Assembly (NCBI GenBank): GCA_036845225.1 | Contig: DAIUEJ010000005.1 | Span: 10,808-74,807 of the forward strand | Source: Candidatus Anoxymicrobiaceae bacterium | GTDB lineage: Bacteria > Actinomycetota > Geothermincolia > Fen-727 > Anoxymicrobiaceae | Length of the DNA stretch: 64,000 nucleotides | Direction of reading: 5' to 3' | Shown: piece after piece, positions 1-64,000 of the stretch | Layout: each line of letters starts with the position of its first letter | Numbering within the stretch: position 1 is the stretch's first letter | Translations under genes and position numbers: made by a program | The notes under the pieces: generated by a model | What the model was told of the DNA's origin: nothing | The model's input: only the letters and a program-made list of their open reading frames with translations | The model's database searches: none

Positions 1-358
1 TCACCATGGACAACGTCGAGTCAGTCAAGGCCCGCATTGTGGCGGAGGCCGCCAATGCCCCCGTGACGCCTGAAGCGGAGAGAGAGTCCTTTTCGAGCGC
101 GGTACCTTCGTGATCCCTGACATCCTCTGCAACGCGGGAGGAGTCACCGTGAGCTACTTCGAATGGGTGCAGAACATCCAGTCGCTCCTGTGGAAGGAAG
201 AGGACGTCTACGAGCGCCTGTACGAGATAATGGTCACCGCTTTCTACCGGGTCCTCGAGATCGGCAAGCACCATGGCGTGAACCTGCGTCTTGCTTCGAT
301 GATCCTGGCAGTCGACCGGGTCTCAAAGGCGATCAAGGCTCGGGGCCTTTACCCCTGA
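1..358 (+). CDS. gdhA: Glu/Leu/Phe/Val (glutamate) dehydrogenase, C-terminal part; 5' end lies outside the window; apparent -1 frameshift near nt 84-90
   Basis: Frame 3 (nt 3-107) reads ...KARIVAEAANAPVTPEAERE, then runs out of frame. Frame 2 (110-358) reads IPDILCNAGGVTVSYFEWVQN..., the conserved GDH C-terminus. Inserting 1 nt after gagagag restores ERE[I/L]LFERGTFVIPDIL. Confidence 0.75.
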
Positions 359-378
359 CTAAACTTTTAGGGCGTTCG

Positions 379-477
379 ATGCACCACTGGGGTCAGGCAC
401 CGGTGGTGCATTTTTGATGTTTGACCAGGGAAACGTATTTAAATGCACCACCGGTGCCTGACCCCAGTGGTGCATCC
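379..477. repeat. REP-like element: two inverted copies of a 34-nt hairpin unit (9-bp stem atgcaccac/gtggtgcat, loop tggggtcaggcaccg) separated by a 31-nt spacer, between the convergent gdh and nadE 3' ends
   Basis: Direct reading: 379-412 gatgcaccactggggtcaggcaccggtggtgcat is the reverse complement of 444-477. The loop sequence matches the loops in the inverted repeats flanking the RAYT-like transposase at 21958-22870. Confidence 0.7.
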
Positions 478-486
478 CCGAAACGT

Positions 487-2220
487 TTAGCGGCGGCGGG
501 TTGAGATGGGCATCCGCCAGTCGCGGCCGAACGCCCGGGGAGTGATCTTGACCCCGACGGGAGCCTGCCGCCGCTTGTACTCGTTGGCGTCGACCGTCGC
601 TATCACCCGTGAGACGAGTTCGTGGCTCATGCCTCTAGCCACTATCTCCTGAGCGCCCAGCCCTTGTTCGACGTACGCCTCCAGCACGGGGTCGAGCTCC
701 TCATAGGGAGGCAGTGAGTCGGTGTCGAGCTGGTCCGCCCGGAGCTCGGCGGTAGGCGGCCGCTCGATTATGAACGCCGGGATGACTTCCTTGCCCGCGC
801 GCTCGTTGATGTACTCGGCAACCTCGTAGACCTGTGTCTTCAAGAGGTCCTTGATCAGAGCGAAGCCTCCTGCCATGTCCCCGTACAGAGTGCAGTAGCC
901 CATCGACAGCTCGCTCTTGTTGCCGGTGGCCAGCACCAGCCAGCCGAACTGGTTGGATAACGCCATCAGGAGGTTGCCCCTGATCCGTGCCTGGAGGTTC
1001 TCGTAGGCGACCCCTTCGTCTTTCTCGCCCAGCTCAGGCGCCAGGTCCTCCACATAGCTGGTGTAGACCGATCCTATCGGCAGCACTATCAACTTCACCC
1101 CGAGGTTTTGCACGAGCTCCTCCGCCGCGCTGCCGCTCTCCCCCGCCGTGTACTTGGAGGGGAGGAAAACACATACCACGTTCTCCTTACCCAGCGCCTC
1201 TACGGCGAGCGCCGCGGTCAGCGCCGAGTCGATCCCGCCGGAGAGCCCGAGCACGACCTTCTTGAACCCGTTCTTGGCGACGTATTCATCCAGGCCCAGC
1301 ACCAGCGCCTCGAATATCTCTTCGGTGAGCGACATCTCCGCGACCGGCTCCACGCGCCCTGAATCAGGCCTCGCGGCCTCGAAGGTGGACGGCTTTTCCA
1401 GGACGCAGACCTCAACCTCTGAGTGAGGGCACTCCGCCCGGCTGTAGCGGAACCGCGGCTCCAGGAGGCGATTGCTCTTGAGGGGCTCGAGGTCGACCTC
1501 GCACACCAGCAGCTCTTCTTCAAACCTCCGGGCCGTCGCGATGAACCCCTGTTGAGGATGATAGACACAGGACCCGCCGTCGAAGACCAGCTCGTCCTGG
1601 GCGCCGACCATGTTGCAGTAAGCGATCACGACCGGCCCGTCCATCGACCTCGATGCGATCAGTTTCCTGCGGTACTCGTATTTTCCGCGGTTGAACGGGG
1701 ACGCCGATAGGTTGAGGATGATCTCGGCGCCTCCGCGCGCCACCTGCTCTTCCACCGGCCCGCCGGGGAACCAGATATCCTCACAGATGGTTATTCCCAC
1801 GCGCACCCCGGAGACTTCGATCACCACGTTGCGGTTGCCGGCGCCGAAGTACCTCTTCTCATCGAAGACGCCGTAGTTAGGGAGAAAAGTCTTCCTGTAG
1901 ACGCAGCGCAACTTTCCCCGGTTGATAACGGCCGCCGAGTTGAAGACGTCGTAGTCCGCCTCGGCGTAGCCCACCACCGCGATGGTGTCACCGATGCCGC
2001 TCGCGAGCTCGTTCATCGCGGCCATGCTGCTGCGGTTGAAATCGGTCTTGAGGAGGAGGTCCTCGGGAGGATACCCGGTCAGGCAAAGCTCCGGGAAGAG
2101 CACTATGTCCGCGCCGGCGGCCTTTGCCTCCTCGACGTACTCCATTATCTTGCTCGAGTTGCCCTCGAGATCTCCGACCGCGCTCTTGACCTGAGCGAGC
2201 GCAAGAACCAGTCCTGGCAC
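487..2220 (-). CDS. nadE: Glutamine-dependent NAD+ synthetase (N-terminal CN-hydrolase/nitrilase domain plus C-terminal NAD synthase domain)
   Basis: 577 aa. N-terminus has the carbon-nitrogen hydrolase pattern (LFPELCLTGYPPEDLL) and the C-terminus the NAD synthetase P-loop region (VVLGLSGGIDSAL). Confidence 0.85.
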   Translation of the reverse strand: MPGLVLALAQVKSAVGDLEGNSSKIMEYVEEAKAAGADIVLFPELCLTGYPPEDLLLKTDFNRSSMAAMNELASGIGDTIAVVGYAEADYDVFNSAAVINRGKLRCVYRKTFLPNYGVFDEKRYFGAGNRNVVIEVSGVRVGITICEDIWFPGGPVEEQVARGGAEIILNLSASPFNRGKYEYRRKLIASRSMDGPVVIAYCNMVGAQDELVFDGGSCVYHPQQGFIATARRFEEELLVCEVDLEPLKSNRLLEPRFRYSRAECPHSEVEVCVLEKPSTFEAARPDSGRVEPVAEMSLTEEIFEALVLGLDEYVAKNGFKKVVLGLSGGIDSALTAALAVEALGKENVVCVFLPSKYTAGESGSAAEELVQNLGVKLIVLPIGSVYTSYVEDLAPELGEKDEGVAYENLQARIRGNLLMALSNQFGWLVLATGNKSELSMGYCTLYGDMAGGFALIKDLLKTQVYEVAEYINERAGKEVIPAFIIERPPTAELRADQLDTDSLPPYEELDPVLEAYVEQGLGAQEIVARGMSHELVSRVIATVDANEYKRRQAPVGVKITPRAFGRDWRMPISTRRR

Positions 2221-2281
2221 CTTTCAACCTCCCTGCCGTGCCGCTTCAAAATAGCATACCACGACACGCCGGGAGGCACGC

Positions 2282-2620
2282 TCAGATGGCCCGGTCTCCG
2301 ACCTCTCCCGTCCTTACCCGTATCGCGTCGGCTACATCGGTGACGAATATCTTGCCGTCGCCGATCGCGCCGGTTCGCGCCTTCCTGACGATGATGTCGA
2401 TCATCTTCTCCAGGTCCTCGTCCATGACGACGACCTCGACCTTCACCTTTGGTATGAACCGGATAGTGTAGGCGTTGCCCCGCCATTGCTGCTCCAGGCC
2501 CTTCTGCTTGCCGTGGCCTTTCACCGCGGTGATGGTGACGCCCGGGTAACCGATGGTCTCGAGCCCGTCGATCACTGAATCCAGCTTGTTCGTTCTAACT
2601 ATCGCCTCGACCTTTTTCAT
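2282..2620 (-). CDS. glnK: Nitrogen regulatory protein P-II (GlnK/GlnB family)
   Basis: 112 aa: MKKVEAIVR...TGEVGDGKIFV, the typical PII fold sequence, located immediately downstream of amtB. Confidence 0.9.
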   Translation of the reverse strand: MKKVEAIVRTNKLDSVIDGLETIGYPGVTITAVKGHGKQKGLEQQWRGNAYTIRFIPKVKVEVVVMDEDLEKMIDIIVRKARTGAIGDGKIFVTDVADAIRVRTGEVGDRAI

Positions 2621-2638
2621 CAGTCCTCCACTATCGGC

Positions 2639-4195
2639 TCAGGCAATGTCGTCATAAAGGTCCGTGGTCTCGTCCGTGTATGCCGGGACTCCCATCTCTG
2701 CGGAGTCGAGGCCGTTCACCTCATCCGCGGGGGCCACCCTGATGCCCTGGATCTTATCCTGCACTTTGAAGAACGCATACGCGAGCGTGCACACGAACAC
2801 GATGCACGTCGCCGCGCCGATGAGCTGCACCAGGAACTGTCCATATCCCCCGTAGAGCAGGCCTCTGACGGTCCCTGACACACCGTTCCACCCGGCACCG
2901 TAGGTGCCGTCCGCGAAGATGCCCAGCGCGATGACTCCCCATAGTCCGTTGACGCCGTGGACCGCCACCGCGCCGACGGGGTCGTCGATCTTGAAGCGCC
3001 GCTCCAGTGTGGTCACCGCGACGCACACCAGCACGCCGGCGATGGCACCTATGATCGCGGCTTCCCAGCCGGACACGAAAGCGCACGGCGCGGTGATGGC
3101 CACGAGTCCCGCGAGGCACCCGTTGGCGCTCATGGACGGGTCCGGGAACCCCGTCTTCTTCCACATATACAGCATCGCCACTACGGCACCGAAACAAGAC
3201 GCGAGCAAGGTGTTGGTGGCGACCACCGCCAGCCTGAGGTCGCCGCCGTTCAGGGTGCTGGCGGCGTTGAACCCGAACCATCCGAACACCAGGATGATGG
3301 TCCCGACGATCGCTAGGGGGATGTTGTGCCCGGGTATCGCCCGCGGCGTGCCGTCTTTCTTGAACTTCCCGATGCGCGGTCCGAGCACGAGTATTCCCAT
3401 CAGGCCCGTCAGGCCGCCCACGGCGTGCACCACCGACGACCCCGCGAAATCGACGAAGCCGTGTCCGAGGTGAGCGTGCACACCGAGCTGCGACAGCCAG
3501 CCGCCGCCCCATACCCAGTTGCCGAAGATCGGGTACAGGATAGCGCCCATGAATAACCCGTATACGCAGAACGCGGAGAACTTCCAGCGCTCGGCCATCG
3601 CCCCGGTGGGAATGGTCGCCGCCGTGTCCATGAACACTACTTCAAACAGGAAGAACAGGAAGATCCCGGTATCGTATGCCGGGCCACCCAGGGCGAAGCC
3701 CTTGAACCCGAAGAGGCCCCATCCGCCGATACCCACCTCGCGCGTCATGATCGCGGTGCCGCCGAACATCTTGAGCGCGCCTACCCCTCCGAACATGATC
3801 CCGAACCCGACGAAGTAGAAAGCCAGTACGGCGATGCCGAATATCATGAAGTTGGTCATCATGACGTGGAGCGCGTTCTTCTTCTGGCAGAAGCCCGTCT
3901 CGAGCAGCGCGAACCCGGCCTGCATGAAGAAGACCAGGATGCCGCCGAGAAACACCCAGATGAAGTTGGTGGCGATCTTGTTGTGGCCGACGTCATCGAG
4001 CACGGCGTCCACGGGGCTGGCGCCCTTGTCGGCCGGAGCAGAGACATCGGTCCTGTTGCCGGTCTTTGTTCCGTTCGGGTCACCCGCCCTCGCGATGGAA
4101 CCGAGGCAGAACAGGGCCATAATGATAAGTGCGGCCACCAGCGTCGCCCTGTATAGCTTGTGGCGCCTGTCGCGCATGGTCGTCAAATCCGTCAC
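2639..4195 (-). CDS. amtB: Ammonium transporter (Amt family), forming an amtB-glnK operon
   Basis: 518 aa polytopic membrane protein with Amt signatures (FALLETGFCQKKNALHVMM, DFAGSSVVH) and a signal/TM N-terminus. Confidence 0.9.
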   Translation of the reverse strand: MTDLTTMRDRRHKLYRATLVAALIIMALFCLGSIARAGDPNGTKTGNRTDVSAPADKGASPVDAVLDDVGHNKIATNFIWVFLGGILVFFMQAGFALLETGFCQKKNALHVMMTNFMIFGIAVLAFYFVGFGIMFGGVGALKMFGGTAIMTREVGIGGWGLFGFKGFALGGPAYDTGIFLFFLFEVVFMDTAATIPTGAMAERWKFSAFCVYGLFMGAILYPIFGNWVWGGGWLSQLGVHAHLGHGFVDFAGSSVVHAVGGLTGLMGILVLGPRIGKFKKDGTPRAIPGHNIPLAIVGTIILVFGWFGFNAASTLNGGDLRLAVVATNTLLASCFGAVVAMLYMWKKTGFPDPSMSANGCLAGLVAITAPCAFVSGWEAAIIGAIAGVLVCVAVTTLERRFKIDDPVGAVAVHGVNGLWGVIALGIFADGTYGAGWNGVSGTVRGLLYGGYGQFLVQLIGAATCIVFVCTLAYAFFKVQDKIQGIRVAPADEVNGLDSAEMGVPAYTDETTDLYDDIA

Positions 4196-4246
4196 GCCCG
4201 TCTGACCCCCGTTCGCAGACCGTGTCTCATGAACTCAGGTTAGAAG

Positions 4247-4292
4247 GGCGATGTTTCGTGACGGTTTCACGAATGTAAAATGTAGGTAACAG
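4247..4292 (-). promoter_or_regulatory. Putative nitrogen-regulator (GlnR-type) operator upstream of amtB: GTTAC-n6-TTTAC-n6-GAAAC-n6-GAAAC, followed by ATCGCC
   Basis: Minus strand reads tGTTACctacatTTTACattcgtGAAACcgtcacGAAACATCGCC. The same GAAAC-n6-GAAACATCGCC core occurs upstream of glnA (37883-37917). Confidence 0.45.
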
Positions 4293-4306
4293 CCGAATGC
4301 GCCTCC

Positions 4307-4360
4307 GAGGTCAGGCCCCCGTGGTGCATTTTGACATCAGGCTCAGGACCGGTCAGGGAA
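4307..4360. repeat. Degenerate copy of the REP-like element (ggtcaggcccccgtggtgcattttga...gaccggtcagggaa)
   Basis: Aligns with 391-435 (ggtcaggcaccggtggtgcatttttga...gaccagggaa). Confidence 0.5.
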
Positions 4361-4423
4361 GAGGCGTTCCCGGTGGGTGCTTTCGGGCGCGTTGCTTCTC
4401 TACGGCGTCTGTGACGCCCATCA

Positions 4424-5242
4424 GTGCCTTCTCGAGTGCCGCCCCGTAGCCCGCGCCGACTGCTCCATGAACAGCCCCCTGCGAGCGCCCTCAGGGCGCG
4501 TGCTACGCGATGCGGGGTCAAGGGCTCCGGGGTCCGGCTCGCACTCGGCGCCCAGCAGTCTTCCCCAGTAATACGGGGTTGTGAGCTCTACTTCCGAGGG
4601 GATGCCGCCTTCGCCTCACCGGGCGTCTACGAATACCTGGAGCAGAACCACATCCTCTACGCCACCAGACTTCCCGCAAACCAGGTACTCTCCAGGGATA
4701 TAGAGCACCTCATGACCAGGCCGGTGGGAAGACCTCCCAAGAGACCAAGGGTTTTCTACCATGACTTCTCCTACCAGGCCACCTCCTGGAGCACGCCCAG
4801 GAGGGTGATTGCGAAGGTGGAGTGGCACGCAGGTGAGCTGTTCCCGAGGGTTGGCTTTATCGTGACCAACATGACCGCGAAAGCCAAGAACGTGGTGAGG
4901 TTCTACAACAAGCGCGGCAACTGCGAGCAGTGGATAAAGGAAGGGAAACGCACCCTTACCTGGACCAGGTTATCCTGCACCAGGTTCTCCTCCAACCAGG
5001 TGAGGCTCGCGCTGTTCGTCCTGGCGTACAACATGGGAAACTTCCTCCGCCGTTTCGCCCTTCCGAGTCAGGTCTCGCACTGGTCGCTATCCAGCATCCA
5101 GCTCAAGCTCATAAAGATTGGAGCAAAGGTGATGAGCCATTCGAGGAGGACGATCTTCCAGATGGCGGAGGTCGCCGTCCCTGAGGCGCTATTCGCCGCT
5201 CTCCTGGAGCGTATACGTTGCCTGGTCGCCGCGCCGACTTGA
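4424..5242 (+). pseudogene. IS1380-family DDE transposase, N-terminally truncated remnant (C-terminal ~215 aa only)
   Basis: Motifs RVIAKVEWHAGELFPRVGFIVTNM...FYNKRGNCEQWIKEGKRTLTWTRLSCTRFSSNQVRLALFVLAYNMGNFLRR match the IS1380-family C-terminus. The N-terminal ~60 residues of the ORF are non-homologous read-through, and no N-terminal transposase half is present. Confidence 0.7.
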
Positions 5243-5358
5243 TAGGCACAGAGGTTGTTCACATGAACGCAGAGATAACGGTCAATGGTCCTCAATCGTC
5301 ATCGAAGACGGGCTCGACAGGCAGGCGGTAACTTCGAGAAAGAGAGACGAGGGCGAGA

Positions 5359-5637
5359 TTGCGCCTCGGTAATCGGCTTCAAGGGGGTATAATGATGGCG
5401 TCGGCGGCTGGAAATGGGAAATGTCAGCTGAAAGTAATAGGCCGCTTGAAACCCCCCTTGTTTTCACCAGAAGAAACATGGGAGAAGATTGGGAATGTCG
5501 ACAACGTGGTTTTCCCTACCGGAGCAGTGGTTAGAAATGGCCGTGTCTATATTTACTATGGCGCTGCCGACAAGTTGATTGCCGCGAGATCTGTTGATCT
5601 GGCAGAGCTGTTGACCAAACTCAAGAGAAGCCCGTGA
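5359..5637 (+). pseudogene. Glycoside hydrolase family 130 (GH130), C-terminal fragment only
   Basis: NVVFPTGAVVRNGRVYIYYGAADKLIAARSVDLAELL matches the conserved GH130 C-terminus and is paralogous to the full GH130 gene at 8969-9910. Only ~90 aa are present, directly after the IS remnant. Confidence 0.6.
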
Positions 5638-5641
5638 GACC

Positions 5642-7921
5642 ATGAGCCCCCAACAGCAGAATAGATACTGGATAGTCTGTGTTTCTACCTTCCCGCCGCG
5701 ACAGTGCGGCATCGCCACCTTTACCACTGACCTTACCAATGCTGTTGACAAGATGTTCGAACCGTCGATTAGGTCAAAGATTATTGCGATGAATCGTACT
5801 GAAGTAAGTCATTATTCCTACCCTGACAAAGTAATATCCCAGATATGTCAACCCCGTGAAAAAGACTACGTTGATGCTGCCGACAAGCTCAACCGGCTCG
5901 AAAAGGTAAGACTTGTCAACATCCAACATGAATTCGGGATCTTCGGAGGGGAGAACGGTTCACACATACTTCTCTTTTTAGAAAAACTTCAGAAACCGCT
6001 TGTTGCCACATTACACACAGTTCTTCCCACTCCAGACGAAGGAATGCGCAACGTTGTTCAAGCTATCATGGAGTATTCAAAAGGAATAATCGTTATGACG
6101 CACTACTCAAAGAAGATTCTCGAAAGAGATTACGGGTTGGATCCTAATCGAATTCAAGTTATTCCTCATGGGATCCACCATGTTCCCTATAGAAATACCA
6201 AGAAAGCCAAGTCTGCACTTGGCTTTTCTGGCAAATTGATCCTTTCAACCATTGGATTCCTTAGCCCCGGCAAGGGGATCGAGTACGTGATCGAGGCCTT
6301 GCCGCCGGTAGTACGGAAGTTCCCTAATGTTCGATATCTCGTCGCCGGCATTAGCCATCCTCTTGTTGTGAAACAGGAAGGCGAAAGTTACCGTAATTCT
6401 CTCATAAAGAAAGTTTACGAACTCGGTTTGAGCGAATACGTTCTTTTCGACAACACCTATTATGATCTAAATGACCTTCTAGAGTTCCTATCGGCTACCG
6501 ATATCTATATATCTCCCTCCTTAGATCCAAACCAGACCGTCTCCGGCACTTTGTCTTACGCCCTTGGCAGCGGTCGTCCGGTAATATCCACGGCTTTTGC
6601 CCAGGCCAGAGAGGACATTACTGATGATGTAGGCGTATTAGTTGACTTTAAGAACCCGCAGGCTTTCAGTGATGCCATCATTGAATTGTTGGGCAATGAT
6701 CAGCTTCGTCTGCAAATGGGCAAGAGATCTTATCTACACACAAGACACATGACCTGGCAAAATGTTGCCCTTTCCTACGTGAAATACTTCTCTCAATTTG
6801 TGCCGGAGCTAACCCTGGCACAAAGGGAACTTCCACGCGCAAAGCTTACGCATCTGGCTAAATTGACTGACAACTTCGGCATTATTCAGTTTGCCGAGTT
6901 TGCCGAGCCGGATCTTTCCTCTGGATATACCTTGGACGATAATGCCCGGGCTTTGGTTGTTGCCGCGCTCGATTATGAACAACACAGAACCTCTTCTTCA
7001 CTAAGTCTCGTCTCCATCTACCTCGACTTTCTTTATCGGGTAGCCAAACCCGATGGTTATTTCGATAACTATGTCAATCCAAACCACACTATTGACGAAC
7101 AGAGGAATAGCCGTGAATACTCAGAAGATGCCAGCGCCAGGGGACTATATGCGCTTGCCGTGGTCTCAACTACCAAACAAATCCCCGGACGCTTGAGAAA
7201 AAAGGCCCATTACTTGTTTGAGCAGAGTTTCCGGAAAGACATTGCTTTCTCCTCACCTCGTGCTATCGCTTCTTATATCAAGGCCCTCGCAAGTTTGCTT
7301 TCGAGATGGGAGGATGCAAGAACGCTTGCTGCACTAAAACACAACTGTGAAAAACTCTTGGCTCTATACGAGAAGAATCACTCACAGGACTGGGAGTGGT
7401 TCGAGCCTTATCTGACGTATTCAAATGCTCTCATGCCAGAAGCTCTTCTACACGGATGCAGAATAACCGGTGCGAGAAAATATTTCGAAGTGTCTGAAAA
7501 AACCCTCAGCTTCTTGATTAAGCATACCTTCAATGACAGCATGTACATCCCCATAGGCCAAGACGGCTGGTTTGTAAGGGGAGAGACGAGACAGTATTTT
7601 GACCAACAGCCCGAGGATGTTGCTGCTACCGTAGTAGCTCTCAACGCGATGTTTCGGGTAACGAACGAGGAGCATTACAGGGAATTGGCATACAAAGCAT
7701 TCAACTGGTTCCTGGGAGATAATATGCTTGGGCAGGTTGTCTATGATCACACCACCGGAGGATGTCATGATGGGCTTGGGAAAAAGTCCATTAACTTGAA
7801 TCAGGGAGCTGAATCTACCATTTCTTGCCTTTTGGCCCGTTTTTCATTCGACTGCTCAAAGTCAACTAAAAATTCCCTAGTTACAAACAATCATCGTCTC
7901 CCAATCACCCGGTTAGCATAA
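5642..7921 (+). CDS. Bifunctional-architecture protein: N-terminal GT4 (group 1) glycosyltransferase plus C-terminal (alpha/alpha)6 six-hairpin glycosidase-like domain
   Basis: 759 aa. N-terminal WIVCVSTFPPRQCGIATFTTDL and the Glycos_transf_1 region (GKGIEYVIEAL...). The C-terminal half has repeated helical-hairpin signatures (DNARALVVAALD, GLYALAVV, NQGAES). Confidence 0.6.
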   Translation: MSPQQQNRYWIVCVSTFPPRQCGIATFTTDLTNAVDKMFEPSIRSKIIAMNRTEVSHYSYPDKVISQICQPREKDYVDAADKLNRLEKVRLVNIQHEFGIFGGENGSHILLFLEKLQKPLVATLHTVLPTPDEGMRNVVQAIMEYSKGIIVMTHYSKKILERDYGLDPNRIQVIPHGIHHVPYRNTKKAKSALGFSGKLILSTIGFLSPGKGIEYVIEALPPVVRKFPNVRYLVAGISHPLVVKQEGESYRNSLIKKVYELGLSEYVLFDNTYYDLNDLLEFLSATDIYISPSLDPNQTVSGTLSYALGSGRPVISTAFAQAREDITDDVGVLVDFKNPQAFSDAIIELLGNDQLRLQMGKRSYLHTRHMTWQNVALSYVKYFSQFVPELTLAQRELPRAKLTHLAKLTDNFGIIQFAEFAEPDLSSGYTLDDNARALVVAALDYEQHRTSSSLSLVSIYLDFLYRVAKPDGYFDNYVNPNHTIDEQRNSREYSEDASARGLYALAVVSTTKQIPGRLRKKAHYLFEQSFRKDIAFSSPRAIASYIKALASLLSRWEDARTLAALKHNCEKLLALYEKNHSQDWEWFEPYLTYSNALMPEALLHGCRITGARKYFEVSEKTLSFLIKHTFNDSMYIPIGQDGWFVRGETRQYFDQQPEDVAATVVALNAMFRVTNEEHYRELAYKAFNWFLGDNMLGQVVYDHTTGGCHDGLGKKSINLNQGAESTISCLLARFSFDCSKSTKNSLVTNNHRLPITRLA

Positions 7922-7931
7922 AGGGTTAGCT

Positions 7932-8966
7932 ATGCGCATTGCGATGCTCTCTCCGATTGCTTGGCGCACGCCGCCGCAACATTACGGCCCGTGGGAAAGC
8001 GTGGTCTCCCTTTTGACCGAGGGGCTGGTCTCGCGCGGCTATGATGTTACCCTCTTTGCGACCGGTGATTCGCAAACAAGCGGCAAGCTCCATGCCGTTT
8101 GCGCGCGGGGCTATGAAGAAGACCTCTCCATTATGCCAAAAGTATGGGAGGGCCTGCACATTTCGGAACTCTTCGAGCATGCTGAAGATTTCGATATTAT
8201 CCATAACAATTTTGACTTTCTACCTCTGACATACACCGGCCTTACCACCACCCCGGTCGTTACTACTATTCACGGCTTTTCATCGCCCGGGATTTTGCCG
8301 GTTTACAAGAAATACAACGGCAAGGTGTTCTATGTTTCCATCAGCGATGCCGACCGGTCGCCGGATCTGGACTATATCAAAACCATCCATCACGGCATAG
8401 ATATAAAGCAGTTTGATTTTCAGCCTGAACCGGACGATTATCTGCTCTTTTTCGGGCGCATTCACCATGACAAGGGTGCCAGAGAGGCCATTGAAATTGC
8501 CAGGGCTTGCAATAAAAAGCTGATATTGGCGGGAATCATCCAGGATGAAGCCTACTATCACCAGCACATCGAACCGCACCTGGACAACGACAATGCGGTT
8601 TATGTCGGCAGCACCGGGCCGGTTCAGCGCAACCGGCTGCTTGGCAAGGCATGCGCGCTTCTGCATCCCATAAATTTCAATGAGCCTTTCGGCCTGGCCG
8701 TTATCGAGTCCATGGCCTGCGGCACTCCTGTAATCGCCTTTAACAGGGGTAGCATGCCCGAACTTATAGAAAACGGCAAGAACGGTCTTCTCGTAAAAAC
8801 AGTGGATGAGGCAATAGGGGCTGTTGCACGCATAAAAGATATTGACCGGGTATGCTGCCGCCGCCGTGTTGAACAGCATTTCACGGTCGATCGTATGGTT
8901 GAAGAATATATTCAGGTCTATGAAACGGTTCTCGAAAAAACGAAAAGAGAGGACCACCGACACTGA
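7932..8966 (+). CDS. GT4 family glycosyltransferase (group 1)
   Basis: 344 aa: MRIAMLSPIAW...EPFGLAVIESMACGTPVIAFNRGSMPELIENGKNGLLV, the canonical GT4 C-terminal domain. Confidence 0.8.
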   Translation: MRIAMLSPIAWRTPPQHYGPWESVVSLLTEGLVSRGYDVTLFATGDSQTSGKLHAVCARGYEEDLSIMPKVWEGLHISELFEHAEDFDIIHNNFDFLPLTYTGLTTTPVVTTIHGFSSPGILPVYKKYNGKVFYVSISDADRSPDLDYIKTIHHGIDIKQFDFQPEPDDYLLFFGRIHHDKGAREAIEIARACNKKLILAGIIQDEAYYHQHIEPHLDNDNAVYVGSTGPVQRNRLLGKACALLHPINFNEPFGLAVIESMACGTPVIAFNRGSMPELIENGKNGLLVKTVDEAIGAVARIKDIDRVCCRRRVEQHFTVDRMVEEYIQVYETVLEKTKREDHRH

Positions 8967-8968
8967 CT

Positions 8969-9910
8969 ATGACTACTCAATATCCCATTATAAAACGTTA
9001 TAAAATAAATCCCATTCTCACAAAAGATGATGTCCCCTACCCTGTAGCCACGGTCCACAATGCCGGCATAGTCAGGCATGGCGGCCGCTACATTATGCTG
9101 TTCAGGTCGCACCGTTACAACGGACGCTCCATCATCGGCAGGGCCGACAGCGATGATGGTTTTTCCTTCACTGTCCATCCCAAACCCTTTCTCATACCTG
9201 CAAAGGACAACATGTTTGCAGAATATGAAGAGTTCGGAGTCGAGGACCTGAGAATCTGCCCGGTAGAGGACGACTACCTGCTTACCTACAGCGCGTATTC
9301 CCGTCACGGCGTTCGGACTGCCCTTGCGCGCACCAGAGATTTTGAAAAAGTTGAACGCATTGCGCTTATAACCCAGGCCGACCTTCGCAACGTCGTCATT
9401 TTCCCTGTAAAGTTCGGTGGCAGGTATGCGCGTCTTGACCGGCCACATTCCGAAATTTCACCCTGGTCTATCTGGATTTCCTATTCCCCCGACCTGGTTC
9501 ACTGGGGTGATTCACGGGTGATTATGAAGCCGGTTCCCTATCATTGGGATGGAATGAAAATCGGTCCCGGCGCACCGCCCTTCAAGACCGACAAGGGATG
9601 GCTGCATATTTACCATGGGGTCTTTATGACCATGGCTGGGGCGGTATATCGCCTTGGTGCGGCCCTGCATGACCTTAATGATCCGGCAGAAATCATCGGG
9701 GTTTCCGATCAGTGGATACTGCAGCCCGAGGATCCCTGGGAGGTAAGCGGCTATGTGCCCAATGTTGTTTTTAGCTGCGGCGCTGTTCCTGAAGACGACG
9801 GTACGGTAAAAATATACTGGGGCGGTGCTGATACGGTTATGTGTGCCGGTACGGCAGTGATTGATGACCTTGTACAATTATGTCTTACAAATACCAGGCC
9901 GGCGCTGTAA
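8969..9910 (+). CDS. GH130 family glycoside hydrolase / beta-mannoside phosphorylase-like
   Basis: 313 aa with a GH130 five-bladed propeller profile (ATVHNAGIV, LLTYSAYS, KGWLHIYHGV, NVVFSCGAV...IYWGGADTVMCAGTA). Confidence 0.8.
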   Translation: MTTQYPIIKRYKINPILTKDDVPYPVATVHNAGIVRHGGRYIMLFRSHRYNGRSIIGRADSDDGFSFTVHPKPFLIPAKDNMFAEYEEFGVEDLRICPVEDDYLLTYSAYSRHGVRTALARTRDFEKVERIALITQADLRNVVIFPVKFGGRYARLDRPHSEISPWSIWISYSPDLVHWGDSRVIMKPVPYHWDGMKIGPGAPPFKTDKGWLHIYHGVFMTMAGAVYRLGAALHDLNDPAEIIGVSDQWILQPEDPWEVSGYVPNVVFSCGAVPEDDGTVKIYWGGADTVMCAGTAVIDDLVQLCLTNTRPAL

Positions 9911-10283
9911 AAAAGGTTAAGAGGACCTTGCCAAGAGCAACCTTCTTGGCGTACTCGCTCCGCTCCCTCTCGAGCTCGTCAGGCCCGAGGAGCGTCATGC
10001 ACCAGGCACCCTCGCGATCGGAGCCATCACAAGCAGCGTTGTCGCAACGATCGCGATCGCATAGTGTGCATTCTCACGTAACTGAACACTGATTCTCATC
10101 TTGCTTGAGCACTTCCGGAATTAGAGGATTCGAACCCTCTCCTGTCGTTTTACCCCGATCAATCACTTCGAGGCCAAGACCCTTGTTGCATTTCGATCTC
10201 ATGCTGAAAGAGCCCAGCGGTAAGGCATAACGCTGGACTAGATTGCGCATCCAGTCTTGAAAGTGAATATCGACTGGGGCTCC

Positions 10284-10334
10284 CCCCGGCCCCCCTGAGT
10301 CGAGGGTTCGAATCCCTCCAGCTCCACCACCAAA
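10284..10334 (+). repeat. Partial, inverted copy of the tRNA-Ala 3' half (acceptor/T-arm plus CCA plus 4 nt), forming a 39-bp perfect inverted repeat with the adjacent tRNA-Ala gene
   Basis: 10296-10334 gagtcgagggttcgaatccctccagctccaccaccaaat is the exact reverse complement of 10363-10400. The upstream ggggctcc mimics a tRNA 5' end, but no D-arm or anticodon arm is present. Confidence 0.55.
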
Positions 10335-10365
10335 TATGAAGGGTGGTCAGGAAGAGTGAAGGATT

Positions 10366-10443
10366 TGGTGGTGGAGCTGGAGGGATTCGAACCCTCGACT
10401 TCTACCCTGCCAAGGTAGCGCTCTCCCCCTGAGCTACAGCCCC
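10366..10443 (-). tRNA. tRNA-Ala (anticodon GGC), G3:U70 present, CCA encoded
   Basis: Minus strand reads GGGGCUGUAGCUCAGGGGGAGAGCGCUACCUUGGCAGGGUAGAAGUCGAGGGUUCGAAUCCCUCCAGCUCCACCA. Clean cloverleaf with anticodon loop UUGGCAG. Confidence 0.85.
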
Positions 10444-10494
10444 ACACGGGTGCAAAAGATGCGAGTGTAATGATAACCGTACCTCAGGAGCCGC

Positions 10495-10896
10495 TCAAGA
10501 GCGCCCGGCGGCGCCCGGCTCGCCGGCGTGCTCGTCCCACTCGACTATCGGAACATTGCCCCAGAGGCGCTCGAGGTTGTAGAACTCGCGGTCTTCGTCG
10601 AGGAATATGTGGACGACCACGTCGATATAGTCAAGGAGGATCCAGCGACCGAAGCGTACCCCTTCTCGGCGGACCGGCTTCACTCCGCTCTCCCTCAGCT
10701 CCTCCTCCACCGCGTCCTGAAGTCGCTTGACCTGTCGCTCGTTCCGGCCGCTCGCGATGACGAAGTAGTCCGTGAGCCCGAGCGTATCCCTCATGTCCAT
10801 GATGCGGACGTCGGTTGCTTTCTTGTCGTCTGCCGCCCTCGCGGCAGCGATTGCCAACTGCTCAGCTGTCAGCAACTGATCTGCTCCAGCCTTCAA
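10495..10896 (-). CDS. rsfS: Ribosomal silencing factor RsfS (Iojap family)
   Basis: 133 aa; DYFVIASGRNERQVKRL...WILLDYIDVVVHIF is the RsfS signature. Confidence 0.85.
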   Translation of the reverse strand: MKAGADQLLTAEQLAIAAARAADDKKATDVRIMDMRDTLGLTDYFVIASGRNERQVKRLQDAVEEELRESGVKPVRREGVRFGRWILLDYIDVVVHIFLDEDREFYNLERLWGNVPIVEWDEHAGEPGAAGRS

Positions 10897-10950
10897 ACTC
10901 CCTCGCTTACCGTACCGTGCAAGAAAAAGGTTTGACCCCTATTTTGCAGG

Positions 10951-12261
10951 CTATTTGCTCGCATAGTCTTTCCCGACTATCACGCTGATGTCCGAAAGGG
11001 TCTGGGACTGCGGGTGCGCCTCCAGCTTGCCGACCTCCAGCTCGTTGCGCAGCTCCTGCGCGGCCGCCGTAATGGTCTTGTCGTCGCTGTAGACGATTAT
11101 CAGCGTCTCGGCGTGGTCGAAGTTGTCGGCGTTTGAGGAGTTCACTATCTGGTAGCGCGCCATGTCGATGTCGGCGGCGACCCTCTCCCCTATCCCCGGG
11201 ACTCCGCACCCGTTGAGCACTTCGATCTTCACGCGCTTCGACGAGGGCAGGCTCGAGGACGACTTCAGGTAGGACCTGACGAAAGCTGGAAGCGACTCCT
11301 GGTTCACCCTGTGCACGATCGTCTTCTCGAACCGGAACTCTTTGACCGGGACAATGGCGACCTGCAGGCTCTTTCCGCCGAGGGAGGTGAACGCTTTCGC
11401 GATGCCGGCCAGCTCCTTGTTGGAGGCGTCCGTGTCGAAGAGGTTGCCGTTCTTCGCGACGAACTTGTCGATATCGGTGCCTTTGAGGAGGGCAAGCGCC
11501 TCAGGCGTAAACGCGGCCTGCCGCTTCGCGAGGTCAAGCTCTTTTCCTGATGGAGCATAGGTCATGTAAGAGGCCAGGACGCTCGAAGCCAGGTTCTGCT
11601 TGCCCGCTTTCAGGTCGACGTTGACCCCCAGGCTCGGATCCTTGAACGATATCTTCGATATCCCTGCCACGGGGAAATTGGTGCCGAGCTGATTGAGGAT
11701 GATCCGGACGTCCCGATCGGAGGCGAGGACATACCTGTCCACCTGCGTTCCCAGCATGTTCTCGACGGTCACGAGCGTGCTGCTTATCCTGCCCCCGTCG
11801 AGCTCCACCAGGTTTGACATCTCGTCCGTACCCATGCCCGGGGTGGCCACCAGCAGGTCGGTCGGGAATAAGATCAGGCTGCCTGTCTTTGTCTGCCCGT
11901 CGTAGGACGCGAGGACACACGTGGTCAGGACTGTCGCGCCGTTCTGTTGTTTAGTGACGCCGATGAGGTAGTTGGCGGTCTTCTTGCCTTCCGGAAGGAA
12001 ATCGGAGGCAATCACTTTCTTGGAGGACTTGAACGGCCAGGCGTGCTTGCCGAGCCACGAGAACCCGTGCGTGGTCTTGGTCCACGCCTTGTCGAACGGG
12101 TAGACCTTTACCACGGCGCCCAGCAAGACGAATATCGCGATAAGCACCGCGAGGACCACCAGCCACTTCCAGAGCTTTTTCTTCTTCTTCTTGCTGTCGA
12201 GCCGTTTCCTGGTTCGATATCCTACGTATTCTGCCACGCTCTCCACTTCCCGCCGGGGCAC
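10951..12261 (-). CDS. LCP family protein (LytR-CpsA-Psr) with C-terminal LytR_C domain
   Basis: 436 aa with an N-terminal lysine-rich stretch and TM segment followed by an LCP domain. It sits between nadD and rsfS, as in actinobacterial genomes. Confidence 0.7.
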   Translation of the reverse strand: MPRREVESVAEYVGYRTRKRLDSKKKKKKLWKWLVVLAVLIAIFVLLGAVVKVYPFDKAWTKTTHGFSWLGKHAWPFKSSKKVIASDFLPEGKKTANYLIGVTKQQNGATVLTTCVLASYDGQTKTGSLILFPTDLLVATPGMGTDEMSNLVELDGGRISSTLVTVENMLGTQVDRYVLASDRDVRIILNQLGTNFPVAGISKISFKDPSLGVNVDLKAGKQNLASSVLASYMTYAPSGKELDLAKRQAAFTPEALALLKGTDIDKFVAKNGNLFDTDASNKELAGIAKAFTSLGGKSLQVAIVPVKEFRFEKTIVHRVNQESLPAFVRSYLKSSSSLPSSKRVKIEVLNGCGVPGIGERVAADIDMARYQIVNSSNADNFDHAETLIIVYSDDKTITAAAQELRNELEVGKLEAHPQSQTLSDISVIVGKDYASK

Positions 12262-12284
12262 CCGGCGTTGAACTCAATATATTC

Positions 12285-12920
12285 TTATTCGGAAGGCCGC
12301 TGTTCACCTTTCAGGTAGAGGCCTTTCGCCTTTATGTACTCCCACACCGCGTCTCGGACCAGGTACCTGAACGGCCGCCCTTCCGTGGCGCGCGCCCGTA
12401 TGTCCGTCGAGCTTATCGCGAGAGCGGGTATCTCCATGCTATAGACGCTTTCAAGGGCGATCTCGCCCCCGCTGTTGCGCTCCGGAAGAGCCTCGCGCAG
12501 CGTCTCGAGTGGAAAGCCGGGGCGCGTCGCCGCGATGAACTTCGCCTCGGCGAGCAGCTCGGCCGGGTCCTTCCAGGTGAGTATCTCGAGGATGGCGTCG
12601 GCACCGGTTATAAAGAACAGCTCGGCGCCGAGTCCGTGTATCCTGTGGAGCTCCCGGAGGGTATCGACCGTGTAGGAGAGGCCCTCGCGGCCGAGCTCCA
12701 TGTCTGAAACCTCGAGGAACGGGTTGCGGCTGATGGCGAGCTCGACCATCCGCAGCCTGTCGGAGGCCGGGCTGTGCGGACTGTCTGTCTTGTGAGGGGG
12801 CCTCGCGGACGGGATGAAGATGACCTTGTCGAGTTCGAACTGGCAGCGCGCCTCTTCCGCCGTGACGAGGTGGCCTATGTGAATGGGGTCGAACGTCCCC
12901 CCCATTACGCCGATCCTCAA
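12285..12920 (-). CDS. nadD: Nicotinate-nucleotide adenylyltransferase
   Basis: MRIGVMGGTFDPIHIGHL... is the (H/T)xGH nucleotidyltransferase motif; 211 aa. Confidence 0.9.
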   Translation of the reverse strand: MRIGVMGGTFDPIHIGHLVTAEEARCQFELDKVIFIPSARPPHKTDSPHSPASDRLRMVELAISRNPFLEVSDMELGREGLSYTVDTLRELHRIHGLGAELFFITGADAILEILTWKDPAELLAEAKFIAATRPGFPLETLREALPERNSGGEIALESVYSMEIPALAISSTDIRARATEGRPFRYLVRDAVWEYIKAKGLYLKGEQRPSE

Positions 12921-15343
12921 GTAGGTTCACCTTCCCGCTCGCGCCCTCTAATCGAGGCGCCGAGCTCGCCGACGAGAGCGGCGATTATCTTGTCCATCTC
13001 CGCGTGGGCCTCGTCGTCGGTGAGCGTGCCCTCCGCCGAGCCGAACTCAAGCGCGTAAGCGAGGCTCTTCTTGCCCTCACCTATCTGGGGGCCGCGGTAG
13101 AGGTCGAACAGCCGGACGTACATGAGAAGCGCGCCGCCGCTCTTCCGGATCACGTCCTCGATCGACCGCGCCTGCACTGCCTCGTCCACGATGACGGCGA
13201 TGTCGACCTTCACGTTCGGGAAGCGGCCGACCGGGCTGAACACGCGAGCAAGCGCGCTGTCCAGCAGCGGGTCCGCCTCGACTTCCGCGATGAATACGTC
13301 CTCCTCGAGGCCGAAGCCCGTGGCGACCCTCGGGTGGACCTGTCCCAGATAACCTATCACCTCACCGCCGAGTGTAAGACGCGACGCCCTCCCCGGTGCG
13401 AGGAACGGCTCACCGCCTGTCTCGAACTCGAGCCCCCTGACCCCCAGGGCGGCTGCGACGTTCTCGAGCATCCCTTTCAGGTCAAAGAGGTCGGACGGCC
13501 TCGGCCCTTGCGACCACTCCGGGGGCACAATGTCCCCGTAAAGGAGCATCGCCACCGTCTCGACCTCCCGGGGAAGCTTTTCATCGCCATCCGCGATGAA
13601 TGCCCGTCCCAGCTCGAACAGCGAAAGGTCCTTGTTTCCCCTGTTGATGTTCCCGGCCGCGACGCGAAGCATTCCCGGGGCCAGCGTGGTCCTCATGGCG
13701 TCACCGGTCTCGACCAGCGGGTTCATCAGCGTGATCATGTTCCGTCGCCTGTCGTCGGCGGCGATCTCCATGAGATCGAGGTCGTCGGGCCTCATAAAGC
13801 TGTAGGTGATCACCTGGGAGGCGCCCTGCGCGACGAGCTCTTTCCGGAGGGCCGCTTCACGCAATTGCCTGAGCGTCAGGCCGGCGTCGAAGCCTCCCCC
13901 ACGAGGGACCGTGCCTTCAATCCTGTCGTATCCGTAGATGCGGGCGACCTCCTCCACGAGGTCGATCTCCCTCACCAGGTCGCGCCGGTAGGTCGGGACC
14001 GTCACCGACAGGGTCTCCCCCTCCTCTACCTCGGCACCGAGCGCTTTGAGTATCCCGGCCATGGTCTCCCGAGGCACGTCAGTGCCCAGAAGCAAGTTGG
14101 CGCGGTCCGGCCGCAGCGGGACTGTCGGGCCGACGATCTCGCGGGGATAAGCGTCGATGACTCCGCGTGCAACCTGTCCCCCGGCGAGCTCGTTCATGAG
14201 CCTCGCGGCCCGCGCCGCGGCGAACGCCGTCCCTCCGGGGTCCACACCCCGCTCGAAACGGGCCGAAGCTTCCGTGCGAACGTCAAGGCGCCTCGAGGTC
14301 AGCAGGATTGAGGTGGGGTCGAAGTGGGCGGACTCGATGAGGATGTTGACACTGCGGTCGGTGACCTCGGAATCCTCTCCGCCTATGATGCCCGCGATCG
14401 CGACCGGCTCATCCGCGTCTGCGATCACCAGCGCGTTCTCGTCGAGTTGCCGTTCCATGTCGTCCAGGGTCGTCAGCGGCTCACCCGGGGTGGCACGCCT
14501 CACGACAATAGTGTTTTTCGAGAGGTTGTCGAGGTCGAAGGCGTGCAGCGGCTGGCCGAGCTCCAGCAGCACGTAGTTGGTCACGTCGACGATGTTGCTG
14601 ATCGGCCTCATCCCGGCGGCGGTGAGCCGCCTCTGCATCCACGCCGGTGACGGCGCGGCCTTCACCCCCAGCACAGCCCTCGCCGTATACCGGGGACACC
14701 CCTCGGGGTCCTCGAGTATCACCCTGGCGAGGCCGTCAATATCCGGTCCGCTCTCGTCCAGGTCGACCGGCGGGAGCTTGAGGGGCGCCCCACTGATTGC
14801 GGAGACCTCGCGCGCGATGCCGACCACGCACATGCAGTCGGGCCTGTTGGGGGTGATCTCGAGCTCGAGGACGATGTCCTCCAGCGGCAGGACCTCGTGG
14901 ACGTCGACGCCGACCTGCGCCTCAGGCGGCAGCTCGATGATGGCGGTGTGGTCGTCGCTCAGCCCCAGCTCGTCGGGTGCCAGCAGCATGCCCGAGCTCT
15001 CGACGCCGCGTATCCGGGCCTTCTTGAGCGGCTTGTCCGTGACCGCGGGAAGCAGGGCGCCAACCCGCGCGAACGGGCTCTTCATGCCGGCCCGGAGGTT
15101 GGGAGCGCCGCAGACTACCTCGGTGACCTCTTCCCCGTCGTCGACGACCGCGAGCATCAGGCTATCCGCGCCGGGGTGTGGTTTCACTTCTTTTACCTCG
15201 CCCACTACCACACCACTCACGCCGCCGCCGAGGGTCAGCGTGCGCTCCACCTCGAGCCCCGCCATGGACAGGGCGAGCGCGAGCTCTTCCAGCGTCATCT
15301 CGATGTCTACATATTCTTTAAGCCACTCGAGAGAGACTCTCAA
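12917..15343 (-). CDS. pheT: Phenylalanine--tRNA ligase beta subunit
   Basis: 808 aa: MRVSLEWLKEYVDIE... with tRNA-binding, B3/4, B5 and FDX-ACB regions. Confidence 0.9.
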   Translation of the reverse strand: MRVSLEWLKEYVDIEMTLEELALALSMAGLEVERTLTLGGGVSGVVVGEVKEVKPHPGADSLMLAVVDDGEEVTEVVCGAPNLRAGMKSPFARVGALLPAVTDKPLKKARIRGVESSGMLLAPDELGLSDDHTAIIELPPEAQVGVDVHEVLPLEDIVLELEITPNRPDCMCVVGIAREVSAISGAPLKLPPVDLDESGPDIDGLARVILEDPEGCPRYTARAVLGVKAAPSPAWMQRRLTAAGMRPISNIVDVTNYVLLELGQPLHAFDLDNLSKNTIVVRRATPGEPLTTLDDMERQLDENALVIADADEPVAIAGIIGGEDSEVTDRSVNILIESAHFDPTSILLTSRRLDVRTEASARFERGVDPGGTAFAAARAARLMNELAGGQVARGVIDAYPREIVGPTVPLRPDRANLLLGTDVPRETMAGILKALGAEVEEGETLSVTVPTYRRDLVREIDLVEEVARIYGYDRIEGTVPRGGGFDAGLTLRQLREAALRKELVAQGASQVITYSFMRPDDLDLMEIAADDRRRNMITLMNPLVETGDAMRTTLAPGMLRVAAGNINRGNKDLSLFELGRAFIADGDEKLPREVETVAMLLYGDIVPPEWSQGPRPSDLFDLKGMLENVAAALGVRGLEFETGGEPFLAPGRASRLTLGGEVIGYLGQVHPRVATGFGLEEDVFIAEVEADPLLDSALARVFSPVGRFPNVKVDIAVIVDEAVQARSIEDVIRKSGGALLMYVRLFDLYRGPQIGEGKKSLAYALEFGSAEGTLTDDEAHAEMDKIIAALVGELGASIRGREREGEPT

Positions 15344-15352
15344 AGTCGCACC

Positions 15353-16441
15353 TCAGAACTGTCTCAGGAAACGCATGTCGTTCTCGTAGAAGACGCGCAT
15401 GTCGTCCACCCCGTACTTGAGCATCGCCAGCCTCTCTATCCCGGCGCCGAACGCGAAACCGCTGTACTCCTCGGGGTCGTAGCCGACGTAGGCGAACACC
15501 TCCGGGTCGATCATCCCGCAACCGAGTATCTCCAGCCAGCCGACCCCCTTGCATATGCCGCACCCGGCTCCGTCGCAGCCGAAGCAGGAGACGTCGAACT
15601 CCGCGCTCGGCTCGGTGAACGGGAAGAAGTGCGGACGGAAGCGCACGGCCCTCTGTGCGCCGAACATCTTCTTCACGAACACCTCCAGGGTGCCCTTGAG
15701 GTCCCCCATCGTTATGTCGCGCGCCACGGCGAAACCTTCGATCTGGTGGAAGACGGGCGAGTGGGTCGCGTCGACCTCGTCCTTGCGATATGCCTTGCCG
15801 GGGCTCACCACGTAGAGCGGCGGCTTCTCGGACTCCATCACCCGTATCTGAACGGGCGAGGTGTGCGTCCTCAGCAGGACGTCATCCGGGCTCTCACGGA
15901 TTGGGTCCTTCCTGCTGACATAAAGAGTGTCGTGGAGCGACCGGGCGGGGTGGTAGGCCGGCTGGTTGAGCGCCTCGAAGTTGTAGTAGTCGAGCTCGAC
16001 CTCGGGGCCCGAGACCACCTTGTAGCCGAGGCTGATGAAGATGCTCGTCGCCTCTTCGACGACCTGGCTCAGAAGGTGCTCGTGGCCCAAAGCGGGCCTG
16101 CGTCCAGGCAGCGTCACGTCGACGGCCTCGCGCAGGAAGCGCTGCTCCGTCTCGGCGGCCTTCAGGCTTGCGGCCTTCTCGCTCAGTCCGGCCTCGACGG
16201 CAATGCGCAGGATGTTGCCTATCTGGCCGACCACGCGCTTCTCCTCAGGGGGAAGCGCTCCAAGCCCCTTGAAGACCGCGGTGACAGATCCTTTCTTGCC
16301 GAGAAGGCCCACCCGCGCGCTCTCCAGTTCGTCCGGCGTGTTCGAGGCTTCGATCGCCGCCATCGCCTCGTCGGCGAGGGCCGCGAGCTCGGGCCTGCCG
16401 GCCGTCAATTCTTTGAGTTTCCTGCTTGCGTCTTCAGTCAT
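15353..16441 (-). CDS. pheS: Phenylalanine--tRNA ligase alpha subunit
   Basis: 362 aa; class II aaRS motifs (FRPHFFPFTEPSAEFDV, GAGIERLAML). Confidence 0.9.
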   Translation of the reverse strand: MTEDASRKLKELTAGRPELAALADEAMAAIEASNTPDELESARVGLLGKKGSVTAVFKGLGALPPEEKRVVGQIGNILRIAVEAGLSEKAASLKAAETEQRFLREAVDVTLPGRRPALGHEHLLSQVVEEATSIFISLGYKVVSGPEVELDYYNFEALNQPAYHPARSLHDTLYVSRKDPIRESPDDVLLRTHTSPVQIRVMESEKPPLYVVSPGKAYRKDEVDATHSPVFHQIEGFAVARDITMGDLKGTLEVFVKKMFGAQRAVRFRPHFFPFTEPSAEFDVSCFGCDGAGCGICKGVGWLEILGCGMIDPEVFAYVGYDPEEYSGFAFGAGIERLAMLKYGVDDMRVFYENDMRFLRQF

Positions 16442-16448
16442 TACCCCT

Positions 16449-16487
16449 CACCCTGCCCTCTCCCCCAAGGGGAGAGGGTGACAAGCA
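16449..16487 (-). promoter_or_regulatory. Strong hairpin (10-bp G/C stem ccctctcccc/ggggagaggg) between rlmB-like 3' end and pheS start; its 3' arm overlaps the pheS Shine-Dalgarno sequence
   Basis: Direct reading: tcaccctgccctctcccccaaggggagagggtga, located 7 nt upstream of the pheS ATG. Confidence 0.5.
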
Positions 16488-17288
16488 TCACACACATTCT
16501 CCGCGCCTCTGCCTCAGCGCCTCAAAGAGGACGACCGCCGCGGCTGAAGCCACGTTGAGCGACTCGGCCTTTCCCGGCATGTGGATATAGACCGTGCCGT
16601 CCAGGATGGGGCGGTCGACATCGGTGATCCCGAACGCCTCGTTTCCGACGACGAGCGCCACAGGCCCCGTCAGGTCCTCGTCCAGGTAACAGCGGTCGCC
16701 CCTGGGGTCGAGGCCGAGCATCCTCACGCGGTCGCCGACGTCCTGGCTGAGCCTCAGCACCTCGACGTCCTTCACCGACGTCACGTGGAAATGAGACCCG
16801 GCCGCGGAGCGGACGACCTTGGGGTTGTACAGGTCCACGCACCCTGTCGTCATCACAAATCCATCAACTCCGGAGGCATCGGCGATGCGCAGGAGCGCCC
16901 CGAGGTTGCCCGGGTCCCTGACCTGGTCCGCGACCAGCAGCATGGATAGCTCAGAAGACACCAGCTCCTCGTAGCTCGAGTCCAGCTGGTCTACGATGCC
17001 CACGATGCCCTGCGAGGTGACCACGTCGGATATCCAGTCCATCAACTGCTGGCTGATCTCGTGGGCGGGGACCGGCTCATCGAGCCGGGACCTTATGTAC
17101 GCGGCCTCTTCCGCCCTGGCATTGACGTAGGCGAGTTCCTTGAGCGTCGCACCGGCGTCAAGGCCTTCCTGTATCAGGTTGAGGCCCTCCACCATGAACA
17201 AGCCGTACTTGTCTCGGTGGCTGCGTCGTCCCAGCTTTCGGAAGCGCTTGACCACCTCGTGGTTTCGGCTCGTGATTGGACTCAGCAT
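16488..17288 (-). CDS. TrmH/SpoU family RNA 2'-O-methyltransferase (RlmB-like)
   Basis: 266 aa with a SPOUT methylase C-terminal domain (LVVGNEAFGI...ESLNVASAAAVVLFE). Confidence 0.8.
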   Translation of the reverse strand: MLSPITSRNHEVVKRFRKLGRRSHRDKYGLFMVEGLNLIQEGLDAGATLKELAYVNARAEEAAYIRSRLDEPVPAHEISQQLMDWISDVVTSQGIVGIVDQLDSSYEELVSSELSMLLVADQVRDPGNLGALLRIADASGVDGFVMTTGCVDLYNPKVVRSAAGSHFHVTSVKDVEVLRLSQDVGDRVRMLGLDPRGDRCYLDEDLTGPVALVVGNEAFGITDVDRPILDGTVYIHMPGKAESLNVASAAAVVLFEALRQRRGECV

Positions 17289-17315
17289 GACCGGCTTTCT
17301 GGGTTCTTTGCCCGC

Positions 17316-17759
17316 CTAGTCGCCTGCGCTCTCCGCGGCGGCCTTGCCAATTGTCGCCTTGCTGGCGGCTTTGCCCGCGGACTCCACCGCGTCAGGGATC
17401 TTGGCGGGGCTGCCGCCGGCCGCTACTTCGACGAGCCGCCCGAAGGTCTCGGGGTCGTTGATGGCGATGTCGGACAGGATCTTGCGGTCCACCTCGACGC
17501 CCGCGCTCTTGAGCCCGCTGATGAACTTGCTGTAAGACATGCCGTGCTCTCGCGCGGCGGCGTTTATCCTGCTTATCCAGAGCTTGCGGAAATCTCCCTT
17601 GCGGGCGCGGCGGTCCCTGTAGGCATACTGCAGAGAGTGCATCACCTGCTCGTTCGCGGGCCTGTAGCACTTGCTCTTCGGGCCGCGGTACCCGCGTGCC
17701 ATCTTGAGCACTTTTTTCCTGCGCTGCCGTGTCGCTACGGTGTTCTTGGTTTTTGGCAT
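17316..17759 (-). CDS. rplT: 50S ribosomal protein L20, with ~30-aa Ala/Lys-rich C-terminal extension
   Basis: [26 protein letters not shown]... is canonical L20; the extension is ...[35 protein letters not shown]. Confidence 0.9.
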
Positions 17760-17806
17760 GATAACCGACCCTCTCCTGGGGGAACGTTCATTACTTTACA
17801 GCCGGG

Positions 17807-18013
17807 CTACTTCGCGTTGGGCAGGCCCAGCACCTTGCGCATGTTCGCGTCGTCGGCGGGCGCAACCTCGCTCTGGGTGTCGAGCGTGTGCTTCCGCTTC
17901 GCGCTCTTATCCGTGAAGAGGTGGCCGTTGAAAGCGTGCTTCCGCATCAGCTTGCCCCTGCCGGTGGCGCGGAACCGCTTGGCGGCGCCTCTATGAGTCT
18001 TCATCTTCGGCAT
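17807..18013 (-). CDS. rpmI: 50S ribosomal protein L35
   Basis: MPKMKTHRGAAKRFRATGRGKLMRKHA... Confidence 0.9.
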   Translation of the reverse strand: MPKMKTHRGAAKRFRATGRGKLMRKHAFNGHLFTDKSAKRKHTLDTQSEVAPADDANMRKVLGLPNAK

Positions 18014-18017
18014 GCGA

Positions 18018-18608
18018 TCACTCCTTCTTCGGCTCGACGACGGCTATCGGGTTGAGCACCATCGTCATGTTCCGGCCGTCGAGCCTGGGCTTCGCTTCCA
18101 CAGTGGCGATCTCACTGACGTCGGCCGCCAGCCGGTTCAACAGGTTGAGCCCCAGCTCCGTGTGCGTCATCTCGCGCCCGCGGAACATTATGGTGACCTT
18201 GACCTTGTTCTGCTGGTTCAGGAACCTCACCACGTGTTTCTTCTTGGTCTCGTAGTCGTGGATGTCGATCTTAGGTCGCATCTTCATCTCTTTGACCACG
18301 ATGACGCTCTGTTTCTTTCGAGCCGCCTTCTGTTTCTGGTCCTGCTCGTAGCAGAACTTGCTGTAATCCATGATCTTGCATACCGGCGGTTGCCCCTGCG
18401 GGGCGACCTCCACAAGATCCAGGTCCTTCTCGAGAGCGATCTTCTGGGCTTCCTCGATGGGTTTGACCCCCAGTTGCTCGCCCGTTTCGGATATCAGGCG
18501 CACCTGCGGGCACCTGATGGACTCGTTGACCCTCAGCTTTCCAATTATGGCGACTCCTCCTTTGCTAGTCCTGCAAGTAAAAAGGGGTGGCACAATGCCA
18601 CCCTTCAT
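18018..18608 (-). CDS. infC: Translation initiation factor IF-3
   Basis: Starts MKGG... (as E. coli IF3) followed by IF3 N- and C-domains ([14 protein letters not shown]...DLVEV; [18 protein letters not shown]). Confidence 0.9.
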
Positions 18609-18824
18609 TATCCGATATGGATAACCCTGCCGGCTGCCATTTTACGCTCCGTATCGGACCCGGCGCCGCAGGGTGAGGAGCGGCATCTACGCCCCTTCTT
18701 ACCTCTGTTGTATGCAGAGTATAGCATACGGGGCCTGTCGTTTCAGCGGAACACATGACCGATACTCTGGCGAAACCGGCCTCTCTAACCGATAATACTC
18801 ATGTAACAGAAAGGACGATCCGAA

Positions 18825-19764
18825 TTGCTGCAACCCAGACCCAAAGTGCTCGTCGCCGATGACGACCACAACTTGAGGCAACTGCTGATGGAGGCGCTGC
18901 CCAAGCACAAGTTCGAGGTCTACCAGGCGGCCGACGGCAACGAGACCTGGGACACCGTGAAGAACCTGAGGCCCGACATAGTCCTGCTCGACATCATGAT
19001 GCCGGGCCTGGACGGCCACGAGATCTGCAAGCTGATGCGCGAGAACCCGCAGACGCGCAACATCCCGGTCATAATGCTGACCGCGCGCGCCCAGCTCAAA
19101 GACAAGCTGGAGGGCATCGAGGCGGGCGCCGACGACTACATCACAAAACCGTTCGACCCCATGGAGCTCCAGGCGCGCATCGAGATGCACCTCCGGCGCT
19201 ACCTCCGCGACAGCGATATGAGTCCCATCACCGAGCTGCCCGGGAACAAGGCTATCGAGAGCGCGCTGGTCGAGCGCATCGAGTCGGGAAGGAAGTTCGC
19301 CTTCCTCTACATCGACCTCGACGACTTCAAGGCCTTCAACGACTACTACGGCTTCACCGCGGGAAGCGACGTAATCCGGATGACCGGGGGTGTGCTGGCG
19401 GAGGCTCTCGAGGAGAACGGCTCGGGAGACGATTTCTTGGGGCACGTGGGCGGCGACGACTTCATCGTCCTGACGTCCATCGAGACGGCGGAGGCCGTCT
19501 TCGAAGGGGATCATCAGCGTTTTCGACGAGCGCATCCGCACCCACTACAGCCCCGAGGACCTGACCAAGGGCTACATCGTCTCGATCGACCGCCGCGGGT
19601 ACGTCATGAAGTTCCCGGTGATGACCATCTCGATCTCCATCGTCCACAACGATAACCGTGAGCTGACGGACCCCGCGCAGATCGGCAGGATCGCGGCTGA
19701 GCTGAAGAAATACGCGAAGGACCTCGAGGGAAGCGTTTACGTCTTCGACCGCAGGAAGGCATAG
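18825..19764 (+). CDS. Response regulator with REC plus GGDEF (diguanylate cyclase-like) domains; signature reads GGDDF; apparent +1 frameshift in a G4 run near 19505-19512
   Basis: REC region (VLVADDD...DIVLLDIMMPGLDGHEICK) followed by a GGDEF region (FAFLYIDLDDFKAFNDYYGF...HVGGDDFIVL). After ...AVFEG the frame is lost. The next frame gives IISVFDERIRTHYSPEDLTKGYIVSIDRRGYVMKFPVMTISISIVHNDNREL...YVFDRRKA*, the genuine GGDEF C-terminus ending at 19764. Confidence 0.75.
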
Positions 19765-19805
19765 GGACTGGCGGCGGGCGCGCCGATCGACTTCGGATCA
19801 CTGAC

Positions 19806-21968
19806 ATGAACTATCGCGGCCTACTTTCTCGCAGGGGCGGGCCCGGCCACGAACAGGGCTACCGTGCGAGGGGCGACATCAGCCACCTCTTGTTCGTGAC
19901 CGCGCGGCCCGGCATACAGCTCCTCTGGACCATCCTCGTGGTGGCCACCCTTGCCTATACGCTCATCAGCAGCGGCCCGAAGTATCCCGGCGTGGTGGTC
20001 CTCATGATGGCGACCTTCGCGCTGGTAATCCTCGGCAACCATTTCTTCCCGTTCGACGAATACCGGCCCGTGCTGTTCTTCTTCCTCATGGCCGCCTCTT
20101 TGGCCCTGACCTCGTCCATCGTGTTCCTGACCGGCAACCGGAACAGCCTGCTGGGCTTCCTCTTCTTCGCGGTACCGATCTTCGCATCCGCTTACTACGG
20201 CTATCCAGGCACGCTCCTGATGTCCCTCCTGACCGGGTTCGCCCGTTACATCCCGTTCATGACGGGTGGGGTCTCGGGACTGCAGCAGCTCGCGCTCGCC
20301 CTGTCCGCGGCGACCTACGTGTTCATCGGCATGATGTCCTGCTACGTGGTCGAGGGCGAGAAGATGTACGCGAGGGAGTCGAACGAGTACCGGCACCTGC
20401 TGGAGCTCTCGCGTCACAAGGAGCGCGATGTATCGCGCATCTACAACCTGAGCAGGCGGTTCTCGTATACGCTCGACCTCGACACGATCCTGAAGACGAC
20501 GGCCGCCCTCGCCCGGCAGATGCTCGCCTCCGAAAGCGCGCTGGTGTTCCTCATGGAGGGTGGCAGGCCTGTCCTCAAGGCCGCGCTCGGGCTCCTGCCG
20601 TTCACTGACATGGCCTCCGTTTCGGTCCCCGTTGAGAGCGCCTGGTTCCAGCGGCTGGCCGCCGGCGACGCTGTCATCGAGGAGAAGGCCACCCTCGGCT
20701 GGCTGCCTCTCACCCCCGAATCCGCGGGCAAGAAGCACAACATCGCCGCGGTCCCGCTTTTCACGGGCGGGGACGTGACCGGCTACCTCCTATGCCTCTC
20801 GCCGGCCGCGAGGTCTTTCAGGGAGTCAAACCTGGAGATCCTTTCGACGATCGCGAGCCAGGCTGCGGTGGCGGTCGAGAAAGCACAGCTCTACGCCGAG
20901 ACCCTCGATGACAAGACCAAGGTCGAGACTATCCTGAGCGCCTTGCGGGACGGCCTCCTGCTGACCGACACCCGGGGCAGGCTGGTCGAGGCCAACCCGG
21001 TCGCGGCGAGGATGCTAGGACTCGAGACGGATCCTGACGGCACCCGCCTGCAGGAGGTGCTCGCCACGGTCGTCGAGGATTGCGACCTCGGCCACCTCAC
21101 CCTGAACGAGGCGGTCGAGGCCGCGCTGGATGGGCGCACCGTCTTCGGTGAGATGGTCCTCTCGGGCGAGACCCACATGACCGTGCAGGCCCACTTCATC
21201 CCGCTCCGCGACCAGCTCTCCAACGTCTCGGGCGTTGTACTGGTCCTGCATGACATCACCGAGCTCAAAAGGGTCGACGAGATGAAGTCCAATTTCGTCA
21301 CCAACGTCTCGCACGAGCTGCGCACGACTCTCACCAGCATCTCGGGTTTCGTGAGCCTGCTTCTCGCCGGACGTGCGGGGGCGCTGTCTGCCAACCAGGA
21401 GAAGTACCTCGACGTGGTGAAGCAGCAGGCTTCGAACCTCACCAGGATGATCGAGGACCTCCTTGACCTCTCCAGGCTGCAGGCGAGCCGCAGCAGGGCA
21501 GGCGCGCAGCGCTCCGAGCTCGTCGACCTCGCCGAACTAGCGGCCAGGCAGTTGGCCGAAGCGGCGAACGACGGCTCGATCGATGTCCGGCTCAACATCA
21601 GCGAAGACCTCCCGCCGGTGGACGCCGACCCGGCCCGCCTTTCGCAGGTCCTCATCAACATCATGGAGAACGCGATCAAGTTCACCCCGCCTGGCGGGCT
21701 GGTGGAAGTGGGGGCCATGCTCAACGGTTCATTCGTCCAGGTGAAGGTGTCTGACACCGGCGCGGGCATCTCGCATTCGGCGCTGCCCCACATCTTTGAC
21801 AGGTTCTTCCAGGCGCACGGCGGCGACTCCGCGGACCAGGGGGGCTTCGGGCTGGGGCTCGCGATATCGCGTGAGATCATCGAGCTTCACGGCGGCAGGA
21901 TCTGGTGCGAGAGCGACCCGGGGCGTGGCTCGACTTTCTACTTCACAGTCCCCATCTATGCAAAATAG
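19806..21968 (+). CDS. Sensor histidine kinase: multi-TM N-terminal domain, GAF, PAS, HisKA, HATPase_c
   Basis: 720 aa; H-box DEMKSNFVTNVSHELRTTL and ATPase N/G boxes (NIMENAIKFT; DTGAGIS; GGFGLGLAISREI). Confidence 0.85.
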   Translation: MNYRGLLSRRGGPGHEQGYRARGDISHLLFVTARPGIQLLWTILVVATLAYTLISSGPKYPGVVVLMMATFALVILGNHFFPFDEYRPVLFFFLMAASLALTSSIVFLTGNRNSLLGFLFFAVPIFASAYYGYPGTLLMSLLTGFARYIPFMTGGVSGLQQLALALSAATYVFIGMMSCYVVEGEKMYARESNEYRHLLELSRHKERDVSRIYNLSRRFSYTLDLDTILKTTAALARQMLASESALVFLMEGGRPVLKAALGLLPFTDMASVSVPVESAWFQRLAAGDAVIEEKATLGWLPLTPESAGKKHNIAAVPLFTGGDVTGYLLCLSPAARSFRESNLEILSTIASQAAVAVEKAQLYAETLDDKTKVETILSALRDGLLLTDTRGRLVEANPVAARMLGLETDPDGTRLQEVLATVVEDCDLGHLTLNEAVEAALDGRTVFGEMVLSGETHMTVQAHFIPLRDQLSNVSGVVLVLHDITELKRVDEMKSNFVTNVSHELRTTLTSISGFVSLLLAGRAGALSANQEKYLDVVKQQASNLTRMIEDLLDLSRLQASRSRAGAQRSELVDLAELAARQLAEAANDGSIDVRLNISEDLPPVDADPARLSQVLINIMENAIKFTPPGGLVEVGAMLNGSFVQVKVSDTGAGISHSALPHIFDRFFQAHGGDSADQGGFGLGLAISREIIELHGGRIWCESDPGRGSTFYFTVPIYAK

Positions 21969-22870
21969 GGACAGGCACCGTTTTGCATCAGCAACATATT
22001 TCTTGCACCCTACTTGATATGCTTGTACTGCTAGGGCATAATATTGTTCAAATGCGCCAGCCACGACTGCAAGCCTCGGACGCCCTGCATCATGTCTTCA
22101 CACGAGGCAACAATAAGCAAACCATCTTCCGTGAGGCAGGTGACAAGGTGTACTTCTTGAACCTCCTGTCCTCAGTTATCTCAAGATACGCTTGGATTTG
22201 TCACTCATACTGCCTCATGGACAACCATTATCACCTTCTCCTTGAGACACCGAGTGGCTTCCTTTCTGAAGGAATGCACGTCATCAACGGCGCCTACACC
22301 ACAAAGTTCAACAGCAAGTACGGGTGTTCAGGGCATGTACTGCAAGGGCGCTATCACTCGCCGCTGGTGGAGCAGGAATCTCACTTCCTTGAACTACTGA
22401 GATACATCGCCTTGAACCCTGTGAAGGATGGATTTGTCCTGCATCCAGAAGACTGGCGATGGAGCTGTTATAGAGCGCTTGCCGGGATAGAACCTTTACC
22501 TGCCTTCCTTTCCACCCAGCGTGCCCACGGGGTTTTCGACCAGGACACAACCAACGCCAGACGACTTTATTCCGATTTTGTCCTTGAGCGGCTTCCGGAA
22601 GCACTGGAGCGGGCAAGGGGAAGGCCTTCACTCTCGATGATCTTCGAGTGCTGCCAAGACACTGACCGGAGTGCAGCTGCCATCGTTACAGCTTATGCCA
22701 AACACCGATACAGCATGACCGAGATTGCCCGGTACCTCAGAATCAGTTGCGCAACAGTCAGCAGGGTCATTTCAAAAGCGGATCAAGCAGACCTTGATTG
22801 GGAATTCAGGATTTAGGAGATCCCGCTTCATGTTAACAATGCAAAATGGTGCCTGTCCCTATTTTGCAGG
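21958..22870 (+). mobile_element. ~0.9 kb low-GC insertion carrying a RAYT/IS200-like Y1 transposase gene bounded by ~36-39 bp imperfect inverted repeats, each containing a hairpin (tgcaaaa-[tagggacaggcaccg]-ttttgca)
   Basis: Left 21960-21996 gcaaaatagggacaggcaccgttttgcatcagcaaca; right 22830-22868 atgttaacaatgcaaaatggtgcctgtccctattttgca (reverse complement). The inverted repeats abut the stop codons of the two convergent host genes (histidine kinase and HD-GYP). AT content is higher than in flanking DNA. Confidence 0.7.
22052..22816 (+). CDS. REP-associated/IS200-like Y1 (HUH) tyrosine transposase with C-terminal DnaA-C-like HTH
   Basis: ALHHVFTRGNNKQTIF...YCLMDNHYHLLLE (HuH motif)...RYIALNPVKDGFV (Tyr region)...MTEIARYLRISCATVSRVISK (HTH). 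The ATG at 22052 is chosen; the ORF upstream of it is junk. Confidence 0.7.
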   Translation: MRQPRLQASDALHHVFTRGNNKQTIFREAGDKVYFLNLLSSVISRYAWICHSYCLMDNHYHLLLETPSGFLSEGMHVINGAYTTKFNSKYGCSGHVLQGRYHSPLVEQESHFLELLRYIALNPVKDGFVLHPEDWRWSCYRALAGIEPLPAFLSTQRAHGVFDQDTTNARRLYSDFVLERLPEALERARGRPSLSMIFECCQDTDRSAAAIVTAYAKHRYSMTEIARYLRISCATVSRVISKADQADLDWEFRI

Positions 22871-22875
22871 GTTTG

Positions 22876-24981
22876 TTAGACCATGCCAGGAAGGCGCCGG
22901 GTCGGGGCCACCTCTTCCTGCCTCGCAAACCCGGTGTTCGTCAGCTCTTCCTCAGCGACCGCCGCCATGAACGCTTTTACGACCACCGGGTCGAACTGCG
23001 TCCCGGCGTTGAGCTCCAGTTCCCTGACGGCCTCGGCGACGGGCAATGCCTTGCGGTAAGGCCGGTCCGACATCATCGCCTCGAAAGAGTCAGCCACCGC
23101 GAGTATCCTCGCTCCCAGCGGGATATGCTCGCCCGCGAGGCCGTCCGGATACCCCTTGCCGTCAAACCGCTCGTGGTGGTGCAGGATGATCTCCCGGGGC
23201 GCCTGCAGGAAAGTCACGGGCTCAATGATGGAGTCGCCGAGTTGCGGATGGGTCTTGACGTGCACGAACTCCTCCTCCGAGAGGGCGCCCGGCTTGTTCA
23301 GGATCTTTCTCGCGATTCCGATCTTCCCGATGTCGTGGAGGGCCGCCGCGTACTTCACGTTGCGGCACTCCCACTCCGACAGCTCGAGCTTGCGCGCGAT
23401 CGCCATGGCGTAGTCCGTTACACGCTCGGAGTGGCCGTAGGTGTAGGGGTCCTTGACCTCGATGGCCCTGGCGAGCGCCTTGACCGTCGAGAAGTAGCTC
23501 ATCTCCAGGTCCTCGTACAGGGACGCGTTCTCGAGCGCCACCGCCGCCTGGCCCGCGATGCCGGTCACCATGTTCAGGTCATCGCTCTCGAACTCGTCCC
23601 CCTCCTTGGAGGAGAAGAGCACGACCATGCCGAGCAGGTTCTCGCGCGAGAAGATCGGCACCAGCACGACGGAGCGCGTCAGGGTGTCTTCGATGCGCCC
23701 GCGCGGGATGAACGGCGAGAGCTGCGGCTCGCAGATGGCCACCTGGTGGTTGAACAGGGACTCGACGTCCTCGTCGGTGAGGTCCGCCGGCTGCACGCCT
23801 TCGCCCAGCTCCATCTCCCAGTCCGAGTCGGGGAAGACGCCGAAAGTGGCCGTCGGATAGAAGCGGCCGCTTTCGGTGACGTAGATGTACACGCTGCACT
23901 TGCCGACCTCGCAGACGTCGGCGGTGATCTGGACCAGGCGGGAGAGCAGTACGTCGATGTCCAGCGTGGAGGTGACCAGCCTCGCGACCTCCAGGAGCGC
24001 CATGGTCTCTTTCAGCTTCTGCTGCTCGCTCCCGTGGAGGCGCGCGTTCTCCATCGCGGCGGCGACCTTGTTGGAGAACCTCACCGCCAGGTTGACCATC
24101 TCCTGGGTGAACATCTGGGGGCGCTCGACGTTGTCGATGAGCATCATCCCGACGTTGCGGTCGCGGACCATCAGCGGCGTGATGAGAACGACTTTCGTCT
24201 TCATCTTCTTCATCAGCGAAGACATCGCCGGCATGGTCCGCGGATACCCCTCCACCACCACGGCTTCGCCGTCGTGGACGAGCTGCTTGATGAGGACCTC
24301 GTCGAGGTTGAAGCCGCCCTCTCCGAACACCCTCTCGTGGTCGAAATTGGAGGCCTCGACGTGCAGTTCGTTCGTGAGCAGGTCCCTTGTGATGAACGCG
24401 CACCTGCCGGCGTCGACCAGCTCGATGCACTTCTTGATGGAGGTGAGCATCAGCGTGGTGAAATCGAGGGTGGCCGCCAGGTTGCTCGGGAACCTGTCTA
24501 TGTCCTTCTGGTAGGCGTGGTAGAACTTTATGACCTCGTCCCTGGTCTGCGTGAACGACTGCGCCCGGATGTTCTCCGCCTGCCCGAGCAGGTCATCGAG
24601 GACGAGAGAACACTGGAAGGCGGCCGTCGGGCTCGCCTCACCCTGCTCCACCATGTCCTTCACCACTGCGATGAGCGCCGTCTTTACCGCGACCGGCACG
24701 CACAGGACGTCCTTCAGGGAGTATCCGTTCTTCGCATGCGAGTAGCTCTGGAAAGTCTCGTTGCCGAGGAAATCCGTGGTGTCGCCGTCGGAGATGGCGC
24801 CCTTGAGCGAGTCGAGGTAGTTGATGAAATACTTCTTGCGGGTCAGCTTCATGAAGGCGTAGAACGAGGACGATGGCGTGTCGTGCTCGGGTATCTTCGC
24901 GAGGACGTCCGCCCGCCTCCTTGAGTGCACGTCGAGCGCCAGTGCCCTGCCTTCTTTGTACTCCGATGAGGATGCCGTCAT
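22876..24981 (-). CDS. c-di-GMP phosphodiesterase-like protein: GAF-GAF-HD-GYP
   Basis: 701 aa; two GAF regions followed by an HD-GYP domain (AAALHDIGKIG...HHHERFDGKGYPDGL). Confidence 0.8.
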   Translation of the reverse strand: MTASSSEYKEGRALALDVHSRRRADVLAKIPEHDTPSSSFYAFMKLTRKKYFINYLDSLKGAISDGDTTDFLGNETFQSYSHAKNGYSLKDVLCVPVAVKTALIAVVKDMVEQGEASPTAAFQCSLVLDDLLGQAENIRAQSFTQTRDEVIKFYHAYQKDIDRFPSNLAATLDFTTLMLTSIKKCIELVDAGRCAFITRDLLTNELHVEASNFDHERVFGEGGFNLDEVLIKQLVHDGEAVVVEGYPRTMPAMSSLMKKMKTKVVLITPLMVRDRNVGMMLIDNVERPQMFTQEMVNLAVRFSNKVAAAMENARLHGSEQQKLKETMALLEVARLVTSTLDIDVLLSRLVQITADVCEVGKCSVYIYVTESGRFYPTATFGVFPDSDWEMELGEGVQPADLTDEDVESLFNHQVAICEPQLSPFIPRGRIEDTLTRSVVLVPIFSRENLLGMVVLFSSKEGDEFESDDLNMVTGIAGQAAVALENASLYEDLEMSYFSTVKALARAIEVKDPYTYGHSERVTDYAMAIARKLELSEWECRNVKYAAALHDIGKIGIARKILNKPGALSEEEFVHVKTHPQLGDSIIEPVTFLQAPREIILHHHERFDGKGYPDGLAGEHIPLGARILAVADSFEAMMSDRPYRKALPVAEAVRELELNAGTQFDPVVVKAFMAAVAEEELTNTGFARQEEVAPTRRLPGMV

Positions 24982-25103
24982 GAACCACCTCGGACTTTTC
25001 TATCGCTGCCCCAATTATAGGGCTGTCATGCGATATTGTGAATTTCGACGTAGATGGCGCGAACCATCCCCATGGATGTCTCCGCCGCCTTGAGTCGCGC
25101 CGC

Positions 25104-25565
25104 CTACATCGTCGACATCAGGTTGGCCATCTCGATCGCGGTGAGCGCGGCCTGCCAGCCTTTGTTGCCTGCTTTTGCGCCCGCCCGGTCGACGGCCTGC
25201 TCCAGGGTATCCGCGGTGATGATGCCGAACGCCACCGGAACACCGGTCTCCAGGCCCACTCGCGCTATCCCCTTGGACACTTCCGCCGCGACATAGTCGA
25301 AGTGCGGCGTGCTGCCCCTGATGACCGCCCCGAGGCAGATCACCGCGTCGTACTTCCCCGAAGCCGCCATCTTGTTCGCGACCAGCGGTATCTCGAACGA
25401 TCCCGGCACCCACGCGATGTCGATGTTCTCGTCAGAGGCCTCGTGGCGCTTGAGCGAGTCGATCGCCCCGGACAGCAGGTTCTTACTGATGAACTCGTTG
25501 AAGCGGCTCACCACTATCCCGAACTTGTAATCCCTTGCGACAAGCTGTCCCTCGAACGTGCTCAT
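25104..25565 (-). CDS. ribH: 6,7-dimethyl-8-ribityllumazine synthase
   Basis: [26 protein letters not shown]...; start set at MSTFEG rather than the upstream ORF extension. Confidence 0.85.
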
Positions 25566-25593
25566 GTCCGTCCCTCCCTTGTTAATTTCGCGC

Positions 25594-26811
25594 CTACTCC
25601 TTGACGTCATCGAAGTCGAGCGCGTGGTCCATCTTCTCTTTCTTGGTCCTCAGGTAGCGTATATTCTCTGCGCACGGCTCGACCTGCAGGGGCACACGCT
25701 CGGTGACCGACAGGCCATAGCCCTCGAGCCCCACCCTCTTGGCGGGGTTGTTGGTCAGCAGCCTCATGGAGGTGAGCCCGAGGTCCCGCAGGATCTGGGC
25801 GCCCGTCCCGTAGTCCCTGGCGTCGACTGGTAGACCGAGCTCGATGTTGGCCTCCACCGTGTCGAGCCCCATATCCTGGAGCTGGTACGCCTGCAACTTA
25901 TGGGCGAGCCCGATGCCGCGCCCCTCGTGCCCTATGATGTAGAGCAGCACGCCTTCGCCGGCCTCGTCGATCATGCGCATCGCCTCCCTGACCTGCGTCC
26001 CGCAGTCGCACCTGGTGGAACTGAAGACGTCGCCGGTCAGGCACTCGGAGTGGACACGCACAAGCACGTCCTTCTTCCCGTTGACGTCGCCCTTCACGAG
26101 CGCCAGGTGGAAAGTCTTGTCGACGAGGCTCTCGTACCCGACCGCCCTGAACTCCCCGTACGTCGTCGGGAGCCGGGCCTCCGACACCTGCTTGACCAGG
26201 TGCTCGGAGCCGATTCGGTGCTTGATGAGTTCTTCCACAGTGATCATCTTGAGCCCGAACTTCCTGGCGAACTTCTCGAGCTCCGGGACGCGGGCCATCG
26301 TGCCGTCCTCGTGCATGATCTCGCAGATCACGCCGGCCGGGAAATGCCCCGCCAGCCGCGCGAGGTCGACGGCCGCCTCCGTGTGCCCCGCGCGCATCAG
26401 GACGCCGCCCTCACGCGCCCTCAAAGGGAACACGTGTCCGGGCTTGCTGATGTCCGCCGCGGTCGTCTCCGGGTTGATCACAGCCTGGACCGTCGCCGAC
26501 CTGTCGTAGGCGGATATGCCGGTTGTGATCTTTCCCTTGGCGCCGATCGATACCGTGAACGCGGTGCCCTGCGCGCTCGTGTTGTCTTCGACCATGGCAG
26601 GGATGTCCAGCTCGTCCAGCCGGCTCGCCACGCATGGCATGCAGATCAGGCCGCGCCCGTTCTTGCTCATGAAGTTGATGACGTCCGGCGTCACCATCTG
26701 CGCGGAGCACACCAGGTCACCCTCGTTCTCCCGGTCCTCGTCGTCGACCACGATGATGATGTGGCCTTCCTGCAGCTCTTCGATTGCCTCCTCAATAGTG
26801 CTGAAGGGCAT
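25594..26811 (-). CDS. ribBA: Bifunctional 3,4-dihydroxy-2-butanone-4-phosphate synthase / GTP cyclohydrolase II
   Basis: 405 aa; DHBP synthase N-terminal half (RENEGDLV) and GCH-II C-terminal half (CxxGHE region RCDCGTQ). Confidence 0.9.
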
Positions 26812-26823
26812 CTCAATCTCCTC

Positions 26824-27468
26824 CTATTCACCCTCGCCGAGTATGTATCCACCCCGGGCAAGAGCATCTTCTATGCCTGACTGCCCGCCTCTGCGGGCGA
26901 GAAACGCTTCCACGTACTTCGCGATGATGTCCACCTCTATGTTCACGCTGGCGCCCGGTCTCGCGTCGTCGAGGGTCGTCTCGGCGAGCGTGTGGGGGAT
27001 GATCGAGACCGAGAACCCACCCTGGCGGGCGTCGACCACCGTCAGGCTGATCCCGTCCACCGTCACGGACCCCCTGGGCACGATGTACCTTGCCACGTCG
27101 CTGTCGACCGCGATGTCGAATAAGACCGCGTTGCCCTGGTGTTTGCGGGAGCGCACGGTCCCTACGCCGTCCACGTGGCCGTTCACGATGTGCCCCCCCA
27201 GGCGCCCGTCAGCCTGCAACGCCCTCTCCAGGTTGACGGCGGCGCCCGGCCGCAGCGAGCCGAGGATGCTTCTCGCCAGGGTCTCCTGCATGACATCGAC
27301 CGTGAACGACGAACCGTCCATGTCGACCACCGTCAGGCAGACGCCCGAGACCGCTATCGACTCGCCCACGCTGGTCCCCTCGAGCACGCGTTTCGCCGCG
27401 ACCTTGAGCGCCCCGGCGGGCGTCAGCTCCATGACCTTGCCTCTCTCCTCGATAATGCCGGTGAACAT
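26824..27468 (-). CDS. ribE: Riboflavin synthase alpha subunit
   Basis: MFTGIIEERGKV... with the two lumazine-binding repeats; 214 aa. Confidence 0.9.
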   Translation of the reverse strand: MFTGIIEERGKVMELTPAGALKVAAKRVLEGTSVGESIAVSGVCLTVVDMDGSSFTVDVMQETLARSILGSLRPGAAVNLERALQADGRLGGHIVNGHVDGVGTVRSRKHQGNAVLFDIAVDSDVARYIVPRGSVTVDGISLTVVDARQGGFSVSIIPHTLAETTLDDARPGASVNIEVDIIAKYVEAFLARRGGQSGIEDALARGGYILGEGE

Positions 27469-27472
27469 GCGA

Positions 27473-28624
27473 TCATCCTCCGGATGGATATGCGGTTATC
27501 TTCAGGTCGGAGCCGATAGCCTGGACCGTGAATATCTCCACTCCACGTACCAGTGACATGGTTTCCACGCCTTCTCCGGCGACCGGCCCGGGGGCCGACG
27601 ACCCCCCTATCACTTTCGGGGCGAGGTACAAGACCAGCCTGTCCACCAGCCCTGCCTCCCACAGCGACGCCGCCATGGTCGGCCCGCCTTCGGCGAGCAC
27701 GCTCGTGAGGCCGCGGCGGCCGAGGGCTTCGAGAAGGACGTCCAGCTCGACCCGCTCGGCGGCCCCCGCCTCCAGTATCTCAACGCCCTTCTTCTCCAGG
27801 GCGCCGCGGTCAGTGGCAGCAGCATGAGCCGTGACCGCAACGAGGGTCGGGGCCTCGGAGGTGTCCGCCAGCTTGCTTTGAAGGGGAGTCCTCGCGAGGC
27901 TGTCGGCCACGACGCGGAGGGGCTGGCGGGCCGCCCGTATTCCTCTCGCGGTCAGTTGCGGGTCGTCCGCGAGGACGGTCCCGAACCCAACCATGACCGC
28001 GTCGCTCTCCGCCCGCATCCTGTGCACGTCGGACCTGGACGCATCTGAGGTGACCCACCTCGACTCGCCGGTCCTTGTCGCTACTTTGCCGTCCAGGCTC
28101 ATCGCCATCTTCAGAGTCACAAAAGGCCGGCCGGTGGTGATCCACTTTATGTACGGCTCGTTCTGACGCACCGCGATGTCGCGGTACGGCCCCATCGCTA
28201 CCTCGATATCGGCTTCCGACAGCACCCTCATCCCCGCTCCGGCGACAAGGGGGTTCGGGTCCTTCATGGCGATGACGACCCTGGCCGGGGCTGCCTCGAC
28301 GAGGAGCGGGGCGCAGGGGGGCGTCCTTCCATGGTGCGAGCACGGCTCGAGCGTCAGGTAGATCGTGGCGCCCTTCACCCTGTCCCCCGCCTCCTCGACC
28401 GCCCTGACCTCCGCGTGAGGCCCTCCCGCGCGCTGGTGGAAGCCCTCTCCGACGACCTTGCCTCCCGAGACGACCACCGCCCCTACCATGGGGTTCGGGG
28501 ACGTGGTCCCGCGACCCAGCTCGGCGAGCTCGAGGGCGCGCAGCATGTGCAGCTCGTCGTCGCTCCCCGGAAGCGGCTTCGGCAGGCCCGCTATTGTTTC
28601 TGTTCCGCTCGAGATCAGTCTCAT
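27473..28624 (-). CDS. ribD: Bifunctional diaminohydroxyphosphoribosylaminopyrimidine deaminase / 5-amino-6-(5-phosphoribosylamino)uracil reductase
   Basis: CMP/dCMP deaminase zinc motif (HAEVRA...PCSHHG) plus RibD C-terminal reductase domain. Confidence 0.9.
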   Translation of the reverse strand: MRLISSGTETIAGLPKPLPGSDDELHMLRALELAELGRGTTSPNPMVGAVVVSGGKVVGEGFHQRAGGPHAEVRAVEEAGDRVKGATIYLTLEPCSHHGRTPPCAPLLVEAAPARVVIAMKDPNPLVAGAGMRVLSEADIEVAMGPYRDIAVRQNEPYIKWITTGRPFVTLKMAMSLDGKVATRTGESRWVTSDASRSDVHRMRAESDAVMVGFGTVLADDPQLTARGIRAARQPLRVVADSLARTPLQSKLADTSEAPTLVAVTAHAAATDRGALEKKGVEILEAGAAERVELDVLLEALGRRGLTSVLAEGGPTMAASLWEAGLVDRLVLYLAPKVIGGSSAPGPVAGEGVETMSLVRGVEIFTVQAIGSDLKITAYPSGG

Positions 28625-28689
28625 GTCTCCATGGCGTCAACGGGAATAAAGAATGCGCCGGGAGAAGCGACCGGCGCACAGCAGGTTAG

Positions 28690-28810
28690 CAAGATCTTCT
28701 CCCATCCGGACTGTTACCGTCGGCCCCGGAATTTCGCCGGGTCAGCTCTTTCGAGCTCGCGGGCTTTACCGCCGGTCGGGGATTTCACCCTGTCCCGAAG
28801 ACTATATATT
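28690..28810 (-). promoter_or_regulatory. FMN riboswitch (RFN element) in the rib operon leader
   Basis: Minus strand reads CUUCGGGACAGGGUGAAAUCCCCGACCGGCGGUAAAGCCCGCGAGC...GGCGAAAUUCCGGGGCCGACGGUAACAGUCCGGAUGGGAGAAG, matching the conserved RFN cores (GGGUGAAAUUCCC, GACCGGCGGUA, AGUCCGGAUGGGAGA). Confidence 0.85.
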
Positions 28811-28930
28811 CTTTGATGATAGCAAAAGTTGGCGCGGCACAACAAGGGTGCCGCCTGCCCGCGCCTTGTCGGGCCGCCGGAGCGGTAATAACATGGATCG
28901 AATGCTGTTAAGAGATGCGATGGAGGCCTG

Positions 28931-29515
28931 ATGAGAAAGTCGGCAAGAGAGTTGGTGGCTGTATGCTGCTGCGCCGTCTTGCTGGCAGCTTTGTTCGTGC
29001 TTTCGGGGTGCGGGAGCGGCAGGAACAGCACTCAGCAGGTCCTCGACAAGGCAGACCGTTTCGTGAACAGCGTTGACAGCAACGTGGACCGGCTCTCGAC
29101 CGACGTCAAAGCCCTCGCGCGGAGCATCAAGGAAGGGACGGAGATAACGCGCGAGATGCTCTCGGAGACTTACGCCTCCATGAAAGGCCAGGCGCAAAAG
29201 GTCGTCGACTCAGTCAGGAGCGCACAGGCTGAGATAAAGAAGATAGTGGCGGACAGCGGTGCCGGCGGCATCGACAGGTACCTGGATATTCAGAACGAGA
29301 TCCTCGACAACGCGGTTACGCTGACGAACACGCTCTCCGACCTGTTCGGTCAGCTCTCCTCCGCCGCGAAAGCGATGGCTTCGGGTGGCGCCCCCGACGC
29401 CTCAGGGCTCTCGCGCACTGCTGAGGAGTGGGTCTCATCGTTCGACCGCATCGAGGAGAACAGCCGGGCGCTGGTCGAAAAAGCCAGCAAGCTGAAGGAT
29501 GAAGGCGGGCCGTGA
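28931..29515 (+). CDS. Predicted lipoprotein (signal peptide with LSGC lipobox), helical; function unknown
   Basis: MRKSARELVAVCCCAVLLAALFVLSGCGSG... Confidence 0.6.
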   Translation: MRKSARELVAVCCCAVLLAALFVLSGCGSGRNSTQQVLDKADRFVNSVDSNVDRLSTDVKALARSIKEGTEITREMLSETYASMKGQAQKVVDSVRSAQAEIKKIVADSGAGGIDRYLDIQNEILDNAVTLTNTLSDLFGQLSSAAKAMASGGAPDASGLSRTAEEWVSSFDRIEENSRALVEKASKLKDEGGP

Positions 29516-29596
29516 GCGCGTATCCGGCGGGAGTCGCGGCAGGGCCTTTATGATACTATCGGTCAGATGTTTTCGGGCCTGTGGAAAGGAGCATGC

Positions 29597-30139
29597 ATGA
29601 AGAGGTTGCTGGCGCTGGTTCTTGCCGTCCTCATCCTGGCAACGCTCGCGGGAGCGCTCGCCGGATGCGGCGGGGACACCGCGCAGGCCAAAGCGGATAT
29701 GAAGAATGCCGACTTGCTCTGGGCCAAGGTCGTGGCGGACTCCAACCCGGTGGCGGGCAAGGTCACAGCGGCATATGGCGACATCACCGACCCCGCGAAG
29801 TTCAAGGCCGCCGTCGACGGGCTCAACGCCTTCCTGGACGGGATAGACAAGAAGGTTGAGGTTGCGCAGGCCTCCTATCAGAAGATCAAGACTCTCAAGG
29901 GAGTTCCCGACTACGCCACCTACGCCGGTATGCAGGTAGACCTCAATGGCTTGATCAAAGAGATGACTTCACAACTGAAGACCCTGCTGACCCAGCTTCA
30001 GGAAGCGGTTACCGCCGCAGACCAGGCCAAGCTCGATTCGATCCAACAGAACTTCGAGCCCGCCTTCACCGCGCTGTCTGACAAGGTCAACAAGCTGGAG
30101 AACCAGGCCAAGCAGTTCAAAGCGGACAAGAACCTTTAG
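29597..30139 (+). CDS. Predicted lipoprotein (LAGCGGDT lipobox), paralog of the next gene
   Basis: MKRLLALVLAVLILATLAGALAGCGGDTAQAKA...; start placed at MKRLL. Confidence 0.6.
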   Translation: MKRLLALVLAVLILATLAGALAGCGGDTAQAKADMKNADLLWAKVVADSNPVAGKVTAAYGDITDPAKFKAAVDGLNAFLDGIDKKVEVAQASYQKIKTLKGVPDYATYAGMQVDLNGLIKEMTSQLKTLLTQLQEAVTAADQAKLDSIQQNFEPAFTALSDKVNKLENQAKQFKADKNL

Positions 30140-30161
30140 TGTTCCGTCCAAGGAGCCCCAT

Positions 30162-30725
30162 TTGAATCACTGGAAACTGACCACCCTCATCATCAGCGCC
30201 CTGCTTGCCGCCGTCCTGTTCGTGGCCGGTTGCGGGGGGGATACTGGACAGGCAAAGGCATACGTGTCACGGGGCGACGCGGACGTGGTGAAGCTCCAGC
30301 CGGTCTCGAACCGCCTCACCAAGAGCGTGGAGGCGCTCTTCTCGGACGTCTTCGCCGGCGGCAAGGTGGACGCCACGGCGTTCAAGAAGGACGCCGCGAG
30401 CGTCCGGTCGCTCGCAGAGGAGCTCTCCACGGGCGCGAATGTCGCTTCAAAGCAGTACGCCCTGGTCGACGGCCTCAAGGACGTGCCTGCTTACAAGAAA
30501 TACGTCGACCTCGAGCAGAAGGTCATCTCTCGGAACGAAGAAGGCCTCTCAAGGCTCAAGGCCTTTCTGGACAAGTGGTCTGCCGCTATCAGTTCACCCA
30601 ACTTCGACCCGGTGGCTTTCGTGGGGGACGCGAGAGATTTCAGCACCATGGCGGATAAGACGGCCGCGGAGATCGAGAAGCTGGAGAAGGAAGCCGCCAG
30701 CCTCAAGAAGAGCCAGAAGCTGTGA
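30162..30725 (+). CDS. Predicted lipoprotein (VAGCGGDT lipobox), paralog of the previous gene
   Basis: ...LFVAGCGGDTGQAKA...LKDVPAYKKYVDLEQKV..., similar to the previous protein (LKGVPDYATYAGMQVDL). Confidence 0.6.
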   Translation: MNHWKLTTLIISALLAAVLFVAGCGGDTGQAKAYVSRGDADVVKLQPVSNRLTKSVEALFSDVFAGGKVDATAFKKDAASVRSLAEELSTGANVASKQYALVDGLKDVPAYKKYVDLEQKVISRNEEGLSRLKAFLDKWSAAISSPNFDPVAFVGDARDFSTMADKTAAEIEKLEKEAASLKKSQKL

Positions 30726-30726
30726 G

Positions 30727-31413
30727 TCAGGCGGGCGCCACGCCCGCGGCGCTGCTGTTCAATATCGACTTGATCTCCAGGGCCGCCGCGCCGACGTCCG
30801 CCGAGGCAAAGATCGAGGAGCCCACCACCACGTTGTCCGCGCCCGCCTCGATCACCATCGGAAGGTTCTGGGCCTTGACGCCGCCGTCCACCTCCACCTC
30901 GACCGAGACGCCCAGCTCAGAGGCGTCGCGCTTGATCGCGCCGACCCGGTTGAGCATCTCGGGCATGAGCTTCTGCCCCCCGAATCCCGGGTAGACGCAC
31001 ATGACGATGACGAAGTCCACCATCGCCAGGAATGGCTTCAGCTCGAAGACCGGGACCTCCGGGCTGATGGCGAGCCCGGGTGATACCCCGAGCCCCCTGA
31101 TCGCCCGCACCACGCTCTCGCAATCGCGGCAGGACCGCAGGTGGAACGATATCCGGTCCGAGCCGGCATCCGCGAAAGTCTCGACCCACTCCGGCGGGTT
31201 GTAGATCATGAGGTGGGTATCCAGCGGGACGGCGGTCATCTTCTTGACGGCCTCGACCACGATCGGCCCGAAAGTGATGTTCGGCACGAAGTGGCCGTCC
31301 ATCACGTCAAGGTGTATGTAATCAGCGACAGGCTCGATCGCCTTGATGGCTGCGCCAAGGTTGGAGAAGTCGGCGTTCAGTATGGAGGGAGACAGCTTTA
31401 CTTTTGCGCCCAT
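30727..31413 (-). CDS. rpe: Ribulose-phosphate 3-epimerase
   Basis: MGAKVKLSPSILNADFSNLG...HLDVMDGHFVPNITFGP...; start set at MGAKVKL. Confidence 0.85.
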   Translation of the reverse strand: MGAKVKLSPSILNADFSNLGAAIKAIEPVADYIHLDVMDGHFVPNITFGPIVVEAVKKMTAVPLDTHLMIYNPPEWVETFADAGSDRISFHLRSCRDCESVVRAIRGLGVSPGLAISPEVPVFELKPFLAMVDFVIVMCVYPGFGGQKLMPEMLNRVGAIKRDASELGVSVEVEVDGGVKAQNLPMVIEAGADNVVVGSSIFASADVGAAALEIKSILNSSAAGVAPA

Positions 31414-31501
31414 TGGAAAAGCCCCCGGAGCCTCGGCAACCTGCTTACTGTCTAGAATATTACGCGCAAGGGCCCTCGAGTCCTTGCCGGGGGAAGACAG
31501 C

Positions 31502-32266
31502 TCAATACACGTACAGATTGCCGTACGGCCGGTGCGAGAACGGCTCCAGCTTCTTGAAGTCCTCCGGCGCGATGCCGCCGAGGTCCATCTCCGTGTCCGA
31601 AGCGAACTCCGCCAGGAGATCTGAGAGCATCTTGCGGTCGTCGTCATCCACCGGGAACTCTCGCACCTCTCTGCCCAGTTGGTGTTCCTTCAGCTCGCCG
31701 CGCACGTAGATGGTGCCACCGTGCATCCCGGTCCCGAGGTAGCTTCCCGCGACGGGGCCGGGCTCGTCACCCATTCCCAGAAGCACCAGCAGGCCACCGG
31801 CCATGTACTCTCCGAAGAAATCGCCTGCGCGGCCACCCGCGACGATGATGGGCACCTGGTCCTTGTACGACTTCATGTGAATGCCGACCCGGTAGCCCAC
31901 GTTGCCGCCGACGAACACCTTGCCGCCGCGCATCCCGTACCCGATCACGTCACCGGCGTGGCCCTTGACCACTATCTTGCCGCTGTTCATGGTGTTGCCG
32001 ACGCCGTCCTGGGCGTTCTCGTTCACGATGACCGTGGGGCCGTCCATGAAAGCGCCGAGGTCGTTGCCCGGAACACCGTTGATGACGATGCGGACCTTCT
32101 CCCGGAGCCCGTCGGCGATATACCGCTGTCCGTTTACCCCGTCGAGCACGATCTCCGCGCAGCCGTTAGAAGCCAGCTCGCGTATCATGCTGTTCAGTTC
32201 CCTGTAGTAGAGGCCGGCAGCGTCCAGAATCTTGCAGTTGTCGGTCTGCTTAGCGCTCTTTGCCAT
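31502..32266 (-). CDS. Glutamate synthase GXGXG-domain subunit (archaeal-type GltB C-terminal-domain protein)
   Basis: Repeated GxGxG beta-helix motifs (VKGHAGDVIGYGMRGGKVFVGGNVGYRVG). Confidence 0.75.
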   Translation of the reverse strand: MAKSAKQTDNCKILDAAGLYYRELNSMIRELASNGCAEIVLDGVNGQRYIADGLREKVRIVINGVPGNDLGAFMDGPTVIVNENAQDGVGNTMNSGKIVVKGHAGDVIGYGMRGGKVFVGGNVGYRVGIHMKSYKDQVPIIVAGGRAGDFFGEYMAGGLLVLLGMGDEPGPVAGSYLGTGMHGGTIYVRGELKEHQLGREVREFPVDDDDRKMLSDLLAEFASDTEMDLGGIAPEDFKKLEPFSHRPYGNLYVY

Positions 32267-32269
32267 CTC

Positions 32270-33772
32270 CTACCTTCCCGCCGGTTTCACGCCGATTATC
32301 TCGGTCGTGCTCGCGTCCAGCCCCAGCGAGCGCAGGCGCTCCCTGTTTCCCCTGAGTGATTCTATTGCGTTTACCCCCAGCGCGCCCAGGATCTCCTTGA
32401 GCTCGAGGCTCCAGGAGTTGACCAGGTTGACCAGACGCTCGGCGCCCCAGTCCGGGTCGAGCCTGCCGGTCAGCTCGGGGCGCTGGGTGGCGATGCCCCA
32501 CGAGCAGTTGCCGGTGTAGCATTTCTGGCACAGCCTGCATCCGAGCGCTATCAGGGCCGCGGTGCCGATGCCTACCGCGTCCGCCCCGAGCGCTATCGCC
32601 TTGGCGACGTCCGCGCTCGACCTTATGCCGCCCGCCGCGATTATAGACACCCAGTTCCTGATGCCTTCGCTCCGCAGTTGCTGGTCGACCACCGCCAGCG
32701 CTATCTCGAGCGGGATCCCCACGTGGTCCCGGATGACCGCCGGGCTCGCGCCCGTGCCACCCCTGAAGCCGTCCAGGTAGATGATGTCGGCCCCCGCCCT
32801 GGCGATGCCGCTCGCGATGGCCGCGACGTTGTGGACGGTCGCGATCTTCACGGAGACCGGCTTGTACCCGGTCGCCTCCTTCAGCGCGTAGATCAACTGC
32901 CTCAGGTCTTCTATCGAGTAGATGTCGTGGTGCGGCGCAGGGCTCAGCGCGTCGGTGCCCTCGGGTATCATGCGCGTCCCGGAGACCTCGACCCCTATCT
33001 TCTCGCCCGGGAGGTGCCCGCCGATGCCCGGCTTGGCGCCCTGCCCGACCTTGATCTCGACCGCGACCCCCGCGTTGAGGTACTCGGAGTGCACCCCGAA
33101 CCTGCCGGAAGCACACTGTACGATGATGTGGTCCTTGTACGGGTAGAGCTCTCTGTGCAGCCCTCCCTCTCCGGTGTTCATGACCGTCCCGAGCTTCTCC
33201 GCCGCGATGGCGAGCGCCCGGTGGGTGTTCAGGCTCACCGAGCCGTAGGACATGCCGCTGAACATTATCGGTATGTCCAGCTTGATGTTGTTCGCCACCT
33301 TTGTCTCCAGCCGGAACTCTCCGTTCGACCTCTCGACCTTCAGGCTATCGGGCTTGCGCCCGAGGTAGGTCCTGAGCTCCATCGGCTCGCGCAGCGGGTC
33401 GATGGACGGGTTGGTCACCTGGCAGGCGTCGATGAGCAGGTGGTCGAATACGTTCAGCCACGGCAGGTCGTTGCCCATGCCGGTCAGGATCATGCCCGGC
33501 GTCTGGGCCTGCTTCCAGATCGCCTTGCGCTTGTCGACGTCCCAGGAGGAGTGCTCCCGGAAGGCGAGAGGGTTGCGCACTATCGTTATCGCTTCCTCCG
33601 GGCAGAATATCGCGCAGCGGTGGCACGCCACGCACTTGGACGAGTCCGCTGTGGTCATGCTCTGGAAATCGAAGACCCCGAAGCCGCAGTTGAGTATGCA
33701 GCGCTTGCACCTGCGGCAGCGCTCGTGGTCGACGTTGACCAGGAACTCGCTCGTGACCAGGTTGCCCGGCAT
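32270..33772 (-). CDS. Glutamate synthase FMN-binding catalytic subunit (archaeal-type), with N-terminal 2x[4Fe-4S] ferredoxin motif
   Basis: N-terminal CRRCKRCILNCG...CVACHRCAIFCP followed by a GltS FMN/TIM-barrel domain (GAKPGIGGHLPGEKI). Confidence 0.8.
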   Translation of the reverse strand: MPGNLVTSEFLVNVDHERCRRCKRCILNCGFGVFDFQSMTTADSSKCVACHRCAIFCPEEAITIVRNPLAFREHSSWDVDKRKAIWKQAQTPGMILTGMGNDLPWLNVFDHLLIDACQVTNPSIDPLREPMELRTYLGRKPDSLKVERSNGEFRLETKVANNIKLDIPIMFSGMSYGSVSLNTHRALAIAAEKLGTVMNTGEGGLHRELYPYKDHIIVQCASGRFGVHSEYLNAGVAVEIKVGQGAKPGIGGHLPGEKIGVEVSGTRMIPEGTDALSPAPHHDIYSIEDLRQLIYALKEATGYKPVSVKIATVHNVAAIASGIARAGADIIYLDGFRGGTGASPAVIRDHVGIPLEIALAVVDQQLRSEGIRNWVSIIAAGGIRSSADVAKAIALGADAVGIGTAALIALGCRLCQKCYTGNCSWGIATQRPELTGRLDPDWGAERLVNLVNSWSLELKEILGALGVNAIESLRGNRERLRSLGLDASTTEIIGVKPAGR

Positions 33773-34893
33773 CAGACATCACCTTTCAATTTCCCTATCA
33801 CTGGCTGCCCGGCATTGGGAGCCCACACTTTGTCGGGCCGCGGGCATATCTGCCTGATCGCGGCCTCCTCGCTCGCTACGTACAGGAGGTCGTCCTTCCT
33901 CGCGGCGATGAGCGGCCTCAGCTTGATACGGTCGTTCAGACCGAGCATGCCGCGGGAGAAGCCGACGATCACCGCGAACGGCCCGTTGACCAGCGCGCTG
34001 GCGTAGACCATCCGCAGCGACTCGAAGAGCTCTTTCTCGCCCGGGTCCTCGTCGATGTCGATGTCCTTCCAGAACGGCGCGGCCAGGACCTTGCAGGCCA
34101 CTTCCAGCGGGAGGCCGTGCTTGCGTATCAGCAGGTCGAACAGGTACGCCATGACCTCAGTGTCAGTAAGCAACGTGCATTCGTATCCGAACATCTCCAG
34201 GTATCTCTTGTTGATCCCATAGGATGAGATCTCTCCGTTGTGGACGACCGCCCAGTCCAGGATGTTGAACGGGTGCGCGCCGCCCCACCACCCGGGGGTG
34301 TTGGTCGGGAAACGCCCGTGGCCTATCCAGGTGTAAGCCTGGTACTCGGGCAGCTTGAAGAACTCGCCCACGTCCTCGGCGAACCCCACCGCCTTGAAGA
34401 CGCCCATGTTCTTTCCGCTCGAGAACACGAAGGTCCCCGGAACGGTGGTATTGATGGTCATCACCAGGCGGACCATGAAGTCGTCATCGCCCAGGCCCGC
34501 AGCTTCCACCAGCTCGCCGCGCGGCTTTGCGAAGTACCTCCAGAGGATGGGAGCGTTGACGATGGCCGGGGACGGCTGCGTCGGCAGGTCGCCGGCCGCC
34601 GCCACCTCCAGGCTCTCCTCGAGCAGCGACTCGCAGGCGACTTTACCGGCGCTGTCCTCGAACATGATGTGCAGCGCGTAATGGTCCGGGTAGTCGGGGT
34701 AGATCCCGTAGGCCGCGAAGCCGCCCCCCAGCCCGTTGCCACGGTCGTGGATGTTCCGCATGGACTCGATTATCTGGTCTCCGGCCATGAGGTTGCCGTC
34801 CTCGCTCATGATGCCGGAAAGGCCGCAGGCCGCGGGCACCTTGCAGGTATCTACTCTCCACTCCCTGTACTGGTCACCGAATGCCACAATCAC
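33772..34893 (-). CDS. Glutamate synthase class-II glutamine amidotransferase subunit (Ntn hydrolase)
   Basis: CGLSGIM (N-terminal nucleophile Cys region) with a GATase-2 fold sequence. Confidence 0.75.
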   Translation of the reverse strand: MIVAFGDQYREWRVDTCKVPAACGLSGIMSEDGNLMAGDQIIESMRNIHDRGNGLGGGFAAYGIYPDYPDHYALHIMFEDSAGKVACESLLEESLEVAAAGDLPTQPSPAIVNAPILWRYFAKPRGELVEAAGLGDDDFMVRLVMTINTTVPGTFVFSSGKNMGVFKAVGFAEDVGEFFKLPEYQAYTWIGHGRFPTNTPGWWGGAHPFNILDWAVVHNGEISSYGINKRYLEMFGYECTLLTDTEVMAYLFDLLIRKHGLPLEVACKVLAAPFWKDIDIDEDPGEKELFESLRMVYASALVNGPFAVIVGFSRGMLGLNDRIKLRPLIAARKDDLLYVASEEAAIRQICPRPDKVWAPNAGQPVIGKLKGDV

Positions 34894-36398
34894 TCACCCT
34901 TCCCCTTGAAGGTGTCCTTCAAGAGCTCCGCCAGCTCGTCGGAGCCCGGCTCCGCCACCGGCCCCAGGCCGAGTTTCGCCCTGGCCCTTTCGCGCGCCTT
35001 CCCGAGCACGCCCGCATTCTGGAACATCTCGATCCCCTGCCTCGTCTCCGCCGGGCCGAGCCCGCGCTCGAGCGCCATGCGCTTCGCTTCCTTCATCACC
35101 TTGACCATGCCGAAGCTGTTCGGGCACAGCTCGGTGCAGGTGCCGCACTCGAGGCACTTCCAGATGTCCTCACCCGTTATTACGCTCTCGGCCTCGCCGG
35201 CGAGAATGCTCCGGATCACGTCGTGCGGGGCGTAGCTCTCATCCACCTGCGTGACAGGGCAGTCGTTCGAGCAGGACTCGCACTCGACGCAGCGCGCCAT
35301 GGACGCGTAGTCGAACTCCAGTGGGACCAGCTCGCGTATGCGCTTGACCTCACGCCACTTGTCGAAGAACGGCTGCACGTCGATCCTGTGCATGTCGAGG
35401 CCCAGCTCAGCGGGCTCGAACCCCAGGGCGAGCGCCGCCAGTTCGGAGTAGTAGAAGACCGGTATGTTCAAGGTCTCGTGGTGCTTCTTTATCACCATCT
35501 GCTGCGTCTCGAACTGCCCGAAGCACGCCGGGCAGACCACTACGATGGCGTCGGCCCCGAGTTGCTCGAGCTCGAACAGCTTCAAGCGGGCGCTGGCCAT
35601 CGACTCCTCCGGGCTGCCGGAGCGCCCGAGCGCCTCCCCGCAGCACATGAGCTTGGAGTGGTAATCGAGGCTCTCGAGCCCGAGACACTCGGCGAGCCTG
35701 TCGAGCTTGACGGGCCTCGCCGCGTCGTCGAGCCTCACGGTCGGGCCCGGCCTCAGCAACTGGCAGCCGTTGTGCACTCCGACCGTCAGGCCGTCCATCG
35801 GCGCCACGACCTTCCGCGCGATGACGTCAGGCCCTATTTTGTCGTGGAGCACCTCGATCACGTGGTATACGGAGGTGCGGAAGTTGTACTCCAGGCCGAC
35901 TTCCGCGAGACGTTCGGCGACCTCGTTGCGAAGCTCGCTCGAGGCGTGAAAAGCCGCTATCGCCGATCGGAAAGTCGCATAGCACCCGTTGCAGGCCACG
36001 AGCAGGTCCTTGCCTTCCCTCTCGGCGAGCGCCAGGTTGCGCGCGGCGGTCAGGTACCACGCCTTCTCGGAGAGGGTCTCGACCAGGAACTTTTCCGGGC
36101 AGCACGTGAAGCCCTCGATCTCGGAGTACCTCACGCTCAGCCTCTCGAGTAGGAGGCGGAGAGACTTCTCGAGGAATGGATACCTGCCGGGGATGGTGCA
36201 CCCCCAGAAGAACACGTAATCGTCCACTTTCGCCCGTTTCCTTACTCTGCCAGTCGACTTTTCGCATTTTAGCACAGACACCAAACGGGCATACGGGCCC
36301 GTACCTTTACGAAAGCGCATCGGGGACTGCCCGCGCAATGATATCCGTCGAGCTCCATAGCGCCGGCGTCCCCCCGGCATGACACCCGCTCCCCACAA
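34890..36398 (-). CDS. HdrB-like (2x CCG domain) / HdrC-like (2x[4Fe-4S]) fused Fe-S oxidoreductase; start codon uncertain
   Basis: CCG motifs (FTCCPE, LMCCGE; CNGC, CPAC) and C-terminal ferredoxin clusters (CVECESCSNDCP; CLECGTCTELCP). Overlaps the gltB1 start by 4 nt. The N-terminal ~40 aa of the ORF are Arg-rich and may not be real. Confidence 0.65.
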   Translation of the reverse strand: MWGAGVMPGGRRRYGARRISLRGQSPMRFRKGTGPYARLVSVLKCEKSTGRVRKRAKVDDYVFFWGCTIPGRYPFLEKSLRLLLERLSVRYSEIEGFTCCPEKFLVETLSEKAWYLTAARNLALAEREGKDLLVACNGCYATFRSAIAAFHASSELRNEVAERLAEVGLEYNFRTSVYHVIEVLHDKIGPDVIARKVVAPMDGLTVGVHNGCQLLRPGPTVRLDDAARPVKLDRLAECLGLESLDYHSKLMCCGEALGRSGSPEESMASARLKLFELEQLGADAIVVVCPACFGQFETQQMVIKKHHETLNIPVFYYSELAALALGFEPAELGLDMHRIDVQPFFDKWREVKRIRELVPLEFDYASMARCVECESCSNDCPVTQVDESYAPHDVIRSILAGEAESVITGEDIWKCLECGTCTELCPNSFGMVKVMKEAKRMALERGLGPAETRQGIEMFQNAGVLGKARERARAKLGLGPVAEPGSDELAELLKDTFKGKGE

Positions 36399-36414
36399 AT
36401 GCCTGCCCGACTTG

Positions 36415-36438
36415 AGAAAAAGGACCTGACCCCGAAAA
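36415..36438. repeat. REP-like unit (gaaaaaggacctgaccccgaaaag) between the hdrBC-like start and glnA terminator
   Basis: Inverted 18/18 match to 61798-61815. Confidence 0.5.
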
Positions 36439-36446
36439 GTTGAGTC

Positions 36447-36487
36447 GTCAAAGGAAAGCGCCCCGCCCTTGGTCGGACGGGGCGCGA
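36447..36487 (-). terminator. Intrinsic terminator downstream of glnA
   Basis: Minus strand: GC-rich hairpin gcgccccg...cggggcgc followed by CUUUCCUUU. Confidence 0.5.
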
Positions 36488-36501
36488 TGTTTACGCCTGC
36501 T

Positions 36502-37839
36502 CTACAGGATCGGCAGGTAGTTATTCAGCTCGTACTCGGTCACCACAGCTCTGTACTTCTCCCACTCGACCTTCTTGTCGGTGATGAGCGAATGGAAGAC
36601 GTGCTCGCCCAGGGACTCCTTCAGCAGCTCGCTGTTCTCGGCGAGCTTGATGGCCTCCCAGAGGTCTTCGGGGAGGCTCTTGATGCCCAGGGACTCGCGC
36701 TCCTCTTCCGGCATCTCGTAGATGTTTCGCTCGATCGGGGCCTCCAGGTCCAGGTCGTCCTCGATCCCTTTCAGGCCGGCGGCCAGCATGACCGAGAAGG
36801 CGAGGTACGGGTTGCATGCCGGGTCGGGCGAGCGGAGCTCGATCCGGGTCGAGTTCTCCTTGCCGGGCTTGTAGGTCGGCACCCTGATGAGGTCGGACCG
36901 GTTGCGCTGCGCCCAGGAAAGGTATACCGGCGCCTCGTAGCCGGGCACCAGCCGCTTGTAGGAGTTCACGAACTGGTTCGTGACCAGGCAGAACTCCTGG
37001 GCGTACTTGAGCAGCCCCGCGATGAAGGCCTTGGCCTCATGTGTGAGGTAGTACTGGTCTTTCGGGTCGAAGAACGCGTTCCTGTCACCTTTGAACAGGG
37101 ACATATGCGTGTGCATCCCGCTTCCGTTCTCATCGGACAGGGGCTTGGGCATGAACGTCGCGTGGACGCCCTGCTTGATCGCAACTTCTTTGACGACGAG
37201 CCTGTAGGTCATGGCATTGTCGGCCATCTGGAGCGCGTCAGTGTAGCGCAGGTCGATCTCGTGCTGGCTCGGCCCGACCTCGTGGTGCGAGTACTCGACG
37301 CCGATGCCCATCTCCTCGAGGGTGAGGACGGTCTCGCGCCTGAGGTCGCTCGCCACGTCAAGCGGAGTGAGGTCGAAATAGCCGCCCCGGTCCAGTGTCA
37401 CCGGCGGGGGCTCGGAGTCCGCGAAGTAGTAGTACTCGAGCTCCGGTCCGACGTAGAAGGTGTATCCGAGCTCCTGCGCCTTCTTCAGGTTGCGCCGCAG
37501 CACGAAGCGCGGGTCGCCCTGGTGGGGGCTCCTGTCAGGCTCGAGGATGTCGCAGAACATCCTCGCAACCGCGCTGTGGCCGCTAGGGCGCCAGGGCAGC
37601 AGGGCGAACGTCGACGGGTCAGGCTGGGCGATCATGTCGCTCTCGTCGATCCTGGCGAAGCCCTGGATGCTCGAGCCGTCGAAGCCCATGCCGTTTTCCA
37701 GTGCCTCCTCGAGCTCTTCCCTGGTTATGGCGAAGCTCTTCAGGAAGCCGAGGATGTCCGTGAACCACAGCCGTATGAACTTCACGTCGTGCTCGCGCAC
37801 CGCTTCCAGAACGTAGTCGTTGTCCGGGCCTGATACCAT
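36502..37839 (-). CDS. glnA: Glutamine synthetase type I
   Basis: 445 aa; GS beta-grasp and catalytic domains (FDGSSI; KPLSDENGSGMHTHMSLF). Confidence 0.9.
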   Translation of the reverse strand: MVSGPDNDYVLEAVREHDVKFIRLWFTDILGFLKSFAITREELEEALENGMGFDGSSIQGFARIDESDMIAQPDPSTFALLPWRPSGHSAVARMFCDILEPDRSPHQGDPRFVLRRNLKKAQELGYTFYVGPELEYYYFADSEPPPVTLDRGGYFDLTPLDVASDLRRETVLTLEEMGIGVEYSHHEVGPSQHEIDLRYTDALQMADNAMTYRLVVKEVAIKQGVHATFMPKPLSDENGSGMHTHMSLFKGDRNAFFDPKDQYYLTHEAKAFIAGLLKYAQEFCLVTNQFVNSYKRLVPGYEAPVYLSWAQRNRSDLIRVPTYKPGKENSTRIELRSPDPACNPYLAFSVMLAAGLKGIEDDLDLEAPIERNIYEMPEEERESLGIKSLPEDLWEAIKLAENSELLKESLGEHVFHSLITDKKVEWEKYRAVVTEYELNNYLPIL

Positions 37840-37882
37840 AGTTCCTCCTTATCAGCGTTGCCTTTCCACGCAATTGTAGAGA

Positions 37883-37917
37883 GGCGATGTTTCCAAAATG
37901 TTTCATAGCCGTGAAAT
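37883..37917 (-). promoter_or_regulatory. Putative nitrogen-regulator operator upstream of glnA (TTCAC-n6-GAAAC-n6-GAAACATCGCC)
   Basis: Minus strand reads aTTTCACggctatGAAACattttgGAAACATCGCC; it shares the GAAAC-n6-GAAACATCGCC core with the amtB upstream site. Confidence 0.45.
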
Positions 37918-37981
37918 AGTTGTAAATCAGCCGGACGGGAGCGGACCCGGCTCGAGGAACAATGGCCGGGGTCCCTCGCCG

Positions 37982-38653
37982 CTACTTGCCGGTGAACCGG
38001 TAGCCTACTCCGTGGACCGTCTCTATGTACTGGCGAGAGGTCTCGATCTTCGCCCGCAGGCGCCGGATGTGGACGTCCACCGTCCTCGTCCCGCCAAAGT
38101 AGTCGTATCCCCAGATGCTCTTCAGCAGTTCTTCCCTGGTGTACGCGCGGCCCGGGGTCGCCGCCAGCATCTTGAGGAGTTCGTACTCCTTGTACGTCAG
38201 GTCCAGCGGCTTGCCGGCGAGCACGACCTGGTGCGCGTCCATGTTGATGACCAGGTCGTCAAAGGCCATCACGTTGCCTTCCCTGCCTCTCCTGATGCCC
38301 ATGATCCGCACCCGTGATACGACCTCCAGTGCCGTTCCGGGGCTGACCACGAAATCATCGAAGTATTTGAGCGTCTCAATTTCGGAGAGGAGCCCGGCAT
38401 CCCTCAGTGCGGCCATCAGTGGGATCCTGGAAGCCCAACCGCCGACCTTCTGCATGGCGTTCCTGGCGGCGCGGGCCTGGTGAACGTGCGGGCTCACGAT
38501 GAGGACCGCGGCGAAGCTGTCGTCCAGCACCGTCTCCAGGTCATCTGATTTTTCAAAGCCCAGGACGGTGAGCCCGAGGTCCCTCAGCCCCTCCTCGAGG
38601 GACGCGGAGTAATCGGACCCGTCGCCGCAGAAGGCTATGCTCTCGTCGTTCAC
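37982..38653 (-). CDS. OmpR-family winged-helix response regulator with atypical receiver domain (GlnR-like candidate nitrogen regulator)
   Basis: C-terminal trans_reg_C (LTYKEYELLKMLAATPGRAYTREELLKSIWGYDYFGGTRTVDVHIRRLRAKI...GVGYRF). The N-terminal receiver lacks an obvious cognate kinase nearby. It is adjacent to glnA. Confidence 0.6.
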   Translation of the reverse strand: MNDESIAFCGDGSDYSASLEEGLRDLGLTVLGFEKSDDLETVLDDSFAAVLIVSPHVHQARAARNAMQKVGGWASRIPLMAALRDAGLLSEIETLKYFDDFVVSPGTALEVVSRVRIMGIRRGREGNVMAFDDLVINMDAHQVVLAGKPLDLTYKEYELLKMLAATPGRAYTREELLKSIWGYDYFGGTRTVDVHIRRLRAKIETSRQYIETVHGVGYRFTGK

Positions 38654-38708
38654 GGCAAATCCCTTGTCACGGTAATGATGATACAGGACAGTCGATTGCG
38701 ATGCAGGG

Positions 38709-40049
38709 TCAATGCAGCCTTCTCATGACCGCCATGAACATCCCGTCGCAGCGGTCCGTATCAGGGAACAACTGCAGGTGGGGCATCACTTCGCAGCCCC
38801 TGAGCGTGGCGGGCTCCGCCCCGAACCCCGGAACATTCTCCATGAACGCCGCCACGACGCCCGCGTTCTCCCGGTGAGAGATGGTGCAGGTCGAATAGAC
38901 CAGCAGACCGTGGGGGGCGACCACCTTCGCCGCTTCCGCCAGCAACTGCGATTGAAGCTCAACGAGCCTGTCAACGTCTTCGGGCTTCTTGCGCCACCGC
39001 GCGTCCGGCCTCCTCGCAAGAGTCCCGAGCCCTGTGCACGGCGCGTCCAGCAGGACCCGTTCAAAAGACGCGTCCAACCATGCGCTGGCCCTCCTGGCGT
39101 CCATCTCCATTGTGCTGACTATGGTGTTGCCAAGCCTCTCGGCGGCCTCCGACACCAGTGCCAGCCGGGCCGGGTTCGCGTCGACGGCCACCACGGAGCC
39201 GACATTTCCCATCAGTTCCGCCAGGTGGTTCGCCTTGCCCCCCGGGGCCGCGCAGAGGTCCAGGACTTTCATCCCCGGATCGGGGCCGACCTGGTGCGCC
39301 ACCAGTTGAGAACCCTCATCCTGCACGGCGAAAAGCCCACCCCTGAACTCCTCCAGGTCGCCGACCGGCCCGGTCCCCTTGACCTTGAGGCACTCCGGCG
39401 TGATCTCGCCCGCCGAGACGTCGATGCCCTTGGAGGCGAGCGACGCCGCCAGATCGTCCCTGCTCACCCGCGGCAGGTTGGCTCGAAGAGACAGCAGGGG
39501 TTCGACGTTGTCGGCCTCGCAGATCGCCTCGGCTTTCTCGAAGGAGAGCTCACGTATCCACATCTCGACGACCCACCTGGGATGTGAATATCGCGTCTCG
39601 AGGTATCCGGCCGGGTCTTCTTCCCTATCGGGGAAGGCTATCTTCTCGTAGCTCCGCGAGAATGCCCGCATCACCGCGTTGACGAAGCCCACCGCGTGTT
39701 GCCCCACAACCTCCGCGGTCGCCGTGGCGGCCATGTCCACCGCGGCGTAGCCGGGGACCGACATGAACATCAACTGGAATGCCGAGAGCCTCAACGCCCA
39801 GATCACGCCGGGGTCGAGCGACTCAAGAGGACGGTTGGAAAACTGTTTGAGCACCCAGTCGAGCGTGAGCTTCATGCGGACGGTGCCCTGGACCAGGCCC
39901 GTCACCAGGGCCTTGTCGCGGCGGTCCAGTCCCGACCCTTCGAGCGCCGATGACAGCAGCGAGCCGACGAACACGTCCCGCTGCTGGTAGTCCAGCAATA
40001 TCCGCAGGGCCAGGATGCGGGACGGGGCTCCGCCGGTGTCCGTTTCCAC
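38709..40049 (-). CDS. rsmB: 16S rRNA (cytosine967-C5)-methyltransferase (NusB-like N-domain plus Rossmann MTase)
   Basis: LDLCAAPGGKANHL AdoMet motif; 446 aa. Confidence 0.85.
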   Translation of the reverse strand: METDTGGAPSRILALRILLDYQQRDVFVGSLLSSALEGSGLDRRDKALVTGLVQGTVRMKLTLDWVLKQFSNRPLESLDPGVIWALRLSAFQLMFMSVPGYAAVDMAATATAEVVGQHAVGFVNAVMRAFSRSYEKIAFPDREEDPAGYLETRYSHPRWVVEMWIRELSFEKAEAICEADNVEPLLSLRANLPRVSRDDLAASLASKGIDVSAGEITPECLKVKGTGPVGDLEEFRGGLFAVQDEGSQLVAHQVGPDPGMKVLDLCAAPGGKANHLAELMGNVGSVVAVDANPARLALVSEAAERLGNTIVSTMEMDARRASAWLDASFERVLLDAPCTGLGTLARRPDARWRKKPEDVDRLVELQSQLLAEAAKVVAPHGLLVYSTCTISHRENAGVVAAFMENVPGFGAEPATLRGCEVMPHLQLFPDTDRCDGMFMAVMRRLH

Positions 40050-40053
40050 GCCG

Positions 40054-40998
40054 CTAATCCTCCACGCCGCTGTCGAAGCTCTCGGCGATCAAGAGGCGCT
40101 GGCCGCGCGAGAACTCGGGAGCCCCCATCCTGTTCTTGCCCTCAGGCTGCAACGTCACGATCTGGATGCCAGTCGAGCCGGTGTTGACAAGGAAGCCTTC
40201 CTTGCCCAGATTCATGATGGTCCCGGGCTCGTCTTCCGGGGGCACCTCGGTCACGTGCGCCGCCCATATCTTCACCCGCTTTCCTCTGAACCAGGTGTAG
40301 GCGCCGGGCGAGGGGTTCATCGCCCGCACCAGACGATCGATGGACTCCGCCGGCCGGTCCCAGTCGATCTCGGCGTCGGGCGCCTTCAGCGGTGGGGCGT
40401 AGGTCGCCTTGTCTTCTTCCTGCGCCACAGGGGACGCGGCGCCCGCTTCGATGTCATCCAGCGTAGCTGCCAGCACTCCTGCGCCTGCGTGTGAGAGCCT
40501 TGCGCCCAGGACCCCCGAGTTGTCGTCGTCGTAGATGGGCACTTCCTGGTGCTCGAGGATGTCCCCGGTGTCAAGCCGCTCGTTCATCATTATCGTAGTC
40601 ACACCGGTTATGCTTGCGCCGTTCATCAGCGCGCGCTCGATCGGCGCCGCGCCACGGTACCTGGGGAGGAGTGAGGGATGAAGGTTGATGAATCCGAGTG
40701 GTGGCACATCCAGCAGCCAGCGCGGGATGAGCCCGCCGAACGCGACCACGACCCCGGCGTCCCACTCGACGCCGTCGACGAAGCCGCCGAAGCACTGCCT
40801 GGAAAGGTTTTCGGGCTGCCAGACCTCGATGCCGAGCTCGCGTGCCTTTGTTACCGCCGGGGTGGGGACGGTGCGCAGGCCGCGTCCGGCGGGCCTGTCC
40901 GGGCGGCTCACCAGTGCGAGCACAGAGTGAGTGCTCGCCGCGAGCTTCTCGAGCGGCTCGATCGCGAAACTGTCGCTTGCGAAGAATAAGACCCTCAA
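40054..40998 (-). CDS. fmt: Methionyl-tRNA formyltransferase
   Basis: MRVLFFASDSFAIEPLEKL...RGAAPIERALMNG; 314 aa. Confidence 0.9.
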   Translation of the reverse strand: MRVLFFASDSFAIEPLEKLAASTHSVLALVSRPDRPAGRGLRTVPTPAVTKARELGIEVWQPENLSRQCFGGFVDGVEWDAGVVVAFGGLIPRWLLDVPPLGFINLHPSLLPRYRGAAPIERALMNGASITGVTTIMMNERLDTGDILEHQEVPIYDDDNSGVLGARLSHAGAGVLAATLDDIEAGAASPVAQEEDKATYAPPLKAPDAEIDWDRPAESIDRLVRAMNPSPGAYTWFRGKRVKIWAAHVTEVPPEDEPGTIMNLGKEGFLVNTGSTGIQIVTLQPEGKNRMGAPEFSRGQRLLIAESFDSGVED

Positions 40999-41013
40999 GC
41001 CTTCTCCGGGGGT

Positions 41014-41526
41014 TCAGGCGCCTGGCATCGCCCGTCGGATCTCGAGCTCCTGGTATTCCTCCAGGGCCCGCTTCCTCTCCTCACTGTCGCACCGGTCCAA
41101 TATCAGGACACCGTCAAGGTGGTCGCACTCGTGCTGCATGACCCTGGCGGGAAAACCTTCAGCTTCGATGAGGACATTGTGGCCGGAAGGCGTCACGCAC
41201 TTCGTGACCACCCTCGAGTGCCTCTCCACGTTCACGTAGATGCCGGGCAGGCTGAGGCAGCCTTCGTCGTTCTGCTCTTCACCCTCGGCCTCGACTATTT
41301 CCGGGTTCACCATACACCTTGGGCCGCAACCGAAGTCGTAGACGAACAGCCGCTTGAGGACTCCCACCTGCGGGGCGGCGAGCCCCACGCGCCCCGGCTC
41401 GGCCAAGAGCGTATCGGACATCTCCTTGATGAGGCTGCGAGCGTCGGAGTCTATCTCTGAGAGCTCACGGCTCCGCTCCCTGAGAACAGGGTCGCCCAGC
41501 TTCCTGATCTTCAGCGCCAAGTGCAA
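41014..41526 (-). CDS. def: Peptide deformylase
   Basis: GLAAPQVG, EGCLSLPG and HECDHLDG motifs. Confidence 0.9.
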   Translation of the reverse strand: MHLALKIRKLGDPVLRERSRELSEIDSDARSLIKEMSDTLLAEPGRVGLAAPQVGVLKRLFVYDFGCGPRCMVNPEIVEAEGEEQNDEGCLSLPGIYVNVERHSRVVTKCVTPSGHNVLIEAEGFPARVMQHECDHLDGVLILDRCDSEERKRALEEYQELEIRRAMPGA

Positions 41527-41532
41527 GTCCCC

Positions 41533-42732
41533 CTAGAGTCCCGCTTCCTGCCTGAGTACAGCAGCTTTATCCGTCCTCTCCCAGGTGAATCCTTCTTCGT
41601 CCCTGCCGAAATGACCGTACGCGGCGGTCGCCTTGTATATGGGGTTGAGCAGTTTGAGGTCACGGATAATGGCCGCCGGCCGCAGGTCGAAGACCTCTCG
41701 TATCAGTTCCTCTATCCGCTCGATCGGGACCTTCTCGGTACCGTAGCCCTCGCAGGAGATGGAGACCGGGTGCGCCTTGCCGATGACGTAGGCGAGCTGT
41801 ATCTCGAACCTGTCGGCGAGCCCCGCAGCCACCACATTCTTCGCGACGTAGCGGGCCGCGTAAGACGCGGAGCGGTCGACCTTCGATGGGTCCTTGCCGG
41901 AGAAGCACCCGCCGCCGTGGCGGGCCATGCCGCCGTAAGTGTCGACGATTATCTTCCGCCCCGTCAGGCCGGTGTCTCCCATCGGCCCGCCGGTGACGAA
42001 GGCTCCCGTCGGGTTCACCAGGAACTGCGGCTTCAGCGCCAGCCACTCCTCCGGGATCACCGGTTTGAGCACGTGCTCCTCCAGGTCCGGCTTCATGAGC
42101 CCCATGATATCTATGCCGTCGTTGTGCTGCGCCGAGATGACCACGGTGCGGATACCGATCGGCTTGTAGCCGTCATACTCGATGGTGACCTGGCTCTTGC
42201 CGTCCGGCCTCAGGTAAGGGATTATGCCAGCCTTGCGCACGTCGGCGAGGCGCCGCGCCAGCTTGTGCGCGAGCATTATCGGCATGGGCATGAGCTCCTC
42301 GGTCTCGTTGCACGCGAAGCCGAACATCATTCCCTGGTCGCCGGCCCCCTGCGCGTCGAGCTGCTCGTCGCTGGCTTTGCCCAATCGCAGTTCCAGGGAG
42401 GAGTCGACCCCTTGCTTGATGTCGGGAGACTGCTCGTCTATGGATATCATCACGCCGCAGGTCTCGAAGTCGAATCCCAACTCGGGCCTGGTGTATCCGA
42501 TGTCCCGCACGGTCTCCTTGATGACCTTGCGCATGTCCACATAGGCGTCTGTAGTGATCTCGCCGGACACAACGGTCAGTCCGGTCGTCACCAACGTCTC
42601 GCACGCCACGTGGGCGTTCGGGTCTGTCCCGATTATCTCGTCGAGGATCGAGTCGCTTATCATGTCCGCCACCTTATCGGGGTGTCCCTCCGTGACGGAT
42701 TCGGATGTAAAGAGCTTCATTTCCTGCGCCAT
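41533..42732 (-). CDS. metK: S-adenosylmethionine synthetase
   Basis: [27 protein letters not shown]...; start set at MAQEM rather than the upstream ORF extension. Confidence 0.9.
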
Positions 42733-42973
42733 AATCTCCCTCCAGTAACAATAGAAGTCCGCGTGATGCGCCACGCCCGCGAAGCGCTCCCGAGCACAAC
42801 TTCGCCTCGGCGATGTAGCAATGCGTTGTGTCCCTTGTGTACTGTACCCCCTCCCAGGCCTGGAAGGAGGCACTTTAAACACGGGATTCCAACGCGGATA
42901 GGATATCACAAACGGGATCACGTCGCGGTTGAAGCCGTCGCTGTCCTGTCACGCGGGAGGCGGTCGGCTGCGC

Positions 42974-43657
42974 TCAGGACCCCGGCTGCGCCGTCGTCTT
43001 GGTGATGAAATCCCCGTTCATTCCGTCGACCAGGACATGGAGGACCTCGGAGCCCGGGGTCGGGACCCGGTAGGAGACGTCCCATATCCACTGGTACCTG
43101 GGTGCCGGCGTCTTCTCGCCGACGGCGTCATAGTCGGCCTTACAGCGCAGGACCGCATCGACCTTGGCGTCAGAGTGCGTATTCTGGTAGTCTCCCCCGC
43201 CGTTGCGGAAGGCTACTGTGTAAGCCTCGGGCGAGTCGACTCGGAAACTCTCCTTCGGCTTCTCTTTCTTGTAAGTCTCCTGGCCGGTGTCTCCACCCTT
43301 GGCTTCCCCGGGCGCGTTCGGCCAGACGTTGCCGCGGTTGTAGATGACGAACATCTGAGAGTCCGTTTCCGGTGTGGGAGAGTAGTATTAGACCTCCCAG
43401 ATCTTGGCCTTGCCGTCCCGCCCCAAGCCGTCCGGGTCTCCGCTGCGCACCTGGATCATCCAGTTGTCGGACTGCCACTTGTCAGCCGCCGGCTTGGTGA
43501 ACTGGGTGGCTTCGTACGCCGTGACCGACTCGGGCCGGCCCTCGGTCGGGTCCACCACGGCGTCGCTCTTCTTCCCACAACCCGGCAATACGACCGCCGC
43601 CGCGATGAGCGCCGCGCACGCTATAAACAGTACGATGATCGATCTGCTCTTCCGCAT
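42974..43657 (-). pseudogene. Secreted lipoprotein (signal peptide plus LPGC lipobox) interrupted by a single in-frame TAA at 43388-43390; the two ORFs 43388-43657 and 42974-43354 are in the same frame
   Basis: (43657-42974+1)=684 nt is a multiple of 3. Only one stop (TAA) separates ...AKIWEV* from ...YYSPTPETDSQMFVIYNRGN... Confidence 0.55.
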
Positions 43658-43832
43658 CGCTTCTCCTGGTGTTCACAAGGCTCCGGAACGCGCTGCCTGA
43701 TGGCTCACTGTGTATAACGGCCGGAAGGCTCTCCGGGAGCGCCAAAGTTTATCATACCTGAGAGTTTAGACTCTCCAAACCTACTACTGGTTCGTCCGGT
43801 CAGCCACGCTTTTTCTCAACTGCCCGCGCTCC

Positions 43833-44591
43833 TCACCTCCCGACCGCGAGCCTCGATGAAAGGAAAACCGGTAGCCCGACCTCCTCCATCTTCTTCTGCA
43901 CGCTCTGAACGTCATACTCTACCCGGTGGAAAGAGAGCGCGCCCTCTTCAGGCCTGAAGGTGACGTAGCACGCCCGCGGGTCGCCGTCGCGCGGCTGCCC
44001 GACGCTACCTGCGTTGATCAGATACCTGGTGCCTTCCTCCAGCTCGATCTGGAGGGCGTCGGACGGCATTGCGAACTCGAGCGCGTCGCGGTCGCCGGAC
44101 TCCTGCGCTTCCAGCGGCCAGCTGAAGACCGCGGGAGAGTGCGAGTGCCCGTGGAAGCAGAGGCGGTTCTCGAGTTTGAGGAAGCTGCGGTAAGCCTGTT
44201 CAGGGGAGAGGATGTACTCCCACACGGGGTCGCGCGGGCTCCCGTGGACCAGGAGGGCGGCGTCGTGGAGCAGGCTCCGGGCCGTCGCGAGCCCGGCGAT
44301 ACAGGCGGCTTCGAGCTCGCCAAGCACGCCGCGCGTCCACTCGTTGGCGAGGCGGGCGTCGGGGTTGAAGCGCTCCAGGGATATCGCGCCTATCGAGCCC
44401 AGGTCGTGGTTGCCGACCACGCAGGCCGCCTCCAGCCGCGAGACCAGTGAGATGCACTCGTTGGGGAAAGGCCCGTAGCCGACGGTGTCGCCGGCGCACC
44501 ACCATGCGTCCAGGTCACCGGCGTGCCTCAAGACGGCCTCGGCCGCCGGCAAATTGGCGTGGATGTCCGCGACGATCCCGATCTCGCTCAA
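43833..44591 (-). CDS. Metallophosphoesterase (calcineurin-like, YfcE/MJ0936-type)
   Basis: MSEIGIVADIHANL...GDTVGYGP...VVGNHD motifs. Confidence 0.8.
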   Translation of the reverse strand: MSEIGIVADIHANLPAAEAVLRHAGDLDAWWCAGDTVGYGPFPNECISLVSRLEAACVVGNHDLGSIGAISLERFNPDARLANEWTRGVLGELEAACIAGLATARSLLHDAALLVHGSPRDPVWEYILSPEQAYRSFLKLENRLCFHGHSHSPAVFSWPLEAQESGDRDALEFAMPSDALQIELEEGTRYLINAGSVGQPRDGDPRACYVTFRPEEGALSFHRVEYDVQSVQKKMEEVGLPVFLSSRLAVGR

Positions 44592-44639
44592 TGTGGCTCC
44601 TGCCCGAACGGCTCCGGCCCTTCGGCCGGTCGGCCAGGC

Positions 44640-44921
44640 TCAGGTGGCGATATGGCCGTGGAGGGCGATGATGTTGCTCCATGGGATGAAGTAGTGGTGC
44701 ATCCCCAGCTCTCCGCGGGCGGCGAGGGTGATGCCTTCGACTTTGACCGCCACGACCGCGTAGAACTTGACGTTGGGTATCTCGTGTCTGATGAATATCT
44801 CGAGCGCCTGGCACGCGGAGTCCCACCCGAACATCTGCCGGCACAGCTCCACGGGCAGGTGCTTGATGTCATCTCCCGGAGCCTGCACGTAACACGGCTC
44901 CCTCAAGCTTATGATCTGCAT
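44640..44921 (-). CDS. Hypothetical protein (93 aa)
   Basis: ORF with gene-like codon usage in an otherwise empty gap; no recognisable domain. Confidence 0.35.
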   Translation of the reverse strand: MQIISLREPCYVQAPGDDIKHLPVELCRQMFGWDSACQALEIFIRHEIPNVKFYAVVAVKVEGITLAARGELGMHHYFIPWSNIIALHGHIAT

Positions 44922-45074
44922 GGTTCATGCCTCCTTTTAAGCGTTATCGCGGTAAGGATAGACCACTACCCGAGTTGTTTCAAATGAGGAGCCGGGTGAC
45001 GCCGCCTGGCGGCTTTGTTGTAGAATACGGTAATTTTCAACGCTTGTTCAGGAACATCCCTTGGAGCGTAGTAT

Positions 45075-46451
45075 TTGAAGACATGTGAACTCTGCGGCAT
45101 CGAGAACCCGGATGAAGCCCGCTTCTGCATGAAGTGCGGGAAAGACCTCGACAAGGTCAAATCGTCCGACGTCCCTGAGGAGATGCTGTCCGGCTCCGAC
45201 ACGTTCACGCCAGTGGACGACGATGAATTCGCGCGCCTCGCCCCCACCCGCCGCATCACCAGGGAGCCGGTCGGCGACGTAGCTTCATACAAAGAGGCCG
45301 CTGCCGCCGCTGCGGCCGCGTGGGAAGCTGAAGAGGAGCAGGCAAATCTTCAGGAGCAGGCAGCGAGTCAGAAGCAGGCCGACACCGCTGCGCAGGCAGC
45401 GCCGGCTCCGCAGCCCGGCCAACCCCCCTCGTCCGTGCAACCGCAACAGCCGGCCGCGGAGGCTTCGGAGATCCATCAAACGGGGGTGACCGCGGACTTC
45501 AAGGACCAGAAGCAGTTCTGCCACCGTTGCGGGATGGCGAACCCCCGCGACCAGCGTTTCTGCAAAAACTGCGGGTCCGCCCTCGCGGGCGCTCCCGGAG
45601 GTATAGCCGACCAGACTTTTGACGCGGCGCTGACGATGTCGCTGCCTGGTGTGCCCGTCGAGACCACCATGCTGGCCGACGTCTCGCCCGCGAGCGTCTA
45701 CTCGACAGCGGACGCGGCCGTGGAGGGACGGGCGCGCGAGCGACGCGGCTCCGGGGGCCTCGCGGACTGGGACGCCCGCGAGTGGCTGGGGTTGATCGTC
45801 GCCACCCTGATCGCCGCCGTCGGCATCTGGTTCGCGTTCTTCGGTGGATACGCCCTTCTCTTCAACGCGGGCTCCAACAACATCCACAAGGCCGGCGCCA
45901 CCATGGAGAAGCTCACCAGTTTTGCTTTCGGCATCTCGGCGACCTTCGAGACCCAGCAGGGCAAGTCCCCTGGCGGCGGACACGTGATGTTCCTGTCCCC
46001 CGACAGGTCCGCCTGGGAGATCAGCCGCAGCGGGCCGGGGCCCGCGGCGATCCAGGGAACCGTTCAGGTGGCCGAGAAGACGTTCTCCGGCCCCGGAGGC
46101 GCCTGGCAGCCGGCGGACCCCGCGACGGCTACCGGCAATGTCCTGTTGATGTGGAAGAGCTTCAAGAACGTCGAGACTCTGCCGAACGCGCCAATGGGCG
46201 CGAGCCCGGTGTGCCTGCACTACAAGTACCGGATGGACCCCCGGCTGTTCATGACCGTCCTCGGGCTCGGGAACCAGGACGTGGTGAGCGACGCGGTCAT
46301 GGAGGTGTGGATCGACAAGACCTCGTTCCAGATCATCCGCGAGACCGCCCAGGTCTTCAACGCACAGGTGAACGGGGAGCGGACGAGCGTCGTCCTGGTG
46401 ATGGACCTGAACGAGACGGGGAAGCCGTACCAGATCAATCCGCCGATCTAG
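45075..46451 (+). CDS. Double zinc-ribbon membrane protein: N-terminal CxxC...CxxC pair, second zinc ribbon, Pro/Gln/Ala-rich linker, TM helix, C-terminal domain of unknown function
   Basis: CELCG...CMKCG and CHRCG...CKNCG; TM LGLIVATLIAAVGIWFAFFGGYALLF; TTG start. Confidence 0.55.
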   Translation: MKTCELCGIENPDEARFCMKCGKDLDKVKSSDVPEEMLSGSDTFTPVDDDEFARLAPTRRITREPVGDVASYKEAAAAAAAAWEAEEEQANLQEQAASQKQADTAAQAAPAPQPGQPPSSVQPQQPAAEASEIHQTGVTADFKDQKQFCHRCGMANPRDQRFCKNCGSALAGAPGGIADQTFDAALTMSLPGVPVETTMLADVSPASVYSTADAAVEGRARERRGSGGLADWDAREWLGLIVATLIAAVGIWFAFFGGYALLFNAGSNNIHKAGATMEKLTSFAFGISATFETQQGKSPGGGHVMFLSPDRSAWEISRSGPGPAAIQGTVQVAEKTFSGPGGAWQPADPATATGNVLLMWKSFKNVETLPNAPMGASPVCLHYKYRMDPRLFMTVLGLGNQDVVSDAVMEVWIDKTSFQIIRETAQVFNAQVNGERTSVVLVMDLNETGKPYQINPPI

Positions 46452-46485
46452 ACCCGGGGGCGCCGACCGCCCGGCCCAGGCGTCC

Positions 46486-48291
46486 TCAACCTTCCAGCGT
46501 CATACCCTTCGGCGCCTTGAACCGCCTCTCAAGTGAGCCGTCTTTCTTGCGCTCGACGCGGGCCTCTATGAATCCGCCGGGGACAGGTACCCTCCCCTCG
46601 ACCCACTCGAGCCCGGACGGCCTCGGGTCGAACTTGAAGCTCCTGTAGCCGGGCCCCGAGGGCCGGATACCGAGCACGTATTTCGAAAGCAGCGGCAGCA
46701 CCCCGGCCGACCAGCCGTGGCACAGTGAGGTAAAGTGTCCATCCACCCCTCCCCTTCTTCCCGCCCATTCCCAGTAGGTCGTGGAAGGAGCGGTGTCGAC
46801 CATGGTGCCCCAGCACCGCCTGATGAGCTCCAGGGCGCCGGCGTCGTCCCCCGCGGCAAACCTGGCGAGGGCTTCGTAGTTGACCATGAACGGCACCACC
46901 CTCTTGTTGTGGGGCTGCAGGCCGGGGGTGAGTCGATAGTAAGGGATGTCCACGTTGGTCGAGCCCCAGGCGACCCACATCTTCTCACGGATGTAGTCGA
47001 GCACGCGCCGCGCCTCCTCCGGCTCCTCCGTGAGGCCCGCGATGATAGCGAGGACGTTGGCGTCCTGAGGCACCCGTCCCGGGTCCACGGTGGTATCGAC
47101 GAGGACGCCCTTGCCCTCGTCCCGCAGCTCGCGCTCGATGTTCTGCCCGAGCCTGAAAGCCCTCGAGACGTAGCCGATGGAGATGTCTTCCTCGCCGACC
47201 TCATGCGCTATGCTGGCCGCGCTGTTCAGCGCCCAGTAATACATGACGTTGGTGTAAGAAGGCTTTCCCAGGCGGAAGACGGTGAAGCACCACTCCCACA
47301 TATTGAGCGGTGTCTGGCGGAACAGCCCGCCGCGACATTGACCGTGAAGATAAGCGAGCGCCCTCTTGATGACAGGGAACATCTCGCGCATCAGTGCCTC
47401 GTCCCCGGTGTGCATGTAGTACTGGTAAAGGACCACGACCCACCACGCCACATAGTCGCCGAAGAACCCGCTGGCCACCCTCGCCGGGATGGGACCCGGG
47501 CTGCATGCGGGGATGTATCCGCTCTTCTCCTGGAAGGTGGAAAGCGACAGCGGGGAGTCCCTGATGGCGTCGGTCTCATACGTGCTCGCATATATGGCCG
47601 CGCCCGCCGGAGCGAGGTCGGCGGTCCAGACGAGCCTGTCCCGCTTGGCCCCGTCCACCACGACCCAGTCGCCTTCGGCTATCCTGTGCCTGGCGGCGAC
47701 GCCGCCGAGGGCCGGGTCCACGGTGCACATCTCCACTGTGTGCAGCCCCGCGTACCACGCCCTGTTGAGAAGCTCATCGCTGCACAGGAAGTACCCGCAT
47801 GAATCGAGGTCGCTGTGGTGGGGGGTGTAGGTCACCGAAGCGCTCTTCAACTCGACCTTGCCCGGCCGCTCGGGGTAGGCCCACAGATAGCGGAAACCCC
47901 CGCAGTGCGGCAGCTCGACCTGGCCGTTCTCCCTCGCCCGCACGTGGTGGTAGTAGATGATGGGGTCGGCGATGGCGGCCGCCTCAGCGACGAGCGGATT
48001 GAGCAGGTGCTGGAGGGATTCGACCGCCTGCACCCCGACCTTCCTGCAGTGCCCGGCCCCGAATGTCAGGCGAGGGTATCCACTGACCTCGCGCCCGAAA
48101 TCTATGAGAATACCCCTGTTCGACGTCGGGGTGATCCTGATCTCGAGGCCGGCGGCCTCCGAGTACGGTATCTGCTCGTAAGCTTTGCCGAAGACGTTCG
48201 CGGTGCCGAGGGTTGCGGGCGCGACGGACCTCGAGTCGGGCTCGAGCCAGAACTCTTTGATTGAGGCGGTTTCTCTGAGGATCCGTGGCAA
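46486..48291 (-). CDS. GH78-like alpha-L-rhamnosidase catalytic ((alpha/alpha)6 six-hairpin) domain protein
   Basis: LCSDELLNRAWYAGLHTVEMCT...VVDGAKRDRLVWTADL matches the rhamnosidase catalytic-domain N-terminal signature; 601 aa. Confidence 0.55.
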   Translation of the reverse strand: MPRILRETASIKEFWLEPDSRSVAPATLGTANVFGKAYEQIPYSEAAGLEIRITPTSNRGILIDFGREVSGYPRLTFGAGHCRKVGVQAVESLQHLLNPLVAEAAAIADPIIYYHHVRARENGQVELPHCGGFRYLWAYPERPGKVELKSASVTYTPHHSDLDSCGYFLCSDELLNRAWYAGLHTVEMCTVDPALGGVAARHRIAEGDWVVVDGAKRDRLVWTADLAPAGAAIYASTYETDAIRDSPLSLSTFQEKSGYIPACSPGPIPARVASGFFGDYVAWWVVVLYQYYMHTGDEALMREMFPVIKRALAYLHGQCRGGLFRQTPLNMWEWCFTVFRLGKPSYTNVMYYWALNSAASIAHEVGEEDISIGYVSRAFRLGQNIERELRDEGKGVLVDTTVDPGRVPQDANVLAIIAGLTEEPEEARRVLDYIREKMWVAWGSTNVDIPYYRLTPGLQPHNKRVVPFMVNYEALARFAAGDDAGALELIRRCWGTMVDTAPSTTYWEWAGRRGGVDGHFTSLCHGWSAGVLPLLSKYVLGIRPSGPGYRSFKFDPRPSGLEWVEGRVPVPGGFIEARVERKKDGSLERRFKAPKGMTLEG

Positions 48292-48430
48292 AGGACACCT
48301 TTCGACAATCCCGGCGAACGCGCACCAGATGCGCCGCCGGAGCCGGACCCGTCCTGCGCGGCTCGCGGCGCGCCTGTGCCACGCCGCGGCCCGGCATAGG
48401 ATAACTCAAACGAAATGCGTCAGACAAATA

Positions 48431-49273
48431 TCATCTCCTGGCGAGGAACTGCACGCGCCGGGTGTCTTCAGATACCTTCCAAAGGCCCCGGGCGTCGTAG
48501 CGCTCGACGTGCTCGAAGCCCGCCGCAGCGAGCGCGTCATCGATAACTCCGATGTCGTAGGCGCGCTCCCGGTGGACCTCCTCCGACATCTCGTAGAGGC
48601 CCTCCTCGCGCTTCAAGAAGTTGGTCATCTTCAGCGTGTTCACCCGCTCGTCGGGGTCCCAGGAGGATTCCCAGATCGAGACGCCGGCGCTCAGGCGGTG
48701 GATCATCACCGCCTCCGACCGGCCCGCTTCGAGCTCTCTTGCCGTGTTCATGTCGAACAGCGCGTAACCGCCGGGCTTGACGGAACGCCCGAACCGCGCC
48801 AGCGCCTCACGCAGGGCGCTCTCATCAGTCAGGTAGTTGAGCGAGTCGAAGTTGCAGGTGAGGAGGTCGACGGGCTCGGGAAGGGCCAGCTCGGTGAAGG
48901 ATTGCCTGATGAAAGAGATGTTCCCCCGGGCGCTTCTGGCCCGCGCCACTGCCAGCATCCGCTCCGAGATATCCACCGCATACACGCGCGAGCACCGCTC
49001 CCCGAGATACAGGGCGGCGAGTCCCGTGCCGCACGCGATGTCGGCGGCCACCTCGAAGCCGATCCCGTTCCTGTTCACCAGCCTTTCGAGGTTGTCGCGC
49101 CAGCACTCGAAGGCGGTGTTGCCAACCAGTTCGTCGTATATCCCGGCCAGGTCGTCGTATGCTTCTTCCACTGCCGGACAGCCTTTCTCTCCACCGCCTT
49201 CGCATCTGCGATTATCGCGCCGTACGGCAGCCTGCTCAAGCGCCGCCAGCGTGACAAGCCAATCAAACCCCAT
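48431..49273 (-). CDS. Class I SAM-dependent methyltransferase
   Basis: VAADIACGTGLAALYLGERCSRVYAVDISERML (motif I region). Confidence 0.75.
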   Translation of the reverse strand: MGFDWLVTLAALEQAAVRRDNRRCEGGGEKGCPAVEEAYDDLAGIYDELVGNTAFECWRDNLERLVNRNGIGFEVAADIACGTGLAALYLGERCSRVYAVDISERMLAVARARSARGNISFIRQSFTELALPEPVDLLTCNFDSLNYLTDESALREALARFGRSVKPGGYALFDMNTARELEAGRSEAVMIHRLSAGVSIWESSWDPDERVNTLKMTNFLKREEGLYEMSEEVHRERAYDIGVIDDALAAAGFEHVERYDARGLWKVSEDTRRVQFLARR

Positions 49274-49341
49274 TATGATAGTAGTTTCCGGGGCATAGCC
49301 TCTCGCGAGGAAACGCCGCGAGATGAGCGAAGGAGGGACAG

Positions 49342-49476
49342 ATGAAGGAGCGCAAGATCCACAAGCTGGAGAAGAAGGCCAAGAAGCTGGACAAGAAGGC
49401 GCGCAAGATCAGCAAGAAGTCCGGCAAGGCGACCAAGAAGGCCGAGAAGGCCAGGGGTAAGGCCTCCGCCGAGTAG
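49342..49476 (+). CDS. Small (44 aa) extremely Lys-rich basic protein, not in the supplied ORF track
   Basis: ATG preceded by a perfect SD aggaggg 5 nt upstream. Translation is MKERKIHKLEKKAKKLDKKARKISKKSGKATKKAEKARGKASAE, using aag/gcc codons as in host genes. Confidence 0.45.
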   Translation: MKERKIHKLEKKAKKLDKKARKISKKSGKATKKAEKARGKASAE

Positions 49477-49550
49477 CGATATTCCACCGCGTTCCCATCT
49501 GGGGCGGGGCCGCCGGCCGCTTCGCGCCGGTCCCCACGACTGGAGCAACT

Positions 49551-50633
49551 ATGAGAAAGTGCCGCCAGTGCGATTTTCCCAGGAAGTTCGCGCGGTTCTT
49601 CGACTGGCGAAGCGACGGCACGATCATCTCCACCGACAGCACCCGCACCCGCTCGCAGATAACCTTCCTCGAGGCGGGCGAGTTGGAGAGCCTCTTCAGG
49701 GACCTCTCTGAGACTATCGGCGTCAACATCGACCGTTTCCTCATCCAGGCTCAGAAGAACATCGGGAAAGCCGTCTACGCGAACCTCCCCATCAGGCACA
49801 TGAAGCGTGTGCCCGACAACCGTTTCTTCCGCCCGCAGTGGCTCGCCCGCCTGCTGGTCCGCGCGATTGCGACAGACATCGCGGGCCTGGGAGACGGACG
49901 GGTCAGCCTCGACCGCTACGTCGCGGGCAAGACCCTCGTGGTGCGGTTCAAGGACCCGGTGGTCAGCACCCTTCTCGTCGGCAGCCTCGCCGGCATCTAT
50001 GAATCCATCGAGGAGATGCCCAGCTCCAGCGTCGATTACCGGAACGAGAACGGCGACCTGGTGGTAATCCTCACCCACGGCGCCGAACGCCCCGAAGAGC
50101 AGGAGCGCCTCTACCTGGAAGAGGTCAAAGCGGGCGAAGGCCCTCTCGTGTGGGACAGGTGCTGTGACTGCCGCGTCCCGGTCGAAGCCGCGCGCACGTT
50201 CTCGTGGGACATCGACAGGGGGATGATCTCGAACAGGCAGACCGGCGAGAGAGACGTCGTGGTCGCGGTGCAGTCAGTGAACGCGATACTGCGCGAGCTC
50301 GAGGCCGAGCTGGGTGAGGACGTCGCACAGCTCGTCTACGACCACCAGAAGGCTTTCACTTTGAAAGACCTCGAGGGGGCAGCGGCCGACGACTCGGGCG
50401 CTTTTCTGAACAAGCAACTCATGGACATGGCGCTGCGAGGCCTGGGATACCCCGCCACCTTCGACTTCGACGGCGCTTCCGTCTCGGTGGCGATAACAAA
50501 CGCGTACAACCAGGTCCTGTACGCCGCCAAGATTGCCGCCGCCCTCGAGAAAGTGACGGGCAAGGCTTCAGACGTCGCCTGGGAGAAACGGGAGCCCGAC
50601 GACAGCGTCTACTCGATCACGACCGCCCCGTAG
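49551..50633 (+). CDS. Hypothetical protein (360 aa; N-terminal CxxC pair)
   Basis: MRKCRQCDFPRKF...; no confidently recognisable domain. Confidence 0.45.
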   Translation: MRKCRQCDFPRKFARFFDWRSDGTIISTDSTRTRSQITFLEAGELESLFRDLSETIGVNIDRFLIQAQKNIGKAVYANLPIRHMKRVPDNRFFRPQWLARLLVRAIATDIAGLGDGRVSLDRYVAGKTLVVRFKDPVVSTLLVGSLAGIYESIEEMPSSSVDYRNENGDLVVILTHGAERPEEQERLYLEEVKAGEGPLVWDRCCDCRVPVEAARTFSWDIDRGMISNRQTGERDVVVAVQSVNAILRELEAELGEDVAQLVYDHQKAFTLKDLEGAAADDSGAFLNKQLMDMALRGLGYPATFDFDGASVSVAITNAYNQVLYAAKIAAALEKVTGKASDVAWEKREPDDSVYSITTAP

Positions 50634-50735
50634 GCCCGCACGTCCGGGCTCATTCCAGCCTGAAATATCTCTTGAGGCGCCATCGCGCCATGGGGGTCTG
50701 ATCACTTTCGCCCGACCGGGCGACTAGCGAGGGCC

Positions 50736-50930
50736 TCACCTGAAACGGCCGCGCTCGGGAGGCGCGCACCAGCGCCCGTCCGGCCCCGGGATCAGGTAGG
50801 TCCAGAACACCTTCCTGATCACTCCCGTCCTGCACGTCAAGCACATCCTGCCGGTCGAGTCCTCCCCCTGCCTCTGCAGCCTCTGGGTCCTCTCGCCGCA
50901 CATTGTGCACTCGTACTCGTAGATGGGCAA
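50736..50930 (-). CDS. FmdB-family zinc-ribbon putative regulatory protein
   Basis: MPIYEYECTMCGERTQ...CLTCRTG. Confidence 0.7.
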   Translation of the reverse strand: MPIYEYECTMCGERTQRLQRQGEDSTGRMCLTCRTGVIRKVFWTYLIPGPDGRWCAPPERGRFR

Positions 50931-50963
50931 CTGGCCACCCTTCCGGCCGGCGGCGCCGGCCTC

Positions 50964-51959
50964 TTAAGACGGAATGAAGTCGCTCTCCCGGACCTCGTCC
51001 AGCGCGATGGCCCCGGTCGGGCAGACTACCTGGCACAGGCCGCAGCCCATGCACGCCTCTGCGTCTATCATGGCCCCCGCCGACTCGTCCTCCATCGAGA
51101 GCGCTCCGAAATAACAGCGCTCCAGGCAGTCTCCGCAGGAGTCGCAAAGGCTTGCGTCGACTCTCGCTGCGAACCTCGAAGGGTCACACATCTTGAGCTG
51201 ACGGTTTATCAACATGGGGAACGTCATGCAACAGTCGTTGCAGCAGTTGCAGATGAAGTGGGTGTCCGCGGCCCGGTTCATGGTGACGTGGATGAGGCCG
51301 GCCTGCTCGGCTTTCTTCAGGAGCTGCAGGGCTTCTTCCTTCGAGAGCTCTCTTCCCGTTCCGCGGTCTATCGAGTAGGCGCCGGCTTTGCCGAGCTGCA
51401 TGCAGATCTCGACCGGGCGGTCGCACTTGTGCGCGGTCAGCCGGCAGGTGCAGTTGGTCACCGCTATCACGTCAGCCTCGTCGATCATCTGCCTGACGTC
51501 CTCGAAAGCGAGGATCTGCTGGCGCGCTTCGAGCGCCTCGCTGACCGGGATAATCCGCGTAACGGGGCGTGGCAGCATCTTCTCGACCATCTCCGAGAAG
51601 GCGGGCCACTCCTCCTCCATGAACTCCTGCCAGAGGTCCAGGTAGCTGCGGGGCGCCTCCGGCCAGAGTATGGAAGCGTCATGGAACTGCATAAGGTCGC
51701 GGCACATCCGGTACAGGGTCCCTTCGGGGGTCTCCTTCTTGAACGCCAGGCCTTTCCGGTAGAGGTCGTCGAGCATCCCGGCCGCTTTCGTCTCCTCGAT
51801 GCCGAACTGCCCCGCGACGGCCGTCGCCGTGCCCGGGAGCGCCAGCAGGACATCGGCTTCCTCGGGCGGCGCTATGGCCTCGAACAGCATCGGGATCAGG
51901 CGCGAGTTGCCCATGAAGATCTTGTCGGCGAGCTTTGTGTACCGGTCATCCATATCCAT
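50964..51959 (-). CDS. Cys-rich 4Fe-4S dicluster domain-containing protein
   Basis: C-terminal CDSCGDCLERC...CMGCGLCQVVCPTGAI; additional Cys cluster HFICNCCNDCC. Confidence 0.6.
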   Translation of the reverse strand: MDMDDRYTKLADKIFMGNSRLIPMLFEAIAPPEEADVLLALPGTATAVAGQFGIEETKAAGMLDDLYRKGLAFKKETPEGTLYRMCRDLMQFHDASILWPEAPRSYLDLWQEFMEEEWPAFSEMVEKMLPRPVTRIIPVSEALEARQQILAFEDVRQMIDEADVIAVTNCTCRLTAHKCDRPVEICMQLGKAGAYSIDRGTGRELSKEEALQLLKKAEQAGLIHVTMNRAADTHFICNCCNDCCMTFPMLINRQLKMCDPSRFAARVDASLCDSCGDCLERCYFGALSMEDESAGAMIDAEACMGCGLCQVVCPTGAIALDEVRESDFIPS

Positions 51960-52082
51960 GTCTCGACCCCCTGTGCTCTTCTCCGTTGATTACGTATATT
52001 AGCAGCGTGCCCGCGTTCTGCCCCTGACATAAATCAACCCGCGGGATAAACGCTCCTCGAGCGCTGCCTCCGAACGCTGCCC

Positions 52083-52649
52083 TCAGGGCATCAGGTCGGT
52101 GGCGGTCCTGACGTAGATGTCGTAGTCGCGCTTTCCGAAACAGCAGCAGATGACCTTCTCGACGCTCTCGTCCTTTTCCAGGAAAGCCTTGATCTCACCG
52201 ATAGCGATCTCGGTCGCCCTGTCGATCGGGAAACTGTAGACGCCCGTGCTGATCGCCGGAAACGCGATGGTCTTCACCTCGTTCTCGACCGCGAGCCGCA
52301 GGCTGTTGCGGTAGCAGTCCGCCAGCAGTCCTTCCTCGTTGCTGGAGCCCCCGTGCCACACCGGGCCCACGGTGTGGATGACGAACTTCGCCGGCAGGTT
52401 GTGGCCAGCTGTTATCTTCGCCTCGCCGGTCCGGGCCCCACCGAGCGTCCGTGTCTCGGCCAGCAAGCCCGGGCCCGCCGCCCTGTGGATGGCGCCGTCC
52501 ACCCCGCCGCCGCCGAGCAGGCTCTTGTTGGCCGCGTTGACTATGGCGTCGACCTCGAGCCGGGTGATGTCGCCTTCAATGATGTCGACGCGTCCGTTCA
52601 GGAATTCCACCGGAGCCCCCTTTTTGAAGTGACGAGCGAAGTATATCAA
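52083..52649 (-). CDS. Macro-domain protein (O-acetyl-ADP-ribose deacetylase-like)
   Basis: [34 protein letters not shown] macro signature. Confidence 0.85.
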
Positions 52650-52738
52650 ACAGGCAGGGTCGGACCGCTTGCCGTTGAATGAGTAGGTTGCTTTGACTGT
52701 CTAGATCACAGGGAGGTGGCGAGGTGGAGAACCCGGAG

Positions 52739-52864
52739 ATGGATTTCCTGCAGTATCTGTTGAAGCGCTTCATCGCCAACGAGGACATCGATGTCGAGAA
52801 GTGCACGGTCAAGGACCTGCTTGACAGGCTGATGGAAGAGATGACCCCTATCGGCGGCGGTTGA
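52739..52864 (+). CDS. Possible small ORF (41 aa) in the macro/pknB intergenic gap
   Basis: SD-like gggaggtgg upstream; MDFLQYLLKRFIANEDIDVEKCTVKDLLDRLMEEMTPIGGG; alternative GTG start at 52724. Confidence 0.25.
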   Translation: MDFLQYLLKRFIANEDIDVEKCTVKDLLDRLMEEMTPIGGG

Positions 52865-52898
52865 TACCGTACACGCCGGCGAGCGAAAATATCACGGG

Positions 52899-54563
52899 TT
52901 AAGGCTGGGGCGCTGGAAGGACCGGCCTTGACCCGTTCTGCTGCGACGGCGGCAGCGGTGTGGAGCCGTTGGGAGGCTCGACGAAGTCCTTCGGCCTCAC
53001 GCCGTTGTTCACGATCATGGTGACCGTTTCACCGTACGCCAGCAGAGTGCCTGGCGCCGGCCTCGTAGCTACGACGCTGCCCACTGGTATCGTCGTGCTG
53101 AAGCCGGTCTCCTGCTTGACCTTGAACTGGTAGGAGATAAGCGTTTCCCTCGCCTGCTGGGCCGGCATCCCGATGACGTCCTTCGGCACCTGAGCGACCT
53201 TGTTTCCGAGGCTTACCTCGATGTTGACCTTGCTGTTCCGGGGTACCCTGGTGCCGTCGTTCGGCCTCTGTTTCGAGACCCGTCCCCTCGCGAACTCATA
53301 AGCGAAGACATCCTCTACGGTGCCGGTCTTGAGCCCCTCTTTCCTGATTGTCTGGACGGCCACGTTCCGCTCGAGATTGATAAGGTACGGGACTTTCACC
53401 TCGGACGAGTTGAAGGCGCCGAACACGAAGAGCAGCAGCACCGCCAACCCCGCGAGCGCGGCGGCCCCGCCCCCGACCGCGATGCCCTTCCAGTGCCGCC
53501 GCACGAAGCCTCGCTTCCCTGAGCCCTCGCTCTCGAGGTCACGGCTGAACTGGAGTATCTCGGTCCGCGTGACGTCGGCCTCCGGCTCCGCGGGCTCGCC
53601 GCCTCCGGCGACGGTCAGGGCCTCGGCCATCACGCCCGTCGCCGCGGCATCGTCTCGGGAAGCCTTCGGGGCCCTGGCTCTCTTTCGCCTGCGGTCCGGC
53701 GCGGCCTCCCCCTCCAGGTCCAGGCTCTCGGCGGCCGCCGCAAGGGCTCGACGTGCGTCGCCGCCGTCCTGGTAGCGGTCGTCAGGGTCTTTCGCGAGCA
53801 TCCCGGCCACGACCTCGTCGATCTGCGCCGGCACCGCTTCGTTCAGGGTGGACGGCGGCTTCGGGTCCTCGGACATGATCCTGTATATGACGCGCACGAA
53901 AGACTCGAAGGCGTTATCGGGGCCGAACGGCCTGACGCCGGTCAGCATCTCGTAGAACACCGCGCCGAAAGAGAACACGTCGGTGCGCTTGTCGGCGGGC
54001 TTTCCGTCGATCACCTCGGGGGCGATATAACCCGGGCTTCCCATCACCGTTCCGCTCTGGGTGATGGTCGTCGACGCCTGGACCCTGGCCAGGCCGAAGT
54101 CGACGAGCTTAACGCCGTCGGAGCCGGAGAGGAAGATGTTGTCGGGCTTCACGTCGCGGTGGATGACCTCGCGGGAGTGAGCGTATTCGAGCCCCGCCAG
54201 CACCTGGTCGGCAACCTGTATCGCCTGCCCGAGGGGCATCGGCTCACCGGAGATGACCTCGGAGAGGGGCACGCCCTCGAGGAACTCCATCGAGATGAAG
54301 TGCCTGTCTTTAGCTTTGGAGATGTCGTGGATTATCACCACGTTCTGGTGTGATAGGCCGGCCGCGGCGCGTGCCTCGCGGTAGAAGCGGTCGACAAGGT
54401 GCTGCTTCTCGTCCTCGGTGAGGCCGTCCGGTATCGACATGACCTTGAGCGCCACGTCGCGCCTCAGCAGGTTGTCACGTGCGAGGTACACGACGCCGAA
54501 AGCGCCCCGGCCAATCTCGCGCTCGATCTTATATCGCGGGCCTTGGATCTCGGACACGGGCAC
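52899..54563 (-). CDS. Ser/Thr protein kinase with TM segment and C-terminal PASTA repeats (PknB-like)
   Basis: Kinase subdomains (GRGAFGVVY; HRDVKPDNIFL; DFGLA), Ala/Pro-rich linker, TM segment, PASTA-like repeats. Confidence 0.85.
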   Translation of the reverse strand: MPVSEIQGPRYKIEREIGRGAFGVVYLARDNLLRRDVALKVMSIPDGLTEDEKQHLVDRFYREARAAAGLSHQNVVIIHDISKAKDRHFISMEFLEGVPLSEVISGEPMPLGQAIQVADQVLAGLEYAHSREVIHRDVKPDNIFLSGSDGVKLVDFGLARVQASTTITQSGTVMGSPGYIAPEVIDGKPADKRTDVFSFGAVFYEMLTGVRPFGPDNAFESFVRVIYRIMSEDPKPPSTLNEAVPAQIDEVVAGMLAKDPDDRYQDGGDARRALAAAAESLDLEGEAAPDRRRKRARAPKASRDDAAATGVMAEALTVAGGGEPAEPEADVTRTEILQFSRDLESEGSGKRGFVRRHWKGIAVGGGAAALAGLAVLLLFVFGAFNSSEVKVPYLINLERNVAVQTIRKEGLKTGTVEDVFAYEFARGRVSKQRPNDGTRVPRNSKVNIEVSLGNKVAQVPKDVIGMPAQQARETLISYQFKVKQETGFSTTIPVGSVVATRPAPGTLLAYGETVTMIVNNGVRPKDFVEPPNGSTPLPPSQQNGSRPVLPAPQP

Positions 54564-54669
54564 CAGCGAAGATGTCTGAGGCTTCTCTGCGTGCCCGAAT
54601 TATAGACCTCGCGCGCCGGTCTCACAATTGACGGGACCCGGGGTTGTGCCATGTGACGTGAGGCACCGG

Positions 54670-55608
54670 TCAGTGATGCTCGGCGACCGGCTCGACCTTT
54701 ATCTCGGGGAAAGCCTTCGCGAAGCTCTCGGGCTCCGCCAGCCCGGGCCCGGAGTTCATTACCGCCGACACCGAACAGGCGAGCCCGATGTGGAACACGC
54801 GCTCGAGAGGAAGGTTCTGGACAATGCCCATGACGAGCCCGGCGACCATGGAGTCCCCGGCGCCGACGGTGTCCGCGCTTATCACCGGCACGGTCCCCTT
54901 GAGGGCCACGTCGCGCGTCACCAGCAGGGCCCCTTTCTTGCCCATGGACACCACCACGATCTCGACTCCCTTCTCGTTCAGCGTCCGCGCGTGTGACACT
55001 ATGTCGTCCTCGGAGGCGAGCTCGACCCCGACCATCTCGCCGAACTCGGTGATGTTGGGCTTGATCAGGTATGGCCCCGCCTCGATCGCGGCGACCAGGG
55101 GCCCACCCTCCGAGTCGACGATCACCTTCGAGCCGCGCGCCTTGCCTTCCACGGTTATCGAGTAGTAGATATCGTCCTGCACTCCGGGCGGGAGTGAGCC
55201 TGACAGCACCAGCACCTCAGGCGCCTGCGCGATCTGGAACACCAGGTTGCTGATCCTCTCTGTCTCGGTCTTCTCGACGGGAGGCCCGGCCGCGCGTATC
55301 ATGAGCTCCTTGCCGTCACGCTGCCCGATGATGATGACGTTGGTCCGCGTCTCGTTCTTGATGCGCACGATCTGCAGGATGAGCCCTTCCGCCTGCAGGA
55401 GGTCGAGAACCTCGTCTCCGACGTGCCCGCCTGCCACGCTCATCGTGACGGAATCCGTGCCCATGGCCCGCAAGGCCCTCGACACGTTGATGCCTTTGCC
55501 CCCTGGGCTCTTCAGGACCTGGACAGCCTTCACCGGCTCGCCGAACTCGAACTTGTCGAGCACGTAAGTTATGTCGAGTGTGGGGTTGAGCGTCACAGTG
55601 TAGATCAT
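54670..55608 (-). CDS. PfkB-family sugar kinase (1-phosphofructokinase/tagatose-6-P kinase-like)
   Basis: MIYTVTLNPTLDITY...SPGGKGINVS...DTVGAGDSMVAG. Confidence 0.8.
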   Translation of the reverse strand: MIYTVTLNPTLDITYVLDKFEFGEPVKAVQVLKSPGGKGINVSRALRAMGTDSVTMSVAGGHVGDEVLDLLQAEGLILQIVRIKNETRTNVIIIGQRDGKELMIRAAGPPVEKTETERISNLVFQIAQAPEVLVLSGSLPPGVQDDIYYSITVEGKARGSKVIVDSEGGPLVAAIEAGPYLIKPNITEFGEMVGVELASEDDIVSHARTLNEKGVEIVVVSMGKKGALLVTRDVALKGTVPVISADTVGAGDSMVAGLVMGIVQNLPLERVFHIGLACSVSAVMNSGPGLAEPESFAKAFPEIKVEPVAEHH

Positions 55609-55826
55609 CGCGCCCCCGCAACCTCCCTGGGATCCCGTCGTGCCTTGGATGATACCACCCGGGCATCACTTCCTTTCCTTCGAGGCCCGCGGTGCTATGC
55701 CTCCATGGGGCTCGCGCCGGTTCGTCCGGTTCCCTGCAACTTTCCGCGCTCTCTCAAAAGGTGGACTCCGCGCTGCCGAAGAAATAAAGACGGGCGCCGG
55801 AGAACAGCCGAAAAGGCGGCAGCGTT

Positions 55827-56489
55827 ATGCATAACACAACGTGGGAAATCACAATACGTATCCTGCTGTCGCTCGTGCTCGGCGGCCTCGTGGGCATGGA
55901 GCGAGAGCTGACAGACCACCCCGCGGGCATCCGCACGCACATCCTCGTCACGGTCGGCGCGTGCGCCTTCACCACCATGTCTCTCTTCGGGTTTCCGGGC
56001 TTCCTGGGCGGGGACCGTGTCGCCGCGGCTATCGTCACCGGCATAGGCTTCATAGGTGGCGGCGCCATCCTGAAGGCAAAAGACGGCTGGGTGACCGGGC
56101 TCACTACCGCGGCAAGCCTCTGGAGCGTCGCCGCTGTCGGCATGCTCGTCGGGACTGGTTTCTATGCGGTCGGAGCCATCGTGACCGGGATCGACCTCGT
56201 GGTGCTCGAGTTCATCGACTGGGTCGTCGATAAGCTGGCGCCGAAATACAAGAGCCGGAAGCTGCCGGTGGAAGTCGCCGGCGCGCATTCAGCAGACAGC
56301 CTCAACTCGGTGCTCGACGTCCTGCGCAGCGGCGGGTGCTCCCCCGAGCTCGTCCGGTACAACCGCCACGAGGACGGCACTAGATTCGACATGTCCCTGG
56401 TCGCGAAGATCGCCAGTGACACGGACTTGCAGAAACTCACGGAAGACATCTACCGGGTCACTGGCGTGAGCGACGTGCTCTGGGGATGA
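55827..56489 (+). CDS. MgtC/SapB family membrane protein
   Basis: ILLSLVLGGLVGMERE...; MgtC N-terminal TM domain plus C-terminal ACT-like domain. Confidence 0.8.
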   Translation: MHNTTWEITIRILLSLVLGGLVGMERELTDHPAGIRTHILVTVGACAFTTMSLFGFPGFLGGDRVAAAIVTGIGFIGGGAILKAKDGWVTGLTTAASLWSVAAVGMLVGTGFYAVGAIVTGIDLVVLEFIDWVVDKLAPKYKSRKLPVEVAGAHSADSLNSVLDVLRSGGCSPELVRYNRHEDGTRFDMSLVAKIASDTDLQKLTEDIYRVTGVSDVLWG

Positions 56490-56528
56490 GCCCTCCTCTC
56501 ACTTCAACAAGGTAAGCGGACCCCGCCA

Positions 56529-57428
56529 TCACCGTGGCGGCCGGTCGCCAGGTGCCAGGCTTTCCTCATAGGCGGGATCCGTCCAGCAGAGAGGCCCGAG
56601 AGCTTCGGACAGGGGGTCGGAGTCCGTGCGGCTGAAGCCGAGGTGGAGGTGGCGGCGCCAGCCTTCCGAGTGGTTGAACCGCCCGGAAGCGCGGCCGACC
56701 TCGCTGCTCATGAGTTCCATGCCCTCCAGGTAGTCGAGGTCCAGGCTCTCGCGTAGCCACTCCAGTTGGCTGTGATGCATCTCCAGCAGGCGGCGCTTCT
56801 CCCCCATCACCTCCGCGGTATTGACATACTGCCCTGCCGCGACCCGCCTCCGCAGCCCGTCGAGCAGGCCGTACGGAAGCGCATGGTAGATCGTCACCTC
56901 TCCGTCCCAGGGAGGCATATCAGGCACGGTGCGGTAATCCTGGAAACCCCGCACAAACGCTGCCGCCACGACGAGCCGGCACGAGTTCTCGTGGTCAGGG
57001 TGATAGTCGCCGGGGGAATGGACGAGGATGATGCGCGGCCTCACGGAGCGGATCACTGCTGCGGCGCGCGCGACCATGTCCGGGCCGCAGGATATGCCCA
57101 TGTCGGGCGCGACCGGCCCGTGGAACTCCGCGCCCGCGGCATCGGCGGAGGCACGCGCTTCGGCGAGCCGGATCTTCGCGGTGGCCTCCCTGCTTTTGTC
57201 GACAGACCCGAGAGAGCCGTCCGACACGCTCCACATGTGGATGCGCGCCCCAGCGTTCCGCAGCATGAGCAGGGTGCCGGCCATCATGAACTCGATGTCG
57301 TCCGGGTGCGCGCCGGCCGCGAGGGCGACGAGCGCTTCGTGGTCAATCTCTGGCACCTTTGTCTCCCCTTTCCGGGACGACCAGTCAGAAGATATGCCAA
57401 GAAAAGCACTGATGGCCTGGAGGCGCAA
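56529..57428 (-). CDS. PIG-L/LmbE family N-acetylglucosaminyl deacetylase
   Basis: AHPDDIEF...HSPGDYHPDHE zinc-binding motifs; N-terminal ~35 aa of the ORF are uncertain. Confidence 0.7.
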   Translation of the reverse strand: MRLQAISAFLGISSDWSSRKGETKVPEIDHEALVALAAGAHPDDIEFMMAGTLLMLRNAGARIHMWSVSDGSLGSVDKSREATAKIRLAEARASADAAGAEFHGPVAPDMGISCGPDMVARAAAVIRSVRPRIILVHSPGDYHPDHENSCRLVVAAAFVRGFQDYRTVPDMPPWDGEVTIYHALPYGLLDGLRRRVAAGQYVNTAEVMGEKRRLLEMHHSQLEWLRESLDLDYLEGMELMSSEVGRASGRFNHSEGWRRHLHLGFSRTDSDPLSEALGPLCWTDPAYEESLAPGDRPPR

Positions 57429-57487
57429 GGCAGGAAGTAACAGTCAACGGTAGAAAACAGGTCTGGTAGCGATAGAAGCAAGGAGGC

Positions 57488-57829
57488 GTGATGGGAGTTA
57501 TCTTTACGCGGATGAAGCAAGGGCCGGGTGCAGCCGTGCACTTCGTTTCCGACCGGATGAAGAAAGGCGAAGACATGGAACCGGCAAAGCTCGAACCGGG
57601 CACGGGGGCACTGCTGGAGGTCAAGGGCAAGAAGCTCGCCATATACAAGGACGAAAAAGGCGAGCTCCACGTGATGTCGCCGGTCTGTCAGCACCTGCGC
57701 TGCATCGTGGGGTGGAACGCCGAGGCGAAGACGTGGGACTGCCCGTGTCACGGCTCGAGGTATGACGCCACGGGCAAGGTCCTGAACGGCCCGACCAAGC
57801 ACGACCTGCTGCCCGAGACCCTCGACTGA
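57488..57829 (+). CDS. Rieske [2Fe-2S] domain protein
   Basis: CQH...CPCHGS Rieske ligand boxes. Confidence 0.75.
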   Translation: MMGVIFTRMKQGPGAAVHFVSDRMKKGEDMEPAKLEPGTGALLEVKGKKLAIYKDEKGELHVMSPVCQHLRCIVGWNAEAKTWDCPCHGSRYDATGKVLNGPTKHDLLPETLD

Positions 57830-57858
57830 GCAAGGCGGCGCCCGCTGCGCCGCTTCAG

Positions 57859-58797
57859 TCAGACTGCATCGAGGCCTTCCATGGCGGCACGGCACGCCTC
57901 GATCTCATCGCGGCTCATCCACTCATTCTTGTCACGCTGCGTTGCAAGGGGGCTCGAGCGACCGAGCTTGCGGTCCTTGTCGAGCCACAGAGGGTTGTAT
58001 TGCAGGAGGGCGACCCTCTTCGCGCCGCTGTCTCTCAGGAATCCCGCGATCGCCTTCAGGTTCTCCTCCGTCGCGGTTATCCCTGGAATGAGCGGGACAC
58101 GGGGCAGCAGCTCGGTGCCGCGCTCGGCGCAACTCTGGAGAAGGGCCTTGAAGTTCTCGAGGATGAGGCTGTTCGACACGCCGCACTGCTCGCGGTGCAG
58201 CGCTTCGTCGTGGATCTTGATGTCAAAGTAGACCGCGTCGGCGTGCGGGAGCACGAGCCGCTCGAACCCTTCGAGCGCGAAGTACCCGCAGGTCTCGACA
58301 ATTGTATGCACGCCCTTCTCCTTCAACCTCGCCAGCAGTCGCGAGCAGTACTCCATGAAAAGAGTGGGCTCGCCGCCCGAAAGGGTCACCCCGCCCCCCG
58401 ACGTCTTGAAGAACGGCAGGTCTTTCTCGATCTCGAGGGCCACTTCCTCGACGGTCATGTGCCGGCCGACCAGCGCAAGCGCTCTGGAGGGACAGGCTTC
58501 GACGCAGTCGAGGCACATGTCACAGCGCTCGCGGTCGATGAAGCCCGGCAGGTCCCTGGACAGCGCACCGAGGCCGCACGCCTCGATGCACGCGTCGCAC
58601 GCCACGCACTCATTCTCGTCGAACGATATCTCGGCGCCGGCGCGCTTGCTCTCGGGGTTGTGGCACCAGGAACAGTCGAGCGGGCAGCCCTTGAAGAACA
58701 CCACCGTGCGGATGCCCGGCCCGTCGTCGAGGGAGTTGCCTTTGATCTCCAGTATCAGAGGCTCTCTGCCGGGCCTGTCGTCGTGCAAGAGCCCCAC
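57859..58797 (-). CDS. Glycyl-radical enzyme activating enzyme (radical SAM, with extra ferredoxin-like Cys clusters)
   Basis: GCPLDCSWCHNPE radical-SAM cluster; CVACDACIEAC and CDMCLDCVEACP auxiliary clusters. Confidence 0.85.
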   Translation of the reverse strand: MGLLHDDRPGREPLILEIKGNSLDDGPGIRTVVFFKGCPLDCSWCHNPESKRAGAEISFDENECVACDACIEACGLGALSRDLPGFIDRERCDMCLDCVEACPSRALALVGRHMTVEEVALEIEKDLPFFKTSGGGVTLSGGEPTLFMEYCSRLLARLKEKGVHTIVETCGYFALEGFERLVLPHADAVYFDIKIHDEALHREQCGVSNSLILENFKALLQSCAERGTELLPRVPLIPGITATEENLKAIAGFLRDSGAKRVALLQYNPLWLDKDRKLGRSSPLATQRDKNEWMSRDEIEACRAAMEGLDAV

Positions 58798-61770
58798 CTA
58801 GATCCCATACTCTGCGCGCTCGATCAGCTCGATCTGCATGTCCCTGTTAAGGGTCACGAAGTAAGCGTTGTAGCCGGAGATGCGGACGAGGAGGTTGCGA
58901 TAGTCCTCCGGGTGCGCCATGGCGTCGCGCAGCATATCGGTGGTGACCACGTTCATCTGCATCTGCATCCCACCGAGGTCGAAGTAAGTCTTCACGTAGG
59001 AGAACATGTTCTCCACGATGCGCTCGTGGCTGTCGGATGCTCCGGGGACCACCTTCACGTTGAAGGCGATGTTGTTGTTCATGTTTCGCGCGTCGAGGCT
59101 GGCGACGTCTCGGATGTTGTCGAGCAGGTTTGGCGAGGCGTTGGGCTCGGGGGTGAGCCCCGGGGTGAACGCCTTTCCGGCGAGCCTGCCCGATGGGAGC
59201 GCCCCGGTGAGCGTCCCGAAGGCGACGTGGTTGGACATCGACCAGAAGCCGGCGGTGTACGGGCCGCCCCTGAAGTTCCTGTGCGCGCCGTAGGTGTCGT
59301 GGGCGAACTTCGCCACCCGGTCCGCCATCGCCACGGCCTCAGCGCTGCCCGAGCCGAAAAGCGGGACCCGCTTCGTGACCATGGCATGGAGCGCCGCGTC
59401 GCTCGCGAAGTTGGTGTCGACGGCCCGCTTCAAGTCGGTGAACTTCACCTTCTTGTCGTCGTACACAAGGGTCTTGATGACCATCAGCGAGTCCGTGATG
59501 TCCGCGAGCCCTATGCAGGCCGCGCCAGACGAGTTGTAGCGCGCGCCTCCCACGGTCGCGTCCTTGCCTTCAGAAATGCAGTCATCCTGGAGCGACGAGA
59601 GCAGAGGGGTCGGCCGCAGCAGGCTGTGCGCCTCCCCGAGCATGTTGTTGTACTCCACCGAGTTGTCGATCAGGAACTTGAACTGGGTGGTGAACGCCGC
59701 GAAGAAGTCCTCGAAGGTCTCGAAGTCGCCGGCTTCGATGCTGCCGGTCTTCGGGCCGACGTCCCATTCCATGAGCGGATGGCGCCCGTTGTTCATGGCC
59801 ATCTCGAAGGCGGCGACCATGTTCATCATCATGCAGTTGGTGTGGCCCATGTGTTTGCCGGAGAGGGTCGGCTCGACGCAGCCGGTTGCCGCCCAGTCGC
59901 GCAGGTCCTCGGGTGCGTAGCCGAACTCTTCGAGCGACTTCATCACGGCGAGGTCGTTGTGCAGCGACGGTGTCGCCGCGGTGATCAGGTTCACCTCGCA
60001 TAGACGTTTAAGGTAAGCGTCCGAATTCTTCTCCGGGTTGAACCTCGCGTTCACGTTCGGGTCCCGTATGCCCAGTATCTCCGTCACCTTCAGGAAGACG
60101 TACGTCATGTCGTTGACCGCGTCCTCCCCCTCCGGCGTGACACCGCCAAGCGTTATCGCCTGGTCGGAGGAAGAGCCGCCGAACAAATAGTTTCCTATGT
60201 CCGGCACAAGGGGAAGGTGGTCCGTGCACCGCATGTAGAAGCAACCGACGAGTTCGACCGCCTTCTTGATGTATTCCTTTTTCTCCTCAGGCGTTCCCAG
60301 CTTCGCCATATCGGCCTCGAAGAACGGCTGCAGCCATTGGTCCATCCGCCCGATGGACAGCCCGGCGTTGGTGCTCTCCATATGCAGGCCGACCCATCCG
60401 ATCCAGATCGCGTTGAGGGCTTCATCCAGCGTCTCCGCGGGGTGCTCGGGGACTCTGCGGCATGTCTCCGCCAGCCTCTCGAGCTCAGCCTTTCGAACGG
60501 GGTCGGTCTCGGCAGCCGCGTCTTTCTCCGCCTGAGCCGAAAGGTTCCGAGCGTAGGCGGTGAGGCCTTCGAGGCAGAGCACCATGGCCTCGAGGGTATC
60601 CTTCTTCTCCTGGCTCGCGGAGGCATCCGCTGCCAGCTCCTGCTCTATCTCGCGGATGATCCCGCCGGTGCCCAGCCGCAGCAGCTTCGGGAAGTCGAGT
60701 ATGGTGTGCGACAGCGACGCCGTCTTCCACATGAAGTACACAGCGAAACGCTCGTCCATCTTCTGGGAGAGCGGCTGTGAGTACTTGTCGCGCACCCACT
60801 CGCGCATGTTGCGCTTCGACCAGTAGGGAAACACCTTGTGGTGGAAGGCCTCCCGCGTCTCCTCGCTTATCTCGTAGGGGTTCAGGGGGCGGCCGGGCAG
60901 CGAGCCGAGCTCTCCCCATATCATGGTGCCGTGGGTGTCGGGGTAGACCACGACCCCGATCTCTTTGGTGGTGGTGGTGCCGGCGATCAGGTCGTCCTCG
61001 CGGATTATCGGCTCGCGGTTCTCCATCAGGTATTTGTATGCCTGTGCCTGCCTGAGCGCCGGCACCCACTCCTCGCCCTGGACGTCGGTCTCGAAACCGT
61101 TCTCGAGGAACCAGTCGGTCAGGAGAGACGAGCGCTCGTGGCACACCTCGGGAGTGCGGGTGAAGTGGACGTCGAGAAAACGCTCGAGCCTGGGGAAGTC
61201 GTCGAGCGAGTATTCCGCGAGGTAGGGGTCGTCCAGGTGCTTGACCCCGGAGTCCACCCTCTCACCTTTCATCCTCACCTTATGCCGCTCCGACATCTCG
61301 CGCGACAGAGCCGGGTCGGACGGTCCGCCCATGCTGGCGCGCTCTTTCGCGTCGGCGGCTTTCGCCTTCTCCGTCAACTTCTTCTGGGTCTTGGAGAGCA
61401 CCAGGGAAAGGTAGTAGTTGAAGAGGTTCATGTACGAGAGGTTGCCCTCGAGCCTGAACTCGCTCTTCAGAAGGAGGTTCAGCATCTCGCTGGGCGGCAG
61501 ACTCAGCATCCGCTTGATGACGCTGTCGTCCCTGTAGACCATCGTGACGTCAGCGTCCGCGGGGACCGAGGAGGCCACGCGCGCCTTGCCGTCCCGGAAA
61601 GTGATGGACTGCTCGACGGTGTTCGCCTCGGTCCTGAAGCCGACCGAGAGATCGAACCAGGAGCCGTTGGTCCGCATCTCCTCTTTCAGGGAGGGCCTGT
61701 GGTTGAAGCTCCCCGCCATCATGCGCAGGAGCGCGTTCGCGAGAAGGTTCGTCGATGTGTGACCGTTCAC
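58798..61770 (-). CDS. Glycyl radical enzyme, eliminase/dehydratase type (GCVEP Cys loop), 990 aa, with N-terminal ~190-aa SCP2-like extension
   Basis: C-terminal glycyl radical motif RISGYNAYFVTL; Cys loop ATGCVEPTLSGK. N-terminus has ADVTMVYRDDSVIKRMLSLPPSEMLNLLLKSEFRLEGNLSYMNLF, which resembles the SCP2 sterol-carrier fold signature. Confidence 0.8.
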   Translation of the reverse strand: MNGHTSTNLLANALLRMMAGSFNHRPSLKEEMRTNGSWFDLSVGFRTEANTVEQSITFRDGKARVASSVPADADVTMVYRDDSVIKRMLSLPPSEMLNLLLKSEFRLEGNLSYMNLFNYYLSLVLSKTQKKLTEKAKAADAKERASMGGPSDPALSREMSERHKVRMKGERVDSGVKHLDDPYLAEYSLDDFPRLERFLDVHFTRTPEVCHERSSLLTDWFLENGFETDVQGEEWVPALRQAQAYKYLMENREPIIREDDLIAGTTTTKEIGVVVYPDTHGTMIWGELGSLPGRPLNPYEISEETREAFHHKVFPYWSKRNMREWVRDKYSQPLSQKMDERFAVYFMWKTASLSHTILDFPKLLRLGTGGIIREIEQELAADASASQEKKDTLEAMVLCLEGLTAYARNLSAQAEKDAAAETDPVRKAELERLAETCRRVPEHPAETLDEALNAIWIGWVGLHMESTNAGLSIGRMDQWLQPFFEADMAKLGTPEEKKEYIKKAVELVGCFYMRCTDHLPLVPDIGNYLFGGSSSDQAITLGGVTPEGEDAVNDMTYVFLKVTEILGIRDPNVNARFNPEKNSDAYLKRLCEVNLITAATPSLHNDLAVMKSLEEFGYAPEDLRDWAATGCVEPTLSGKHMGHTNCMMMNMVAAFEMAMNNGRHPLMEWDVGPKTGSIEAGDFETFEDFFAAFTTQFKFLIDNSVEYNNMLGEAHSLLRPTPLLSSLQDDCISEGKDATVGGARYNSSGAACIGLADITDSLMVIKTLVYDDKKVKFTDLKRAVDTNFASDAALHAMVTKRVPLFGSGSAEAVAMADRVAKFAHDTYGAHRNFRGGPYTAGFWSMSNHVAFGTLTGALPSGRLAGKAFTPGLTPEPNASPNLLDNIRDVASLDARNMNNNIAFNVKVVPGASDSHERIVENMFSYVKTYFDLGGMQMQMNVVTTDMLRDAMAHPEDYRNLLVRISGYNAYFVTLNRDMQIELIERAEYGI

Positions 61771-61794
61771 GTCGGCCTCCTTGACTTAACACTA

Positions 61795-61856
61795 GGGGTC
61801 AGGTCCTTTTTCTTAAGTCCCGGGACTAAACTTTTTGGGGTCAGGCCCCTTTTTGT
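61795..61856. repeat. Cluster of REP-like units upstream of the GRE gene: ggggtcaggtcc-ttttt / palindrome agtcccgggact / ggggtcaggcccc-ttttt
   Basis: Shares an 18-nt identity (gaaaaaggacctgacccc, inverted) with 36415-36438 and the GGGGTCAGG core with the elements at 379-477 and 4307-4360. Confidence 0.55.
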
Positions 61857-61930
61857 TTAGTCGCAGGGATAATCATAGTACGGTTGGGCGCGAGGTGATA
61901 ATGACGGATGACGTATTCCCGTCGAGCGCC

Positions 61931-62602
61931 TTATTGAGCCCGGCCGACCGGACAGGCCACGGCGCACATCGCGCAGGCGTGCTTGCGGCCGAGGACAGGG
62001 ATGTGTGAGCGCCTCCACCGGTCACACTCGAACGCATCGATAAGCTCGTCGCGGCCGCAGCCGGGGCTCCAGGTGCCACTTTTCAGCGCCCCGGAAGGGC
62101 AGGCATCCACGCACAGGCGGCACCTGCCGCAGCGAGAACCGGTGACAGGCTTGCCGGCCGTCATTCGCTCGGCGGCGAGCACCGTCGCCATCTCGAGGCG
62201 CGGACCGAACGCGGGCGAGACCAGCATGCCGTTCCTCCCGACCCATCCCAGCCCGGCGAGCGTGGCGGCAGTCTTCTGCTGGAATCACGCCGATAGCGAG
62301 CACTCGTCCTGGCCCGAGATGCGCACGTTCGGGATGCCCAGGCTGTCCAGTAACGAGCATAACTCCGTGACTGCGCCCTTCAGCCCGCGGTCGGCTTCGA
62401 GTTCCGCGGAGTGGTACGACTCCTCGTCGTAGGACTCGAGCGTCGGGGCCTCCGCTCCCGGGAACAACGGGGAGACCAGCACCAGCGCCGAGCCGTAGCC
62501 CCAGGGCCCTGACTCGCCGAGTACGGACAGGTCCGCGACGCCCCAGGCCGCCAGGCCCAGGCCGTCGAGCAACGTCTTTATGGCTTCGTAGTTCTTGCTC
62601 AT
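61931..62602 (-). pseudogene. QueG-like epoxyqueuosine reductase-family Fe-S protein (short), interrupted by an in-frame TGA at 62285-62287
   Basis: Upstream ORF ends ...QDECSLSA-TGA, then the same frame continues FQQKTAATLAGLGWVGRNGMLV... (QueG AGLGWIGK motif), followed by CGRCRLCVDACP and CAMCAVACP clusters. (62686-62227)=459 is a multiple of 3. Confidence 0.5.
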
Positions 62603-62735
62603 CGTCCCATCATGATACCGGCGATTTCGTCCCATTGCACCGTTTGCGGTCGATGCCGACGGCCTCCTCCTGAACGACCGCGTCATCCCGGCGTTTGTTA
62701 TAGACTCTAACCGTGGCTGAAGGCGGAGCGGGAGG

Positions 62736-63713
62736 ATGGGAATGGACCTCGATATCGACGAGGAGCTTCTCGGTCAGTTCGAGCGCCAGCTCGACCCGAG
62801 GCACCCCGAGGCGGGCGAGATCCCGGCAAAAGTCCTGGGATACGGCGAGATAAGCACCGTGTTCGAGATCGGCTCGGGCAGCCAGGCGGACGTCGCCTAC
62901 AAGCGCATGCCCATCTTCGAGACCGAGGCCGAGCTCGACAAGTACCGCTGGATCTTCCGCGAGTACAACCAGTTGCTGTCATCGCAGGTCGGGCTGCTGC
63001 TGCCGCCCTTCGGGCACGCCACGGTGACGGGCTCCGATTCCAAGCCCGTGATGTTCCTCGCACAGAAGAAACTCGACCCCGCTTCGATCGGCAACAAGGC
63101 GATTCAGGTCCTCTCGGAGGAAGATACCGTGCGCCTGGTGGTCCTGGTCCTGCGGGAACTCGCGAAGCTCTGGGACTTCAACGCGCGGCAGGGCGAGGTG
63201 GAGCTGGGCATCGACGGCCAGATATCCAACTGGTCGGTCGAGGGCTTCGACCCCGCGAACCCCGCCGTCAGCGACGAGACGCGCCTCTACTACATCGACA
63301 CCAGCACCCCGTTCATAAGGCTCGAGGGAGTGGAGCAGCTCGACCCGGAGCTCTTCCTGAGGAGCGCGCCGTCATTCCTGGTGTGGCTTCTGCGATTGAT
63401 GTTCCTCGAGGACGTGATGACCCGCTACTACGACTTCCACCTGGTCGCCGTGGACATCATCGCGAACTTCTACAAGGAGCAACTGCCGCAGCGCATACCC
63501 GCGCTGGTGAAGGCGGCCAACGAGTTCTTCGAGGGCGAGGCCGCGGCGCTTGACGTTGCGCCTCTCACGGAGAAGGAGATCAAGTCTTATTACCGCGAGG
63601 ACGCCATGATCTGGAGGCTGTACCTCGCGATGAGGAGGAGTGACCGTTTCCTGCGGACCAGGATAACCAGGAAAGGCTACCCCTACATCCTGCCGGGAAA
63701 GATCAAGAGATAG
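62736..63713 (+). CDS. Hypothetical protein (325 aa)
   Basis: Long ORF with host-like codon usage; no recognisable motif. Confidence 0.45.
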   Translation: MGMDLDIDEELLGQFERQLDPRHPEAGEIPAKVLGYGEISTVFEIGSGSQADVAYKRMPIFETEAELDKYRWIFREYNQLLSSQVGLLLPPFGHATVTGSDSKPVMFLAQKKLDPASIGNKAIQVLSEEDTVRLVVLVLRELAKLWDFNARQGEVELGIDGQISNWSVEGFDPANPAVSDETRLYYIDTSTPFIRLEGVEQLDPELFLRSAPSFLVWLLRLMFLEDVMTRYYDFHLVAVDIIANFYKEQLPQRIPALVKAANEFFEGEAAALDVAPLTEKEIKSYYREDAMIWRLYLAMRRSDRFLRTRITRKGYPYILPGKIKR

Positions 63714-63734
63714 CGAGCGCACAGGAGGCACGCG

Positions 63735-64000
63735 ATGTCTGTCATCGGGCAGTTGCCCAAGGAGAAGATCACCGAACTCTTCGCGCGGCACGTGTCGAGC
63801 GGGAAAGTGGAGTTCTTCGAGAACGCGGGAATCGACCTCGTGCCGGGCCGGCGTGAGGGCGTGTACCTCTACGACATAGACGGCCAGCGGCTCATCAACT
63901 GCAACTCCAACGGCGGGGTCTTCAACCTGGGGCACCGCAACCCGCAGGTACTGGCCGCCCTGGAGGAAGCGCTCGCCGAGCTCGACATCGGGACGCACCA
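63735..64000 (+). CDS. Class-III (PLP-dependent) aminotransferase, N-terminal part; 3' end outside the window
   Basis: MSVIGQLPKEKITELFARHVSSG...DIDGQRLINCNSNGGVFNLGHRNPQV, typical of the acetylornithine/ornithine/putrescine aminotransferase family; SD acaggagg upstream. Confidence 0.65.
   Translation, partial: MSVIGQLPKEKITELFARHVSSGKVEFFENAGIDLVPGRREGVYLYDIDGQRLINCNSNGGVFNLGHRNPQVLAALEEALAELDIGTH

Follow-up and report, generated by a model that had tools for sequence, protein, structure and literature searches.

Classical REPs occur as more than 100 dispersed, mostly extragenic copies per genome, and nearly all that is known of REP/RAYT biology comes from Proteobacteria with GTAG-tagged REPs. 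The locus described here is an inverted pair of hairpin units, which we call REP-A, in a 64,000-nt stretch of DNA (the window) from a Candidatus Anoxymicrobiaceae bacterium. It resembles the REPIN-RAYT systems of Pseudomonas and Enterobacteria (PMC3116915, PMC2817692) in its short, imperfect, dispersed extragenic palindromes, in inverted pairs of ~100 nt able to fold into one long hairpin, in a single-copy RAYT gene that has these units, inverted, on either side, in the presence of more than one REP family, each with its own RAYT, in related genomes, and in presence/absence polymorphism between close relatives. It differs from them in that the 5′ GT[AG]G tag is absent and the loop is conserved while the stem varies (PMC2817692, PMC3116915). 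In addition, spacers are almost unrelated between copies, a genome may carry far fewer copies than the hundreds found in Pseudomonas, and the transposase has an extra HTH domain and scores below the NCBI RayT cutoff.

Di Nocera et al. (2013) reported RAYT-like genes flanked by inverted repeats sharing GGGGWSAS ("TIRtrons" or "TIRYT"), and some TIRtron repeats are moderately abundant families that occur as singles and dimers (PMC3733652). Quentin et al. (2018) equate TIRYT with subclass 2.1 of TnpA-Y1, which has a C-terminal HTH, and report that no REP-like sequences were found beside subclass 2.1 genes (PMC6006769). Our system shares with TIRtrons a Y1/HUH transposase longer than classical RAYTs and with a C-terminal HTH, a gene flanked by GGGGWSAS inverted repeats, the occurrence of singles and dimers, and the lack of a GTAG tag. 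In contrast to TIRtrons, the motif here sits in the loop of a covarying 9- to 12-bp hairpin rather than just being part of a terminal inverted repeat, the spacer of doublets is fixed at ~31 nt, and the host is an uncultured Geothermincolia/Anoxymicrobiaceae actinobacterium. GGGGTCAG in REP-A fits GGGGWSAS, and GGGGACAG or GGGACAG is found in the sister family REP-B and around homologues of its transposase. Going by motif and HTH, we file REP-A as a putative member of the GGGGWSAS TIRtron/TIRYT class. A search of the literature with the motif strings returned only unrelated primer or miRNA matches.

Two other systems were compared. The BIMEs of Escherichia coli likewise consist of intergenic REP units in alternating orientation, often after convergent genes, but they combine distinct Y and Z REP types in arrays, have defined linker motifs, and bind IHF or gyrase. 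Nothing beyond single pairs of identical units was seen here, and none of ~190 sites held an array. An initial annotation of the locus as a "2xREP (BIME-like)" arrangement is supported as regards the REP pair, while "BIME-like" is imprecise for a single tail-to-tail, REPIN-like pair with no alternating array. IS200/IS605 elements such as IS608 have Y1/HUH chemistry, subterminal single-strand hairpins, and no target-site duplication in common with our system. In REP-A, however, the two ends are identical inverted units rather than distinct left and right ends, the transposase gene occupies one fixed locus per genome, and no conserved target tetranucleotide was found beside the doublets.

The doublet between gdh and nadE

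A repeat search of the window recovered a perfect inverted repeat with 36-nt arms at 378 to 413 and 441 to 476 (100% complementary, 27 nt apart), for which the chance expectation in 64 kb is ~1e-15. The repeat is formed by two copies of the 33-nt REP-A hairpin unit in the convergent gdh/nadE spacer. The 33-mer ATGCACCACTGGGGTCAGGCACCGGTGGTGCAT was found at 379 to 411 (+) and 443 to 475 (-); a scan of the 64-kb window allowing up to 3 mismatches yielded no further copy, and 100 shuffles gave 0 matches. The features at and near the doublet are as follows.

2 to 358, plus strand: 3′ end of gdh (ELFV_dehydrog), stop codon at 356 to 358
357 to 372, plus strand: left foot of a disrupted E-type hairpin (see below), GACTAAACTTTTAGGG, overlapping the gdh stop codon at 356 to 358
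373 to 378, no strand: CGTTCG beside unit 1, 6 nt, in the filled allele only
379 to 411, plus strand: REP-A unit 1, ATGCACCACT-GGGGTCAGGCACC-GGTGGTGCAT, with the G-rich loop motif on the plus strand, followed by TTTTT
412 to 442, no strand: spacer between the REP-A units, 31 nt (family length 30 to 32 nt, sequence almost unconserved)
443 to 475, minus strand: REP-A unit 2, same sequence as unit 1 but on the opposite strand (tail-to-tail, "+ -")
476 to 490, plus strand: right foot of the disrupted E-type hairpin, CCCCGAAACGTTTAG, overlapping the nadE stop codon at 487 to 489, with GAAAC in place of TTTTT
487 to 2220, minus strand: nadE, glutamine-dependent NAD synthetase (CN_hydrolase + NAD_synthase), convergent with gdh, stop codon at 487 to 489
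4297 to 4332, plus strand: decayed REP-A unit, 83% identical, stem largely broken, the sole further REP-A copy in the window

The initial annotation had placed an exact reverse complement of 379 to 412 at 444 to 477. The exact complementarity was confirmed, and the true partner is 442 to 475, a shift of 2 nt. Its location of the pair in a convergent gdh/nadE spacer is borne out by the flanking genes, and its description of each unit as a 9-bp stem-loop agrees with 9 uninterrupted Watson-Crick pairs, which a T.G pair and two G-C pairs extend to a 12-pair stem with a 9-nt loop. At 33 nt, the unit is a short imperfect palindrome able to form a stem-loop, within the 20 to 40 nt of REPs. The G-rich-loop strand is the more stable as single-stranded DNA (-13.3 kcal/mol, against -9.3 kcal/mol for the other strand), and the whole doublet region has a predicted folding energy of -97 kcal/mol (z = -13). 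Rfam contains no family for the doublet and returned just sub-threshold matches to generic long hairpins (miRNA precursors).

These folding properties bear on an alternative explanation, namely that the units are primarily a host-selected pair of intrinsic terminators or RNA 3′-end stabilizers for gdh and nadE, belonging to a family of terminators spread by selection or gene conversion and not by transposition. Each unit is a -24 to -25 kcal/mol hairpin as RNA, unit 1 is followed by TTTTTGATGTTTG and was flagged by a terminator scan, and the "+ -" order presents both convergent genes with a hairpin of the same sense. With Rho-independent terminators the units have in common a G+C-rich hairpin and then T-rich sequence directly after stop codons, but the T run after unit 2 is just TTT, and, unlike in such terminators, the loop is long (9 to 13 nt) and conserved across phyla, and identical copies of the sequence recur at many loci and on the flanks of transposase genes. 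Taking in the evidence given in the following sections, we regard this explanation as unlikely.

Several other features of the window were recorded. In gdh, a 2-nt GA insertion near 78 to 79 (in a GAGAGAG run, 75 to 90), relative to intact 412-aa orthologues on contigs L147 and L149, shifts the frame ~90 codons upstream of the stop; gdh is either a pseudogene in the window strain or affected by a sequencing error. The decayed REP-A unit lies ~90 nt upstream of a truncated IS1380-family (DDE) transposase gene (4424 to 5242), of which only the C-terminal half of the profile was matched. A perfect 38-nt inverted repeat at 10298 to 10400 has as its right arm the 3′ end of tRNA-Ala(GGC) (10369 to 10443, minus strand) and as its left arm an inverted copy of the 3′ half, which comprises the T-arm, acceptor, CCA, and 6 further nt. 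ARAGORN reports a permuted tmRNA there, and Rfam has no tmRNA above threshold. The gap of 27 nt is shared with the doublet; a common mechanism was considered and set aside as this is probably a coincidence, given that contig L038 (99.6% identical) has the same arms with a different, longer spacer. An FMN riboswitch (28690 to 28806, minus strand; Rfam, 110 bits) precedes the riboflavin operon.

REP-A copies beyond the window

Copies outside the window were sought with a pattern in which the feet and loop were fixed and the inner stem was free. In GTDB, scanned with one genome per species, the window's own genome was not recovered, and 14 matches with the REP-A hairpin design were found, 1 to 2 per genome, in Actinomycetota, Acidobacteriota, Desulfobacterota, Deferrimicrobium, and Clostridia. 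Two of the 14, in one Candidatus Anoxymicrobiaceae MAG, were nearly identical to the window unit, and no RAYT gene adjoined any of them. With 1 to 2 matches per GTDB genome, the per-genome copy number may be low, or MAGs may lose REP regions.

A scan of JGI metagenomes recovered at least 117 loci. Among those listed, the exact 33-mer occurred at least 25 times and close variants ~30 times more; after grouping by flanking sequence, the JGI matches listed represented at least ~34 distinct contexts for REP-A and at least 94 for REP-A and REP-B together. The REP-A carrier contigs came from peat metagenomes and belong to Geothermincolia/Anoxymicrobiaceae (Actinomycetota); they may derive from several related Anoxymicrobiaceae and not necessarily from one genome.

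This distribution bears on a reading in which the palindrome is an operator for a nitrogen-metabolism regulator. Gdh, nadE, and the neighboring glnB and amt make the surroundings of the doublet a nitrogen assimilation neighborhood, as that reading would have it. The same sequence, however, adjoins dozens of unrelated genes and is missing in strains and relatives that have this gene cluster, and the site is at the 3′ ends of both genes. A nitrogen operator is very improbable and is effectively refuted by the distribution.

At least ~30 distinct doublets were found, and all have the "+ -" arrangement, with the G-rich loop of the left unit on the top strand and that of the right unit on the bottom strand. 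Their spacers measure 30 to 32 nt, apart from one of 34 nt, a characteristic spacing, as in REPINs. Singlets are common among the REP sites listed. Units lack a GTAG or GTGG tag (GT[AG]G) at the hairpin foot and are preceded by A-rich or variable sequence. Two family-wide features favor termination: the consensus flanks AAA...TTT make a unit terminator-like on both strands, and many REP-A copies start within ~10 nt of a stop codon. Against it, doublets were assigned to tandem and divergent as well as convergent spacers, albeit by a crude GC3/ORF heuristic. By the same crude test, the initial annotation's account of convergent spacers as the REP habitat fits this copy but not the family as a whole.

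While spacer length is fixed, spacer sequence is barely conserved: the mean pair score between doublets is -3.2, compared to -4.6 ± 0.3 for shuffled spacers, although a few pairs are clearly related. No donor copy with the spacer of the window doublet was found among the matches listed. Together with the identity of the units and the frequency of singlets, these spacers might suggest that units, and not doublets, move or are homogenized, the second unit being placed ~31 nt away (for example, by a dimeric transposase) or the spacers drifting under gene conversion of the units. The faint homology that spacers keep, and the few clearly related pairs, count against such independent movement, which we consider quite unlikely in view of the allelic comparisons presented below.

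Stems vary, but the loop motif GGG(G)WCAGGCACC is kept across phyla; termination does not require a 13-nt loop to be conserved as stems change. Five stem pairs were not fixed by the search pattern; over 81 distinct units, these were paired in 68.9% of cases, compared to 49.9% in shuffles (0/500 reached the observed value). The covariation score of the same 81 units was 0.447, compared to 0.200 in shuffles, with all slid registers scoring lower, a signal that comes mostly from a few families and reflects conservation of the hairpin between families, not many independent events. The hairpin is maintained by compensatory changes. One and the same position, immediately behind the stop codons of orthologous genes, holds a REP-A-like doublet in one lineage (L098, 2779 to 2871) and a REP-B doublet in another (L051, 4689 to 4784).

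RAYT genes flanked by REP units

The window contains one RAYT gene, RAYT-B, whose flanks are inverted 31-nt hairpins of the REP-B family.

21958 to 21988, plus strand: REP-B unit at the left flank of RAYT-B, ATGCAAAATA-GGGACAGGCACC-GTTTTGCAT
22052 to 22816, plus strand: RAYT-B, 254-aa Y1/HUH transposase with an HTH at the C terminus; GC content 52%, against 62% for the genome
22839 to 22869, minus strand: REP-B unit at the right flank of RAYT-B, reverse complement CTGCAAAATAGGGACAGGCACCATTTTGCAT

The left REP-B hairpin supplies the last codons and the stop of a histidine-kinase gene (YAK* instead of YA*). REP-A and REP-B have in common the feet ATGCA/TGCAT and the loop GGGNCAGGCACC, and the middle of the stem differs between the two families by compensatory changes, CCAC/GTGG versus AAAT/ATTT. 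Searching the fetched loci by tblastn with RAYT-B uncovered a second gene, RAYT-A, encoding a 251-aa protein 44% identical to RAYT-B. It is flanked by an exact REP-A unit on the left (+) and a 1-nt variant on the right (-), in the same "+ ... -" geometry as the doublet. RAYT-A was found on metagenome contigs L039 and L156 to L160, at one conserved locus between convergent genes in 5 samples, and each RAYT keeps its gene context from sample to sample, as a single-locus, domesticated transposase gene. RAYT-B homologues 65 to 72% identical to it are flanked by hairpins with the same loop and other stems, for example, AACGCAAATTA-GGGACAGGCACC-TTTTTGCGTT.

REP-A is dispersed, structured, and tied to the flanks of Y1 transposase genes. 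The initial annotation had named two outcomes that would speak against a REP/RAYT origin, a palindrome unique in the genome and one unrelated to the RAYT inverted repeats on proper alignment. Neither was observed, which supports the REP/RAYT reading: at least ~34 distinct REP-A contexts exist in metagenome contigs, the doublet units align with the hairpins flanking RAYT-B (shared ATGCA...TGCAT feet and GGGNCAGGCACC loop, compensatory stem changes), and the exact REP-A unit also flanks a second RAYT gene. The link that had been drawn to the RAYT of the window needs one amendment: its hairpins are related, but they belong to the sister family REP-B and not to REP-A. The presence of the same units around transposase genes also argues against termination as the origin of the doublet.

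The HUH (NHYHLL) and catalytic Tyr (RYIALNPV) motifs are intact in the RAYT proteins. Pfam Y1_Tnp matches the RAYT genes above threshold, and NCBIfam REP_Tyr_transpos gives 68 and 63 bits, below its cutoff of 80 (RAYT-B scores 68). A PDB search with a single RAYT sequence found nothing and a profile was needed; the profile of RAYT proteins matches E. coli TnpAREP (PDB 4ER8, E = 1e-5). For the C-terminal HTH, there were sub-threshold matches to HTH_38/HTH_23 at residues ~209 to 242, a conserved I-A-R-Y-L segment, and a match of the C-terminal segment profile to the DeoR-type HTH (E = 0.013). An exact-sequence lookup of RAYT-B returned no record, and homologues were used instead. RAYT genes no more than 44 to 72% identical share a conserved promoter-like stretch, TTGAT.TGCTTGTACTGCT.GG.ATA.T, which follows the left hairpin and precedes the start codon (window, ~22000 to 22050; L002, ~9950 to 10000; L039, ~1075 to 1110, minus strand).

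Filled and empty sites and the loop motif

Eleven contigs encode a nadE protein 100% identical to that of the window; 6 of them carry the doublet and 4 an "empty" site, in strains ~3% diverged on the gdh side. Perfect long palindromes can be library or assembly artefacts, and two contigs (L059 and L154) break inside the repeat, as a fold-back chimera might lead one to expect. The sequence of the doublet is nevertheless identical in six independent metagenome assemblies (L147 to L149 and L153 to L155), and the same architecture exists at ≥ ~30 other loci; taken together, these effectively refute an artefact, which is extremely improbable.

The empty allele (L146/L151/L152) reads GACTAAACTTTTAGGGGTCAGGCCCCTTTTTGTTTAG and contains neither unit nor the spacer sequence. 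It is an intact 40-nt hairpin, GACTAAAC TTTTA GGGGTCAGGCCCC TTTTT GTTTAG, of a further family that we call E-type. In the filled allele, the doublet sits in the loop of this hairpin, both feet of which are kept (357 to 372 and 476 to 490); where the empty allele has the apical GTCAGG, the filled one has CGTTCG and the 97-nt doublet, and GAAAC stands in place of TTTTT. The target-site duplication that a MITE of a DDE transposon would leave was not found at the filled/empty junctions. On one of the contigs with the empty allele (L146, 4823 to 14791), gdh is cut to 154 aa, and the island behind it encodes a DnaB-like helicase, an HTH protein, a tyrosine integrase, and a DNA methyltransferase.

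Because the empty allele has neither, the units and spacer appear to have arrived together at gdh-nadE, which counts against independent movement of units. In relatives whose nadE is 88% and 80% identical, gdh and nadE are just 4 and 2 nt apart, and a relative with 82% identical nadE has an unrelated 109-nt spacer. Since relatives have 2- to 4-nt spacers and the empty allele an E-type hairpin, the simplest order of events would be no element, then an E-type hairpin, and then a doublet nested in its loop. Neither comparison favors selection for termination: the empty allele already has a hairpin of its own, and relatives with a spacer of 2 to 4 nt need none.

Other sites vary as well. In a species with ~80% DNA identity, the entire RAYT-B cassette is missing from between the same two genes (21958 to 22869 in the window versus 2984 to 3105 in L072), and a REP pair is present where the window has none. 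The gdh-nadE doublet itself is present or absent among close relatives. At another locus, a singlet in some samples corresponds to a doublet in others with identical flanks. Such singlet/doublet polymorphism might be taken as movement of single units, but the difference is exactly one unit and spacer between 12-nt direct repeats, as expected from deletion.

In our judgment, the gdh-nadE doublet is likely a REPIN-like pair, a miniature, lacking the transposase, of the cassette in which a single-locus Y1/HUH tyrosine transposase gene of the RAYT/TIRYT type, with a C-terminal HTH, lies between the same two units. The units would fold as single-stranded DNA hairpins recognized via the conserved G-rich loop, and the cognate transposase would recognize and cut the hairpins and move or copy the pair in trans. 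Each convergent transcript would read a same-sense hairpin and then T-rich sequence, and the doublet would probably serve also to terminate transcription or to shield the 3′ ends of gdh and nadE, as a side effect rather than as the reason for its existence. Several observations fit a REPIN-like pair less well. The nearly unrelated spacers of different doublets speak against simple recent copying of the pair, the 6 extra nt (CGTTCG) and the 5-nt substitution (TTTTT to GAAAC) between alleles speak against a clean insertion, and the window holds only the doublet and one relic of REP-A. To these are added the ~3% divergence between the strains with the two alleles, the 1 to 2 matches per GTDB genome, the lack of a donor spacer among the matches listed, the missing GT[AG]G tag, and the sub-cutoff NCBIfam scores.

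E-type hairpins have the same GGGGTCAG core as the REP units. The family form is CTAAAC T5 GGGGTCAG(G/A)CCC T5 GTTTAG, and it was found in >15 distinct contexts (e.g., L035, L055, L074, and L123). The window contains three further copies.

36409 to 36446, minus strand: E-type hairpin
61783 to 61819, plus strand: E-type hairpin, GACTTAAC..GGGGTCAGGTCC..TTAAGTC
61824 to 61862, plus strand: E-type hairpin, GACTAAAC TTTTT GGGGTCAGGCCCC TTTTT GTTTAGTC, almost identical to the empty allele

That E-type hairpins are excision scars of doublets was rejected, as the feet CTAAAC/GTTTAG do not match the REP-A stems. A MITE-like element of ~87 nt (L047, 263 to 349; also in L062, L070, L075, and L089) has terminal inverted repeats that begin exactly with GGGGTCAGGCACCGTCCACTTTTTTGTCCAC; flanks diverge directly outside GGGG, which places the motif at the terminus and not in a hairpin loop.

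A more speculative possibility, which we put forward tentatively and think rather doubtful, is that the loop GGGGWCAGGCACC serves HTH-bearing Y1 transposases both as the motif for recognition and cleavage and as the preferred target, with insertion into hairpin loops that display the motif. Targeting of this kind would explain why the doublet lies in the GGGGTCAGG loop of another repeat family, and it would explain the co-occurrence of at least four families with the same motif (REP-A, REP-B, E-type, and the TIR-type MITE). As a general target, E-type loops are represented by one case, the gdh-nadE site being the only one at which a doublet was found inside an outer hairpin. If true, this possibility would provide a first sequence-level handle on substrate and target choice in a large uncharacterized transposase subclass.

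The element is an ordinary mobile repeat of a kind already known, not a gene-specific regulatory element. What is particular to it is the placement of the motif in a hairpin loop, the fixed geometry of the doublet, and the actinobacterial host. Published surveys associate RAYT-like proteins with a C-terminal HTH with simple inverted repeats or with no repeats at all. In this uncultured actinobacterial lineage, the HTH-bearing class is accompanied by hairpin repeats whose loop motif is conserved across phyla, and these repeats form REPIN-like doublets of fixed geometry that are polymorphic among closely related strains. The locus supplies substrates for biochemistry, including the top-strand hairpin, loop mutants, and filled and empty sites.

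Follow-up and report, generated by a model that had tools for sequence, protein, structure and literature searches.

The question raised by this locus is whether two nitrogen-assimilation operons of an uncultured actinobacterium are governed through a common type of upstream site and, if they are, whether the governing protein is the OmpR-type regulator whose gene lies beside one of them. The stretch of DNA analysed, called the window below, is 64 kb long. A preliminary description of it had pointed to a direct repeat, GAAAC-n6-GAAAC, before amtB-glnK and before glnA, had likened this repeat to the GlnR boxes of actinobacteria, and had predicted that a nitrogen-regulon circuit is contained in the window. 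The reading favoured in the present work is that both sites are GlnR-type activator-dependent promoters under the control of the adjacent regulator, and the probability assigned to it is roughly 0.7.

The GlnR cis-element with which the sites must be compared has the form gTnAc-n6-GaAAc-n6-gTnAc-n6-GaAAc, the four component sites being designated a1-b1-a2-b2 (PMC10235972, PMC10704036), and an A at position 4 of the pentamer is required in GlnR boxes (PMC10704036). [quoted passage not shown]

Target genes and host

Both target units are encoded on the minus strand. The first is the amtB-glnK-nadE operon (487..4195), identified by Pfam and NCBIfam matches, which comprises amtB (2639-4195; Ammonium_transp, 2e-113), glnK (2282-2620; P-II, 1e-29) and nadE, the gene for a glutamine-dependent NAD synthetase (487-2220; NF010588, 1e-207). 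The second is glnA (36502..37839), which encodes a type I glutamine synthetase of 445 amino acids (Gln-synt_C, 3e-126; TIGR00653, 7e-154) and which has a Shine-Dalgarno sequence, AAGGAGG, at 37850-37844 and, at 36485-36458, a terminator hairpin of its own. The regulator gene (37982-38653) stands on the same strand, immediately upstream of the glnA site, and is itself preceded by rsmB, fmt, def and metK.

Judged by its sequences, the host is an uncultured, deep-branching actinobacterium of Ca. Geothermincolia (Actinomycetota): the PheS protein of the window is 74-75% identical to those of Ca. Anoxymicrobiaceae and Ca. Anoxymicrobium japonicum, and 79% identical (over a partial sequence) to that of Ca. 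Geothermincolia. The host is probably anaerobic, since genes for a glycyl-radical enzyme and an activase are present. These belong to a wider set of signalling and anaerobic genes at 19806-21968(+), 22876-24981(-), 52899-54563(-) and 57859-61770(-), which encode a GAF-PAS histidine kinase, a GAF-HD-GYP-type phosphohydrolase, a PknB-like PASTA Ser/Thr kinase, and the glycyl-radical enzyme with its activase. The window also holds an FMN riboswitch at 28690-28806(-) (110.6 bits), ahead of a ribD-ribE-ribBA riboflavin operon.

Just upstream of the amtB promoter, at 4424-5242(+), is a gene for a DDE transposase that has lost its N-terminal part (it matches positions 212-433 of the 435 in the profile), and a group of glycosyltransferase genes with a GC content of 45-53%, compared to 62%, extends from about 5200 to 10450 and ends at a tRNA gene (10372-10443, -). 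The transposase and the low-GC stretch together look like an integrated island. The sequence upstream of the amtB promoter is also found in a 99%-identical contig (L088).

Four-pentamer arrays upstream of amtB and glnA

The repeat GAAAC-n6-GAAAC occurs twice in the window, at 4253-4268 and 37889-37904, both on the minus strand, where 0.09 ± 0.29 matches are expected, and none of 100 shuffles gave two. Its presence before both nitrogen operons in the same orientation, as claimed in the preliminary description, is confirmed. The extended form GAAAC-n6-GAAACATCGCC has exactly two occurrences in the 64 kb, ahead of amtB-glnK-nadE and of glnA, and the 22-mer GAAACNNNNNNGAAACATCGCC is exact at 4247-4268(-) and 37883-37904(-), its sole further match, with three mismatches, being at 22390.

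Each copy of the repeat forms the 3' half of a longer array, which consists of four pentamers of the pattern K-W-H-A-C, conserved most strongly in the form GAAAC, at 11-bp phase, is oriented in the direction of the downstream gene, and is followed, 10 nt downstream of its last pentamer, by a TAnnnT hexamer. The amtB promoter array (4253..4290, -) is GTTAC(4290-4286)-n6-TTTAC(4279-4275)-n6-GAAAC(4268-4264)-n6-GAAAC(4257-4253), in which the pentamers are predicted to be the a1-b1-a2-b2 sites of four protomers. The array is trailed by ATCGCC (4247..4252, -), which constitutes the n6 of the b2 repeat unit, and the predicted -10 element TAACCT (4237..4242, -) begins exactly 10 nt 3' of the last pentamer, so that the minus strand from 4290 to 4237 reads GTTAC-ctacat-TTTAC-attcgt-GAAAC-cgtcac-GAAAC-ATCGCC-cttc-TAACCT. 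The glnA promoter array (37889..37926, -) is TTTAC(37926-37922)-n6-TTCAC(37915-37911)-n6-GAAAC(37904-37900)-n6-GAAAC(37893-37889); its ATCGCC tail (37883..37888, -) is identical to that of the amtB site, its predicted -10 element TACAAT (37873..37878, -) stands at the same distance of exactly 10 nt, and the minus strand from 37926 to 37873 reads TTTAC-aactat-TTCAC-ggctat-GAAAC-attttg-GAAAC-ATCGCC-tctc-TACAAT. The (G/T)T(T/N)AC-like half sites that had been suspected upstream of the repeat are thus present in both arrays and are phased exactly at 11 bp. The distance of 55-60 nt originally given between the motif and the start codons proves to be approximate only, since the interval from the end of ATCGCC to the start codon is 44 nt for glnA (ATG), and either 52 nt (GTG at 4195) or 71 nt (ATG at 4176) for amtB.

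Position 4 of the pentamer is A in all eight pentamers of the window. The pattern of four KWHAC pentamers at 11-bp phase, with at most one mismatch, has two matches in the window and none in the shuffles. A position weight matrix (PWM) derived from the relatives alone scores the glnA site at 55.3 bits and the amtB site at 30.5 bits, compared to 12.3 bits for the best match in 30 shuffled windows. A third match to this matrix, at 5959-5996(+) (TTCAC/TTCTC/GAAAA/GAAAC, 21.5 bits), is probably due to chance, because it is part of the coding sequence for a glycosyltransferase, within an island of 46% GC, and has no TAnnnT at +10.

A promoter scan found no sigma-70-type pair of -35 and -10 elements in either promoter region. 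If TAACCT and TACAAT are the -10 elements, then the arrays span about -60 to -23, and b2 falls at about -27 to -23, a placement consistent with that in the published complex. An Rfam scan of the window returned the FMN riboswitch and a tRNA only, with no RNA element at either array.

The candidate regulon visible in the window consists of the amtB and glnA operons, both of which carry arrays; no four-pentamer array is found before the glutamate synthase operon beside glnA, before the regulator gene or elsewhere in the window. The glutamate synthase operon is of the split, archaeal type (CCG/Fer4, GATase_2, Glu_synthase, GXGXG), and the spacer that separates it from glnA (36266-36441, -) contains neither a GlnR-type array nor an Rfam match. 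This spacer does contain blocks common to the window and L001-L003, namely AACTTTTCGGGGTCAGGT (36441-36424), GGATATCATTGCG (36346-36334) and the extended -10-like TGCTAAAAT (36274-36266). Directly after the glnA stop codon, GTAAACATCGCG at 36483-36494(-) combines a single GlnR-like pentamer with an ATCGCG tail; it overlaps the 5' arm of the glnA terminator hairpin and is probably a chance occurrence.

Conservation in related lineages

The array and its fixed spacing to the -10 element are kept before glnA in seven other lineages (L001, L084-L087, L012 and L091) and before amtB in four, with sites on L088-L090, L012 and L091. The gene order rsmB-regulator-glnA-glutamate synthase recurs on contigs whose regulators are 57-75% identical to that of the window, and in all five of these for which DNA is available (L001, L084-L087) the spacer between regulator and glnA contains the array TTTAC-n6-TTCAC-n6-GAAAC-n6-GAAAC, which in the most distant of them is degenerate (TTAAC/TTCAC/GTAAC/GAAAT). 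The hexamers found exactly 10 nt past the array in these five are TAGAAT, TAGACT, TATCAT or TACAAT. The amtB-glnK-nadE order of the window is repeated on three metagenome contigs (L088-L090) with AmtB proteins 73-99% identical to that of the window, and the sites before their amtB genes are of the form GTTAC-n6-TTTAC-n6-GAAAC/GAAAA-n6-GAAAC-n10-TA(A/G)CCT. In a metagenome-assembled genome (MAG) named "Actinomycetes bacterium" (L012) and in L091, amtB-glnK-glnA-nadE clusters lie beside a GlnR-like gene, and arrays with the n10-TAnnnT geometry precede both amtB and glnA.

Aligning the sequences upstream of eight glnA and five amtB genes shows where the constraint lies. The invariant columns fall within the pentamers (T.AC /.AC / G.AA / GAAA), with the A at position 4 among them, within TA...T and at the start codon; the TAnnnT hexamer at +10 is invariant in all of the relatives' amtB and glnA sites, and the flanks around the arrays cannot be aligned. 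Footprinting in relatives agrees with the a1-b1-a2-b2 layout of the published cis-element, and the interpretation of the repeat as a GlnR box is supported. The hexamer ATCGCC, described earlier as identical at the two window sites, is indeed so, but it is not conserved in relatives beyond A-y-C: an A is found at +1 in 12 of the 13 sites and a C at +3 in 10 of the 13, among variants such as ACCTTC, ATCTAA, ATCCCT, ATCGCA, ATCCAA, ATCACC and AACGGG. Since its recurrence is limited to A(+1) and C(+3), ATCGCC was rejected as a conserved part of the motif, and its full identity between the window sites is largely a species-level feature. No covariation was seen between the recognition helix and pentamer variants such as the AAT-type pentamers of L091.

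The matches listed by a scan of genome contigs with the regulator profile are for the most part canonical GlnRs and proteins from Dehalococcoidia, with identities of about 40%, and include no close relative of the regulator. The best-matching regulator locus among the matches listed (L004), with 45% identity, comes from Ca. Geohydrothermomicrobium (Actinomycetota; Ca. Geothermincolia); it is the sole locus of the same class among these matches, and it ends 32 nt past the regulator gene.

Several further observations concern more distant loci and the genes around the targets. Full-length homologues of the regulator, at 37-41% identity, are present in Dehalococcoidia MAGs (Chloroflexota; L006-L010, L033 and L049), some of them less than 2 kb from glnA, and no clear four-pentamer array was seen before the glnA genes of these MAGs. 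Two low-GC metagenome contigs (L099 and L108), whose amtB genes are about 57% identical, have upstream runs of TTAAC/TTAAT at 11-bp phase followed by TATAAT, so the same direct-repeat promoter design seems to occur in unrelated low-GC lineages too. The linkage of glnK with nadE is common to all related loci (L088-L091 and L012), and a small NH3-type nadE lies directly upstream of the regulator gene in L086 and L087. Control of NadE by PII has been described (PMC7196632).

The regulator protein

The regulator (37982..38653, -) is a GlnR-like orphan member of the OmpR/PhoB family, 223 amino acids in length, with an N-terminal domain of receiver fold and a winged helix-turn-helix domain that carries a GlnR-type recognition helix. 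It had been introduced in the preliminary description as an OmpR-type regulator with an atypical receiver, and both halves of that characterization are sustained by more detailed comparisons. A search of the PDB with the single sequence places GlnR structures first (E = 3e-32), with 8HIG, 8HIH and 8HML as the top matches, and a profile built from 30 homologues finds 8HIG at 3.7e-43 and 8HIH at 1e-40, the next regulator being RegX3 at 7e-31. The entry 8HML is the DNA-binding domain of S. erythraea GlnR with DNA, and 8HIH is the GlnR transcription activation complex of M. tuberculosis (PMC10235972); 8HIG is likewise described, in its entry, as the S. erythraea GlnR DNA-binding domain with DNA. 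A Foldseek search of the PDB is not specific enough to tell GlnR apart within the OmpR/PhoB family: it matches such regulators generally, with 8HIH second but having the top identity (32%) among full-length two-domain matches.

The agreement on the DNA side extends to individual contacts. The residues through which S. erythraea GlnR touches DNA are T149, K151, R169, W177, R186, T187, V190, H191, R193, R194, R196, T209 and Y215 (PMC10235972), and all 13 are identical in the regulator, as T153, K155, R173, W181, R190, T191, V194, H195, R197, R198, R200, T212 and Y218. Across the 30 homologues 12 of the 13 are invariant, and V194 is at least 90% conserved. The Arg/Ala pair that discriminates GlnR from GlnRII is in the GlnR state, R197 with A201. 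The contacts that GlnR makes with the beta flap in 8HIH are kept to a lesser degree, at one or two of six positions by a derivation made by hand (R169 identical, and one conservative change from F to Y).

The N-terminal domain is a receiver in fold but not in its phosphorylation chemistry. The AlphaFold2 model (pLDDT 90) has a complete (beta-alpha)5 receiver fold followed by the winged helix, whereas Trans_reg_C (1e-28) is the sole significant Pfam domain of the protein, and Response_reg gives no match in it even at E<=1. The Pfam family GlnR_1st (PF21695) matches the N-terminal domain weakly (E = 0.019, 15.4 bits compared to a cut-off of 27), and it matches 17 of the 30 homologues at E<=1, with a best value of 2e-5. 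At the sites of the canonical phospho-acceptor Asp (end of beta3), Thr/Ser (beta4) and Lys (beta5), the regulator has S54, A81/A82 and S104. In an alignment with canonical GlnR reading frames from Mycobacterium, Rhodococcus, Pseudonocardia, Demequina, Bifidobacteriaceae and Actinoplanes loci, the GlnR Asp ("VDARTDL", "VDGRHDL", "LDARKDL") falls on S54, which is Asn in many homologues and is followed by an invariant P55, and the equivalent of Arg52 is H56. A Ser-Pro or Asn-Pro replaces the essential Asp in all 30 homologues examined, and the L004 regulator also has Asn-Pro there.

In characterised GlnR proteins the conserved Asp, numbered D50 in A. mediterranei and D48 in M. smegmatis, is reported to be needed for dimerisation as well as for activity in M. 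smegmatis, and in its unphosphorylated state it acts within a charge network with Arg52 and Thr9 (PMC10704036). Because the acceptor position is Ser/Asn-Pro throughout the subfamily, the regulator cannot be phosphorylated on Asp, and the loss of the conserved residue may also mean that it oligomerises differently on DNA. It is also an orphan: its neighbours, in the window and in five relatives, are rsmB and glnA, with no adjacent kinase gene. As far as residues can tell, the regulator is GlnR-like on its DNA side, yet it is without one of the defining features of the characterised GlnR family.

Regulation of the two promoters

The reading that we favour, that both sites are activator-dependent promoters under the adjacent regulator, can be put in mechanistic terms by homology with the activation complex that GlnR forms in M. 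tuberculosis. Each pentamer would be occupied by one protomer of the regulator, giving a head-to-tail row of four that covers about -60 to -23. The protomers nearest to the -10 element would lie around or just downstream of the -35 position and would substitute for the missing -35 element, through contacts of the protomers with the beta flap, sigma region 4 and the alpha subunits of RNA polymerase. The outcome would be that amtB-glnK-nadE and glnA are switched on when nitrogen is scarce. Since the acceptor position is Ser/Asn-Pro, the activity of the regulator would be set without Asp phosphorylation, by its abundance, by another modification, or by a ligand or partner. Binding by the adjacent regulator, the activating sign and the nitrogen-limitation signal are each what we infer. 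The strict 10-nt phasing of the array to the -10 element in every lineage is the arrangement that a face-specific interaction between the bound protein and RNA polymerase would call for. The missing -35 element is no proof of activator dependence, because many actinobacterial promoters have no -35 element anyway.

The same protein on the same arrays could also act with the opposite sign, occluding RNA polymerase at promoters that have only a -10 element and releasing them under nitrogen limitation. This would suit an array that overlaps the -35 region and reaches to within 10 nt of the -10 element, and a regulator in which the beta-flap contact residues are poorly conserved; GlnR is, moreover, a known repressor of some genes (PMC10704036). 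Repression is nevertheless judged unlikely, because amtB and glnA are classic GlnR-activated genes in characterised actinobacteria, because the predicted placement of b2, immediately past the -35 position, matches exactly the one in the activating GlnR-TAC, and because simple occlusion does not require the strict phasing seen in all lineages.

A second alternative concerns the identity of the bound protein. The arrays might be occupied mainly by an OmpR/PhoB-family protein encoded outside the window, of the MtrA, PhoP or canonical GlnR type, with the adjacent Asp-less protein playing a minor or competing role like that of GlnRII in Streptomyces. In that genus the promoters of glnA and amtB contain overlapping sites bound by MtrA and PhoP, and GlnRII binds these promoters without being their main regulator, and likewise has no phosphorylation residues; the window, furthermore, is only 64 kb of a genome. 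This alternative too is judged unlikely, since the recognition helix of the regulator is of the GlnR and not of the GlnRII type, since the array goes together with the adjacency of regulator and glnA in all relatives examined, and since the Asn-Pro at the acceptor position is shared by the best match listed from the same class (L004). That the resemblance of the two sites is chance or the relic of a promoter duplication, with no regulatory role, is very improbable: although the identity of the 11-mer GAAACATCGCC is partly coincidental, given that relatives do not keep its ATCGCC part, the statistics of motif, matrix and pattern against shuffles argue against chance, which is excluded by the retention of both pentamers and spacing in lineages whose flanking sequences have diverged.

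A more far-reaching proposal can be made about the regulator itself, namely that the Asp-less "S/N-P" regulators, whose genes keep a fixed place between rsmB and glnA, make up a separate and ancient branch of GlnR confined to Ca. Geothermincolia and to uncultured Actinomycetota close to it, and that their pseudo-receiver has a replacement for the Asp-centred dimerisation network. This proposal is speculative and is considered improbable as a whole. The replacement device could be, for example, a surface with the invariant residues D11, R64, G71-G72, S75 and D99 that senses a nitrogen metabolite directly or on which PII or glutamine synthetase (GS) docks.

Comparison with known systems

The closest parallel is the GlnR of characterised actinobacteria (S. 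coelicolor SCO4159, M. tuberculosis Rv0818, A. mediterranei and S. erythraea). The window system shares with it the four-site cis-element with 6-nt gaps, the core targets (the amtB-glnK operon and glnA), the orphan status of the regulator, and identical residues in the recognition helix and at the phosphate contacts. It differs in that Ser/Asn-Pro-His replaces the Asp (D50/D48) and the nearby Arg52, that the C-terminal tail is absent (223 amino acids compared to about 255-265), that the wing residues R211/N212 are H/G, and that the N-terminal domain scores below the Pfam threshold for GlnR_1st. The genomic setting differs as well: the regulator gene is fixed between rsmB and glnA, the amtB-glnK operon ends in nadE rather than in glnD as in characterised actinomycetes, and the host belongs to Ca. 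Geothermincolia and not to the class Actinomycetes.

Among the promoters bound by Streptomyces GlnRII, a GlnR paralogue with neither the conserved phosphorylation residues nor a kinase, are those of glnA and amtB (PMC10704036). The window regulator resembles it in having no phosphorylation residues and no adjacent kinase gene, but GlnRII has Ala in place of Arg-195 and Arg in place of Ala-199 in its recognition helix, where the window regulator has the GlnR-type R197 and A201. GlnRII is also reported to be without alpha4/beta5, whereas the predicted model of the window regulator has a complete (beta-alpha)5 fold.

The pho boxes of PhoB and PhoP are likewise made up of direct repeat units of 11 bp, arranged head-to-tail, that replace the -35 element, and the E. 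coli pho box ends about 10 bp upstream of -10. The repeats themselves, CTGTCAT or GTTCACC, are unlike those of the window arrays. PhoB and PhoP, moreover, are phosphorylation-dependent, have a cognate kinase and in most cases occupy their sites as two protomers, and PhoB/PhoP structures match the regulator family profile some 20 orders of magnitude less well than GlnR does. The GlnR/TnrA proteins of Bacillus and other Firmicutes are of the MerR family, an unrelated protein family with a palindromic operator; they have in common with the window system only a name and the control of glnA, and do not apply as a model for its sites.

Implications

Among the papers searched, none connects GlnR with Geothermincolia, Coriobacteriia, Rubrobacteria or Acidimicrobiia. 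The results support the presence, in a lineage new to it, of the known GlnR type of promoter architecture, served by an Asp-less variant of the regulator. GlnR-type nitrogen control, together with a four-site architecture like that of M. tuberculosis, is thereby extended to an uncultured, anaerobic, deep-branching class of Actinomycetota, and the four-site architecture may be ancient within the phylum. The matrix that describes it (four KWHAC pentamers, 10 nt and TAnnnT) is usable for predicting the nitrogen regulon in MAGs of these lineages.

Apart from the loss of the Asp, the circuit is an ordinary and expected one. That loss is the feature with the widest bearing, because the Asp held to be "essential" in GlnR would appear to be dispensable in a whole subfamily, which would constrain models of GlnR activation. 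If the proposal of a separate Asp-less subfamily is true, a minimal GlnR of this kind could show to which input signal, long looked for, the GlnR-type regulators respond.

Follow-up and report, generated by a model that had tools for sequence, protein, structure and literature searches.

A recently acquired mosaic sugar-metabolism cassette adjoining IS1380-family remnants, and a putative tRNA-trailing element, in an uncultured actinobacterium

A compact set of sugar-metabolism genes stands in the DNA of an uncultured actinobacterium between the remains of an IS1380-family insertion sequence and a tRNA-Ala gene. From the analysis of the 64-kb stretch that contains it (64,000 nucleotides, hereafter the window), we consider it likely that this cassette is a recently acquired, mosaic, cytoplasmic unit with a soluble product, and that it was moved by IS1380-family elements and did not target the tRNA gene. 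The cassette is of foreign and mosaic origin, is absent from relatives, occurs at a second locus, abuts IS1380 DNA at three different junctions and encodes enzymes with conserved catalytic residues. The roughly 250 nucleotides of a resident structured element that separate it from the tRNA-Ala gene are treated separately below.

Results

Composition, gene content and soundness of the assembly

Positions 5431-9921 of the window have a GC content of 48.7%, as compared to 63.3±1.7% for the host (mean and standard deviation of 109 host 2-kb windows, minimum 58.4%), with z = -7 to -10. Within this block, GC content is 46.4% for 5431-7921 (z = -10.1) and 51.6% for 7932-9910 (z = -7.1). GC3 of the three island genes is 49-59% versus 78-86% for host genes, and the only tetranucleotide outliers in the 64 kb are the chunks starting at 5001, 6251 and 7501. 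Sliding GC, GC3 and tetranucleotide analyses thus agree with the preliminary description, which had reported an AT-richer island here; its figures for host GC (~67%) and for the start of the island (~5250) are corrected to about 63% and 5431, respectively. The IS remnant lies outside the low-GC DNA because its composition is host-like (60% GC, GC3 78%). All genes listed in that description (IS1380 transposase, GH130 fragment, 759-aa fusion, GT4, GH130 and tRNA-Ala) were found again (Table 1). Intergenic distances along the series GH130 fragment, fusion, GT4 and GH130b are 4, 10 and 2 nt.

Table 1. Features of the window around the cassette.
Feature	Position	Strand	Remarks
IS1380-family IS remnant, 5'-truncated	4297..5430	+	C-terminal half of transposase, ORF 4424-5242; right end 5430
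GH130a C-terminal remnant, about 68 aa	5431..5637	+	Pfam GH130 profile 255-319/320; ORF 5359-5637
GT4 + C-terminal (α/α)6-barrel fusion, 759 aa	5642..7921	+	Patescibacteria-type module A
GT4, 344 aa, glucosylsucrose synthase homologue	7932..8966	+	module B; TeGSS match PDB 7fg9
GH130b, 313 aa, predicted cytoplasmic β-mannoside phosphorylase	8969..9910	+	module B; Pfam GH130 3e-53
Unassigned 197 bp	9922..10118	.	between end of shared cassette block (9921) and resident tRNA-trailing element; lineage-specific
Degenerate tRNA-trailing structured element	10119..10368	-	read on tRNA strand
Element part: direct T-arm-like repeat	10123-10139	-	
Element part: replacement "body A"	about 10148-10279	-	
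Element part: conserved core, first 18 nt	10280-10297	-	
Element part: perfect inverted copy of tRNA-Ala 3' end	10298-10335	-	38-nt inverted repeat, 100% complementarity
Element part: 27-nt spacer	10336-10362	-	
tRNA-Ala(GGC), resident host gene	10369-10443	-	ARAGORN; 3' end faces island

The window comes from a MAG contig, and several assemblies break at the 38-nt perfect inverted repeat (10298-10400). It is nevertheless exceedingly improbable that assembly or binning joined a low-GC contig of another organism to actinobacterial DNA, because overlapping contigs cover both junctions. Both junctions are spanned by at least eight independent contigs, and the contigs that cover window positions 253-9916 (L001), 5642-10327, 7091-20874 (L049), 9790-17014 and 9968-13381 come from several samples and were built with several assemblers (JGI, ENA MEGAHIT, Logan). 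The host is an uncultured Geothermincolia-like actinobacterium, whose PheT is 67% identical to that of a Ca. Geothermincolia record and 64% identical to that of Ca. Anoxymicrobium.

Empty sites, a second locus and recent divergence

Scanning genome contigs with PheT returned no relative above 51% identity, hence nothing of use for synteny, and empty sites were located by exact-protein look-ups and a DNA motif scan. The locus that extends from Amt to tRNA-Ala and RsfS was found without the cassette in two related species. The order in L071 is tRNA-Ala, trailing element, about 100 bp, Amt promoter, Amt and NadE; in the sister species (L057-L061), an acyl-CoA-synthetase-type (AMP-binding) gene occupies the place of the cassette. 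Homology to the sister species and to a third species ends at about 4290. Searches of 4291-4640 and 9906-10125 found no ORFs, family matches or remnants of the sister-species AMP-binding gene.

L006-type contigs, which are assigned to the sister species only by shared samples and similar GC, carry a copy of the block (94.4% identity) that is flanked by pstS-phoU on one side and by a PAS kinase/regulator pair on the other. The block common to the window and L006/L008 begins at 5431, and 9922..10118 is not part of it. Between the window and L006, dS is 0.23 for the fusion, 0.02 for GT4 and 0.03 for GH130b. Host-gene dS between the window and the sister species is about 1.0, 5- to 50-fold above that of the cassette, and the transfer is therefore recent. 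The dN/dS values of the cassette genes in the former comparison are 0.17-0.26; purifying selection acts on all three intact genes. Horizontal acquisition, as initially proposed, is borne out by the syntenic site being empty in two related species (a check that the preliminary description had suggested), by the copy at another locus and by low dS.

Two modules of different origin

The GH130 fragment is 65-68% identical to the C-termini of intact 336-341-aa GH130a proteins (L014, L017, L019), against only 39% for the complete GH130b. It is thus the remnant of a different GH130 paralogue: of the two events suggested earlier, truncation of the upstream GH130 gene at the end of the IS1380 element stands and duplication of the cassette does not. 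In Patescibacteria, GH130a precedes the fusion gene as a conserved pair. The fusion is 72-78% identical to Patescibacteria-type gene pairs, which have 36-44% GC and in some cases adjoin manC; its closest non-host relative (78%, L014-L016) is a low-GC insert in a host of 51-58% GC. Module A probably came from a Patescibacteria GH130-fusion gene pair, where the donor labels are MAG annotations and may be wrong for mobile DNA. Literature searches found no description of a GH130-GT4 cassette in Patescibacteria.

Both the N-terminal GT4 part of the fusion and the free-standing GT4 exceed Pfam cut-offs and have a GT-B fold with Glyco_transf_4 and Glycos_transf_1 domains. As anticipated, the fusion ends in an (α/α)6 barrel with the fold of the six-hairpin glycosidase/epimerase superfamily. 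Of the nearest known counterparts of this domain, YPO2471 (PDB 7TEM) is a protein without assigned function, and identity to the enzymes, AGE-family sugar epimerases/isomerases and GH76 mannanases, is only 9-15%; unlike in these counterparts, the domain is here joined to a GT4.

The free-standing GT4 of module B aligns end-to-end with TeGSS (PDB 7fg9; residues 1-338, 285.7 bits, E = 4.5e-84), has the same size and keeps Tyr18 and Arg179. These are the catalytic residues of TeGSS, a glucosylsucrose synthase that acts as an α-1,2-glucosyltransferase on a soluble sugar (PMC9909042). Unlike TeGSS, the cassette GT4 is paired with a GH130 phosphorylase, and the cassette has no sucrose-synthesis gene.

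The best PDB matches of GH130b are TM1225, Lin0857, a β-1,2-oligomannan phosphorylase and UhgbMP. Alignment to UhgbMP, TM1225 and Lin0857, using the residue scheme of PMC7660257, shows that GH130b keeps the proton donor Asp, Arg168, His231, Arg59 and Asp304, has Glu where the scheme has Tyr103 and Arg where it has Arg150, and is without a catalytic base. The phosphorylase residues are kept by both GH130 types. The +1-subsite signature predicts a β-1,3 linkage for GH130b (Glu/Arg) and a β-1,2 linkage for GH130a (Glu/Lys); scores are under the NCBIfam equivalog cut-offs. With known GH130 phosphorylases (Teth514_1788/1789, Lin0857, TM1225, UhgbMP) it shares fold, family, proton donor and phosphate-binding Arg/His, and like them it has no signal peptide (N-terminus by inspection). 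The cassette GH130 genes differ from these in being linked to GT4 genes and not to mannan-uptake loci. The GH130-derived mannogen enzymes of Leishmania were likewise gained by transfer; their role is in an intracellular mannoside reserve.

The 90%-identity cluster of GH130b has 872 members, Ignavibacteriaceae and Zixibacteria records among them. At the Ignavibacteriaceae locus L043, GT4 and GH130b are 83% and 87% identical at the amino acid level (82% nt), as opposed to only 38% for the fusion paralogue. The pair of module B therefore seems, by our inference of donor phyla, to circulate almost unchanged among unrelated phyla.

Predicted product

GT4 enzymes are retaining and form α-linkages, and for this reason the cassette glycosyltransferases cannot make the β-mannoside that GH130 would cleave. 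The initial proposal of β-mannoside synthesis coupled to phosphorolytic recycling accordingly divides: recycling agrees with the phosphorylase residues of the GH130 proteins, and synthesis by the GT4 enzymes is discarded. Instead, the two GT4 enzymes would add α-linked sugars to a soluble oligosaccharide, and GH130b would add or remove a β-mannosyl unit via mannose-1-phosphate. Most likely, the cassette makes and turns over such an oligosaccharide as a compatible solute or reserve; because it contains no transporter, regulator or sugar-nucleotide gene, the identity of the product is a guess.

A role of the cassette in making or modifying a glycan of the cell surface, instead of a soluble cytoplasmic sugar, seems unlikely to us. 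In favour of such a role, the GT4 enzymes carry the JGI label "involved in cell wall biosynthesis", there is an LCP-family gene at a distance of 1 kb, and the fusion gene is unusually divergent between strains, as is common for surface-glycan genes. Yet inspection of the N-termini revealed neither signal peptides nor membrane segments, the cassette has no flippase, polymerase or polyprenyl-phosphate enzyme, and the LCP gene is resident host DNA. Furthermore, the free GT4 matches a soluble-sugar α-1,2-glucosyltransferase at 285 bits, and GH130 phosphorylases require cytoplasmic phosphate (PMC7660257).

IS1380 remnants at the left edge

The transposase ORF (4424-5242) matches Pfam DDE_Tnp_1_4 (PF13701; 2.8e-66) at profile positions 212-433/435, with positions 1-211 missing, and NCBIfam IS1380 (NF033539) with 186.3 bits at a cut-off of 180. 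Three IS1380 remnants, 76-80% identical to one another and in the same orientation, abut GH130a at three different positions; one of them sits in a cassette 99.8% identical to that of the window. The right end of the IS (5430) was set by aligning the three junction variants. Every observed IS copy is truncated or, as in L008, internally deleted, and the element in the window is a remnant, not an active IS. Terminal inverted repeats and target-site duplications could be defined for none of the IS copies, a search of L008 and the window having given nothing convincing, and 9905-9925 holds no convincing IRR-like sequence that could serve as an alternative right inverted repeat; left ends are lost or undefinable.

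The IS precedes the cargo and is oriented towards it, and the unit is found at different loci, which is the arrangement of an ISEcp1-type transposition unit. ISEcp1, a member of the IS1380 family, mobilises downstream DNA by one-ended transposition (PMC12589106). As in ISEcp1-blaCTX-M units, the IS-cargo junction varies among copies, IS and cargo occur together at unrelated loci, and the cargo was taken from the chromosome of another lineage. The present case differs in that a three-gene sugar cassette in environmental Actinomycetota takes the place of a resistance gene in Enterobacterales, and in that all IS copies are defective, with no IRL, alternative IRR or 5-bp duplication found.

These last differences are also what favours a rather improbable alternative, namely that homologous or illegitimate recombination after transformation or conjugation moved the cassette and that the IS1380 remnants are bystanders in a dispensable gene. 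Recombination does act here: the fusion gene is 94% identical between strains inside an otherwise 99% identical region, so it was swapped independently of its flanks, and module A has diverged far more than module B. Against bystander insertions, three independent IS1380 insertions in the same orientation within the same roughly 190 bp upstream of the fusion are hardly a matter of chance, and an IS remnant is the left edge of the foreign DNA at both known loci.

The tRNA-Ala gene

The sister species and a third species have the tRNA-Ala gene at the equivalent position. Its 3' end faces the island, tRNA-derived repeats lie nearby, and the cargo of conspecific strains differs from exactly 10118, beside the T-arm-like repeat, which is compatible with a site-specific process: in strain L050, different cargo (an IS4-like element) replaces everything left of 10118. 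We nonetheless regard the classical tRNA-targeted island, in which an integrase-carrying element recombined with the tRNA-Ala 3' end and left the cassette behind, as largely refuted and very unlikely. The island and its surroundings contain no integrase, and none of the ORFs of 4297-10118 encodes a recombinase. The direct repeat of the tRNA-Ala 3' end expected at the distal boundary in the preliminary description was not found there, nor is a copy present elsewhere in the 64 kb, where the only three tRNA-derived copies lie at most 320 bp from the tRNA and form part of a resident element shared with relatives that are free of the island. The shared block stops 447 bp short of the tRNA 3' end, and L006-L011 carry the cassette at a tRNA-less locus. 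The cassette thus resembles integrase-mediated tRNA islands in its atypical composition, absence from relatives, facing tRNA 3' end and strain-variable cargo; it differs in lacking integrase and far-boundary direct repeat, in the resident element that intervenes, and in the tRNA-less copy elsewhere.

A structured element trailing the tRNA

We compared the ~250 nt between tRNA-Ala and the island with L048, L057, L071 and 20 other loci. Related elements trail at least eight different tRNA genes in this actinobacterial lineage and show strong covariation. They follow a common order: a hypervariable short spacer, the inverted 3' end of their own tRNA, a conserved core of ~165 nt in which several hairpins covary, and an imperfect direct repeat of the tRNA T-arm and acceptor strand. 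Rfam had no match to the family, literature searches found no description of any tRNA-trailing element, and in viral contigs the element motif was matched only by chance, inside ORFs.

We tentatively suggest, at less than even confidence, that the ~250 nt derive by decay from a member of an undescribed structured family, about 240-300 nt in length, whose elements trail tRNA genes and represent a switch or a footprint. The element could work as an RNA switch within the 3' trailer of the tRNA, with alternative pairing of the tRNA 3' half. By analogy to CTX phage, it could also be the trace left by a small non-coding element integrating hairpin-wise into tRNA genes. Its distal repeat may mark a recombination hotspot, occupied by the glycan cassette, the IS4-like element (L050) or the acyl-CoA-synthetase gene (sister species).

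Two other assignments were rejected. A "permuted tmRNA" called by ARAGORN at 9904-10461 is an artefact of tRNA-Ala and the inverted copy with an implausible tag peptide; the Rfam tmRNA score of 31-42 bits (threshold 47) likewise derives from these two parts. The motif GGGGCT at 10276 had been considered for the 5' strand of the acceptor in an alanine minihelix; further copies showed that it is what remains of a G/C hairpin in the conserved core.

Discussion

The history that we favor begins inside high-GC actinobacteria, where resident IS1380-family elements would have inserted repeatedly into GH130a, each reading towards the cassette and destroying that gene. Most probably, the genes downstream were then carried along by these elements in a transposition unit of the ISEcp1 type, and the elements possibly also drive cassette expression. 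In this genome, the unit would have landed between the Amt promoter and the resident element trailing tRNA-Ala, the tRNA itself not being the target.

This case documents, at population resolution, that genes have recently crossed phylum boundaries into a class of uncultured actinobacteria, and it comprises an empty site, a further site of insertion and a clock based on divergence. It also points to the capture and transfer of neighbouring chromosomal genes by IS1380 elements beyond the clinical ISEcp1/CTX-M setting. The very widespread Patescibacteria pair (GH130 and GT4-(α/α)6 fusion, sometimes beside manC) and the promiscuous GT4-GH130 pair are both targets for biochemistry, and the product of either may be a compatible solute or carbohydrate reserve. 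The presence of Patescibacteria-type genes in a free-living actinobacterium could trace a physical association of the two. The glycan cassette itself is an ordinary kind of gene island. The most novel part is the apparently undescribed family of tRNA-trailing elements, which may represent a novel class of structured RNA or of mobile DNA.

Composition and gene content of the inserted DNA

The low-GC island claimed in the preliminary description is real and its compositional contrast is large. Positions 5431-7921 and 7932-9910 have 46.4% and 51.6% GC, respectively, against a mean of 63.3% (sd 1.7, minimum 58.4) for 109 host windows of 2 kb, which corresponds to z values of -10 and -7. GC3 is 49-59% for the three island genes versus 78-86% for NadE, Amt, RsfS, LCP and PheT, and across the 64 kb tetranucleotide usage is an outlier only in the chunks that begin at 5001, 6251 and 7501. 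Two figures need correction: host GC is ~63% rather than ~67%, and low-GC DNA starts at 5431, not at ~5250. The IS remnant is host-like in composition (60% GC, GC3 78%). The gene list, from transposase half to tRNA-Ala, was correct (Table). Just 3' of the NadE gene, positions 378-476 (plus strand) form a long hairpin that matches miRNA-precursor models with 45 bits.

Table. Features of the island and its surroundings, and independent contigs spanning its junctions (window positions)
Feature	Position	Strand	Details
IS1380-family transposase, C-terminal half (ORF)	4424-5242		Profile 212-433 of 435; NCBIfam 186 bits, cut-off 180
IS/GH130a junction, window	5430/5431
IS/GH130a junction, L003	5547
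IS/GH130a junction, L008			~70 bp deeper into GH130a than the window junction
GH130 C-terminal fragment (GH130a remnant)	5359-5637
GT4 with extra C-terminal domain (fusion)	5642-7921		759 aa
GT4, free-standing	7932-8966		344 aa
GH130 (GH130b)	8969-9910		313 aa
tRNA-trailing element	10119-10368	minus
T-arm-like direct repeat	10123-10139
Inverted copy of tRNA-Ala 3' end	10298-10335		Perfect, 38 nt, 27 nt from tRNA
tRNA-Ala(GGC)	10369-10443	minus
Contig L001	253-9916
Contig L002	5642-10327
Contig L049	7091-20874
Contig L055	7156-11687
Contig L044	9790-17014
Contig L013	9968-13381

Empty sites in relatives

A PheT search of a species-representative genome collection found no relative closer than 51%. 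Among other records, one labelled 'Ca. Geothermincolia' shares 67% identity and Ca. Anoxymicrobium 64%, which places the host among uncultured Actinomycetota. A sister species (L057-L061) has a PheT 83% identical to that of the window and shares the gene order PheS-PheT-NadD-LCP-RsfS-tRNA-Ala...Amt-PII-NadE, with a gene for a 589-aa AMP-binding enzyme between the tRNA region and Amt and no cassette. In a third relative (L071), just ~100 bp separate the tRNA-trailing element from the conserved Amt promoter motif GTTACCTACATTTTACA. The absence of the cassette from the same syntenic site in two relatives bears out horizontal acquisition. Since homology to these relatives ends at ~4290 and restarts at ~10279, we place the inserted DNA at 4297-10118; it consists of the IS remnant, the cassette (5431-9921) and 197 bp without assignment. 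The window comes from a MAG contig of 96.8 kb, and an assembly artefact was ruled out because contigs obtained independently, with other samples and assemblers, span both island junctions (Table). The cassette is genuine and was acquired recently and horizontally, and as a genomic island it belongs to an already known type.

Mosaic origin of the cassette

Homologues of the fusion protein number in the hundreds at 69-78% identity, and those with names are Levybacteria, Berkelbacteria or 'Patescibacteria group'. In these genomes (36-40% GC, one contig being 925 kb long) an intact 336-341-aa GH130, here GH130a, always precedes the fusion, often with an XRE regulator upstream of the pair and sometimes with manC nearby. 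The GH130 fragment of the window is 65-68% identical to the GH130a C-terminus and only 39% to the complete GH130b; it is the remnant of a different paralogue, which does not support the duplication previously proposed for the cassette. The closest fusion relative outside the host, at 78% identity, lies in contigs L014-L016, where the GH130a-fusion pair is an insert of 40-44% GC within a host genome of 51-58% GC. Because this relative is itself a low-GC insert, the pair has been transferred more than once, and the insert represents another independent transfer of this module. There (L014:2092-5330, also L015 and L016) the pair occurs alone and adjoins a DNA methyltransferase/restriction-type gene.

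The second module, GT4 and GH130b, is 83% and 87% identical in amino acids (82% in nucleotides) to an Ignavibacteriaceae locus (L043), in which the two genes are preceded by a fusion paralogue just 38% identical to the window fusion. Clustering at 90% identity places GH130b in a group of 872 members, Ignavibacteriaceae and Zixibacteria records among them. The Ignavibacteriaceae cassette has the order fusion-GT4-GH130b-GH130c, its third GH130 (L043:11112-12587) having 491 aa and a long N-terminal extension.

A second locus and the timing of transfer

Block 5431-9921 was found again, at 94.4% nucleotide identity, in contigs L006-L011, some of which share their samples with the sister species. 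Its neighbours there are a pstSCAB-phoU operon on one side and a PAS histidine-kinase/response-regulator pair on the other, and its left edge again adjoins an IS1380 remnant. The two copies differ by a dS of 0.23 in the fusion, 0.02 in GT4 and 0.03 in GH130b, far below the dS of ~1.0 that separates host genes of the two species; the cassette therefore arrived, or was exchanged, long after the two hosts split. The dN/dS values of cassette genes (0.17-0.26) indicate that these have been kept functional. Compared with L005 and L006, the fusion gene is far more divergent (91-94% nucleotide identity, dS 0.14-0.23) than the adjoining IS remnant (98.9% identical) and GT4/GH130b (98.7-99.2%, dS 0.02-0.03); this excess suggests that the fusion gene alone underwent allele replacement.

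IS1380 remnants

Alignment of the upstream regions of the window and contigs L005, L003 and L008 revealed three IS1380 remnants that are mutually only 76-80% identical. Each of them is oriented towards the cassette and borders GH130a with its right end, at a position that differs among the three (Table). The L003 cassette is 99.8% identical to that of the window. They have also decayed differently: profile positions 212-433 are kept in the window, and 3-131 plus 378-434 in L008. Of the IS-mediated truncation or duplication envisaged earlier, truncation fits the IS ends abutting a cut GH130a, and duplication is not supported, given the origin of the fragment. The host-like GC of the remnants suggests an origin in the actinobacterial mobilome and an encounter with the cassette after its arrival. 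The same arrangement is known from ISEcp1, a member of the IS1380 family, which mobilizes downstream DNA by one-ended transposition (PMC12589106). No inverted repeats or target duplications could be defined for the IS copies in L008 and the window, so that we can only infer IS-driven movement; we lean slightly towards an IS1380 element having moved the cassette. Taken together, the findings favour IS1380-associated capture of a mosaic from two sources.

Predicted function

By inspection, the three cassette proteins have no N-terminal signal or membrane segment. With residues assigned as in Li et al. (PMC7660257), GH130b retains the proton-donor Asp along with Arg168, His231, Arg59 and Asp304; Glu takes the place of Tyr103, and Arg occupies the Arg150 position. 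This combination predicts a phosphorylase with a β-1,3 signature. In Patescibacteria GH130a the residues at these two positions are Glu and Lys, the β-1,2 signature. Both fall below the NCBIfam equivalog cut-offs. The free-standing GT4 aligns end to end (E 4.5e-84) with the glucosylsucrose synthase TeGSS (7FG9), an α-1,2-glucosyltransferase acting on UDP-glucose and sucrose, with catalytic Tyr18 and Arg179 conserved. GT4 enzymes are retaining, and those of the cassette therefore cannot make the β-mannoside of GH130. Of the proposed β-mannoside synthesis and phosphorolysis, the second half agrees with the retained phosphorylase residues, and the first does not hold for the GT4 enzymes. The most economical reading, which we offer tentatively, would be that the enzymes form a cytoplasmic pathway whose product, a mixed α/β oligosaccharide, serves as compatible solute or reserve; within it, GH130b may add or remove β-mannose via Man-1-P. 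GH130 enzymes of the β-1,2/β-1,3 type can also use GDP-Man weakly (PMC12814180).

The tRNA side and a family of tRNA-trailing elements

The preliminary description took the cassette for a tRNA-targeted island, and in this, as in the duplication, its mechanism was partly wrong. There is no integrase at the island and no copy of the tRNA-Ala 3' end at the left boundary, where direct repeats had been expected near 4300-5300, or elsewhere in the 64-kb window. The three tRNA-derived sequences (the tRNA itself, the inverted copy and the T-arm-like repeat) all lie within 320 bp of the tRNA, and island-free relatives carry these repeats too. The tRNA-Ala is the neighbour of the island, not its attachment site. 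A 'permuted tmRNA' called by ARAGORN was spurious and is explained by the same repeats. In strain L050, other cargo with an IS4-like transposase begins exactly at the position equal to window 10118; the distal repeat of the trailing element is therefore the variable boundary. L050 is 99.4% identical to the window on the RsfS side up to this breakpoint, the end of the T-arm-like repeat. Its low-GC cargo (L050:6617-9759) encodes a 528-aa DDE_Tnp_1 (IS4-like) transposase and a 284-aa ORF without family, and is followed by sequence similar to an IS1380 right end.

A motif scan of metagenome contigs found the architecture of the trailing element behind at least eight tRNA genes: Ala(GGC), Ala(CGC), Gly(GCC), Gly(TCC), Lys(CTT), Val(CAC), His(GTG) and Pro(TGG). 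Members of the family are the window element and those in L048, L057-L061 and L062-L088; no Rfam family matches it, and no contig in a viral-contig scan carries it. The element, ~240-300 nt long, lies directly 3' of the tRNA and consists, on the tRNA strand, of a variable G-poor spacer (~30-35 nt), an inverted copy of the 3' end of its own tRNA, a conserved core of ~165 nt and an imperfect direct copy of T-arm and acceptor strand. In a 12-sequence alignment, the 52 predicted pairs are 95.2% paired versus 46-51% with partners slid, with 52 double-change cells versus 5-14 in the slid controls; none of 500 shuffles reached the observed values. The tRNA strand is the one favoured by G·U pairs. Co-transcription with the tRNA, if it occurs, is predicted to lock the 3' half of the tRNA into a 38-bp hairpin.

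The window copy is degenerate, keeping only the core ends, its middle swapped for a different structured module (body A) that is also an insert in L067, L068 and L073. The spacer behind tRNA-Ala (~27-35 nt; 10336-10362, and the same place in L012, L013 and L044-L056) has three unrelated versions among strains otherwise ~99% identical, and a fourth in the sister species (L057), every version being G-poor on the tRNA strand; the flanking arms of 32-38 nt remain identical or almost so. In contigs L074, L076 and L087, three unrelated sequences precede a tRNA-Lys 3' half that starts at the anticodon loop and is followed by its trailing element, as attR ends would look if other elements had integrated into the anticodon loop. 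L067, L068 and L073 join the acceptor strand and D-arm of a tRNA-Ser-like 5' half to the 3' portion of a trailing element carrying body A, and close with the corresponding tRNA-Ser-like 3' acceptor strand; the locus has probably been rearranged. The tRNA-trailing element, found while the tRNA-island claim was being tested, is apparently undescribed.

Follow-up and report, generated by a model that had tools for sequence, protein, structure and literature searches.

We analyzed a 64,000-nucleotide stretch of contig DAIUEJ010000005.1 from a Candidatus Anoxymicrobiaceae bacterium (here called the window), in which a tRNA-Ala gene is accompanied by an inverted copy of its own 3' half. The gene, a tRNA-Ala(GGC) with an encoded CCA, lies on the minus strand at 10369 to 10443, where it was called by ARAGORN and matched the Rfam tRNA model with 67.9 bits; its cloverleaf is predicted to be clean, with a folding energy of -31.1 kcal/mol. 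A promoter-like site for this gene (TTGAGC and TATCAT, separated by 17 nt; 10470 to 10498, minus strand) overlaps the stop codon of rsfS, and both hexamers and their spacing are identical in a related contig, L003. The rsfS gene (ribosomal silencing factor, PF02410; 10495 to 10896, minus strand) was used as the synteny anchor for fetching orthologous loci, and the window's RsfS homologues are labelled as Candidatus Geothermincolia or Actinomycetota metagenome-assembled genomes (MAGs). To the right of tRNA-Ala, the minus strand carries rsfS, a LytR-CpsA-Psr gene, nadD, and pheST, and to the left lies a 6-kb low-GC island with amt on its far side. The gene order in relatives is rsfS, tRNA-Ala, sometimes a flavin reductase gene, and then amt and glnK.

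The low-GC island (~4200 to 10110) has a GC content of 46 to 53%, against ~63%, and encodes a truncated DDE transposase (4424 to 5242), a GH130 fragment (5359 to 5637), two GT4 glycosyltransferases (5642 to 7921 and 7932 to 8966), and a further GH130 protein (8969 to 9910). It is missing from the relatives L011, L025, L027, and L035. The repeat had been placed at the edge of this island by an initial annotation of the sequence; it is indeed near the edge, but ~170 nt outside the island, in a block that is shared with island-free relatives. This conserved tRNA-proximal block terminates in a decayed direct partial copy of the tRNA-Ala 3' half (10114 to 10146, minus strand), of which a T-arm core of 14 nt is left at 10126 to 10139, in the orientation expected for an old att-type duplication. 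Homology between the window and L021 starts at window position 10118, and beyond that point L021 carries an insertion sequence (IS) that abuts the T-arm remnant. Well-preserved direct partial tRNA copies are found at the equivalent position in L035 (~3150 to 3180) and L003 (~4655 to 4696). The 3' flank of tRNA-Ala is thus a hot spot for integration and insertion.

A repeat search of the window delimited the inverted repeat to two arms of 38 nt each, 100% complementary, at 10298 to 10335 (plus strand; arm A) and 10363 to 10400 (minus strand; arm B), with a central loop of 27 nt between them (10336 to 10362). Arm B comprises tRNA positions 44 to 76 plus six trailer nucleotides, that is, the variable loop, the T-arm, the 3' acceptor strand, the discriminator A, and CCA, followed by the trailer CCAAAT; its tRNA-derived part, 10369 to 10400, makes up the last 32 bases of the tRNA gene. 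Arm A is an inverted partial copy of the tRNA-Ala 3' half, a fragment, together with the trailer. Where the initial annotation had described a perfect 39-bp inverted duplication that included CCA plus 4 nt, with arms 28 nt apart, the perfect inversion stands, while the arms measure 38 nt, the spacer 27 nt, and the duplicated trailer 6 nt. A 25-mer taken from the arm has exactly two occurrences within the window and none in 100 shuffles, and the predicted repeat hairpin reaches -83 to -89 kcal/mol (z = -9.5 to -9.8), so that the repeat cannot be put down to chance: the tRNA-Ala inverted repeat is real. When the tRNA is folded together with its trailer, the predicted minimum free energy structure (-89.4 kcal/mol) is the 38-bp hairpin, and its formation would unfold tRNA-Ala.

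To place the repeat in a comparative context, we used relatives fetched by exact-protein look-up and by a metagenome DNA pattern scan; an RsfS scan of genome contigs gave two loci. Below, W stands for the window's own version of the locus and L-numbers for the fetched relative contigs, whose sources were ENA (L001 and L002, assembled with MEGAHIT, and the scaffold L036), JGI (L006, L007, L021, and L011), and NCBI MAGs (L035 and L003). The tRNA-Ala gene, the spacer, and the inverted copy are also present in L001, L002, L006, L007, and L021, which are 98.9 to 99.6% identical to the window, and the same layout is found in the more distant L011, L036, L035, and L003, from Geothermincolia-like Actinomycetota. 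The architecture is therefore shared by at least nine contigs that differ in sample, assembler, and lineage, and it is not an assembly artefact. The 38-bp version of W with its particular spacer has no second assembly among the fetched contigs.

Comparison with homologous loci, proposed in the initial annotation as a check, recovered orthologous inverted copies in relatives with and without the island. These copies measure 17 to 34 nt in L006, L001, L011, L036, L035, and L003. The island-free L011, which has 71 to 78% DNA identity to the window, carries an inverted copy of 25 nt followed by the same G/C-rich module as in the window, and the whole of window positions 4072 to 10280 corresponds to ~500 nt in this contig. 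Copies of 27 nt, 25 nt, and 17 nt were found in L036 (RsfS identity, 75%), L035 (71%), and L003 (73%), respectively, and L036 is without island sequence as far as the contig reaches, ~95 nt past the copy. A decayed copy (reverse complement, GGCTCCCCCC...CCCCCCTG...TTCTATCCCTCCAGTTCC) lies ~146 nt downstream of the tRNA in L027 to L029 (RsfS, 82%), with a 14-nt trace in L027, and no inverted copy was found in L025 (87%), L033 and L034 (68%), or L038 (73%). The presence of the copy in island-free relatives shows that the island is the later insertion; the inverted copy predates the island and did not arise from it.

We then asked how the two arms relate to each other across lineages. In a seven-lineage alignment made on the tRNA strand, with the helix counted between the tRNA 3' half and the inverted copy, 89.3% of the arm cells pair, versus 33 to 47% when the partner is slid by one to three columns, and the observed pairing percentage was reached in 6 of 500 shuffles. 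Two double changes occur in the arm helix: A:U has become G:C at the variable-loop position in L036, and at T-loop position 57, L036 and L003 have A:U in place of G:C. The inverted copy thus tracks its own tRNA, and the arms evolve in concert. The covariation amounts to two positions and probably reflects one or two events. Across the seven lineages, the arms span 17 to 38 nt and the gap between them 27 to 35 nt, and W, with its perfect repeat, stands beside lineages whose arms match imperfectly. The outer end of the copy is constant in five of the seven, where (A/G)GTCGAGGG adjoins the G-rich module CAGGGGGGCC; the exceptions are L035, in which it lies 2 nt further in, and L003, in which the match begins at position 52. 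The inner end is variable: it falls at tRNA position 68 or 69 in L011, L036, L035, and L003, at 76 in L001, at 77 in L006, and at 81 in W.

Next to the outer end, the window carries a G/C-rich module delimited by the alignments (GGGGCTCCCCCCGGCCCCCCTG, or CAGGGGGGCCGGGGGGAGCCCC on the tRNA strand; 10276 to 10297, plus strand), which is not obviously tRNA derived. The module, CAGGGGGGCCGGGGG(A/G)AG, and its GC hairpin are conserved beside the inverted copy in L001, L011, and L036. The hairpin reads GGGGGGA-GTA-TCCCCCC in L001 (GGGGGGA-TAC-TCCCCCC on the other strand) and GGGGGAA-GGA-TTCCCCC in L011 (GGGGGAA-TCC-TTCCCCC), so that the two differ by a compensatory change. The motif is single copy in the window and restricted to this locus among the fetched loci. 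We rejected a dispersed repeat, a REP, or a miniature inverted-repeat transposable element (MITE) as the source of the structure, since the window holds module and arm in single copy and neither occurs elsewhere in any of the fetched loci; a pattern scan of metagenomes turned up this locus and chance matches only.

The center of the repeat stands out from its surroundings in composition and in rate of change. The 39 nt between the two CCA ends (10330 to 10368) contain 38% C and 8% G on the tRNA strand, and the spacers of all repeat-bearing lineages are C rich on this strand, with 4 to 15% G, unlike those of L027, L033, and L038. Over 12.7 kb, W and L006, which are 99.6% identical, show 56 differences, 21 of them within 10330 to 10368, compared to 0.27% per nucleotide elsewhere; between W and L001, 52 of 90 differences fall within the spacer and the copy. 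This shows that the palindrome center is a local mutation hot spot, with a density of differences ~200 times that of its surroundings. Forward alignment shows the spacers to be homologous, with indels as the main kind of difference, accompanied by substitutions. An inversion of the spacer between strains, a possible template-switch product, was rejected because the forward alignment is better than the reverse-complemented one. The tRNA-proximal trailer of W is similar to that of L025.

The locus thus combines an inverted repeat with a short spacer, arms that evolve in concert across orthologous loci, and a range from imperfect to perfect arms. On the strength of these alignments, we regard it as somewhat more probable than an even chance that the locus is a tRNA-anchored quasi-palindrome, in which template switching or gene conversion keeps the two arms matched. 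An inverted partial copy of the tRNA-Ala(GGC) 3' half would have been gained ~30 nt downstream of the gene, beside the G/C-rich hairpin module, in an ancestor of this Geothermincolia-like actinobacterial lineage, probably by a short-range fold-back or template-switch duplication. One arm, the tRNA, would be an anchor under strong purifying selection, and the second arm would be corrected towards it repeatedly by intramolecular template switching or gene conversion. Such repeated correction could explain why the copy persists and follows lineage-specific variants of the tRNA without a function of its own. In W, correction would have run through the acceptor strand, CCA, and six trailer bases, yielding the perfect 38-bp repeat. 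The center of such a palindrome is expected to be unstable, which fits the clustered indels and substitutions of the spacer, and the variation of the inner boundary would correspond to growth and erosion at the palindrome center. Imperfect inverted repeats have been described as being preferentially corrected to perfect ones by template switching and hence conserved over evolutionary time (PMC5941160), and homogenization of inverted-repeat arms by template switching has been reported as well (PMC8604942). The quasipalindrome model predicts what is seen here, namely, an arm under purifying selection, another that follows it, an outer boundary that stays fixed, an inner one that varies, and an unstable center, and a tRNA gene is an anchor of unusual durability. 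For our locus, we infer template switching from this pattern.

Arm correction leaves several features unexplained, namely, the retention of the non-tRNA G/C module in L011, L036, and L001, the narrow gap of 27 to 35 nt, and the consistently G-poor loops. The conserved module, the narrow gap, and the G-poor loops hint at selection on a structure. As a tentative alternative, clearly the less probable of the two, selection could maintain an RNA hairpin encoded by the tRNA strand: the trailer would supply, across the C-rich loop, an antisense arm to the tRNA 3' half, the G-rich GC hairpin would follow, and the whole would terminate, pause, or process tRNA-Ala transcripts. Under the quasi-palindrome reading, too, any role would lie on the tRNA strand: in a read-through transcript of tRNA-Ala, the trailer would fold back on the tRNA 3' half, with the GC hairpin next, and the two together would set off the 3' end of the transcription unit, as a mark or as insulation, from the amt operon or, in the window, from the island. 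For a selected hairpin, the means may be Rho loading on the C-rich loop or RNase III cutting of the long duplex, and the effect may be a tuned yield of mature tRNA-Ala(GGC). Several observations speak for such a role: arm complementarity is kept over seven lineages with two double changes, the arm gap stays at 27 to 35 nt throughout, the G-poor, C-rich loops are confined to repeat-bearing lineages, the non-tRNA hairpin module is kept with its compensatory change (GGGGGGA/TCCCCCC versus GGGGGAA/TTCCCCC), and in predicted stability the hairpin far exceeds the cloverleaf. Moreover, L038 and the unrelated L037, which have no inverted copy, bear a strong independent hairpin right after the tRNA.

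However, concerted evolution would yield identical covariation without selection, and tRNA maturation should suffer from a 38-bp duplex into which half of the tRNA is drawn. A search of 9700 to 10700 found no terminator-like site on the minus strand and no U-tract; the sequence CAGGGGGGCC... comes after the arm. In addition, the closest outgroups argue against an essential role: loss of the copy in L025 (RsfS, 87%) and its decay in L027 (82%) are not offset by any obvious replacement hairpin. A hairpin may still act at the end of the tRNA transcript, on the tRNA strand. If it does, the tRNA unit would be ended or regulated in an unusual manner, with the 3' half of the tRNA serving as an arm of the hairpin downstream of it.

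The initial annotation considered an inversion or rearrangement at an old att site. In this unlikely scenario, the repeat would be a scar of site-specific recombination at the island edge, either an attR-like partial tRNA copy that was later inverted or the product of a reverse integration via the palindromic TTCGAA of the T-loop. Partial tRNA genes usually come from the integration of elements, and in one described case a full and a partial tRNA copy came to lie on opposite strands after an inversion (PMC9897764). The variable 3' flank of tRNA-Ala, with the island in the window and the IS in L021, agrees with such a history, as do the direct partial copies in L035 and L003 and the remnant at 10126 to 10139. 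These observations uphold the notion of an old att-type site as far as the flank is concerned, but they do not extend to the inverted copy. The copy at 10298 to 10335 is inverted, and the only direct one in the window is the remnant at 10126 to 10139. The inverted copy lies 27 to 35 nt from the tRNA with and without islands and is hence older than the island, and an inversion between att sites would not leave the tRNA intact with a copy directly beside it. No partner copy was found at the far (left) end of the island, and a Pfam search of the island open reading frames (ORFs) and of the neighboring ORFs in relatives detected no integrase; the proteins seen were a DDE fragment, GT4, GH130, and Y1_Tnp, so that the transposases are of the DDE and Y1 types only. 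We therefore rejected an att junction of the island, given the missing partner repeat and integrase and the presence of the module without the island, as in L011 and, as far as its contig reaches, L036. We also rejected a phage attP: a scan of viral contigs for the tRNA 3' end matched a single unrelated low-GC tRNA-Ala with a normal terminator.

Another suggestion in the initial annotation was a gene for a tRNA-derived minihelix, with a 6-bp acceptor and a T-arm. Such a unit can indeed be drawn, as a hypothetical 54-nt "mini-tRNA" at 10276 to 10329 (plus strand) with a 6-bp acceptor containing G3:U70, a 19-nt C-rich linker, a T-arm, and ACCA; its GGGGCT sits 16 nt upstream of the inverted copy. 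Alanyl-tRNA synthetase (AlaRS) charges G3:U70 minihelices. We judge it very unlikely that this is a plus-strand gene for an alanine mini-tRNA that would be processed by RNase P, charged by AlaRS, and used outside the ribosome. In its favor, W and the L002-type contigs pair GGGGCU with AGCUCC, including G3:U70, and have ACCA and an intact T-arm; in L001, GGGGAU pairs with AUCUCC, an apparent double change from C5:G68 to A5:U68; and the Rfam tmRNA model aligns to 10276 to 10329 with 31.1 bits. That score is below the gathering threshold of 47, however, and the real tRNA scores 41.9 bits on the same model. The comparative evidence likewise lends the gene no support: in seven lineages 61.0% of the cells pair, versus 59.2% after shuffling (at least as many pair in 125 of 500 shuffles), and the covariation score does not set the alignment apart from its shuffles. 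In L011, L036, L035, and L003, the copy lacks both the acceptor 3' strand and CCA, and the T-loop is altered in L001 (TTCCGAAT) and L035 (TTCTGCAT). Pair 7:66 is mismatched, the predicted fold of 10278 to 10329 (52 nt, with the first two Gs left off) differs from the minihelix (z = -1.2), a search of the plus strand from 9700 to 10700 gave no sigma-70-like promoter, and the "acceptor" strand of L001 lies inside a stronger 7-bp GC hairpin.

The full set of acceptor 3' strand, discriminator, CCA, and canonical T-loop is present in W and the L002-type contigs, and L001 has the acceptor strand and CCA only. Within the subclade of W, the L002-type contigs, and L001, the plus-strand copy, extended there into a complete acceptor and T-arm unit with G3:U70 and a terminal ACCA, might be expressed as a genome-encoded alanine mini-tRNA that RNase P cuts, AlaRS charges, and the cell employs away from the ribosome, a proposal to which we assign a slimmer chance still. 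A possible use would be in, e.g., cell-envelope chemistry, and a LytR-CpsA-Psr gene and the glycosyltransferase island lie nearby. The minihelix would be far more interesting if true, but the comparative evidence opposes it, and the plus-strand copy is most likely a gene fragment and not a gene. We also considered a whole inverted tRNA pseudogene, with GGGGCT as the tRNA 5' end and CCCCCTGAG as the reverse complement of the D-loop CTCAGGGGG; the matches are suggestive but too short, and neither was found in L035 or L036.

The least credible reading, to which we give next to no weight, is that the repeat is a palindromic assembly chimera, as the initial annotation had also allowed for, or part of a permuted tmRNA gene called by ARAGORN at 9904 to 10461: palindromes can form at contig joins, L001 and L030 end close to the repeat, and ARAGORN did report the permuted tmRNA, but the recurrence of the architecture in at least nine contigs from varied samples, assemblers, and lineages argues against an artefact, and the Rfam scores (31.1 bits for RF00023 and 31.0 to 31.1 bits for RF04321, versus a gathering threshold of 47), an atypical predicted tag ending in ...ARVPGA, and a called gene that is IS interrupted in L021 and not conserved in L011 argue against a tmRNA. 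We thus rejected a standard or permuted tmRNA on account of its sub-gathering scores, atypical tag, and lack of conservation and regard the ARAGORN call as a false positive.

If the tRNA-anchored quasi-palindrome is the correct explanation, the locus would illustrate cleanly, in a natural setting, how a conserved gene can provide a palindrome with its fixed arm: an inverted fragment of no other use would owe its survival to the tRNA, across lineages with RsfS identities of only 71 to 75%. This bears on models of inverted-repeat evolution. It also has practical consequences for annotation, where ARAGORN miscalls a permuted tmRNA at the locus and tRNA fragments are easily mistaken for genes, and for metagenome assembly, where contigs break near the repeat.

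In a search of the literature, we found no description of a tRNA gene with its own 3' half repeated in inverted orientation downstream. We compared the locus with known systems that share parts of its design. With intrinsic terminators located 3' of tRNA genes, it has in common a predicted hairpin of very high stability that starts at the 3' end of the tRNA unit, the position at which L037 and L038 carry their strong independent hairpin; it differs in that the 5' arm is the tRNA itself, the loop is 27 to 35 nt long, and there is no U-tract. Like att-type partial tRNA copies (PMC9897764), the fragment reproduces a tRNA 3' portion that includes the T-arm and the acceptor strand, and it adjoins a tRNA gene flanking a variable island; true direct copies do occur at the locus (10126 to 10139 in the window, and in L035 and L003). 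In contrast to them, it is inverted, lies 27 nt from the intact gene and not at the far end of an element, has no integrase, and is present in island-free genomes.

Among tRNA-like RNAs, such as the alanine minihelix, the tRNA-like domain of tmRNA, the t-elements of plant mitochondria, and mascRNA, the resemblance lies in the copy of W, which can be drawn with a G3:U70 acceptor, a T-arm, and ACCA, and in the sub-threshold match of this unit to the tmRNA model. The differences are a 19-nt C-rich insert between the acceptor strand and the T-stem, the 7:66 mismatch, an acceptor and CCA that are not conserved in relatives, and the lack of covariation and of a detected promoter.

Template-switch-corrected quasipalindromes, as in the Ripley model (PMC5941160, PMC8604942, PMC7202029), share with our locus the two arms with a short spacer (<70 nt), arms that are imperfect in relatives and perfect here and that change in concert, an inner boundary that grows and erodes, and a mutation hot spot. 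The differences are that one arm is here half of a functional tRNA gene, and thus a fixed anchor, that the arms span 38 bp compared to <20 bp in the quasipalindromes studied in E. coli, and that the structure persists across lineages whose RsfS proteins are only 71 to 75% identical. The structure is thus unusual yet explicable, combining as it does a tRNA fragment with a quasipalindrome.

On the tRNA strand, the sequence that trails tRNA-Ala is G-poor (4-15% G) and C-rich in the window (10330-10368), in its near-identical relatives L001 and L002, in the more distant relatives L003, L011, L025, L035 and L036, and in the metagenome contig L030, and these trailers contain CTCCACCA-like repeats. 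The trailers of L027, L033 and L038, loci that lack the inverted copy of the tRNA-Ala 3' half, are not G-poor. A CCACCA end (...ACCACCA) is encoded in the window and in L025. The gene itself carries a T54 -> G substitution in L002 (2985-2995, GGGGTCGAA) that is absent from the otherwise identical L006, L007 and L021; the change reflects either sequencing error or a rare variant. Two metagenome contigs, L001 (end at 6735) and L030 (end at 4952), stop at most a few tens of bases away from the region of the tRNA and the inverted copy. Short-read assemblies may be broken by the repeat or by strain variation at the repeat.

ARAGORN predicted a permuted tmRNA at 9904-10461 (-), with the tag ENAHYAIAIVATTLLVMAPIARVPGA. 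This candidate was rejected, given that it scored below gathering in Rfam and that relatives do not conserve the region; the call appears to be a false positive that combines tRNA-Ala with the inverted copy and with the T-arm remnant, a decayed direct piece of the same gene. A separate RNA element of the window, an FMN riboswitch (RFN element), lies at 28690-28806 (-) and scored 110.6 bits versus a gathering score of 66.2.

The window also contains an island of low GC (46-53%) at 4200-10110, which holds a truncated DDE_Tnp_1_4 transposase (4424-5242), two GT4 glycosyltransferases and two GH130 sequences: a complete gene (8969-9910) and, at 5359-5637, a C-terminal fragment that duplicates part of it. 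No att-like repeats were found at the island's ends, and the island is absent from L011, L025, L027 and L035. Upstream of amt in the island-free L011 (4040-4115), we observed repeated TTCCACTTTT motifs together with an inverted AAAAGTGGAA, which may be regulator-binding sites for the amt-glnK operon.

In L035 (3512-4318, -) and L003 (4916-5722, -), tRNA-Ala is adjoined by a gene for a 268-amino-acid Y1_Tnp transposase, which is IS200-like and possibly REP-associated. Both loci contain an AT-rich stretch of ∼150 nucleotides bounded by the inverted repeat CCGCAGGTTTGAAT ... ATTCAAACCTGCGG, and GGGGTCACCACGCAACGCGCACC occurs three times in L035.

The 3' end of tRNA-Ala is also partially duplicated in direct orientation 170-260 nucleotides downstream of the gene; these copies are well preserved in L035 (about 3150-3180) and L003 (about 4655-4696) and decayed in the window (10114-10146, -) and L011. 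The near-identical L021 has an IS4-like element (transposase at 1420-3006) adjoining the direct T-arm remnant. The direct orientation of these partial copies is the classical one for an integration scar.
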